NCBI GenBank assembly: GCA_973895155.1
Contig: OZ316894.1
Coordinates: 2,930,457-2,994,456, forward strand
Length of the DNA: 64,000 nt
Source of the DNA: Marsupella aquatica
Lineage: Eukaryota; Plantae; Marchantiophyta
Reading direction: 5' to 3'
Of the stretch, positions 1-64,000 are shown one piece after another. Under the pieces are notes generated by a model that worked only from the letters and a program-made list of their open reading frames with translations, was not told where the DNA came from and searched no databases. A program made the position numbers and the translations under genes. Numbering within the stretch: the stretch's first letter is position 1; every line of letters starts with the position of its first letter.

Positions 1-630
1 AACCCAAGCTTACCAATTTCTGAAACCAATCATAAAAGCTTGTTTTCAAAGTGAAACCCATTGAAAAAACTTGTTTATATGTCAGTTTCAAACTGCTTAT
101 AGGCTTCCACACACACTAGCTAGTCACCCTTCAACATGAGTAACCCAAGCTTACCCAATTTCTGAAACCAATCATAAAAGCTTGTTTTCAAAGTGAAACC
201 CATTGAAAAAACTTGTTTATATGTCAGTTTCAAACTGCTTATAGGCTTCCACACACACTAGCTAGTGTGCGCGACTAATGCAATGATAGCTCATTCTGAA
301 CATACAAGCTTTCTCATTGCACACCTTCACCAACCATCATCGCATGTCTGAAACCAATTGCAAGGTTGGTGACTACCCTTTCAGTCTGAGACAAGCATCT
401 GACAGTAGTCTCAGTTGTTACTTGAGGATCATGGCACATAAATTCCATCTCATCAAATGCCCTGAGTATGAGAAATGTACCAATCTTCCTTTTGACATTC
501 TGAGCGGAAACATCTTCTTCATAGGATGTGCAACATCTTCCTCATAGGATGTGCAACCTTCAGATGACAACATCTTGCAAAATTGTCAAATTTGTTCTTT
601 GGCACAATTGCCTTGGGGTCATTAAAGCAT
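1..630. repeat. Local duplication, copy A (partner ~1470-1950), with internal ~141-bp tandem duplication (1-124 vs 142-266)
   Basis: Blocks such as gcttacccaatttctgaaaccaatc, cagtttcaaactgcttataggcttccacacac, tctgagacaagcatctgacagtagtctc and ggatcatggcacataaattccatctcatcaaatgcc recur in the same order at 1494-1806. Confidence 0.85.
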
Positions 631-1469
631 GCCCCTCTAATTTTTCAAATCCTTAAGATTTATTAGATATGTTAGAAATATATATTGATACTAAATCTTT
701 ATTTTTCTATAATTCCTTTCTAAGATTCTTTATTTTTAGTTGGGTGACAAGGTTTACCTCACTAGGCTGAAGATGGACACAACCAAAAGATGCGCTATAA
801 CTTATATATCCATTGGTCAATTTTTTTAATGTTTATGGTTTATACATTAGTAGGTTCACTTAATAGAGAGCCTCTCAAACCAGAGTCTAAAAGTAGAATA
901 TACACAAAATTAGAGTATTTTATTGAATCACAAATACTATAGCCAATACTATACCCCTCACTATACCCCTAATATACATTGACTTTAGTTATATATTCAA
1001 TATAATGTACTTGTGTGTCACCCACAACATAGAGAATCTCTCCTCACCATTTTTTATTTCTTATTTTTTTAAAATCTATTTCAATACATATGAAGACGAT
1101 GCGATAGCTTTTATTTCATAAGCCAATTACTTTTATCAGTACTCTAAAGAGAGTACAATAAAAAATTTTGTCAATCAGTTAAAATAGTATGGTATTAGAG
1201 CGGGCGAGCTATATTGCAACTCGTTGGAGACTTCCAAATTGGTGACTTGTGCATATTATATTTATGAACTGAGAGGTTGAAGGAGAATCTGGTCCTTGGT
1301 CTTCACGAGTTAGTCCCATTGAAGACAAGGTGTAATCCAAAAATATGAAAGCTACATATTACAACCAATTGGCTTTTGTGAACAAAACTGCCAAAGATGG
1401 TTCTCTGATTATGGCAAATCTCTACTTTTGCTTTTCTATGACTCATTGTTATTCTTGTGACAGCTGCAT

Positions 1470-1950
1470 CACGTTTCAACATTAGTAACCTGAGCTTACC
1501 CAATTTCTGAAACCAATCAAAAAAGCTTGTTTTCAAAGTGAAATTCATTGGAAAAGCTTGTTTATAAGTCAGTTTCAAACTGCTTATAGGCTTCCACACA
1601 CAATAGTGTGCACGATCAATGCAATGACAACTCATTCTGAACATACAAGCTTTCCCACATACTGCACACCTTCATCCAACCACCATGACATCTCTGGAAC
1701 CAATTGCAGGGTCGATGACTACCCTCTTAGTCTGAGACAAGCATCTGACAGTAGTCTCAATTTTACTTGAGGATCATGGCACATAAATTCCATCTCATCA
1801 AATGCCATGGGTATGAGAAATATACCAATCTTTCTTTTGACATTCTGAGCAAAAACATCTTCTTCATAGGATGTGCAACCTTCAGATGAAAACATCTTGT
1901 GAAATTGCCGATTTATCCTTTGGCACATTTGCCTTGAGGTCATTAAAGCC
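1470..1950. repeat. Local duplication, copy B
   Basis: Colinear, diverged match to ~125-630. Confidence 0.85.
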
Positions 1951-2434
1951 TATTGGTTTGCGGATTTTGAGCAAAATAGCAAAAAATGTCAAGCGTTGCA
2001 CAATACAATCCACCAGAGTCAAGTTGTTATTACAATAGAGATTTGTCTAAAAAAACTGATGAACTAGAGACCATGCTTGTGCTCCATGCACAAAAATAGA
2101 TAAGGGAACCTATACTTGCCCAAAAATCTGCTTGCAAGAAGTCAGCCCTAAACAATTGCTTACCTTCTTTGTACATACTGAAGAAACTTGTGCTTGATCT
2201 CCCACCTTGTCCTCTGCAGCTCTTCTACAGCCTCGTTTGCAGTTTTCTTGGCACTCCAATGTGTAGCATACCCCAAAACAATCAACACAAACAAAAGTGT
2301 AATCGAGGTTAGGTGTACTCAAAGGAAAATTTTGTGGATCTCTCTGCACGGCCCAACACAAGTTGCAACAAACATATCAATATGTTAGAAATGAGTACAT
2401 TCCAAGAGACACCCGTGGCTGATTACTTGTTGTA

Positions 2435-2757
2435 TGTGGGGAGAAATCAGATCAGGAAAAACACTCCAAACATACACGTGCTCAATAGTTACGTGGTTCG
2501 CCTCAAGGTTGACTACGTCCACGAGAAGACCAAGTTTTATTAACGGTTATGTGTCTACTCAAGCATCACCATAGCTCTAATCTCTTCAAGCTCTCATCTC
2601 TTGCTATATCAGTGTGTTCTCTCTTGAGAACTCTCTTGTATGTTCTCACACCACATAGAAGTTGAAGAGATAAGGACCAACTCTTCAACTAGGGTTTACT
2701 CTAACCCTAGTTAATATACTAACCATAGTTCAATCCAAGACTGAGTTAACCTCTACA
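2435..2757 (-). repeat. 3' LTR of copia element 1
   Basis: Matches 7921-8243 with about 7 substitutions by eye; adjacent to the PPT. Confidence 0.97.
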
Positions 2758-2951
2758 AACTCCCCCTTGACTCACGTCTTGGGAGGGTTCATAACATTGT
2801 CTTTTCCTTACAAGTTCCTCCGCGGGAAGTTCAAGACAGTAGGGCCAAAAGACCCTCCCCCTAATGCAAGGGTTAACTAGAACTAAGCCGTAGCCGATAA
2901 GCCATCGGATGGAGTACTCATATAGAGAGATTTTCTTGGTTAACTCTATAT

Positions 2952-5900
2952 TTATAATATTTGTAAATAACTACAATGCCTTGAAAAACTATTGGAGTCT
3001 AATACTTTGGTAAAAGCATCCGCTGGATTAAGCTTTCCATCAATCTTGACAAGCTCAAATTCATCATCCGATAATGCCTGTCGGATGAAATGATAGCGGA
3101 CATCAATGTGCTTTACTCTGCCATCCATCACCTGATTCTTGGCAGTGTAAATTGCACTTTGACTGTCACAATGAAGATATACACACTCCTGTGATAAACC
3201 CATTTCCGTGACAAGCTTTTTCAACCAAATGGTCTCTGATGTTGCTTCTGCTGCTGCTACATACTCGGCATCCATAGTAGACTTTGCAACACACTTTTGG
3301 AGAGTAGACTTCCAACTAATGCATCCACCAGCAAGTGTAAATACATATCCAGTTGTCGATCTCCTCTTATCCAGATCACCTGCGTAGTCTGCATCCACAT
3401 AACCTTGAAGCACTTTCATATTGTTTGAACTTGCATCAAACAATAAACCCTTCTTAGTGGAACCTCTGATGTAGCGCAAAATCCATTTCACTGCTTCCCA
3501 ATGAACTTTTCCTGGATTTGCCATGTATCTGCTTACCTTGCTAACGGCATAAGTTATGTGTGGTCGGGTGTATACCATGAGATACATTAAACTACCCACA
3601 ACACTTTCATAAGGAACTTTGGACATCAAACTTTTTTCTGTCGCATCCGATGGACAAAATGCTGCAGAAATATTGAAATGCCTTGCCAAAGGAACACTCA
3701 CAGCCTTAGCATCTGCCATGTTGAATTTTGAGAGTACCTTCTCTGCATATCTTTTCTGCATCAGCCAAAGTTTGACTTTGTTAACATCCCTGACAATTTC
3801 CATGCCTAGGATCCTCTTGGCTGTGCCCAAATCCTACATCTTAAACTCAGAACTGAGTTGGGCCTTAAGCTTATCAACTTCGCCCCTATCCTGTGCTGCA
3901 ATGAGCATGTCATCCACATAAAGTACAAGCTTAAAACCTGTGTTGTTCACACGCCTTATGTAAACACATGGATCGTACACGCTTCGCACAAATCCAAGCG
4001 ATTTCAAAAATTCATCAAAACGCTTGTTCCACTGCCTTGGGCTCTGCTTTAATCCATACAAGGATTTTAGCAACTTGCATACCAAATTTTCCTTGCCCTT
4101 TTGCACAAAACCCTCTGGTTGCCTCATGTAAATCACCTCATCCAACGATCCATATAAGAATGTCGTGACAACATCCATTTGATCTAAAACCAGATCAAAT
4201 AAAACTACAAGAGCACATAGCAAACGTATTGTTGAATACTTTGCTACAAGTGAAAAAACCTCATTGTAGTCTATACCTTTTTGTTGAGTAAAACCCTTGG
4301 CTACCAACCGAGCCTTAAATATCTTCTCAGCATCCTCCATGGGTCCATCTTTCTTCCTATACACCCACTTGTTGTCAACAACCTGCTTGTCACTAGGTAG
4401 ACTTGTGAGTTCCCAAGTCTTGTTATCATGAAGTGATTTCATTTCCATGCGCATCGCCGCCTGCCACTGTTGCTTCTCCATAGAAGCTAGGACCTCTCGA
4501 AATGAGGATGGATCTCCATCTTCTGTCACCAATGCATCAATAGATTCTTCATCCAAATCCACTTGATCAGAAGGAAGCCAAGTACCATACCTTTTCCGGG
4601 CTTGACGTTTGCGAGTTCCTCTTCGCATTGAAGACTCTGGCTGATCTGATTGTAGTGCGCTTTGCCTTATAGTAGTGTCAACATATTCTTTATTTGACAC
4701 ATCCTCTCCCCTTAAATCCTCTCGAGGAGGAGATTGCTCGTTGTTAGTAGTAGGGAATTGACCTATCTCCCCCTCCTTCAATGATTTGTCTTCATTGAAG
4801 GATACATCCCGACTAACAAGTAACTTGCAATCAACTGGATCCCACAATCGATATCCTTTAATGTCACGCTGATAACCAAGAAAAATGCATTTATGGGCTC
4901 TAGGATCTAGCTTAGTCCTATTGTTGCTAGGAACATGTGCATATGCTTCACAGCCAAAAACCTTAAGCTTTAAATAATCAGCAGGTCGATTGTGCCATAG
5001 CTCAAAGGGGGTTTTGTAAGTAATTGCTCGACTAGGAGAGAGATTTACTAGATAAGCAGCTATGTTGACAGCTTCTGCCCAAAAGATTTATGGCAATTTA
5101 GAGTGGCTCAACATGCTCCTTGCTCGCTCCAACAATGTGCGGTTGAGTCGCTCAGCAACACCATTTTGCTCAGAAGTGTACACAGTTGTGAGATGGTGAG
5201 TAATTCCCTTATTTGCACAATACGTGTTGAACTCGCCAGAGGTGTATTCACCACCATTATCTAATCGTAGATATCTCACATTCTTTGCAGTCTGTGTCTC
5301 AACTTGAGCTACCCATTGTTTGAAGATGGAAAGCACTTCAAACTTATGGGCAATGAAATAAATCCAAACAAACCTTGAGTAATCATCGATAAACGATACA
5401 TAGTATTGTTTGCCTGAATGTGAGGAAACCGGAGCAGGACCCCACACATCGGAATGAATATACTCAAGTACAACTTTAGAATGATGAATGGCAGTCGGAA
5501 ATTGAGTTCTTGTTTTCTTGCCGATAATGCAATGATCACAAAAACTCAACTTGCATGCTTGCAATCCTAGTAGGAGATATCACTTGTGTAGGATTTCTAA
5601 ACTTTTTTCACTCATGTGACCAAGCCGAGCATGCCATAAATTGATTTTCTTCTCCTGAGATGTGACCAAATTGACTTCGGCAAGAAGTGTGGTGCCTTCC
5701 AAGACATAGATGTTTCTTTTCCTCTTGCCAATAAGAGCTTCAGTTGATCCATGCGTGACTGTTAACACCCCCTCAGTTGCATTCCATTGATAACCCTTCG
5801 CATCCAAGTAGCCAAGAGAAATCAAATTCTTACACATTTCTGGAATGTGTCTGACATTTGATAGAGTACAGTACTTGCCACCGGGTAGTTGAATCTTTAC

Positions 5901-6977
5901 GAATCCAATCCCTAAAACTTTGCAAGAATGATTATTTCCCATCAAAACAGATCCGTTAATAGGAGTGTAGGATGAGAAAAGTTCACGCATATAGCACATG
6001 TGATACGAGCAAGCGGAATCCAAGATCCATTGACAATCCTCAACTTGGGAAGTGGTACACAATGCAAATCCTTCACTATCCTCTTCTCAAACAACTACTT
6101 GGGCTGAAGAACCGACAACTTCCTTGAATGTGTCTTTGACGCAACAATCCTTCTTCATGTGGCCCACTTTGTCACACTTCCAACACTTTATCTCACGAGT
6201 AGACTTGGATGGTGATTTGGATCGAGATCTAGATCTGGATCTAAACCTCCTCCTACCAAAAGATTGGTCGTGCAACCTTCCTCGCTCCATGGGAAGTGGG
6301 TTAAACCTTTTGTTTTCATGAGATGGCTCCCTTGATTTGCCTCTTTCTACCAACAATGCTGTTGATGATGAGGTTGAGGTAGGATGAGCTGAAGAAACCA
6401 GCTTAGACTGCATATCATCTGTCAACAGGGCACTCACCACATCATTGTAAGATATAGTTGTCTTATCACGGAATAGAAGAACTCGAGACAAAGATTGGTA
6501 CGAAGGTGGTAGTGAGCTCAAGAGTTGTAAGGCTTTCTTTTCTTCGCTCAAATGCTCCCCCAAATTCTCTAGGTCAACCACAAGATCATTGAACTGATCG
6601 ATATGATCTTGAATCTTGACTCCATCAGCCATTTTGAATTGCATGAGCTTCAGACTTGCATACATTTGGTTTGACATCTCCTTCTTGTAGTACTTGTTGC
6701 GCAATGCTTGAAACAAGTCCGTCACCGTTTGTGTTGCTTTTTCCTCGAACTGCTTCTTCACATTGTTTTTCAGGTACATGCCAACAATACTTACCGCTTG
6801 ATCCTGGAGATCATGCCAGTCATCATCTTCCATCTCCTTGGGTTGAGATCTTAGTACCTTGCCTAGGCCCATCGCCCTAAGTGCATCCCTCACGTTACGT
6901 TCCCACATTGTATAGTCCATCCGACCATCAAATTTTTCCACCTCAAACCTTTGACCTCCAATCCTAGTAGTCGCCAT
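2952..6977 (-). pseudogene. Copia gag-pol polyprotein, one frame with 4 in-frame stops
   Basis: Motifs FEVEKFDG, RSRSRSKS, zinc knuckle CWKCDKVGHMKKDC, protease WILDSACSYH, LWHARLGH, integrase HSDVWGP/FIDDYSR/NGVAERLNRTL, RT KARLVAKGFTQ/LYVDDM, RNase H YVDADYAGD/KHIDVRYHF. All five ORF pieces share one frame; stops at 6087, 5580, 5088, 3834. Confidence 0.95.
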
Positions 6978-7920
6978 CGCTGGAATGCCAAATGTAGTGT
7001 GGAGTCGCCTTCCCACAAGAAATAAACGTCGAATGCTCAGATGTGGGGTGTGAAAATAAGGCCAAAAATAAAAGTTGGTGAATTTTGAAACTGATCACTT
7101 CTATGTGTAGCCCACAAGATAACGCTCCGAATTCTGAAAACGGTTTATCAAATGGACTCTCGAGTGCCAAGAATTTTTACTCCGACCGGAGGGGGGTAAA
7201 AGATGAAATAATTACCCCTCGAGGGAATCTCTTATGCCAAAGATTCCACTAGTGTACTTTTTCAGAATTGAACGCACCAATACTTGCCTAGCTTCCCCAA
7301 GTACGCCTCTCCAAAAGTTGAAGTTGATCCGATTTTATTTGCCGCTCGGAATCTTTGACCTTCGGTAAAAATTTAAGCCTCTGGAAAAGAATCTTTTCGG
7401 GAAATTCCGTCCGCCCTTGTATAGCCCCTGTGGGGGACTTCATAGGGGGCACTTCCCCCTGCCCAAGCCCTGTCGAGCCCTGTCGAGCCCTAAAAGGCCT
7501 CCTCGAAGTTTTCGACCTCCTCGCGCGTCCGCGGAAGTCGCGACTACTCGCGGCAGAAAGTACCCCTCGGCGGATTCACTCAAATTCCCGTCTCAGTTTT
7601 GATGAAATCCAATTCTGATTTCAGATTCAGAAACTAGACTTCGAGGGCATCAAGATTGATATAAAGAACTTGCAAAATGGTGGAGTAATGAGGGAGAAAA
7701 AATTCGGTGAAAGTGAAATTGTTTCCGTTTCTGACCTCAGGCCTTCATTGCTTCACGGAAATGAGCCCCTGGTTGTGTGCTCCACACTTGTGAGAAGATT
7801 GAGTCCGATCTTCTTTCAATAGCTCCGCTTTGAAGAGGAAATCATCCGCTGTTCGCTTTGCTTGAAGCAAGTTCTGTGGAGTTCCTAATCGACTGAAAAA
7901 ATCTGAGCTCTGATACCAAT

Positions 7921-8243
7921 TGTGGGGAGAAATCAGATCAGGAAAAACACTCCAAACATACACGTGCTCAATAGTTACGTGGTTCGCCTCAAGGTTGGCT
8001 ACGTCCACGGGAAGACCAAACTTTATTAACGGTTATGTGTCTACTCAAGCATCACCATAGCTCTAATCTCTTCAAGCTCTCATCTCTTGCTATATCATTG
8101 TGTTCTCTCTTGAGAACTCTCTTGTATGTTCTCACACCACATAGAAGTTGAAGAGATAAGGACCAACTCTTCAACTAGGGTTTACTCTAACCCTAGTTAA
8201 CATACTAACCATAGTTCAACCCAAGACTGAGTTAACCTCTACA
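7921..8243 (-). repeat. 5' LTR of copia element 1
   Basis: Adjacent to the PBS at 7907-7918; ends at TSD TTGTA. Confidence 0.97.
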
Positions 8244-9546
8244 TTGTAGAGAAATGTACAAAACCAGCAAGAGTGGACTAAATCAAGAAGGTCTGCCCAA
8301 AAATCTACAAGATGGTGAGGGATAATCGATAATAGACTGAGAACTAAGCCTCCTTCAAGGTACATCTCAAAAACACAGTCGGAAAATTATTATCGATCGA
8401 ATCCAATACATAGATTGGCTGCATATATGTAATCAGACATTGCAAAAGCAACGACGCACCTAGCTCAATCCAAGACTTAAAGAGCCCATATGGAAATGAA
8501 TGCATTACCTCGTAAAAGCAGCTTGCCAACTTTGGAGCGGAACCGTTCTCTAAAAAAGCTAGAAGGCAGCCAGATGAATGAAGTAGCCCAAGAAATGAAT
8601 AAGCACAATAGTCACACAATAAAGATACCTGAAAGGAACGCAAACTATTGATGTTTAGCAATCACAAAAAACAATACAATGTCACAAAACCCTGCTAATT
8701 GAAGAAAAAAGCTAGTATGTGCCTTGCTTTGCACCTTGGTAGCAATGTAGCACACTACCAGATGACAGATTGACACTACACAATCTCACGGCTGGCAAGA
8801 ACTTGGGGACACATTGTTGGAGGTAGGTGTAACTTGGAAGGCTGCAAACTAAAGAAGTCAACATATTTGTGGAGTTGATTGACATGTATAATGCTACCTA
8901 GTTGGTAGTCAGCATAGACAAGATAGGAGCTATTTAGCTCACCTCATAAACTTCATCGGATAATCTTCACTGGAATGCTTCTGCCTTCTGATCAGGAGAG
9001 CAAGTCACACTGACATAAACCTTACTCCAAGCTCACACAAGACGCAACAGACAGCACGTTCACACTCGGACGATGTGCTGACAAAATGTTCTTTGATAGC
9101 TGGCCCTAAACACTTCAACTCACAAGAATGCTAGAGCAATGTGAGGCAACAAACAATCGAGCCTAAAAAAATCCCTCATTAAAGTCCCTCCAAAAGCTTC
9201 AACAAATGGAAGGGCAAGTGTCTGTCCAGCAAAAATGAGAAGTTTAACATTGATGCTCCTCAAAGTTTTTCTAGACCACATACCTTTGCAAGAATGTCGC
9301 ACTCTAAATCTTGACCCTAAACACTGATATTCAAAGCTCAAAACATAACCGACTGCAAATTGACGTCTGACAACAATACCTCGAGGGGCCTCTACTTGCG
9401 CACGGCTGACAAAAGCTTCACAAGGGAATGCTCTTGGCCAATAGCCGTAAATAACCCTATTGGGTCGGCATAATTCTTGTCAGGAAGAAATGTTATTGGT
9501 GTGTAACCCCTTCTACTAGGTGTTACCATTTCCATAATCGTGTGCC

Positions 9547-9891
9547 TATTGAGCGTTGATGACATTCACAATGACAAGTTCATTACCATCCAACGATCAA
9601 GTAGTTGACATAGAGAGATACGTGGTTTACCTCCACATGAGGCTACGTGCACGGGAACATACAAGAGCTTTACTGCACACTAGGCCGACCGACCATACCA
9701 AGCATCTACAACACAAACTCTCTTTATCTCTCAATTGGCTCTGTAACAATGAGCCTGAGTTCCCTCTATCCAAGCAAACACCGCTTGGGTATAGTGTGTG
9801 CACAACATCACTAACTTAACCTAGTATGTGACTAGGGTTAGCCCTAATTGCGATACAATCATAGCTCTAGACCTAAGAGTAAATCCTAATA
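9547..9891 (-). mobile_element. Solo LTR (345 bp), family related to copia element 2 LTR
   Basis: Colinear similarity to 51839-52259 (gagatacgtggtt..acctcc..tgaggctacgt.cacgggaaca, taacaatgagcct, ctagac.taagagtaaat). Flanked by 5-bp TSD GTGCC (9542-9546, 9892-9896). Termini decayed to TA...TA. Confidence 0.9.
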
Positions 9892-10041
9892 GTGCCCAAA
9901 AAGTCTCACCGGGTAATCTTTTTTCCGGACAGGTATGATTATGAGTGTTTGGGCTGGGGTTCTAGTCTAAAAAATGTTCCCACAAAACTTGGAAATACTT
10001 CCACATTTCTTCACTTTCTGGTCACAGTTTAGAGACTAGTA

Positions 10042-10144
10042 ACCCAGACCAAAGAGTCATTACCCTATACTTTAGCTTTCAAGGCAAAAAGAAACCCAGA
10101 CCAAACACTCATTACCTTATACTTTAGCTTTCAAGGCAAAAAGA
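10042..10144. repeat. Tandem duplication of a ~52-bp unit
   Basis: aacccagaccaaa..tcattacc.tatactttagctttcaaggcaaaaagaa occurs twice. Confidence 0.85.
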
Positions 10145-10173
10145 AGAAGAAGCTGGTGATGGATTTAGTGATA

Positions 10174-10430
10174 CAGCTTTTGATTACTTTGCCACTAAAG
10201 ATGTTATAATTTGCCACTATTTTTTTGTATTTATGAAAATGTCACTATTTTGTATATGGATAACAAATTTACCAAGGTAACTAGGGGAACTATATACAAA
10301 AATAGATTTACCAAGGTAACTAAGGGAACTATATACAAAAACCTTGACATTTTTGTAAATACAAAAAAAAATGGCAGTACTCTAAATTCAAACATCAATG
10401 TAGTTACAAGCTCTTTTAGTGATAATGAGA
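10174..10430. mobile_element. MITE (TA-flanked, CAG-starting TIR, Tc1/mariner-like), copy 1, in the RPI promoter
   Basis: Left TIR TA|cagcttttgattactttgccactaaagat matches the reverse complement of the right end of the 46447-46655 copy. Right TIR is decayed. Contains a ~39-bp internal duplication. Confidence 0.65.
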
Positions 10431-10696
10431 TTAGAGGACAACCAGTGAGGGATAGGTGGGGCTGAGGGTTTAGCTTGAGGCATGTTCTTGATGGGGCTGA
10501 GCCGCTGAGGTTTAGCGTACACTACAGCAGAAGCAAGAGAATCAGAGAGGTTTAGCGTCAACATCCACACTACAGTTGTAAGAACGAGAGAATCAGCCGA
10601 GCTTTGCTTTCGCCCAAGAAGAGCGACGCAACGCAGAGCAGCGGTTGCGGTTGCGACTCTGTTTCTTAATTTCGTTGCACCTGTTTTGCGTGGGAG

Positions 10697-14053
<3,357 letters not shown>

Positions 14054-14879
14054 GCAGACATGTCTCAGTGTATTTTTTGGCTAACAGTGTCTCGCCGTAT
14101 CATGTTAAGCATTTTTCTACGTATTCTGTTCAGACGAGGTTGGCAATTCCCGACTTCATCTAGCGACTGTCTAGGGTTGGAGAGGATCACAGAAAACATT
14201 GCTGATCTGTGAAGTTTGTTGAGTAAACTTCAGCGTCAGCTGAAGATCACAATGCTTGGCTCCCCTTTAGAATAAAGTCCCTTGAATGATTTTGCGACAA
14301 GTCGTGGACTTCTAAGTTTGTATAGTTACCTCATACATAATCTCAATATTCAACTGAAGCTGGGATGTAGGCTTGGATGCTTTCTTCAATCTAAATTTAC
14401 AACTGCATTTCCGTGGCCCAGACTCACCTCATTTCTTCTGAGAGAAAAGCCCTCACTGCGTTACTGTTGGCTCAAAAACCCTCGGAAAGAATTTTCCTGC
14501 AAGGTTGATTGAACGAGATTTGAGTCTATTCATACTTCAGTGATATGCACATTTCAACAGGAAAGCCAAATGCCCGTGACACACCGAACTAGCACGTCAG
14601 CCTATAAGGAAGCAGAGTAACGATTCTTGGCTGCAGACTACCCAGTTTAGCTAGAAGGCCCCTCACATCTACTGGTGAGCCATTATTTGAGAAACCGACC
14701 TGCAAAATCTGAGATTTTAGTATCCTCTCCAGTCATCTGTACATATTGCTCATGAGATTGGAGCCAAACAATTCGTCAGTCACAGAAACTAGTTGTGCGG
14801 CAAACCTACCGCTGATCAAAGAAGCATGTTAGTGATGAAGGCTGCGAGACTAATCTTACCACATGCCAGAAACAACAGA

Positions 14880-15204
14880 TGAAGTAAACCATGGAGATTC
14901 TGCGGTCCTGTAGGATAGGCAACTTGGAATTGCTAGAAAACCATCTTTATGTGGATCCAAACCTGGTTGGTACGTAGGATTTGCTAGCAAAATCTTGGTT
15001 TCTGTCCCAACCTTCTACAGTCTTTCATGCGTCTGTTCTAGTGTGAGTAGACGCATGATACTGGACACAAGTTGGGGAAACTTTGGACGAGAATTGGGTT
15101 GGATTGTATTTATTTGGATGCTTGAGAAAACTATTTGGGTAGAGGACAATGGCTTCAGTGCCTCAAATCATGATTGGTTGTTCAAGGGTTTTTATAAATC
15201 ATAA
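14880..15204 (+). mobile_element. Decayed L1-type LINE ORF2 C-terminal (zinc-knuckle) remnant
   Basis: Translated fragments RSCRIGNLELLENHLY and WIVFIWMLEKTIWVEDN resemble the CxxC..E..HL and IW.ERN motifs of plant L1 ORF2. Confidence 0.4.
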
Positions 15205-15425
15205 TTTGGACAACTTTTGAGGAAAGCAAACAGGAATTTAGTGGCTCGAGTGTGTCTGGGCCCACTATGTCTATGCAAAACAGCATGGGCTTGAGCTAGA
15301 AGTTCTTTGTATAGTCTAGAATTTTCAAACCAACCACCTGGTTCATGGGAGTGAAGATCCCTTCACAAAACCTTGGGGGCACTTCTGATTTCTTATTAAT
15401 TTAAGCAAATTGAAGCGCCACTTCC

Positions 15426-15657
15426 TGGTCTAAAGATAGACTCCAGACCAAGATCAAGGTTCAAAGGAAATGTTTGAACCAAGTGGTCTAAAGATAGACT
15501 CCAGACCAAGATCAAGGTTCAAAGGAAACGTTTGGACGAAGTGGTCTAAAGGTAGACTCCTGACCAAGATCAAGGTTCAAAGGAAATGTTTGGACCACGT
15601 GGTCTAAAGATAGACTCCAGACCAAGATCAAGGTCCAAAGGAAATGTTAGGACCACA
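15426..15657. repeat. Minisatellite, 4 x 58 bp
   Basis: Unit tggtctaaagatagactccagaccaagatcaaggttcaaaggaaatgtttg... starts at 15426, 15484, 15542, 15600. Confidence 0.95.
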
Positions 15658-16341
15658 TCTAGAGGTGGCCTAACATGTAGACAAAGCACTCCATATCAGC
15701 ATTTTCTTGGGCCCATTGCTTGCCACATAGGATCCATAGACACTATACCTGGCCCCCAGAGTTCTTGTAAAGCCAACTGCAACAGGAGTTTTCCATAGAA
15801 GAGAAGGGCAGTTTTCCATAAAAGAGAAGGGTGAGATGGCCCTGAGATGGAAGACTGATAACTTCTTAGAGCCAAAAATGGCATTACTAGAAAACGAGAG
15901 GTTCAACATGTTAAGGCTATGAATGAGATTGTGAGATGGATGGCCGTGCACTATTTCATGGTGACTCAGCTATTTGCACTTCAGAGAGACAAGTAACAGT
16001 CTCACAATCTGTTTCAAGTATAGGTTGCCACTGGTCAACTTGTTCTCACATTCTGGACACAGGGTGATACACGAGATCGCGAGTAAAAAATCAGATGCTA
16101 CCCCTAAGTCTTGTAAAGCCAGGTAGTATGGAATATTGGAAAGCAGATCAGGGACAAGGAGTGATGAGGGTTACTCAACTAAGTTTACCCCTCAGTCCTT
16201 TGCTTGTTGTATTTCTATGGATGCATGGTTATGAGCCATCCCCTCCCTGCCAGCCTGGGCCACGGATTATGACTTTTGGCCCCCCCCGGCTAGCCAACCT
16301 AAAAGGTAGTCCAATTTCAGGCACAACTTTACATGAACAAT

Positions 16342-16579
16342 GAGATATGCTTGATGGGCCCCCAGGTGAACCTTTCTTACCTGATGGGCCCCTAGGTAAC
16401 TTTTTTTACCAAGTAAGACCTCTCTTAATGACCAGTAGGCACCACACAAGGACAGGTGTAGGCACCACACAAGAACAGGTGTACTGGTCATTAAGAGGGG
16501 TCCTACTTGGTAAAAAAAGTTACCTAGGGGCCCATCAGGTAAGAAAGGTTCACCAGGGGGCCCATCAAACATATATCTC
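16342..16579. mobile_element. Mutator-type foldback MITE (238 bp)
   Basis: ~96-bp near-perfect TIRs (16342-16437 / 16482-16579) beginning GAGATA. Spacer is two copies of a 23-bp unit. 10-bp TSD catgaacaat / caagaacaat (1 mismatch). Confidence 0.88.
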
Positions 16580-16821
16580 CAAGAACAATAGAGAAAAACT
16601 ACAGTTGGGGTTTTCCAAGGCCATGGCTCTAATCCATCAGGCTCTCTGTCCTCAATGGTTACATCCCATAACCCCCTTGAGACAATGGGTTAAGCCTGGC
16701 GATTATTGCACATAAAGTAGAAGCCTATGGTGCATGTAGCAAGTGCCCATAGGGTGAATGAATTTTACACACCACTAGAAACACTATTGTTAGTTTATAT
16801 CATGGAGTGTTGTTCCTTATA

Positions 16822-18250
16822 CATATCCAGGCTCTCACTTTTTAATGTGCAATTACCACGACCCATGGGTTACACTATGAGTTATCTCAACCACTAACCG
16901 TTGACACACTTCACCTTCATCTGTTACATGTGATGGTTGTTCCTCATACACGAGCCTGAATATATACAGATTCTTTGAATGTTAACAGGAATGACAACTC
17001 AACGTTCGTTCCATCTGCAAATTTTGGTGGGGCCCTAGAGTCACATTCTAGAGGCTTCACTCTACAAGCCTAGGCCCCAACTTTCTCACACACGAGCCTG
17101 AATATATCGCATTCTTTGAATGTTAACAGGAATGACAACTCATCCTTTGTTCCATCTGCAAATTTTGGTGGGGCCCTAGAGTCAAGGTCTAGAGTCTTCA
17201 CTCTACAAGCCTGGCCCCAACTCTAGCTTCTGTTCGCGGTTTATAGGTAAGATATTCAGGCTCTCGCTTTTTGATATGCAATTACCACAACCCATGGGTT
17301 ATCCTATGAGTTATCTCAACCACTAACCATTGATGCAAGTCACCTTCATCTTGTTCCATGTGATGTTTGTTCCTCACACACGAGCCTGAATATAGCATGT
17401 TCATCTTGGAACATGTCTTTTTTTGTCTTGTAGTGATATAATTTTATGATAAAAGAAGTAGGTAACTAGGTACATATAAAGTATATGCCAAGAAATTAAT
17501 CTCTCTTAATTAAGAGTGAGTGCTATAACACACAAAAACATAAATACACATGCAAAAAAAACATATTATGACCAAGAAAGTACAAAGTTACTAAAGAGTT
17601 GTGCACATACAGTACAGATTTTCACTTCCTTCTAAGTAATGACAGCCAACTCACTTAAAACCATAAATTTTGTTAAGGAGATCACTAGGGGAACTTAGTA
17701 CACTAGATGTGTACATTGTTCAAACTCATTTATCTCACTTTCATTAGAGAAAAGAGAATTCACTAAGGAGTGAATGAAAGATTAAACATTTAAGAGGGGA
17801 GCCAAATACTTTCAAAATACTATAAGTTCACTAAAATTAAAAGGGGTACAAAAGTTAATTCAAAATCAAATTAATACAAATGATTCACTTTCTTAAGGCA
17901 CATTAAAATCAAAATACTTAACACAAAATCTGAATAAGACAAAATGTGAAAGTTGGATTCACCATTATAGCAGCTTGAATCTAATATATGCCCATTCTTT
18001 GAATGTTAATAGGAATGATGACTCAACGTTAGTTCCAGCTGCAAATTTTGGTGGGGCCCTAGAGTCATGGTCTAGAGTCTTCACTCTACAAGCCACAAAG
18101 CCTGGCCCGAACTCAATCTAGCTTCTGTTAGTGAATTACAAGTAAGATATCCAAGCTCTCGCTTTTTGATATGCAATTACCATGACCCATGGGTTACCCT
18201 ATGAGTTATCTCAACCACTCACCATCAACACAATTCACCCTCAGCTGTTT
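16822..18250. repeat. Complex tandem repeat (modules A-B-B-A-[AT-rich insert 17398-17965]-B-A)
   Basis: Module A (acccatgggttac.ctatgagttatctcaaccact) at ~16860, 17290, 18186. Module B (ttctttgaatgttaa.aggaatga...aattttggtggggccctagagtca) at ~16970, 17111, 17995. Confidence 0.85.
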
Positions 18251-19062
18251 CCTGTACTTTTTGATTTCTCTGAATGACTTCTCAGTGAAGCTGAAAAGGA
18301 ACAATCTACTCTGAAGATCATGGGGAAGGATGAGCGATGCAAGCCGTGATGAAGGTTCCTAAGCTTGTAGCATCTGAACATGTTCATTATTTATTGCTTT
18401 GAATGACAGTTCTGAATGACTTCAAGCTGAAGCTGGTCAAAGGGAACGGGTGCGAATGCTCCTCAAATTCATCGTCTCAACGTGTTCATCGCTCTGAAGG
18501 ACTTGCAGCTGAAGGGAACTTACGAAAGAGTGAAGACGGTGTCCTCGACATAAAGAGTGCAAAAGGAATGCAATCTGCTCTTCGAATGGAGAGTATGAGA
18601 TCTTCTCTGATACAGCACCCTCGAAAGATGTTTCAATCTGGACACTTGGGAAGCTGACTCAAAGCAATCTGCCCCGGAGGCAACTGATTCATGAGGACGC
18701 TTGAGACTACAGAGAACCGTCACGTTCAGGTCGCTCTCGTATCGGTGGGGGATCACGAGTCTATACGGAATATCATAAGGGGGGGAAATCGTGCAAGAAC
18801 TTCAAAGAAGGTGGCCGTCTACAGTTGATGGAGGTAGGAATTGCCATTTGACGACACGCCGTCGCCGCTTCTAGTAAGCTATTACGCCACGAGGCTTCCG
18901 CAGATGCTAGTAACTTGCGGATCAAACGTTTGCTGCGCGCCTGGCGCACCTCCACAGGAAATCAGCAAGCCGGGTTCACACAGATTGAGACTGCTAGGAT
19001 TTAGATCGGCCACCGCCTGCGCTCTTAACTAGTCTTTTCAGAGATATATTCCCTCTTCTGTC

Positions 19063-19890
19063 ATGGATCCGCAAGGCAGCTCGCCAGGCACACATCAAAA
19101 CGAGGACTTAGCAGATCCATTTCAAATCAATCGCTACCAATACTTGGCACATCGAAACGGCAAAACTTTCGGGACTGCCAATCCATCTATCATGGAAAAA
19201 CCATTCTGGAAATACATGATTGCGAGAGGCGGTGACGGGTATTCTGTTCGACGACTGTTCCACAACGACAAGGATTTGTTGAATGACTTGGAGCCAGTAT
19301 GGTGCTTCTCTCGCTTTGGTCGCACAGTCACGAAGCTGCCTGACGGACGACATGTCCTCATAGGCGGTGAACACCAGGACTATTATGATCCAGACTTCTG
19401 CATTTACAACGACGTGGTAGTCATCTCCGAACCGCAACGCGTCAATTCATTAACATTTTCCACACCTGAAGACGACATTTGGGACGACTACACTGATCTT
19501 TCTACGGCGTTTCCAAAACCTACCTCGCCAGAGAGCATCACTATTTACGGATATCCTGTCGATGTCTTCCCACCTACAGACTTTCACACATCGACGTATT
19601 ATCGTGATCCTGTACGCGGCAAGGAGTTTATCTTCATCATTGGAGGGTACGGTTACGCCGGGAGTGCTGCGCGTGACCGAACAGACGTTTACCAGCTCGA
19701 TTTGAGCGATTTCACAATACAGCTCCAGGAGACGAGCGGTGCGAAGCCGGCTGGAGGGATTTATGAACACAACGCGGAGCTAATTGACGACGAAGATGGT
19801 GTCGAGGCTGCGATCGAGATCACGACTAGTGCTGGCCAAGCTTTCTCGCTGCTCATCAATAGATTGGAATGGGTTTCGCTTGGCTCATGA
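19063..19890 (+). CDS. Intronless 275-aa Kelch/beta-propeller-like protein of a microbial family (domain often found C-terminal to ankyrin repeats); HGT candidate
   Basis: Clean ATG-to-TGA ORF. Motifs FGTANP..MEKPFW, PVWCFSRFGRT.T.LPDGR.VLIGGEH.DYYDPDFCIYNDV, IYGYP.DVFPPTDFHTST and IFIIGG.GY match a family I recall from bacterial and ascomycete proteins. The hydrophobic-GG pairs are Kelch-like. Family assignment is from recall, not a search. Confidence 0.85.
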   Translation: MDPQGSSPGTHQNEDLADPFQINRYQYLAHRNGKTFGTANPSIMEKPFWKYMIARGGDGYSVRRLFHNDKDLLNDLEPVWCFSRFGRTVTKLPDGRHVLIGGEHQDYYDPDFCIYNDVVVISEPQRVNSLTFSTPEDDIWDDYTDLSTAFPKPTSPESITIYGYPVDVFPPTDFHTSTYYRDPVRGKEFIFIIGGYGYAGSAARDRTDVYQLDLSDFTIQLQETSGAKPAGGIYEHNAELIDDEDGVEAAIEITTSAGQAFSLLINRLEWVSLGS

Positions 19891-20002
19891 ATCTCCAAGT
19901 TGGACATCATTTACGACCCTCAACTGAAAGTGGAAGTCTCCCGATTACTTGGGCACGATTTCTCAATCGCTCTCGACACACGCTTTCGTGGGGTGGACAT
20001 TC

Positions 20003-20140
20003 TGCTAGTGCAAATGTATAATTTTACTCTGCTTGTTTTGGACTTGGGCTGGATATTGTGCTAGGTGCAAATGTAAAATTTCATTCTGCTTGTTTGGGAC
20101 TTGGGCTGGATATTGTGCTAGGTGCAAATGTAAAATTTTA
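20003..20140. repeat. Tandem repeat, ~2.4 x 57 bp
   Basis: gacttgggctggatattgtgctaggtgcaaatgtaaaattt at 20041 and 20098. Confidence 0.9.
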
Positions 20141-20850
20141 TCGCCCTTCATCAAAAACCTGATTTTGTTTTGCACCATCAGATCCCCATACACTCATCCT
20201 ATCGCAAATGTCAACCTGAGCTGCCCTATGTCTGGGCAAGTGTGGCACCATGGGCCAGAATGGAGGAAACTCACTAATGGTGTATGACACAAAGCTCGGT
20301 GAACTCTCGTTGAACAGCAATTGCTATGTAAAAGGCAATCCTGTCAATCTCACAAATCTTAGCGATGTAAATACCTGTCCGGTTAAACATAGAAAACCAT
20401 CATCTATCGATTCCAGAGCTCTACCTGGCATAATATCAAGGGCTTTCATCGTGAAAACCTCTGCCAGTCAACTGTGCATGCTGTTGTTGAAATTCACCCA
20501 AGAATGCTCCGAGAAGAGTTTGACTGTCCATCGATATTCCCCAACTGTGACGGCATAATGACAAAGGCATATGCAATGCAGACTTCCTACTCGGGTAGGA
20601 TCTAAACTTTCATAGTTTCATCACACTCTCTCCTTCATCGGCAGGGGACAATCTGGGCGAGCGCTCTAATTCCTGTGTTCAACAGGCATTTCTCTCCGCA
20701 GCTTCAATTCAACAACTTCTAAGCACACTTTTCAAATCCACCTTGCTACACTTGTTCTGATCAATTGCTTGAACGTTCTAGTTGTCAATTCATTTCGACC
20801 GACGAGGGCCGTCTTTTCACCCGACCCTTGCCGTAACTAAAATAAAACAG

Positions 20851-21600
20851 GGTTGTTATATTTTTGGCGAGGAAGCAAGGTACGGAATAATTACAGTTCA
20901 CCTACCTTGAGTGATCTGACGATTCGTCTGTGTGATCCGTGTGAGGTCAGAGGCTTCTTCTAAAACACATTCCCATAACTCAATGGATTTCCTACAGTAG
21001 ATAAATCTCTGAAGACATTTTCTTGTGCTGTTGTGTCTATCGCTAAATACCACCGCTTTCCACTGTTCTTAGAACATTTCAAAATCATCCAGACTGGATC
21101 CGAAGAAATTAATACCTGAAAGTAACTGTTGTAGCTGAGTGATGAATTGGTACCACTCTCAGGCAGTCAGGCGGGTTTATGAACAGATTCTTGGTCTTTG
21201 CCAACTTTTCTAATGCAGCGTGGTTGAGATTCTCGTCGACAAGTACTTTATTTAATTATGTCGCCAATGTTGTATGTGTGAAGTGATGAAATTCTTCTAG
21301 GGTCACAGCACACCTGCAGCAATGTTTACACGCCTCAGCTGATTCTGTGATGGATCCCAACTATTAACTTCGAAGAAGCAACTCACTCCCGTCTCTTCTG
21401 TCGAAGTCACTTACTCGGAACGAGCTCTCTAGGATGAGCTGCTGAACGAATTAGTACCTCCCGGCGGTTCACAATCTGTCTGAGATAATCTGGCGTCATC
21501 CTGTACAAGGCAATTTAACGCGGAAGCGGAGGTGGTAAGGAAATTGAGATCAGTAGCTATTTTGTGTCGGAAGAATTCCTGGCGCATGGGTGTTGAGTTT
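20851..21600 (+). pseudogene. Heavily decayed receptor-like kinase domain
   Basis: One frame with many stops retains the subdomain order: IFGEEARYGII.VHLP (Gly loop), FVCVIRV (VAVK), DFLQ*INL*RHFLVLL, MNWYH...GLCQL, EILVDKYF (NILLD), QLLTSKK, EVVRKLRSVAILC. Confidence 0.42.
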
Positions 21601-23423
21601 TCAATGCTCTGCACATGGACCGACCTGCAATGACTCAATTGAAGAAGAGCTGAACGAGAGCGTTCTGTGGAATCATGACAGAGCCTGTCGGGAAACAACT
21701 TTAAATGCCACTGTTATCTCAACCATTCGGGCATTTCGAATGTTGACGATGAATACAGTGGCGGAGGGTTCGTATTAGACCGTCAAACATGCCAAAGGCA
21801 AGGAGACTCCCATTCTGAGAGTTTAGAATGCAGCTGTTGGTCCACGTATTCTGACTTGGTGTGCATAGAAAACAGTGGACGAGTGGTAATGTCTGAATGA
21901 TGTTTTCAGTACTAACAAACCGTAGAAGACTCCAATACAAGAGAAAAAAACTTATGTGTTATGCATCCAACATTGTCACAAGTGATCTTTGAATTTAGTC
22001 AGTCTCAAAAAGATCGATTCAAGCTCTGTCTTCAATACTGCCGGCGACAGGATTCTAGAAAGAATATCAACATGATTTGAAAGGAAGCTCTCGCATGGAC
22101 TTCTCCGTTTGCACGGCGAATTCCACCATTGGCAACCGGCGGTCAGAGACGCACTTTTTAGATGCAGAGCTCCCAGCCATTGTCGCAATTATCAAATTAG
22201 TGGGAGTTGTACTCATTGTGTGTGCAATCAGTGGGAGTCTGGCAATTTTTTGTTATTGTACACTGAGAGCTAACATTCCGACCGGCCTAAGGTGCGGAGC
22301 CCACTCACTCACCGGCCTAAGGTGCAGAAAAGGGCTACCGTCCTCGTTATACGATTTCGGCGTTGGCCCCAACTGTCAGCAGGAAGGAACAAAGTCAAGC
22401 CTAAATAAATCTTACTTATTACACCCTTTCCAGCAGAAGAGTCAACGGCACGTACAAATCCGTCGCTAGGATTTGATGCGCATGGTGAGCCAAGAGCCAA
22501 CGTACAGACGAAATGTCCTTTCACAAGGATGAAGCCACCAGCCGAAATATCTGTTCCTTTTGACGCATGAAGTAGCCGAAATCGTATCAAGTGGACGGTG
22601 GTTCACTCGAAGATCACTCGGCACAATGTACACGGCCGAAGGTAACTAGAAGCTCACGGATGAAGCCAACAGCTTTGAATGAGCCAGAGTAACGATGCCC
22701 TCTCACCCGGATGATGAGAGACTCTAGTCAATAGGAATTCGAAGTTGCCACAATTGGCTCAACTAGTACTCATCTTGATCAAAGGTGCGCATGAAAACCT
22801 AAGTGTCGAGGAAATTCATTGACCTTTACAAGTGCATATGACAAACAATCCAGAAGGATACATCCGCCCAGCTACGACAACCTGGATTGTAGTTGTTGGA
22901 ATTTCCAGTTGTCTTGGCTCGAGGTTCGCATAAAATATAACGGACATGCGGAAGACTGCCTTTCGTCTTTCATTATTTAGATGCATAGGACTCAACAAAC
23001 TGCAATTTATCAAGGTACTCAGGTGTGTTGTTAATTCATGTGTTGCTCATACGCCACTATATATGAGTATTAAAATCAGTGAGCTGGTAAAATTTCAGCA
23101 CGATTGCGGCAGATCAAATTTAGACGTTTAGTCAATCCTATCACATTTGCCGACAGTTGTTACAATTACGCAAATATCTGAACTAAACATTTCAAGGATT
23201 CACAATTTCCTTCATCTCAGACACTGTAAGCTCGTGACATACAGCTCATGATCAATGACTCTGTTTCCACAGATCACAGGACAAACTTGGGTAATGCTTG
23301 TCATTTCTCACGGTTGTCAAAACTGATTATGCAACCTTTGGGCACCCCAAATGGCTGTTTTGTATATTCCAATGTATATTCGGAGAGACCTGAAGAGTTA
23401 CAGCCAAATTTCTAGTAATCTTT

Positions 23424-23794
23424 AGCCAAGACCACTGATGTTTATCGCAACACCTTCATTTGCCCTTCTTTTATTCAATGGACAAGGGTAGATCCAGCTA
23501 TTACTATCAAAGCTACTGGACATCAATGCTTTTGGACCTTTGAGTATTCAGACTACAACAACTCTGATGAACAGTCACTAACTTTTGACAATTATCTGAT
23601 ACCAGAGGAGCCAAGACCACTGATGTTTATGGCAATACCTTCATGTGCCCTTCTTTTATTCAATGGACAAGGGTGGATCCAGCTATTAGTATCAAAGCTA
23701 TTGGACATCAACGCTTTTGGACCTATAAGTATTCAGACTATAACAACTCTGATGAACAGTCACTAACTTTTGACAATTATCTGATACCAGAGGA
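23424..23794. repeat. Tandem duplication, 2 x 185 bp
   Basis: agccaagaccactgatgtttat...ttatctgataccagagg starts at 23424 and 23609. Confidence 0.95.
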
Positions 23795-24576
23795 TATCAC
23801 CTACTGTAGTTTCTAGCAAAGCTGGAATCTAGCTGCTATTGATGGATCGTGACGCCCATAGGGGATGATCGATGAATTATGTGCAGAACTAATGTAATCT
23901 GATGATCACATTGCCAAAAAACAAAATACGTCCGCAAGACAGGATCCCAAAGGCAAGAGAGAGTCCGTTTTGCTTTTGTCATGGTGACGGCCATGCTCAG
24001 ATGTCCTCACCCACTACCCAAAAAAATGGTTGTTTACGTTTAAACTTCGAAGAAATTTAAAACTAGCAACCCACAATCGCACGAGTGATGCTCATAGAAG
24101 ACAGAGCCCTCTGGGGAATCTATGCTTTGTGCCGATGTCTTCCGCGCGTGTTGAGGACTATCCCCCACTTCGTGATGCACGCTGAACAACGTAGGGATTC
24201 TCACTGCAACCATCCTCGGAACTGCCCCCGGGGCACTTATCTCCATGCCTGCGAGCATGTGCAAAAGTGGATGTCTAGCCAAAAACTGGGATGGAGTATG
24301 ATATTCGGATAGACTCCTACCCCTGCACAACGATTAAATGGCCCCTATTGTGAAACCGGTTACAATCATTCTTTGTATTGATTCAATGTTGTGATTCTCG
24401 GAAAATATTTTTGAGCTAAAAAGGCCGACTAATTGAACATTTTCGTTTATCTACATTTCAGACGGACTACTAAATTTTTCTAGCAAGCCAACTACCCACC
24501 TGAAAGCAAAGCGCGCAAATCACGGTCAAACATTGTTGCTCTCAGAAACGAGAACACATTCCTTTGCTCCCGATTC

Positions 24577-27500
24577 TCATACTTCCACGTCCCTTCCAGA
24601 TGAGCAGCGGCTTAACGAATTGGTGAGCGTGCGGCTTCGTCTTCTCCAATTAAGTCTAATTCTCCGTGCGTTGAAATAAGGCTTCTCTCGCACCCGAATA
24701 AATTTCAACAGTAATGCAAGGGGCCAGCTAACGAACCCAATGGCAATACATATGAGCCACTGCTGCCAGGTCAAGGCATGCGTGGTAGCAAACTTTTTCA
24801 AAAATTGCACGATCAGAAACTGGAAAACAGCCTCGCAAACGATAATGCCCATGAACAGGTAGTTCCTCGTCAATCCATCGAAGATGTTTTTCTTCTCTGG
24901 ACGTCTGGCGTTCACCTCGTTGAAAATCTGGCAAAAGACGAAAGCATTGAAAAGGATCGTGTTTTTGATGAGCGTAGCATCTGTTTTGTTCTCGAGCTTG
25001 AAGATCTTCTTGCCTCCATAGTTGATTGTCATCAGTACGACAATCTGATAGAGTGCTTGACCAAATAGATTCCTCCACATGACGTTCGTAATCAAAGGTT
25101 CCTTCCGTCCAACAGGAGTCCTCTCCATCAAATCATCTGTCGGTTCCTCTGTTGCCAAGGCAAGTGCTCCCAGTGTGTCCATGATGAGATTCACCCATAA
25201 AAGCTGAACTGCAGTTAATGGAACGTTGCCCGATGATACCGCAGACACGAAATTTATCACAAGCGCCGTCACGTTTACTGTAAGTTGGAACTGGATGAAC
25301 TTCTGAATGTTCGCATAGACAGACCGCCCCCACCGTACCACCTTCACGATTGAAGCAAAGTTGTCATCTAAAATCACAATGTCCGAACTTTCTTTGGCAA
25401 CCTCGGTTCCTGCTATTCCCATGGACAGGCCAACATCAGCATCATGGAGCGCCGGAGCGTCATTTGTACCGTCTCCTGTGACAGCTACCACCTCACCCCT
25501 TGCCTTCAATGCCTTGACAAGTAAGAGTTTGTCTGACGGTGAAGACCTTGCCATCACATCGAGATTCGGTAAAATTCGATCGAGCTGCCCCTGGTCGTAA
25601 AGGCGGAAATCTTTACCCTCAACAACAATCCCGCCAGGGGTGAGAATGCCGCATTCTTCAGCGATAGCCTTGGCGGTGATGATACTGTCTCCCGTAACCA
25701 TCCGGACCTTCACTCCGGCTGCTTGGCACCTCCCAACCGCTTCCCTCACACCTGGCCTGCAAGGATCCTTAATGCCGATCACAGCTACAAAGACAAGTCC
25801 TTGATCTGGGATTGTCCATGTTTTCAGGCCCATCTCGTCATCCAGTGGGATATGCTGAGGCTTCAAATCTTTGTATGCAAAAGCAATGCAACGCAGGCTT
25901 GCGGCAGCCATTCCTTCAATCTGGTTTCTGAACTCCCTAGCATTGTCTGTCGTCATGGCTTGTAACGAACCATCTGCATCCACCCATTTCTCACTGATCT
26001 CCAGAATCATCTCTGCTGCCCCTTTCCAGTGCGCTTTATATGATCCGTCGCAATGCTTTACAACCACCCCAGCTCTTTTCTTCTCTGAGTTGAAAGTCTC
26101 AACATGAATCACGGATGTAGTCCGTTTGATCTCATTGAAATTCATGCCAATCGCAACTCCCCAGGCTAGCGCTGCAGATTCCGTTGGGCTACCTGATATC
26201 TCTGCCTCACCATCTTGAGGAGTAAACACGCAACCACTGCTGTTCTGAGCAATGCCAACAAGAAGAGTTTCATAAAGTTCATGTGGTACGATAGTCTTAA
26301 CCTCCTGAGCTTCCAACTGCTGGCCAGCAACCCAGAACCTCGCCACACTCATCTTATTCAGAGTGAGTGTACCAGTTTTGTCACTGCATATCGTAGTTGC
26401 AGATCCCATCGTTTCACATGCTGCTAAATTCCTTACCAAAGCCTTGTCATTCATCATTTTCCTCATCGAGTAGGCCAATGTCAGAGTGACAGCCAAAGGT
26501 AGGCCTTCAGGAACAGCCACTACGATAATCGTCACGGCAATGGCGAAAATCTTGACGATCTCTTGAATGGCATTCGAAGCCCTTTTGTTCACCTTGAAAT
26601 CCACTGCAAAGAAGTGTATGAAAAGGACAAAAAAGACCACAACTGCAATCAACAATCCGATCTGTCCGATGAACGTTGCCGCTCCATCTAATCGTACCTG
26701 CAGAGGTGTCTGTTCTCCATTGTCTTCTGTAAGAGTTGCCATCACCTGACCCCACTCGGTGTGAGTACCAACAGCCGTCACCAGCATTTTCCCGTATCCG
26801 TCCATAACTTTACAACCGGACAACAGGAAGGGATGCTTGGCATCTTTCATTACAGGCAGGCTTTCACCAGTCATGCTCGACTCATCTAAGGTCAGAGATT
26901 GACCGCATAACAGGAGGCCATCGGCTGGCACCTGATCACCAATGTTGATGGAGACGATATCGCCAACGACAACATCAAAGACTGATGTCTTACGCCTGCG
27001 GCCTCCTCGAAAAACTTCAATCTGTATATTTTTTTTCACATCACTCAAATCTCTAAATTGAAGCGATTGTCGATAATCGCTAGTAGCTGTTACTGCAATG
27101 ACTATGAGGACCGCTGCTATAATGCTTGCACCGTCGTACCAGCCGTCCTTGGGGCCTTGAGACCACATTTCTGTCCCGAGTGAAACCACAGCGCAGAGCA
27201 TCAATATTATGAGAGTCGTATCCTGGCAAGCTTGCCACACAAACGCCCAAAAGGATTTTTCAGGCTTAGGGGGGATTTTATTGCTCCCGAAAGCCTCCTT
27301 TCTTTTCTCGACTTCGTCCCCAGTATCATCAATTCCACCATCACCATTGGATTTCAGAAGCTGAACGATATTTTGAACTCCACCGCGATTTTGGAGTGCA
27401 CCCAGATTCTGATCTTGCATCAGCTGCACGAGGTGAGATGGTCCAATTCCAAAACCTTGAGGGACAGTCGGATCTTTGCTAAATCTTTGCTCGGCAAAAC

Positions 27501-37713: not shown

Positions 37714-40700
37714 CATTAATACTTGAGGGGATCGATCAGCACTGCATTCCGTGCTGTAAATCGTCCCTATCCTTGGTTCTACACTCACTCACTGGGACCT
37801 TCCTCATGAGCTTCCAGCAGTCGGGTTTGATTATCTGCTTCCACAGTACGTACATCATCCAGTGAGCTTTCTTGTGCATGTCACACTACGTACAGTCCAC
37901 AACAACGTTGATTTCTGTGAAACTCACCATTGTGAACAAGAACACTACTAACCAGGTAGCTGCTACGTACTAGGTAGTCCCTGGATCTCCGTGGATCTAC
38001 CTCTTGAATCTATGCTTTCTCGGTGAAGAACGCACTTCAATCATGAACATCCTCAGAACTTTCAGACTCTTTCAAACAGTTGGCACGTTGGTAGATGAGT
38101 TCAGTCTTCTTTTGCAAGACTGTCGTTCACATCTGTAACGTCCGCTGTAAGTCATGACATCCTGCAGGGAAGGAGCTTGCTTGGCAGCATATCACGTTTT
38201 TTTTCTCAGAATTAATGAAGAGAATTTTTCCTTCCCAATCATGGACCACGATCTAAAAGCTCATCGTAGTTGTCTGGCTTCCTTTTGTCGTGCAAAGGCC
38301 ACATATGCCCCTTTCCGCTCTATCGGCAGCGTAATTGCAGATGCCTCCTCTTAGGACGACCAAAGACCACCTGTCGATCCAGCTACGCAACATAATTATC
38401 TTTTCCCTTCATCTGTGAATGACATGAGGGCATCTTCTTTACCAACAGGACCAGGTAAAGGCTATTCCTCGTTAATAACAATGATCAGATCGAGAAAGAA
38501 CAGCTGCAAGCAAGCTCAAGTAGGAAGAAATGAGACCTACAAAGTGCCGAACAAAAGTTCAATGGAGTAAAACGCAAAAGAGGTACACAGGAGACAACGA
38601 GTGAAATCAAACGAGAAGGGCAAATGCAAACCCGAAAACCAAGAAAGACGAAAACTAATGGATTAAAGTTAACGCTGCAATAGTGTGATGAAACAGGACA
38701 TGAAACAGTCGAAGATGTCTAGTGACACCAACACACATGACATTTGAACTTTGACTCGGGCCAGGAACACTCCACTGATTGATCTCTGCTACCACAGAGA
38801 CCATGCCATCTGGGTGCACAGAAGTCATTTGGTCTTTGTACACTAAGAAGTGAGGGACATATCTTACCCCGCTTTGCCACGACTAATAGTCCCAACGTGA
38901 AGGTATCAATGCCCACAGTGACTACTCCAGCAAAGATCTGGCACCTGAAAGTGCATGGAAAATGCACAGAACGTATCATTCTTCAAAGGCGCCCTCCCCG
39001 GCACCCTCTTGGATACGAAGACTTTGTTTACTTTTTCAACTCACTTTAATTTGGAGTGAGTGATTGCAATCACTCAATTTATAGTCTCATGTTGCAGTTG
39101 CACCTAACACCACCGCCAGAGTCCCATAAGAGAAGCTAAATAGTTTGGCAGTAAATTATCCAGAAGAAATTATCCAGAATAGTACTGGGGCATCCCTGCC
39201 AGCCCGTAGGGAAATTCCGCCAGGATCAAACTTACACCTGTTCGTCAGAACGATTGGAGAACCCTTGATTTTGTCCACTTCCACACTTAGAATGCCGCAA
39301 ACTAAGTGCCTTTTAATGTGAGGTCTGAATAAGCGAACCCCCCCTCCCCCCCCCCCCCCCCGGCCGTCTCTCTTTTTAGTGCCGGGGTTGGTCCCCCTCC
39401 TTAAAGCTAAAATCAGGGCAAACAAAACCAAACCATTTTATCCCCCCGGCTTGTTGGGGGTGCCCGTCCTGACCCTTTGGGTTTTTTATTCTCTGAAGAA
39501 AAACTCCTCTTCACTGATTTCGTTGAGGGGAAGCCAAAAATGACACTTCTTATCATTTGAACTATATATCTGACAATCATCTGGAAATGGTCTTTTCTCT
39601 GGAGGGAATGATTGGTTGGACAGTCGTGCTTGAATACCTCCTCTGATCCTCTCACACATAGACCGCCCAAAGTACACCATTATGCTTTGAAACAATTTGA
39701 CCACTCATGCGTTAATGATTGTCGTTGAAACCGGTTGGCCTATTCTGTCGACTATTGATTTAGGTTCTGAGTCACCTTGTGACGGCGCTTTTTCTTGGTT
39801 TGGAAAAAACAACGAAATAATGATTATCGTTCTGCTCTACTCTAGTGTATCTACTTTCCGACGCTTTCTCCGTACATTTATATGTTGAATTCGTAAGTTC
39901 CCATTCTTTTGGCCTTGTAAAGAAACTTTTATGACTGAATGAAAACCCTATAGAGGTTTCAAATCATTCCCATTTTCCTGTTTTCAGTTGCCTTTCGTTT
40001 CTAAGAATGAGGAGGCGCACAGATTGAAAAACATTCATGACTAAGGGTTGGAAGCTATATGCCGGGAGCAAATTTTCAAATGTTCGGTTTTCTTTGCTAA
40101 GCGGAAACCAACCCAGCGCAGACCAGGCCATGCAAGTGGCAGGAAGGTTAGGGAAAGGGAAATTAAAGCTTGATTTTATATAACTACGAGAAAAACAAAT
40201 AGTATGTCATGGCCCAGAAGACCAGCAACGGAAGGCAACTGAAACCAGGCCAAGTGCAACACTCAAGTGAATTAAGGGTAGAAACGCTGCAAACTAACTG
40301 ATCCCAAGAGATTGCCTCAACTATGCAAGGGAGAAACTAAATTAATGCATGTCTCGCTTGCCCTGAATAAAGACAATAAAATGTGCTGACAAAGCAGCTT
40401 CCCAATCAAACGATGCTGTTACCCTTGTAAACCTTCTCCGTCTAAATCTTGAACTAAGTCGATCCATGGTCTCATCTTGGTTCTCATATTCTAGCTTGTA
40501 ATTACTTTCCACTACTTCAATTTTAGTTTTTTTAATGTTGGAAATTATTATTATGATTATGATTAGTGTGGGGAGGGAAGGTAAACCAAGATGTCTTCAA
40601 CTGATACTTGTTAGGTCCAAAATTTTATATTTCTGTTTACGCTATCTCACATATGGTGCTAGCAGAAGCCGTTACTCTTGTCAAGGATCACCTGCCTTAT

Positions 40701-43416
40701 ATTTCATACAAGTGAGAGGAGTGTTGTTAGGTCATGAACAGTTGAGCCATGCCTTTTTGAGGTTGGCAATTATCATTGGAGAATGTAATCTTTGTTCCTG
40801 GCATGCACATTGCATTAATAATAACGGAGCTGTATGACTGTTGCTTGCTTGATTCAGCTGGCAATTCGATAGGTCACTATCAATCATTGGACTTAAAGAT
40901 TTCGTCATTGCCTGTTTATGCTCATCACTTTTTGATTGAATTGGTGATTATCGATGAGTTGGGTGACTTGAATTTCGAACCCTGTTCCGATCATCACTGG
41001 AACGAACGAGGAGGATTGCCGATTGCACCTCACATGTACGGGGTGGAGGTTCCATTGGTTGTCTCATGGCTAGAGGAACTGTCGATTCCCTTGTAGTAAC
41101 CAAATAGTGTATTCTTGGTTCCCAGTAGTTGCCCATCCACCATTTCAACTACATTGATTGCTGAAGCATCTGTCTGACAAGAAACCTTCACTTTTTCTAA
41201 ACATCTGACCTTCTACAGTATATGGGGCTTGAGACGTACTGATGTCCCAATTATTCCGCATGTCCACCCGAAGTGACATCAACGACAACGATTTTCTACA
41301 TTGTTTTGCTCACCGCATGACCACGAGACGTACTGTACTCTACTCGACAACGCTTTCATTTATCCAACATAGTTCATATGATAGCGAGAACAAAGCCAAC
41401 TCAGACGTCACTTCAAGTTGTGCATTACTCAGGGGAAAATTATGCGCAGCAACGAAGGTATTTGTTCAAAACACTTCGCACGGTAAATCTTTAGAATGAA
41501 AGTGGTCAGTTGTCAAAGGAAAACAGTCGACCAAGATAGTACCAGAGCTCTTGAACAGACGAGGGCCATTGGGTTATTTCTGCTCTTGACACCAGAATGC
41601 TGTCCAGCTTTCCCGGGGCCAGCGCGGTATGGCGGAGACCAAGATGTGCTTCTGATTCCTTTCATGGACAAGACGACGGCTGTCAACACACATAGTTTCC
41701 AAAATACCAAAATACGTCATGATCTGTCTATGAGGGGCCAGCGTGCAATGCTGAGGCATGTGGGTGGATTCTCATTTTCGATTCTCATTTTCGATTCTCG
41801 TGAAGGATATATAGCACTTCTTCCAAGACTACAACATGTGTGGAATCGAAAAACAGTGACAGTCGTGTTCAATGACAATTCCTGCGTACACATATCACGT
41901 TGTTGGGCGTATGGATATTGTTCATACACAAACTGCGTTCTAATCTTTGTCTATACATACATCGTTCATACAACAATTACGGTCTGATCCTGTCTACATA
42001 TCCTTCAGATTGGACAATCCCTGAGCACGCATATCACATATTTGGGCTACGCAGCTCTTCCTCCTACAACAATTGCGTTATGATCTTCTCTATACATACA
42101 CTATTCATACAACATTGCCTTCTTTCATCCTACGGTCTGATTTTGCTTCTCAAGCTGTCCACAATCTCACCCGCCTTTTGTGGAAAATTTCCGAGACTGA
42201 CCACAACTTGCTAAATCCTTAGGGAAAAGAAAGGTTATTATCGGTGGCGCACCATGTCACCAACAAAATATATTGCAGGGTGAATGAGAATACTAAGTCT
42301 CTCCTCAGTGTAACCTTCTAGTTCTGTTCATACGCTTAAGTCCCTTGTCTGTACACCTCCCATATCTATGAACTGTGCAGCAGAATACAGTAGTCAAGGT
42401 TTCGTTTCAAACCTAGCAATTCTTCTTTGTGAACTTCGCACGTTTCTCCGACTCTGCAGCGAGCTAGACCGAGTATTTCTTGCGTAATGGGCGGAGCACT
42501 TTGTATGAGGTACCATCTCTTTAAAATCTCTTTCTTTGAACACCCGGGTCCGCTGTCTTCAAACTAAGTTCTAAGTAACATCCATAACTTCGACGGATGC
42601 GCTTCCTTCCAGCTGAATTAGAGAGAGGTCCAGTGGCCAGTATCTTCTGCAATGCGAAGTACAAGCTGCACGATCGATCTTCTAATTTGGAAATATGTCA
42701 GAACGCTCACAGACAACTCGTTCGATTTGCAGATGTGGCTCAAGTTATGTGAAAAGCTGCTGTAAGACATGACCTTCCATACCTTAACATTTCCACTCCT
42801 TTTGAGTCCTCTCCACGTGATTGTTCCGCTATCGCTGGATCAAGAAGCGAGCTCAGGAACCAGACTAACAGCATCCCGTCGGGCATATCACACTGAACAA
42901 ACCACGAAGTAGGCGCCCATGTCAAGTGCGAAGTTCACAAGCGAAGGCTGCACAACCGTCAACGAAGCAATCTACATCCCAATTCACAACGCGCTCACGA
43001 TACCATCGGTGTCGTAGACTGGGAACCGAAAGAGAGCTCTACGGCACTCCAAAGCGTCGGACTCCTTGAACAGTTATAACGCACAAGACGTTATTTCAAT
43101 TAGCAATTGTCGAACTAAAGACTACTCGGTGCTCGGTGCTCAAGCACGTACATTCCAACTGGTTAGTGTCATGCAGCCAACTGTTATATGCCACAGATGT
43201 ATAAATGCATGCCGGGATAACTCATTTAGCCTTAACCGACATCGAAAGCACAGTTTATGTCCATAGCCGTTGCGCATAGGAAGATGGCCTCAAATGAAGC
43301 TTTGTCCGGAAAATAGCGAGTGTCAAAACTATCCAAAGTTTCATGGAGCCGACGTACAGTTGTATGCCATAGATACATTAGCAATGCATGCCAGGAAAAC
43401 GCTCTTAATCTTTAAC

Positions 43417-43791
43417 TTAATAGCATAGATAATCTCTACAGACAATGTGCATGGATAGGAAGATGGCCCATACCCATCCTGGAACGAAGGTGAACTTCGT
43501 CAAACCAACGGCCTGTGAACTATCCAAAGTCACAAGCTTTGAGATAACGTCACCAGTGAAGAACACCATGATTTCTCGAAAGGTTGACGCTTTCACCATG
43601 AAATCATTTGAGGCCATCATGAAATCGTCGTCGACCTTTCGTCGATAAATCCGTTTCCTTTTATTTAAGTACGATAAGGCGTGGAGCAGCGAACAACTCA
43701 GAGTGAATTTGAAAGATAATCCCCCGCTTCGCTTGCCCAACAGATACACATCATGGAGGTTAATATCCACAACTCCGAATCGTGACTTCAC
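43417..43791 (-). pseudogene. Possible decayed protein-kinase fragment
   Basis: Open frame NLHDVYL...LLHALSYLNKRKRIYRRK..DFMM...VKASTF...WVWAIFLSM parallels kinase subdomains V-IX but lacks HRD and DFG. Confidence 0.3.
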
Positions 43792-44020
43792 TACATGTAC
43801 TACTATGAATAAGCATAACCAATTTTCAACTTGCCAGAAGCGGAGTCAGATCCCCGAGAAGCCGCAACTCGAGATGCTCAACACGTGGGAAGCCTAGAGT
43901 TCTAGGATGCTAAGCGGAACTACAATCCCGTCACTCCTGAAAGAAGTGAAGGGATCCCTGAGAAACTATTGTTCTGGGGAAAGCGAGAGTCCCATGTGCT
44001 ACGTACTGTAAGACAGACTC

Positions 44021-45082
44021 TCATCCCGCGACAAGGACAGTCGGATCCTCGAGGAACGGCAACTCTAGATGCTCCATTTCTGGGAAAGCTACACTCCTCA
44101 TCATATCGAGGTGATCATAGTCCATTGAGGGTATGTCCCGCCTGACGTGATCTCTCTCATCGTGATGGTAGTGGGAGTCAGAAGAAGTCACATGATCATC
44201 GAAGTTGCCATTAAGAAAACGTTCAGTGTCAAAGACTCCATGCTGATGCTGGTCCGGCAATCTCTTTCGACAGAATTGCCCGTCTAGTCTTGAGAAAGGA
44301 TCTTGGGGACATGCAGGAGCCTTCCATGCTGGGCTGGAGTTCGCAGAGTCCGACTCCTGCGAGTCCTGAGATGCAGAAACCGAAAACTCTCGAGTCATAT
44401 CGCTTGAAGCTACAGTAACCAGACGGTAGTCTTCTTCAAACAGCAGCTCAGGATACCTGGGTGTGAGCTTGTGCTCACTTCTGTCAGTAACACACGACGA
44501 CGTCTCTGAAGATGACAAAGTACTGTTGGCCGCTTGATCCGCCAGTGGGGTCCGGGGGATGACGCTGCTGGATAGGGTATTGCTGTTCCCTGGGAAACGG
44601 CTATCTGGTAAAGAGCTCATCTGCCTTCCATCGCTTCTACCAGATTGCACAACATCATTCCTAATGGATCGATACAAATCTATCTCAGGCACGGCACTGA
44701 GCTCCGGCGTTGTCCTGTAAGGACCCAAGTGCATCTGCGCCTTCACAGCCAAATTCGTGATCCACTCGAGAGCGGGCCTACCTTGAAAGGAACTCGTTCC
44801 AGCGATATCATCAATGTGCGCACTGAATTGTTGACTTGGATACATGAAATTCGTGCGAGCCTTAAGGCCTCTCATAGATAGTGCTGCATTGTCATACGCT
44901 TCCGCAGCTGCCTCAGCCGTGTCGAACGTCCCCAGCCATTTCCTCTCCTTTGTGTTCGGATCGCGAATCTCAGCAGCGAACCGACCCCATGGCCTGCGCC
45001 GCACTCCTCTGTAACGTCCCTCCCGAACCTTTTTTCCCCTCTTCTCCGCTACCTTCTTTGTACTAGTACTTGGCGTCGACAT
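44021..45082 (-). CDS. ERF: AP2/ERF transcription factor, group VIII-b (ESR1/DRN/LEP/PUCHI-like), intronless, 353 aa
   Basis: Single AP2 domain [66 protein letters not shown] and MRG.KARTNF.YP are VIII-b signatures. First ATG at 45082; acidic C-terminus. Confidence 0.95.
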
Positions 45083-46446
45083 TCGATCACCTTGGAAACT
45101 CGATTCAAAGCAAGCCTCAGAGGTCCGGCTCTCGTTACGGCAGTCTTCACAGAAGAGAATCCTTAGAGAAGAGAAGACAAGAAGCACAGAAGAGAATCCT
45201 TAGAAGAAGAGAAGACAAGACGAGAAGACGAGAAGCTAATGTGCAGCTTCGAGGTGCGCAAGACTCTCGTTCAAGAGCTTTCACGCTAGCGAACCGTCTT
45301 CTCTCCTGGAGCGAGAAGACAGGTTCGATCACACCACTGAAATTTTCGAACAGCAGACCTGCAATAAGAACCATCTGATTGGCCTAGCTTTGGTGGCTAT
45401 GAGTCATAATAATTAAGTACTAACTATTCCGACGCCAATGAACTCTCTAGACCCCCCCTTGCAATAGATTCTACTGCTAGCTAGTCGCTCACCTTATACT
45501 CCGCTATAGCACGCTATCGCAGTCATATCCAAGATAGCTTAGCATCTTCAATGACCGTATGTTGATCACTAATGGCTCAAGAATGGGGTTAGCATCTCAA
45601 GGACCGTATGTCACTAACGGCTCAAGAATAGGGGCAGCAGATTGTTAGGAGACAACTTGCCCAGAACCGTATTTTCACACAGTATGAGCCAGTGTGCGTG
45701 CCTCCCATCTGGTAGTCGACGAAATTAGTTTCTCCCCAATTTGGCAATCGCCCATGTGACTGTGTGGCTGGCTTCATCGTATGTCTATTGTTTAAGTTCT
45801 AGATGTTATTCGAGTCCATTGGCCCGGGTTGAGAGCTGTGTGTGGACGTGTGGACCCTTGAACTGAACTGAGAAATGAAAATTTATGCGCCTACGTACAA
45901 CTGTAGAACCGGGTTGCTTGACAGATTTGGCGGGCCACGGTCGGACAGATCACAGATGCAATGCCTGCTACTATCATGCTGAACCTTTTCGACGATTCCT
46001 GGACGGGGCTTCAAACTGGATTTTCCAACCCGCTTACTGAACATAACTGAGGACAAGGCATAGCGATAATGAGGGCGGTGTCTTGAGGACTGGGAATTAT
46101 CTGGGGATGATTGTGATGAACGTGCCATGATAAATGAACCCTTGTTTCGTCTGGAAAGCTATTTTTATCTGAACACTAGCCATACACCTTCATTTTTCAA
46201 ATGTCATTCCGGCTGGAAGCCACCCTGGCCCTACATTTTTCACTGACCATGACATTGGCCTAAAGTTGTCTGTGTTCAATCCATCACTCGCCCCAAAGCT
46301 CACACACTGTTCAAACTACACTAACTCCCCATAGAGTCCTTCTGCCTAGCCATCTCATTTATTTATGTTTAATAACATAACACTATCACTCAACATCACT
46401 TACTATGGATGCTGTCTAATTAACACACAAGATCAATAAAATAAAA

Positions 46447-46655
46447 TAGTTTTGAAATACATTGTCACTAAAGATGTTTGAATTTGCAATAATAAATTTT
46501 TTTTGTATTTACAAAAATGTCACGATTTCTGTATACAGTTCACTTGGTGAACTTGTCATTCATGTACAAAACTATGATATTTTTATAAATATAAAAACAA
46601 ATCATGACAGTATTATCAATTAGAATATCTTTAGTGGCAAAGTACTGAAAAGCTG
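46447..46655. mobile_element. MITE (same family as 10174-10430, opposite orientation)
   Basis: TIRs tagttttgaaatacattgtcactaaagat ... atctttagtggcaaagtactgaaaagctg|TA; AT-rich palindromic body. Confidence 0.75.
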
Positions 46656-49615
46656 TAAAATGTAAAACATAAAAACGCAACCCACAAATGGGATGAAGTC
46701 TGGTTTAATTTAAGTTTATCCATAAATTGTCCAGTAGCTTGATTGACTGAGCAGCTAACATGATACATTACTTGCTCCAAGTAGGTGTCAAGTATCTCAT
46801 TTCTCTCTTCCCAGGTCTAAACCATTGGACTCCTTCTAATGGAGAAGGGAAACCAAGCCTGACCAGAACAGTTGTACAACAAGCAAGAACAAATAGTGTA
46901 CCTGATGCCATTCAGCACCAAACAAAGGGGCATTTTCTGGACATCCAAGAGATGCAGGTGAGTCATTGGTCATTTGACTCAAGTTTGGGGTGCCTTAATG
47001 TTCCAACCAGCAAGACCAACTTCCCCATGTGCAATAGGGGTTGAGATTGCACAAACGCATCCAAGAGTGGTTTTACCCAAGTCACCCCAGAAGTCACCCA
47101 TCTGAGTTCTTGTGTCCACTTTCCTTGGAAAGTTCTTGTGTCCACTTGAGGCACTGCAGTGGAGACGTTGCAAGCAATTCACTTAGGTGCAGCTTTGCAG
47201 TTCAGTTGATAAACATGATCTTGAGGAGAACACCCATGGAATGCAATCAAAAATTGAATTGAAAAATAAAATTGACTGGATCAGCCAGGCCTCCATTTGA
47301 TTCAAGCTTGCCAACCTCTGTAAAGCAAGGCTATGCCTGCTTTTCACTCTCCATTACTTAGTTGTCTGTTTTAGGCTTCAGCTTAACACACCATACTTTT
47401 CTGAGTTTCACCCTTAAGTTTAAATTTACGTCTCTAATGATGCCTCACCTAAGTGATAGAAGATATCATTTAGTAGTACTGTTTGTCTTCTCTTACTCCT
47501 AGTAACATTGTTTCCTCCTACTTTGACATCACCTCCCTGTCATAATATAAACAAAACGAGAGTTCATTGTGATATTGTTATGCAATTTTCCATGAGTCCA
47601 GTACTCACTAAAGGTCTTTACTTCAAGACAATGGCTTAACAGACCCCCTAGGGCAAAGTTGTAACCTTAGCTGAACTCCAAAATTTGCAAATGGCCCAAA
47701 AACCTCTATATGTGGTTTAGCGATCTTGTTCCACTTGTGTACTAACTACACCATTTTTTTATGGTTGTCTCACCTAATCCAACACTGTCTGAGGGCTCCC
47801 CAATTCAGGGGGTAGATTTGGACCGACTGGACAGAACCTCAATGCAAATTGTGTTTTGAATATAATCAAATTTACTATCTTGAATTCATACTACAAAGGC
47901 AGTTGTGCACTCCAAACAGTAGTCTACCTAAAATGTGCATTCTTGAACCATGACTTCTTTTGGTTGATGCACTTGAGAAGCGGCTTACTCTTAGCTATAT
48001 CTTAAATGTGCTGTAGGGCTCTATTAGACTTTGGAATATTTGACAAAGGGTGGCAGCCAGGGAGAAAGCTCAAAGCTTTATATATTGAATTTTACAAGTG
48101 TCCTTTTGTTTCAAAAAACAAAGAGCCTTCCATACCCTGGGCCATTTGTTTTTATCTAGACAACAAACAATAAATTAGAATCCATTGCCATTCATCTTCA
48201 TCTTAATGGAGGAATACAGTTTATTATTAAATCAAATAGCTTGTTCCTAGGTCTAAACAAGTTTTACGCAATCAGTAGTCTCTTCAGTTTACTCTCAACA
48301 GCTTGCTTTGAGCAGCAAGTCAAGTATCTTTATCTCATAGATTCGAATCTGCAGAGTGTCAACAGACATACAACGTACTCACTAAGAGTATTTATTATTG
48401 ATTGCAAGCTCAGGTTGAATCACATAACAAAATCTACTTTCACAAATATGGTTCAACTTGTTTTTCTAACAAAGAAGGGATCTGCTGTACCTCACCCGGT
48501 ACTATTCTCTACAGCAACAGAATCACATGAAGGGTCCCCTAAGGCCAAATAACGTAAGGTTATAGCTCAGGCCCCAAGCATTGCTACCACTGAAAGAGCA
48601 AGAAGAATCATAGCCTTCTCAGGAGCACGGATAAAGGTTGGTTGTTTCCAGATTTCAAAAAACTCTGATTGCATATGACCCCATATCTTGGAGTCCATTG
48701 GCAGACGATCTTTTTCTTCTTCTTAATTTCCATTTTGTTTATTCTTCATGAGCCCCGCGGATGGGGAGAAACTGCAGGCCTGAGAGGCACGTAAGGGAGA
48801 AGAGACCGCAATGGCAGACTATCTTGGTTGTTATCCCGCCTGAGAGATTTTTCAAGCAAAGTATCTGAGTGCCACCTCTACCAAAGCCCGAAGATGTGAT
48901 TGTAATTGTTTTAACCCTAATACAGCTGATTTTAAACTATGGAATACGGTAGCATGGGACAAGCACGCTCTAGTTGCCAACAAGATTAACTACGCAGTTC
49001 ACCGGGAGAGCATACTCTAGTTACCGACAAGATTAATACAGTACATCCTTAGCCTTGAGACACACTGAAAACAAAATAGTTGTTCCTCCCATGAAACTTT
49101 AGGATAAAATAATAAGGTCTAGTTATATAACAATAGCTCATAGTTTTATGTTCCACAAGATGACACGCGACTACCTGGCCTAAATGTTTTGGGCTAGATA
49201 CTCATGAGAACTATTCTCCCATGCTCAACTCAGAAGGAGTGCACGTGGACAAATGAAGAAGTGATAGAATATACAGTCCCAGTGATCTTTATCTGTAATT
49301 CGTGTGGGAGTAAAGTAGATGATGCCTTGAACGGTCGAGGGAAACGACCCACCTGATATTACTTTAAAATATTACTACAATTATGGAAAGCCATTAGATC
49401 TTTCCTGATCTTAAGGACAGCCGTCACACTACAAAGCCGTCTTTGCCAATTGCACCTACACGAGGACTTTAGTGAATTTCGCTTCTTTCTTAATCCGTTT
49501 TTCTTTGTATCATTGACCAGTAACTGGAGGAGCGAAGATTTGGCTAAACTTTCCCAAATAAAATATCACGGTACAGTACGAAATCGCTCAGGGTGAACCA
49601 AAAAGAGAGACTTTC

Positions 49616-49885
49616 TCACCCTAACAAATAATCCATATCAGCATAGATTACAACTTTCATTAGGTCACTAGGTAAGCTCAACAATGATTGGAGACTACCA
49701 GAACCGCCTATATCAAGGCTAGTGAGTGCGGTTAGAGCATGGCTGAGTGAGCCACAACTGTAATTACTTGGTCCCACATTGGAAAGCTTCGTAAGTTGTA
49801 AAGTAACCCATGGGTGATGCAATAATTGCCCAGGTCTCAATTTAATACAGTCTACCATGGATAATTGCAGCATGTATAACTGCAT
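49616..49885 (-). pseudogene. Isolated NLR-type leucine-rich-repeat fragment
   Basis: LTALTSLDIGGSGSLQSLLSLPSDL and LQLSMVDCIKLR fit LxxLxxLxLxxCxxLxxLP. No NB-ARC domain seen nearby. Confidence 0.5.
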
Positions 49886-51838
49886 GTACTACTGCACGGT
49901 GGTCATACAATAGACTCCTTTGTAAAATGCACCACCTTTAAATGTAGGTTGCCCATCACTAAATGAAAAATATACAAGGACACTTCTGCCTTTAAGAGTA
50001 CAGAGACATATATTAATCAATTACCTGTGTTAGAAGCATTTATTGATAAGTGCAATAGATAATTACACATTGTAATTTCATGCACTTATTCAGTCCAATC
50101 GTGCACTAAGAGTATATTCTGGGTATGAGAAGTCTGACCTAACACAACATTTGTGGAAGTGCATAAGCAACTTCATATGCACTTAATACTGGAAAGTGCA
50201 ATATGGAGAAGTGCAAGGCTTGGGTTGTCTTCTGGGGATCCTGCACTTAGATCCTGCACTTAGACACAGTAGACTCTAATAGCAAGCTATGGTTGGCCCA
50301 GGGCCACAAGAACATTCTTCTGCTAGAGTGCTATGGGTGATGCGTACTTTGATTTAAGTTACTGTAGCTACCTTAATTAATGAAAACCCACACCCTGCGC
50401 GTTGGGGTTTTCCAGTTTTCAATAAAAAGATAAAGCTGGCACACAAAATACATGTGCCTTACACTTTTATAAGCTCACTGTGATTGGTCCTAAGTAACCA
50501 TGTCTTGCACTTAAAGGCATGACAACCCGTGCCTCCAAATGATTCAGGGCGGATTCCCCCTCTCTTCTTTCATTTAGGAGACAAAAATGACATACACCTG
50601 TCCAGGAGATTAGTTGATCTCACAGGTCACATCAGCTTAGTTACAAAATGTTGACAATAAGGTCAGTGGGAGTGAATTTTCCCTGTGTACTCATGCCACC
50701 TAGCCTTCCCCTTGGTAAACAAAGGTAAAAGGCATAATGAGAGGAGGAAGGGACTGTAGGGAGGGTTGGACAGAACAGGAAGGGTGGCATCACAGGATAC
50801 GCTGTGAGGACAAAAAACACATTTTTCATTTAGGAGGGAAGCGATTCGAGGAGGACAAGCCGTGTATTGGATTTCCAACTTGGGGGAGGGGAACTCTGTT
50901 GGGGGAAAAGGGATTTGTAATCTTGACTTAATCAAAGCAAAAGAGACTGAAAAAAACTGTCATGTGACAAAGTCCATATAGTGAGATTCTATGTACATAC
51001 AGCCGCTTTCACAAAATGAAACAAAATTCATCCCAGGTATCCAAGGTGAGATGCATCTCCAATTATGGTTACAGTAAAGCTAGCAATATATAACCAGGTT
51101 CTAACATTTGTTGAGCAATGGCTCCCTCAAAGACAAGATGCACATGTGAAACATTCAATGAGCAAATAATCTACATAAGAGATATGTGATTCGCCTCTTG
51201 AATGAAAGGTTATGTTCATGGGAACACACAAGAAAGCATTATTGCATTCTAGGGCCATTGTAGATACCAAGTATATGCAGCACAAACTCTTGCGTCTCTT
51301 AGACAACTATCTAACATTGAGCCTAAGTTTCACTCACAAGCTAACTCCTGCTAGTGCTTATATTAAGAAACATTTTATCTAACCTTGTTCAAGAAATTGA
51401 CAATGGTTACACTAACTATGATATGGACTAATGCTAGTCCGAAGAATAAAATAATACCTGGCACAGGACATGACAAAATCAAACCCTGCATTCAAAAAAC
51501 TAAAATGAGACATTACATGAGCAATTCTTTCACATTTGGCCATACATGTCCTGCTTTGGCCCGTCAGTACAGTTCCTTGTGAAACATACAGATCTGCAAC
51601 CGAGAACAAAGCATTCTATTTGGTGAGGAAGGGCGTCCGGTAGGGAAGGAAGCACTGCAAACTTGCAACTTCTCACAATAGTCTTAAAAACTCTTAACTG
51701 CATGGTACGACTTGAGTACTACAGGCCTTTCACTTCATTCTCAAGGGAATCAAGATCGGGAGAAGAAGCAAGCAAAAAAAATCTCTTTTTTTGCGCTGCG
51801 GCATTTTCACATGATAATTTTGCTAAACTCTAGGGCAC

Positions 51839-52259
51839 TGTTGAGCATAGACGACGATCGCAACGGCAAGCCCATGAACCATCCAACGCACAATAGTCGA
51901 CACAAGAGATACGTGGTTCACCTCCTTGAGGCTACGTCCACGGGAACACACAAGAGAGCTTTACTGAACTCTAAGCCTGTTGGCTATACCGAGTCTCCAC
52001 AGTGTAAGCTCTCCCTATCTCTCAAGTGGCTCCATAACAATGAGCCTTGGTTCTACCTCTCCAAGCACACATGCCTCTTATGATATAGTGTGTAACTTAG
52101 TTGTACCTAACCACATAGTTGTACCTAATCACGTAGTTGTACCTAATCACGTAGTTGTACCTAACCACGTAATTGTACCTAACCACGTAGTTGTACCAAC
52201 CCACGTTGTTGTACCAACCACGTCATACCTAACCTAGACGTAAGAGTAAATACCCAATA
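51839..52259 (-). repeat. 3' LTR of copia element 2
   Basis: Matches 57931-58351; contains an 18-bp tandem array. Confidence 0.97.
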
Positions 52260-52449
52260 ATCTTCCCCTTGACTCTGGTCTAGGGGAGAGTAATACTGCC
52301 AATGTATATGATCCCTCAGCGGGAAGTTCTGGACAAAAACCAAACCGGTTTCCCTCTCTAACTAGAGCAAACCAAAACTAAGCCGTAGCCTAATACATAG
52401 GAATGAGGAAGAGCATATATCAGTAATTACAATGAATGTTAAGAAAACT

Positions 52450-55400
52450 CTACTTGTGATGCAATTGCAAAACCTGCAATACGTCACGGTGTCTAGAGAA
52501 ACTCTCCAAAGGAATCACTTTGGTAAATGCGTCAGCCGGGTTGAGTTTACCATCAATCTTGACTAGCTCAAACAAATTATCAGACACAGCCTGCCTGATA
52601 AAATGGTACCTGACGTCAATGTGCTTCACTCTGCTGTCCATCACCTGGTTCACAGCAAGGTGGAGCGCACTTTGACTATCACAATGGAGCTTCACATTCC
52701 CCTGTGGCAATCTCATTTCAGTGATAAGTCTATCCAACCAAATCGCTTCCTTTGCTGCTTCCGCAGTTGCAACATACTCCGCTTCTGTAGTAGACTGAGC
52801 AATACACTTCTGCAAAGTAGACCTCCAACTTATGCATCCACCGCCAAGTGTGAACACGTATCCTGTTGTTGATCTCCTTCGGTCCAAATCTTGTCCATAG
52901 TCAGAATCAACATAGCCAATCAATGATTTAGCATTCTTTGCATTCACATCAAATAAAAGACCATGATCCACGGTACCCTTCAAGTACCTGATAATCCACT
53001 TCACTGCTTTCCAGTGTACCTTCCCTGGATTCGACATGTACCTGCTCACCTTGCCCATAGCCATGGCAAGATCAGGTCTAGTGCAAGTCATCAAATACAT
53101 GAGACTCCCCACTGCCTTGTCATACAGAACCTTTGACATCAACCCCTTCTCTGTGTCATCCATAGGACAGAACACTGATGATAACTTGAAGTGTGGAGCC
53201 AACGGGGTACTTACTGGCTTGCTATTCCCCATGTTGAACCTTGCAATTACCTTCCTCGCATAACTGCTCTGCGTCAACCATAGCTTGCCAGCCTCCAAGT
53301 CCCTAGTGATCTCCATACCCAAAATCCTCTTAGCTGGCCCTAAGTCCTTCATCTTAAACTCTGCACTAAGCAGTGCCTTGAGCTTAACAATCTCAGACCT
53401 ATCCTTGGTTGCAATTAGCATATCATCCACATAAAGTACTAAAACAATGAACCCAAAGACAACATTCTTTACCGGTTTCAAATACACACAAGGGTCAAAT
53501 ACACTTATGTGAAAACCTTGTGACCGAATCCAATTGTCAAACCGCTTGTTCCACTGTCTTGGTGACTGCTTCAACCCATACAAGGATTTCAGCAATCTGC
53601 AAACCAATTCCTCATGTCCTCTCTTCACAAAACCTAGCGGTTGTCTCATGAAGATCACCTCTTCCAATGTGCCATAGAGGAAAGCTGTGACAACATCCAT
53701 CTGATCTAGCAGCAGACCAAACATTACAACAAGTACACAAATAGTCGTATTGTAGAGTACTTAGCAACTGGTGAGAAGACCTCATTGTAATCCACACCTT
53801 TCTCTTGTGTGAATCCCTTTGCTACCAACCTAGCCTTGTAGACCTTCGATCCACCTCCTATGGAATTATCCTTCAGCTTGTAAATCCACTTGCTGTCCAC
53901 CACTTGCTGACCCTTAGGCAGCTTAACAAGCTCCCAAGTTTTGTTGTCCTTTAGTGACTGCATCTCCGTTTGCATTGCTGCAGTCCACTTCTGCTTCTCC
54001 TTTGAAGCACTTGCCTCATGAAATGAAGAAGGTTCCCCTTCTTCCAAAATTAACGCATCACCCTCATCATCAGCTGTAAAATCATCCTCTTGCAATTGAG
54101 ATGAATCAACCCACTGTCCATACCTTGGTGGAGCGCGTACAGTGCGACCAGATGTTCTTCTAGCCGATGACTCCGGTTGATCTGCGTGTGCTGGTATAAT
54201 TTGAAGCTCAACAGCATCCACTTGCTGCTCACCAGCATCCACTTGCTGCTCACCAGCATCAACAAACTCCTCTGGTTCCTCTGGCACAGGAACCAGTTCC
54301 ATAATTGGAGCAACTCCTTCTCTCCGATCATGCACCTCATAGCCAATCTCCCCCTCAACGAGATCCGGGATAGGAGATTTTCCTTTGTCAGTACGGGAGA
54401 CCTGAGTATTCTCCCCCTCCTTCAATAATCTGGATTCATTGAAAGAAACATCCCTACTGACAACGAGCTTATAGGCAATAGGATCCCATAGCCTATAGGC
54501 TTTCACACCACTCTGGTACCCAAGAAAAACATATTTCTTGGAGGTAGGATCCAACTTGGTCCTATTCTGCTTTGGTGTGAGAGCATATGCATCACTTCCA
54601 AAAACTACCAAGCCATGATAGTCTGCTTGCCGCTTATAACGCATCTCAAATGGCGTTTTAAAATTGATAGCACTAGAAGGAGAAAGATTTACCAAATAAG
54701 CTGCGGTATTGACAGCTTCTGCCCAAAATTCTTGTGGTAAACCTGATTGGCTCAACATACTCCGTGACCGCTCCAACATTATCCGATTGAGCCTCTCAGC
54801 GATACCATTCTACTGCGGAGTATAAACTGTGATGAGATGGCAAGTTATCCCCTGTTCTGAACAGTACTCTTCAAATTCCATTGAAGTGTACTCCCCGCCG
54901 TTGTCTGACCTCAGACTCTTCACCCTTGTATTCAAACACTTGATCGTGTTTCCAGTCTGATTCTCCACCTGGGCCTTCCACTTCTTAAAAATGGACAAGA
55001 TATCAGACTTATGCGTCATGAAATAAATCCACACAAATCTTGAGTAATCATCAATAAATGATACATAGTACAACTTTCCAGAGTGTAAGGGAGTCAGGGA
55101 TGGACCCCACACGTCACTATGTATGTACTCAAGAACCGCTTTGGAACGATGAGTTCCAACACCAAAAGCACGACGATGCTGCTTTCCAAGAATGCAATGC
55201 TCACAAAACTCTAATTTACAAGATTGCAAATCAGAAATGAGTCCATTCTTCCGTAAGATAGGCAAACCCTACTCACTCATGTGGCCTAGCCGTGAATGCC
55301 ACAGTTGAGTCATCTCCTCGTGAGACTTGGTTACATTGGCCTCTCCACATACAGTATTGCTCTGTAATACATACAAATTCTTTTGTCTACTCCCCTTCAA

Positions 55401-56773
55401 AATCCCGACCTCACTTGAAGTTCACCATCAATAACGCTCCATTGATGACCATTTGAATCCAACACACCGAGTGAAATCAGATTCTTACGCATGCCAGGTA
55501 CATACCTGACTCCGGACACTGTGTGCATAGTGCCATCAAACATTTGAATCTTCACAGACCCAATTCCCTCAATTTGACAGGAGTGATCATTTCCCATCAG
55601 AACTGAACCGTTTGAAACAGAGTAAGAACTGAAAAACTCACGAATGTAACAAATATGAAAAGAGCAAGCACAATCAAGAATCCACACATCATCTGCTCTC
55701 CTAGATGACGTGCATAGGGCATACCCCCGGCTTCATAAAACATACTCATCATTGAGTAAATCAGCTTCTCCATCAGCCCTAGCCACATTTGCCGATGAAG
55801 TTTCTGCTGCCTTTCCCTTACAATCTCGCTTGAAGTGTCCAACTTGGTTGCACTTCCAACATGTCACCTGCCTACTCTGAGGGGATTTACCCTTGGACTT
55901 AGATCTGGATTTAGATCTAAACTGGGTTCTACGGTCCCCAGTTGGTCGCTGCATACTCCTCCCACGGTTAACATTGAGGGCAACACCAGATGATGAAGGC
56001 TGTGACGTGATGTGCATCTTCTGCTGAAGATCATCACTAAGCAGAGAACTTACCACGTCATTGTATGAAATGGTATCCCTATCACGATGCAACAACACTC
56101 GTGATAGGGACTAGTAAGATGGAGGCAATGAACTAAGAAGCTGCAGAGCCTTCGTCTCATCATTCAAAGTCTCCCCAAGGTTTTCCAAGTCAACGACCAT
56201 GTTGTTGAAAGCATCCACATGGTCTTGCAACTTCGTACCAGATTCCTTCATCCTGAAACTCATCAGTTTGTAGGAAGTGTAGAGCCGGTTCGACAACTTT
56301 TTGCGGTGATACTTGCTCTGCAATTCCGCAAACAAGGACATGCAATCCTTATGTGCACCCAACTGCTTGATGATGGGAGGCATGAGATAGAGTGTAACAC
56401 ACCACACTCCCTGCTCCTGCATGCGGTCCCATTGTTTCTCATCAACATCGTTTTCACGAGGGCTCAGCAGTTGGCCCATCCCTGATGCATAGAGCACTCC
56501 CTTCACCTGCTTCTCCCATAGCAAGTAGTCAGAGCGCCCATCATACTTTGTCACTTCATACTTGGGTCCCCCAAGCTTGAAAGTCCCCATCTTCTTCTTT
56601 GGCACTACCGTGAGCTCCGGTAGTAGTACTGCTTCCTCCACCACACGCCGCACCGGTGATGGTATCGGTGTCACGTGCTCTTCCTCCTGCTCCTCTCTCT
56701 GCCCCTGAAACCTCCGCGGTGATCCTCGTGTTTCAAGTTCCACATCTTCAAAAAACTCCTCCGAATCACTCAT
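52450..56773 (-). pseudogene. Copia gag-pol, disrupted by stops and two frameshifts
   Basis: Motifs YEVTKYDG, RSKSRSKSK, CWKCNQVGHFKRDC, WILDCACSFH, HSDVWGP, SDNGGEY, KARLVAKGFTQ, LYVDDM, YVDSDY, KHIDVRYHF. Frame changes at ~55400 and ~53724. Confidence 0.95.
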
Positions 56774-57930
56774 ATGAGAAAATCACAAAAAATATTGTTT
56801 TTCACAACTTCTCAAAAAAATTGAAACTCAACACCACCGCGTAGCCCACAAAGCTAGGAGTCCAATACTGAAAACCGAAATCAAAATCGAAATTTGACGG
56901 AAAAGTTATTCAAATTTCGGTCGAGGTGGGTAAAACCTTGGAAAACTCCCCCGTTTTGACCACCTCAGGGAATAACCGAAATACCAAGTACAACCCGTTG
57001 TCGGAATTGCGATGTGATTGGTGCGCCGCGTTGCCAACTTCAATGGCTACGACCTCGCCAAAAAATAACCAAAAAAGTTACCGTTCGGTGGATGAAATCT
57101 TTGTCGGACGGTCAAAAAATAGCTCTCTGGTTTTTTGGAATATTCTATGACCCTTGTACAGGCCCTGTGGGAATTTTGGAAGAACAATCGAGGGGCTGAC
57201 ACGTGTCCTCGAACCCCCAAAACCCCCTACCACCCTTCGTCGTCGAAATCTGGTCGCGCGGGCAGAAAATACACACGGCAGAATGTACCCCTCGACACCA
57301 AATGCAAGATATCTCACTCGGGTTTTGACGAAATCAAGATCTAATTTCAGATTTGGAAACTAGACTCCGAGGCGGTGAAGATCGTGAAGATCGAAGCACC
57401 CAAAACGAGGAAAGAACGAGGGAGAAAAAAATTGGTAAAGATGACAGATTTCTCTCAATTGCCATAGCCAATTTCGAATCAGTTTTTCAAAGAGAAAAAA
57501 ATGGTACCTTGTCAACAACAAATGTTGATCAATTGCACTTGGTGCCGTCACCAAGTCCAACAAGGTAATTGATTTTGCTTAGCCTTCCTCTTTGCATCAA
57601 AGAGCCAATCCCGGACTCAAAAACAATCGTCTTGCCTCAATCTCTCCGTTGAGTCAAAACACTTGACGCTTCTCCCTCCGAGTTGATTGCCAACTTTCTT
57701 CACAAAATCCAGAACGACAAAAACTTAGATCTTTCTGCACCACGAGCTCCGTTCGGCGATTTCTTCACACCGTTAGAAAGCTCTTGCCCTGATCTATCCG
57801 TTGAGCCCATAAACTCCAAGTTCCATGCGACGGAACTCTGGGAAATCCACCGACACTCAACGCTGGAAAAAACCATCATGAAATCCCGTCACGAACACAC
57901 GTCACCTCCCAAGCATGCTCTGATACCAAT

Positions 57931-58351
57931 TGTTGAGCATAGACGACGATCGCAACGGCAAGCCCATGAACCATCCAACGCACAATAGTCGACACAAGAG
58001 ATACGTGGTTCACCTCCTTGAGGCTACGTCCACGGGAACACACAAGAGAGCTTTACTGAACTCTAAGCCCGTTGGCTATACCGAGTCTCCACAGTGTAAG
58101 CTCTCCCTATCTCTCAAGTGACTCCATAACAATGAGCCTTGGTTCTACCTCTCCAAGCACACATGCCTCTTATGATATAGTGTGCAACTTAGTTGTACCT
58201 AACCACATAGTTGTACCTAATCACGTAGTTGTACCTAACTACATAGTTGTACCTAATCATGTAGTTGTACCTAACCACGTAGTTGTACCAACCCACGTTG
58301 TTGTACCAACCACGTCATACCTAACCTAGACGTAAGAGTAAATACCCAACA
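57931..58351 (-). repeat. 5' LTR of copia element 2
   Basis: Adjacent to the PBS; TG...CA ends intact. Confidence 0.97.
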
Positions 58352-58520
58352 GGCACAATAGAAGGCAACTCTTGTTTCACTTGACTATGCAAAATGGCTC
58401 ATAGTAGAGGTCATTATATCTCTATTAACTCAATTTTTTTGCTGATTTACTATCAGTCCAAAAAAATTCCTTGGACAATAAGTCAAGGCAGCTTGCTGTC
58501 TTCCCATAATAAAGGCACTC

Positions 58521-58660
58521 CCCTTCTATTTTAATCAAAGAAAATGAAAACGTTGTGAATGCCTACCATAACTTCTCCTTCCCTTTTTTGCCCTTCTATT
58601 TTAATCAAAGAAAATGAAAACGTTGTGACTGCCTACCATAACTTCTCCTTCCCTTTTTTG
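58521..58660. repeat. Tandem duplication, 2 x 70 bp
   Basis: cccttctattttaatcaaagaaaatgaaaacgttgtga.tgcctaccataacttctccttcccttttttg occurs twice with 1 mismatch. Confidence 0.95.
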
Positions 58661-59589
58661 CATCCTTGCCAAAATGTTTGAACACAAAACCTCAGACAGT
58701 TCTGGATTTGATGTAATCAGTCTCTTGCATGCTTACCCAGTCCTTCCAAGGGACTTAATGCACCACTTAATGCCCTTTGTGATCTTTCTGTTTGTAATTT
58801 TCAGTGCATTCATGGAGAAGATGCGCAGTCAAGATTTAGATAGGCACGTTCCAAAATTTTATTTGTGACCAGGTTCAATTGGCACATGTGCAACTCAAAT
58901 ATTATCTTAAGTAGCAACCAACAATTATATGCTTGTTGATGGACTGACAGAACCACTACTGTAGCTTGCATTTGTTCATAATGTTTCATTCAATTTCTTG
59001 GCCTTGCATTCTTCCCGTGTTTGACAGCCCAGAAGATGGTCAATGAAGGGGTCCTTTTCCTACCACATGGCAGGGTTTCCTTGGACCTCTCTCTAGACGT
59101 TCTTTGTTTCTTCCGTGTTTCTTTTGCTGTTTGAATTCAAACTCTTGGTTAAAGCGCAGGACTGTTGTGTTAAATGTCTATGGGTGACTACTTCTTGGGA
59201 TATAGAGCATTTTGTCTTTTTGTGAATCAATGGTTTTGAACACAGTGTCATACTCAGGTGAGAATACTTTGCAATATGTGTGCACATATCAAATCTGAAT
59301 TGGGTTGTTCTTTCAGTCTCCCGGGCAGTCTCCAAGCTATTGATCACAGGTTATCAGCCACAGTTGATCAATATATAGTCTACCTGCAATTTTTGCAGTG
59401 CATGTGGTATACTGAATTCTAAGTTGAATGATCTATGGTCTATCACAAAGTAACTCAAGCATATCATTTTGTGACTCAACTTGACATTTGTTACTTAAAT
59501 TAGACAGACGTAAGCTCCAACTTCAATTAGTGGTAGCTTGTGGTACAAGCTAGTCTTGCATCACCAGCGGATGGAAGTTCATTGATGGC

Positions 59590-60150
59590 ATAGTGGTCCC
59601 ACTAGTTCAAAAGCTTGATGAAAAGAATTATTACCGGTTCAGGCTCGCTTTGAGACCTACAATGCTCAAGCCGCTCATGCTAGGATGATCATTCTTTCAA
59701 CCTGTAATAAGACACATACAGTTCAGGCATCTTTGTCTTTGGTGCCTGCTTGGGTGCCTACAGCAAAAGATTGTTAGGATGAGTTGAAAAATGTATAAGC
59801 CTCACCTGGGGCTTATCCAGAAGCATATTACTTGCCCAGATTACTTGAGTGACATTTGCCAAATTGCAGTGTTGTGGGGAGGATATGGAGACTTCCACGG
59901 GGACTTCCTCTATGCAAATTATTGTTGTGCTGCAGTGGTCAATCTCATCAATTCTGTTGTGCAAGCAATGCAATTCCCTCGGCAATTCCTTCATAGTCCG
60001 AACGAGCATTTCAATCACTATACCACCAATGTAAGCAAGCACATCCGAGGGAACCTGAATGATCCTCCATCTCTTGACCTTCTTCTTCACCAGCACACTC
60101 AGGATGACTATCAAACCTACCCTAATTGGGCCGGGAATTGGGCATAGTTG
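59590..60150 (+). mobile_element. Decayed copia gag remnant
   Basis: Fragments VQKLDEKNYYRFR, ARMIILST, TAKDC*DELKNV and PPSLDLL follow the copia gag motif order (KL..NY..W; AK..W..L). Confidence 0.45.
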
Positions 60151-63100
60151 CAGTTCACCGTCAAGAAAATATCCTTGTGCCCCACAATGCACAACCTTGG
60201 ATTTGTGCTCTTATTGTGTGAAACTCTCAACTCAGACTTGACAGCAAAATGCAGAACATGAGAATACACAAAATCACACGCTACACAAATGAGACATTGC
60301 CAATGGAGAAACTCCTGAAAAATCCATACCACATGAAAATATGTGTGAAGAATGAAAAAGAGAACTCAATATTATCCGTGTAACCTATAACTCGCCCACC
60401 CCCAACTAAGATGTAAGGGCCTATCTAATCTATCAAGGGTTAAGTAACTAACCCTAGTGACAGAGGCAAAAACAAACTCTAGTCAGGAACTTGAGTCAAT
60501 TCCTAATACTTGCCGACTCCTTGTTGCATGGAGGACACCTATTAGTATAAGCATGCAATGTCTATTGACCAGGGCGCCCAATACAATTATGTACAATACA
60601 ATGCATCTAACAACTTCTTAAAGGGATGAATAATATGCATATGTCTCTTCCATCCTGATTCTCCTTTACTCCTTGCTCCACTTGTTGTTTGCAATATATT
60701 TGTGCAGTATTAACATCATGCACACTCTGACGAGACTCCATCAGTGGATACTGGCACCTGAAGCCTCCCATGAAGATCCTTTCAAGGCCACACCTCACTT
60801 TTCTTGACACATCAAACACTCTTTTGATTGTTGCAATTAAACAGGGTTTGGATTAGAGTATTCTATATTGTAAAAGTGTTCATTTGAGATTGAAGCTTTA
60901 TTGATGCTGACTGGCTTCCTGCCCTTTTCCACCCTGGCACTGTCCACTCATCTATATCAGTAAGTTGTGGAATAAGTACTTACTCTTGCGGACGTCCAAT
61001 TTCCACCTATTTGAAGTAGTCTACTGAATCTGAATGTATGGTCATTTCTTGGCGGTTTACATTGGTTGTCTTCTCCTTGAACTCCAGCTTCCTCTCCTTG
61101 AACTATTAATATCCCTTTTCAATGGGAAGACCCAGGGGTCCTCACCAGGGTACTGCCTTAATTTCTTCCGACCCATTACGCACATATATGTATAGATTGT
61201 TTTTACTGGGTTTAGTGAAAGACTGATGATTTTTTGTGGAAGGGTTTAGCAATAGAGTATGACAATTGCTATGTTGTGCCAGAAAATTTTGATATTCAGA
61301 GGATGCTTTGAGTAGTGATGGACATGGCAAATCTGGGTAAGGTGGTCCTTCCTGTGCATACCCATAGCTATTAGGGCTAGTGGTGTCATACATAACGCTT
61401 TTGGTTACTTACTCACTTTGCAATAGTGTAATGTGCACATACACTTCATTGAGAGGGAATCAAAGAGGATTTGCAGCAAGAACAAGTAAAATGGAGAAGG
61501 AATGCACAAGAGAGAAGGTAGCGTCCAGGAATATCCCAAGGTTTCTATCCTTCCTTCAGATCGCCATCTCTCGGCTGAGTGAATCGAGCTTCACTTGCCA
61601 CAGCGACTATTTGGCCCCATACCTTATCGAAAAAGCTGCTTCCCATCGTCCCTCGCTGGAGATCAGCAATCCTGTAGTGGTTCTCCAGTCCAGACTCCAA
61701 TACCCTTTGATGGTCCACGTCTTCCTGGCAATTGTCTCAGCCATCCAGCGTCAACCTACTTATTACTGTACCGCCTCCAAAAGTCCGAAACCTGTCAGCA
61801 TGGCGAGCGAGAGGCGGGCAGGAGAATGACGCCGCAGCAGTAGCAGCAGCCATCAATTGCACTCGCGAGCACCTGGCTGAACGTCAAAAGGACAGTCTGC
61901 CATCACGGCACCACGCTATAAACAAGATCTGATTCGCTGATAACTTTGCATCGGTTCTCAATTAATTATATGCTCACCATGCCATTAACTTGTCCGTTCG
62001 CCTTTAGTTTGGGAACGACGGTGGATGGGTACATCATTCCCCCATCATTTCCTGTTGGTTCTCTCTAAGTACCCATTTCTCCAATTCGAAATCTTCCGTC
62101 CCTGTACCCGTCTTTCAAGGAATTCTGGAATACGGTCAGCTCCATTTACGTTCATTATTTTACTGAAGCTGGTGCCCAGATGGACGGCAATAGGAGCGGT
62201 GAAGTCATTTCTAGCTGTCATTAGTTAGATTTAGGGATTGGCGATAATGACGGTGCGTCATTCATCTTAGTAATGAAGGGTTACTCGTACAGTAAGATTA
62301 CTGTTCACTTGTTCAGTGCGGTCGGATGGTCGCTCATCATCTCGTCATGGTATCATGAATGCGGTGGGACAAAGTCCACAAAATTCCACAGCCCACAGCT
62401 ATAGCGAGAATTGAACTTCTCAAGTCATCTCTCTGAGCTTGGGAGTTGGAGATTTGACCGTCGAATTGAGTCTTCCCACCATCAATGAGAACACTGCGTG
62501 TCCAAATGTCCAATGCTCGAAATCGGTCCACTCCTTTTCATTCTGGATTCTGCTGAAAATTTTCAGGCTGACCTGGACAGACAGTTTCTGAGCTTATAGT
62601 ACTGTGGCTATTTGCAAGGTCCTGCCAAGCGTAGCCTGTGACACACGAATTCAACGTGACAGTGGTGTGAACGTGAACACAGGCAGTCTTATTATATCTC
62701 ATACCTTCTCAGTCGATCCTCATTTTCCTTGCTTGGCTTTGGAAACTCAGGCCCTCAATATAAAGTCCTTTATGCTCACAAACCGAAGAACCGAAGGTCA
62801 TCCAAGTGAGCCAACGAGTCGTCCTCAACCAGCCCGTTATCGACTTGTAGCATTTAATAATCAAATACTGTGGCTACTATAAGTCATATTTCCTTGAATA
62901 GTCTACTGCTAGAATTTTTCAGTCTGCATGACTCATTAACAATATTTGAAACAGCTACGTACACTTGAGTCAATCCAAAAATAGAATGTGACCATCCATG
63001 CTGCTGTGATGAGGTTTATATGTGGAGATTCTTTAGTGCACAGCAAGCATTGCATCAATCAACACAACGAATGGCATGGAAGAATGAAAATAATCTTTAG

Positions 63101-63229
63101 ATGGTGATGCATTCTCTCGAACTTTTACACTTCGGTTCTAAACAAGCTACATCTAGAAGTCCAACACTTTTTTACAAGCATTCCACATACTTGTGGAGCA
63201 CCAATATGCCTTTTTAGATGCATGGTTCG

Positions 63230-64000
63230 GTCTGGAATGGAACCACACACATCGAAATTAACAAACCAGTGTAGGAATTGTCAAATGATAATCGAGTGGT
63301 GCAGACAGTCTGGATGCCACTGTGGACAATGTACAATGGCTTTTATAGTGTCTATCTTTGTTTATTTCGAACTGCTGGATTTCACATATCATGTGGAGGA
63401 TGATCATGCGTGAAGACGTCTCAATCACCCATCGGATTCTTACAGAGTGCCGTAGCAGAATTTCTCTTGAAAAACTCGCATGTGACGCTGTGTCGAGATT
63501 GCAGATTAAAAATGCATGAAAGGGCACCCTTGCGTCGCTCCACGTTCCAAAAGGAACTGTACCGTTGAAATGGACCTTCCCGCTTCCTCCTGCCGCCAGA
63601 CCTTTGACTAAGTTAGTAAATAAACTGTTCACTTAACCGAAGTGCAAACACGGCATCCCACGAAATGACATAGTCCAGTGGATCGTAGGTCTGTTGAAGT
63701 CCTCTTCAACACCATCGTGGCCTGCTGAGTCAGTTTGGAGTACTCCTGACCAAATTTGTCCGCCAACAAGCTACTGTACTGTGTCTTGAATATGGCGTCC
63801 CCTGAATCAACCAACTTGCTGACTGTCAATGAGATCAGATAACACTGTTTCTTCAATCCAACCACAGTCTGCCGAGATGCCTTAACCCGTACCGAGTCAA
63901 CCTGGCACTGAATCCATCGACTCTCAGAAATCAGAAATTCAGGATGTCGATACTCATGCCTGTACTCGAAACTACAGTACATACCATACTTCTCATAGAG
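63230..64000 (-). mobile_element. Decayed L1-type LINE reverse-transcriptase fragment (runs off the window)
   Basis: FTNLVKGLAAGGSGKVHFNG followed after a frameshift by QFLLERGATQGCPF..SAISTQ matches L1 RT domains 3-4 (VNG..F...RG.RQGCPL). Confidence 0.65.

Follow-up and report, generated by a model that had tools for sequence, protein, structure and literature searches.

Fungus-to-bryophyte gene transfer is a common process: the main text of one study counts 1,809 transferred families, which are short, intron-poor and often near LTRs (PMC12513842), and a review includes liverwort transfer cases (PMC12448838). Examples named in these sources are the FB lectin FBT, RDS1, YANB, EUPF and microbial terpene synthases (PMC12513842, PMC12448838). 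The gene described here lies in the window, i.e., the whole 64-kb stretch of DNA from the liverwort Marsupella aquatica that was analysed. Set against the cases in those main texts, it is similar in being short, intron-poor, apparently of fungal origin, placed among plant genes near repeats, and lineage-restricted, and it differs in that its family lacks a characterised member and that it was seen here in two leafy liverworts only. Neither “kelch” nor “Calypogeia” occurs in the main text of PMC12513842, whose HGT tables (Supplementary Data 8–11) may list the family; one supplementary file of that paper held no match to it, and “kelch” is absent from the main text of PMC12448838. A literature search through listings and the opening lines of abstracts, in a collection poor in subscription papers, showed no paper about the family, nor one that describes a helix-capped half-Kelch domain in nature. 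Because transfer of this kind is described as common in bryophytes (PMC12513842), the surprise is limited; the process is known, while the family and its predicted fold variant are new. The reading preferred here is that of an intact liverwort nuclear gene, acquired from a fungus and retained, and good confidence can be placed in this account of origin and retention, a grading that does not extend to the biochemical role.

Three groups of described Kelch proteins offer points of comparison for the 275-amino-acid product. It shares four-stranded blades and the GG, YND and W motifs with the KLHDC/LZTR1/FBXO42 propellers (PF24681), to which its model aligns with Z scores of 10–15 over three blades. 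In contrast to the six blades of those proteins, it is predicted to have three, together with an N-terminal helical part, and the motifs EHEDxYDPDF and YPxxxFPPTDFH belong to its family and not to theirs. Galactose oxidase and other AA5 proteins consist of a seven-blade propeller and a C-terminal domain, with copper ligands and a Cys-Tyr cofactor. Kelch-type blades are shared with these as well (Z 10.6 to 6ryv), whereas the 275-residue model has neither a seven-blade ring nor a C-terminal domain; two Athelia homologues are labelled galactose oxidase/AA5 in UniRef, which looks like automatic Kelch annotation. The specifier proteins ESP, NSP and TFP, in the account given in PMC6218027, are iron-binding Kelch enzymes with an EXXXDXXXH motif and provide a precedent for Glu, Asp and His residues on a Kelch protein binding Fe2+ (PMC6218027). 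Their blades match the model with Z scores of 11.4–11.7 but rmsd values of 9–10, and the new protein differs from them in having half the blades, 13–14% identity and no Brassicales pathway in its host. A Glu after GG is presumably common to both; the EXXXDXXXH iron-binding spacing is absent from the 275-residue protein, which reads GGEHQDYYDPDF.

The features of the locus are collected in Table 1. The original prediction had singled out a clean, single-exon frame of 275 codons between ribose-5-phosphate isomerase (RPI) and Ca2+-ATPase (ACA) genes, and this description held in full: the frame runs from its ATG to a TGA without an internal stop, and plant genes flank it on both sides, RPI on the left and ACA on the right. 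By chance, ~0.008 stop-free frames of this length would be expected in six frames over 64 kb at the local stop frequency. The DNA match to the fungal genes begins 2 bases before the ATG and ends at the stop codon, and because both ends coincide with those of the fungal relatives, the gene can be taken as complete, without a missing exon. It occurs once in the window. The left neighbour was named from its motifs, which we take to be those of RPI. The best matches of the ACA protein are from Calypogeia (75–87%), followed by Riccia and Marchantia (68–71%), and its nearest Calypogeia relatives are 84–87% identical as against 70% for Marchantia, values that make the host likely to be a leafy liverwort akin to C. 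fissa but of a different species. As a separate observation, this ACA gene of one long exon falls into a second set of ACA paralogues in leafy liverworts (84–87% identity to Calypogeia P0308 and P0576, 75% to P0275) and is possibly a retro-copy or a member of an intron-less lineage. A functional tie between the 275-residue protein and the adjoining Ca2+ pump was considered and set aside, adjacency being its sole basis.

Table 1. Coordinates of features in the window (residue numbers refer to the 275-residue protein).
Feature	Position	Strand	Basis or remark
Host ribose-5-phosphate isomerase (RPI), intron-split	11767..14053	+	7 coding pieces read, 5' exon not fixed
High-copy host repeat region upstream of gene	16256..18591	.	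depth 278–2768 vs ~20 in X1; internal repeats
Intronless fungal-type gene, 275 aa (P0001)	19063..19890	+	ORF, ATG to TGA; 71% DNA identity to L001/L002, 19061–19888 only
N-terminal helical part, residues 24–66	19132..19260	+	DSSP H24–30, H47–55, H59–66; conserved N40, P41, W49, M52
Kelch blade 1, residues 81–163 (predicted)	19303..19551	+	strands 88–91, 97–104, 113–121, 159–163; model
Signature loop G-E-H-(E>Q)-D-x-Y-D-P-D-F-x-I-Y-N-D, residues 102–117	19366..19413	+	columns 86–100% conserved
Codon 105 CAG (Gln), family Glu (GAG in L002)	19375..19377	+	one base change; motif counts
Variable acidic insert in blade 1, residues ~122–158, low pLDDT	19426..19536	+	model, homologue comparison
YPxxxFPPTDFH linker and Kelch blade 2, residues 164–222 (predicted)	19552..19728	+	model, conservation
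Kelch blade 3, residues 237–272 (predicted)	19771..19878	+	model, structure matches
57-bp tandem repeat, 100 bp past stop codon; short-read contigs break here	19989..20138	.	
Host Ca2+-ATPase (ACA), P-type, single exon, convergent with 275-aa gene	24577..27780	-	protein matches

Liverworts harbour endophytes, a point in favour of fungal contamination. Contigs of four sequencing runs from two studies were compared with positions 11000–28500 of the window, the depths cited being contig depths only; runs X1 and X3 may come from the assembly's own sample. In X1 a contig covering 18061–20069 spans the gene with 0 differences at a depth of 18.6, other listed single-copy contigs lying at 13–28, and its first position is inside the high-copy host repeat. 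In X2, from the other study, the contig at 19074–19929 has a depth of 47.7, equal to that of the contigs of the RPI region (47.7 and 47.2). In the proposed coverage check for a chimeric join, the gene contigs were thus at plant-gene depth in two studies. That the gene represents fungal contamination or a chimeric assembly join is extremely improbable given these depths, the anchoring of a gene contig in host repeat, flanks that bear no fungal similarity, and the presence of ACA as neighbour in the separately assembled Calypogeia genome as well. In its favour stand, besides the endophytes, the fact that the contigs listed stop at repeats on either side (the second tandem repeat that breaks them is at 23424–23794), none joining the gene to ACA or RPI, and base composition, in which GC and GC3 fail to separate host from donor (GC3 0.525 for the gene, 0.508 for ACA and 0.522 for the fungal gene). 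Upstream of the gene, at 18599–19073, the organism B runs (X4, X5) carry a divergent allele, for which X4 shows 20 differences over 410 bases; both upstream forms occur in X2, which may be a mixed sample, a hybrid or a polyploid.

An orthologue is present at the same locus in a related plant, Calypogeia fissa, as judged by consecutive accessions. The two halves of the ACA orthologue (CAM6095890.1 and CAM6095891.1) and a homologue of the 275-residue protein (CAM6095892.1, P0004) follow one another as gene models on a single contig of 20,206,424 bases (20.2 Mb), and the homologue adjoins the C-terminal ACA half, as it does in the window; this gene order was deduced from accession order and the shared contig rather than from coordinates. 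A second Calypogeia ACA copy (P0576) likewise shares a contig, of 34,336,743 bases, with a second homologue (P0020). The consecutive ACA and homologue models point to a single transfer that predates the divergence of these liverworts.

The origin of the gene was approached through its relatives. A protein search returned 1742 matches, of which the best 120 were examined. At the top of these are soil proteins (59–63% identity), three Calypogeia proteins, Entomortierella, lichen fungi and Athelia, and lower down come bdelloid rotifers, Bradysia, Sordariomycetes and bacteria. No named plant other than Calypogeia appears among these 120, in a collection that includes proteins of Marchantia, Riccia, Sphagnum, Ceratodon and Physcomitrium. 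The metagenome locus L002, from the top group, carries intron-split MFS, GH64, amidohydrolase, MYND and bZIP genes, and the best named matches of its amidohydrolase are from Pezizomycotina (Protoblastenia, 77%); because of this gene content and these matches, L002 is regarded as fungal. The window gene and the fungal gene are 71% identical in DNA over 865 nt, with pS 0.48–0.49, dS 0.76–0.80, dN 0.23 and dN/dS 0.29 against the fungal loci. Fourfold sites are identical to those of the fungal gene at 44 of 74 positions, compared with 25% at saturation (p=3e-10), and because synonymous sites are unsaturated, vertical descent from the common ancestor of plants and fungi is excluded. The flanks of the two genes show no similarity beyond that of shuffled sequences (80, 104 and 98 of 200 shuffles reach the score). 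Since the flanks are dissimilar and the fungal counterpart is itself intronless, a DNA route and an RNA route of transfer are indistinguishable.

A tree of 65 hand-picked rows and 241 columns (the query, 50 proteins and 14 of 80 bacterial loci), unrooted except that bacteria were taken as outgroup, placed the query within the fungi, the position that the proposed phylogeny check called for. The query falls in a clade of 13 rows (support 98/96) with three Calypogeia, six soil-ascomycete and one Entomortierella sequence and two rows without a taxon (P0009, P0010 and P0011 are proteins without a species name), and this clade is nested in further nodes containing lichen fungi and Athelia (97/91, 96/80 and 98/93). 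In a 31-row subset, an AU test rejected a grouping of the liverwort genes with bacteria (p-AU 0.0012). The original prediction had left the donor as either a fungus or a bacterium; tree nesting and unsaturated synonymous sites favour the former, and the AU test speaks against the latter. Horizontal transfer is therefore supported, with the donor side narrowing to fungi, and a fungal donor is held with high confidence. Direct transfer from a bacterium such as Nostoc, or vertical descent from ancient times with the gene lost from other plants, could appeal to the wide occurrence of the family in cyanobacteria and planctomycetes and to the limit of the search, since weaker plant matches may exist beyond the best 120 of 1742. 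Both are very improbable, however, in view of bacterial homologues that are just 36–47% identical, the AU result, synonymous sites whose state relative to an ascomycete is incompatible with the age of the plant-fungus split, and the presence of Calypogeia as sole named plant among those 120 matches.

Entry into liverworts from fungi is the simplest reading of the tree, and a later plant-to-fungus move may have occurred inside the 13-row clade. Liverwort monophyly is weak: the query and two Calypogeia rows group at 88/23 in the 65-row tree, and a liverwort group appears in the best 31-row tree at 78. Because of this poor support, the case for a single transfer rests on gene order, from which one transfer only is very probable. 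By this account, a gene of an ascomycete soil fungus would have entered the liverwort nucleus once, beside ACA, before the lineage of Marsupella aquatica and Calypogeia diverged. Other placements in the tree concern different hosts. Homologues from rotifers (Adineta, Didymodactylos) and the fungus gnat Bradysia, the latter on a 5.6-Mb contig, form one clade (P0034, P0035, P0043 and P0049; 100/99); a grouping of the liverwort genes with these copies was tried and rejected (p-AU 0.0023, 31-row subset), and the separate clade likely reflects another transfer, into animals. Entomortierella and Athelia copies (P0012, P0023, P0024 and P0032) sit among ascomycete sequences, a placement that suggests transfers between fungal phyla.

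The product was modelled with AlphaFold2 on a 135-row alignment (pLDDT 88.9, pTM 0.86). The predicted structure consists of three N-terminal helices and 12 strands, the latter arranged as three four-stranded Kelch blades. Among 48,161 chains, Kelch propellers provide the best structure matches, with alignments that span roughly half of the ring, and Foldseek agrees; these include FBXO42 (Z 14.6, rmsd 2.4, 146 residues) and the three-repeat Keap1 fragment 8pks (Z 11.1, rmsd 1.9, 120 residues). The gene had been named Kelch-like in advance, a label borne out by the blades and the propeller matches, although a full propeller was not recovered: the model of the full-length frame has three blades rather than five to seven in one chain. 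In several of the structural alignments the N-terminal helix takes the place at which additional blades would begin, which suggests that the helical part caps the open side of a half-propeller. Most fungal-type homologues share the insert before IYGYP in blade 1, which in bacterial homologues is short, in keeping with the earlier view that a long acidic insert marks the fungal form. By sequence the fold is faint, the Pfam Kelch family PF24681 matching at 16.4 bits, below its gathering cut-off of 50, and Pfam finds no BTB, F-box or BC-box domain in the protein. NCBIfam and PDB sequences contain no characterised relative, and these sources, viral folds and the ESM Atlas yielded generic Kelch or unnamed clusters only. 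The invariant R84, N116, D117, H175 and GG are presumably ordinary Kelch signature residues and, for that reason, uninformative on catalysis.

More specific to the family are the residues of the blade 1 loop after GG (E103, H104, E105, D106, Y108, D109, D111 and F112) and of the linker into blade 2 (Y164, F169, T172 and D173), which are its most conserved family-specific positions. From Kelch geometry, we take the signature loop and the blade 2 linker both to lie on the ligand side. In the tandem proteins P0155, P0156 and P0185, which contain two or three copies of the domain, GEHED or GEYED and PTDFH are kept in one copy only, while all copies keep the fold motifs; since the extra copies lose these motifs yet keep the fold, the loop likely has a functional and not a structural role. 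The GEHEDxYDPDF loop is thus a likely candidate for a metal or ligand site. P0155, P0156, P0185, P0203, P0227, P0108, P0153 and P0161 comprise tandem two- and three-copy forms, mostly with one intact motif, a doubled ankyrin-plus-domain protein and a methyltransferase fusion (P0161).

Genomic context in bacteria bears on how the domain is used. Across 80 bacterial loci, no neighbour family occurs in more than five, and the largest clusters of the 1549 ORFs from these loci (36, 32 and 7 loci) overlap the gene in other frames; no pathway clue came from these neighbourhoods. Ankyrin fusions were found in 26 of 32 bacterial proteins scanned, a sample chosen from the 80 loci with short proteins deliberately included, and the bacterial frame reaches at least 380 aa at 74 of the 80. 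Fungal forms are without ankyrins, and eukaryotic members have dropped them, as anticipated when the family was described as one of bacteria, often fused to ankyrin repeats, and of fungi. The lack of conserved neighbours, the dropped ankyrins and the fact that bdelloid rotifers and a fungus gnat separately have the gene support stand-alone use. The most likely role, put forward tentatively, is accordingly that of a protein that would act alone, as a predicted three-blade half-propeller with a helical cap whose acidic EHExxYDPD loop would bind a metal or small molecule, either as a binding protein or as an enzyme.

A protein-binding adaptor of the same origin ranks below this role and is somewhat unlikely. 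Here two half-propellers would pair into a six-blade Kelch ring holding a basic peptide or protein, in the manner of KLHDC2 or LZTR1, an arrangement consistent with best fold matches to substrate-binding Kelch domains, with the ankyrin fusions and the two- and three-copy tandem proteins, and with three-blade propeller fragments in the PDB list (8pks, 6htn). Against it, the confident model of the two-copy protein P0185 (pLDDT 91, pTM 0.88) fails to superpose on a whole six-blade ring, its rigid Kelch matches covering 125–199 residues and its full-length Foldseek matches having an rmsd of 11–14; this model leans against simple ring closure by two halves. Three-copy proteins would make nine blades, and partner-dependent proteins would be less likely to survive repeated cross-kingdom moves.

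Retention of the gene was assessed at the protein level, the near clade being left out when conservation was scored. The window copy has private changes at 5 of 77 conserved sites, compared with 16 of 77 variable ones (p=0.017), and Calypogeia P0004 at 2 of 74 conserved sites, compared with 22 of 83 variable ones (p=3e-5). In P0019, the third Calypogeia copy, the motif is gone and constraint is not significant (p=0.33); both P0019 and P0020 look degenerate. The suggested dN/dS check, calculated against fungal genes rather than liverwort orthologues, gave 0.29, compared with 0.38 between two fungal loci. The gene had been called domesticated, a term whose basis is conservation and shared gene order rather than expression.

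Of the 54 columns with at least 85% conservation in the 135-row alignment, the query keeps 53, the exception being E105Q. All motifs quoted at the outset were found, with one deviation, GGEHQD in the window in place of the GGEHED of the family. Among 252 motif matches in proteins P0001–P0274, EHQD occurs once, in the window copy, and EHED in 242; X1 and X2 contigs, from the two studies, agree with the window letters at codon 105. Further changes (A59G, A62V, L196Y and R211Q) affect columns that are 75–80% conserved, and with E105Q they make the window copy appear less constrained than Calypogeia P0004. The chance that E105Q weakened the window copy is put at about even. A genuine transfer followed by decay, in which the frame is still open and function is lost or relaxed, would account for a unique substitution in a 99% conserved column, for the four other changes and for the degenerate look of P0019 and P0020. 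Decay is nevertheless unlikely, because a branch of 0.24 changes per site has accumulated no stop or frameshift, private changes still avoid conserved sites, and dN/dS to the fungal genes does not exceed that of two fungal loci.

A retained gene of fungal origin at this locus would constitute an unusually clean and datable fungus-to-plant transfer, with close donor relatives, unsaturated synonymous sites and a shared insertion site in two liverworts. Its copies are in distinct states (intact motif, E-to-Q, motif lost), so that the fate of a foreign gene after arrival is open to direct study. An uncharacterised family of >1,700 proteins, with a predicted half-propeller fold, has made its way into several soil eukaryotes, and such a pattern is typical of useful functions carried by single genes. 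A bolder and rather doubtful proposal is that of an undescribed enzyme family, a helix-capped three-blade Kelch half-propeller with an EHEDxYDPDF metal site, encoded by a repeatedly traded gene of soil life. If this were true, the gene would have passed from bacteria to fungi and from one fungal phylum to another, and would have reached leafy liverworts on the one hand and bdelloid rotifers and fungus gnats on the other by separate moves; the enzyme would deal with some common compound or toxin of the soil.

The remainder of the window holds further elements. A 240-bp imperfect inverted repeat at 16342–16577, within the high-copy region, resembles a miniature transposon. Two stop-interrupted Ty1/copia-type retrotransposon bodies lie at 2952–7094 (-) and 52450–56782 (-), and an 18-bp tandem array at 52098–52223 and again at 58190–58315 likely belongs to the LTRs of the second. 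A single-exon AP2/ERF transcription factor gene (PF00847) is located at 44021–45199 (-).
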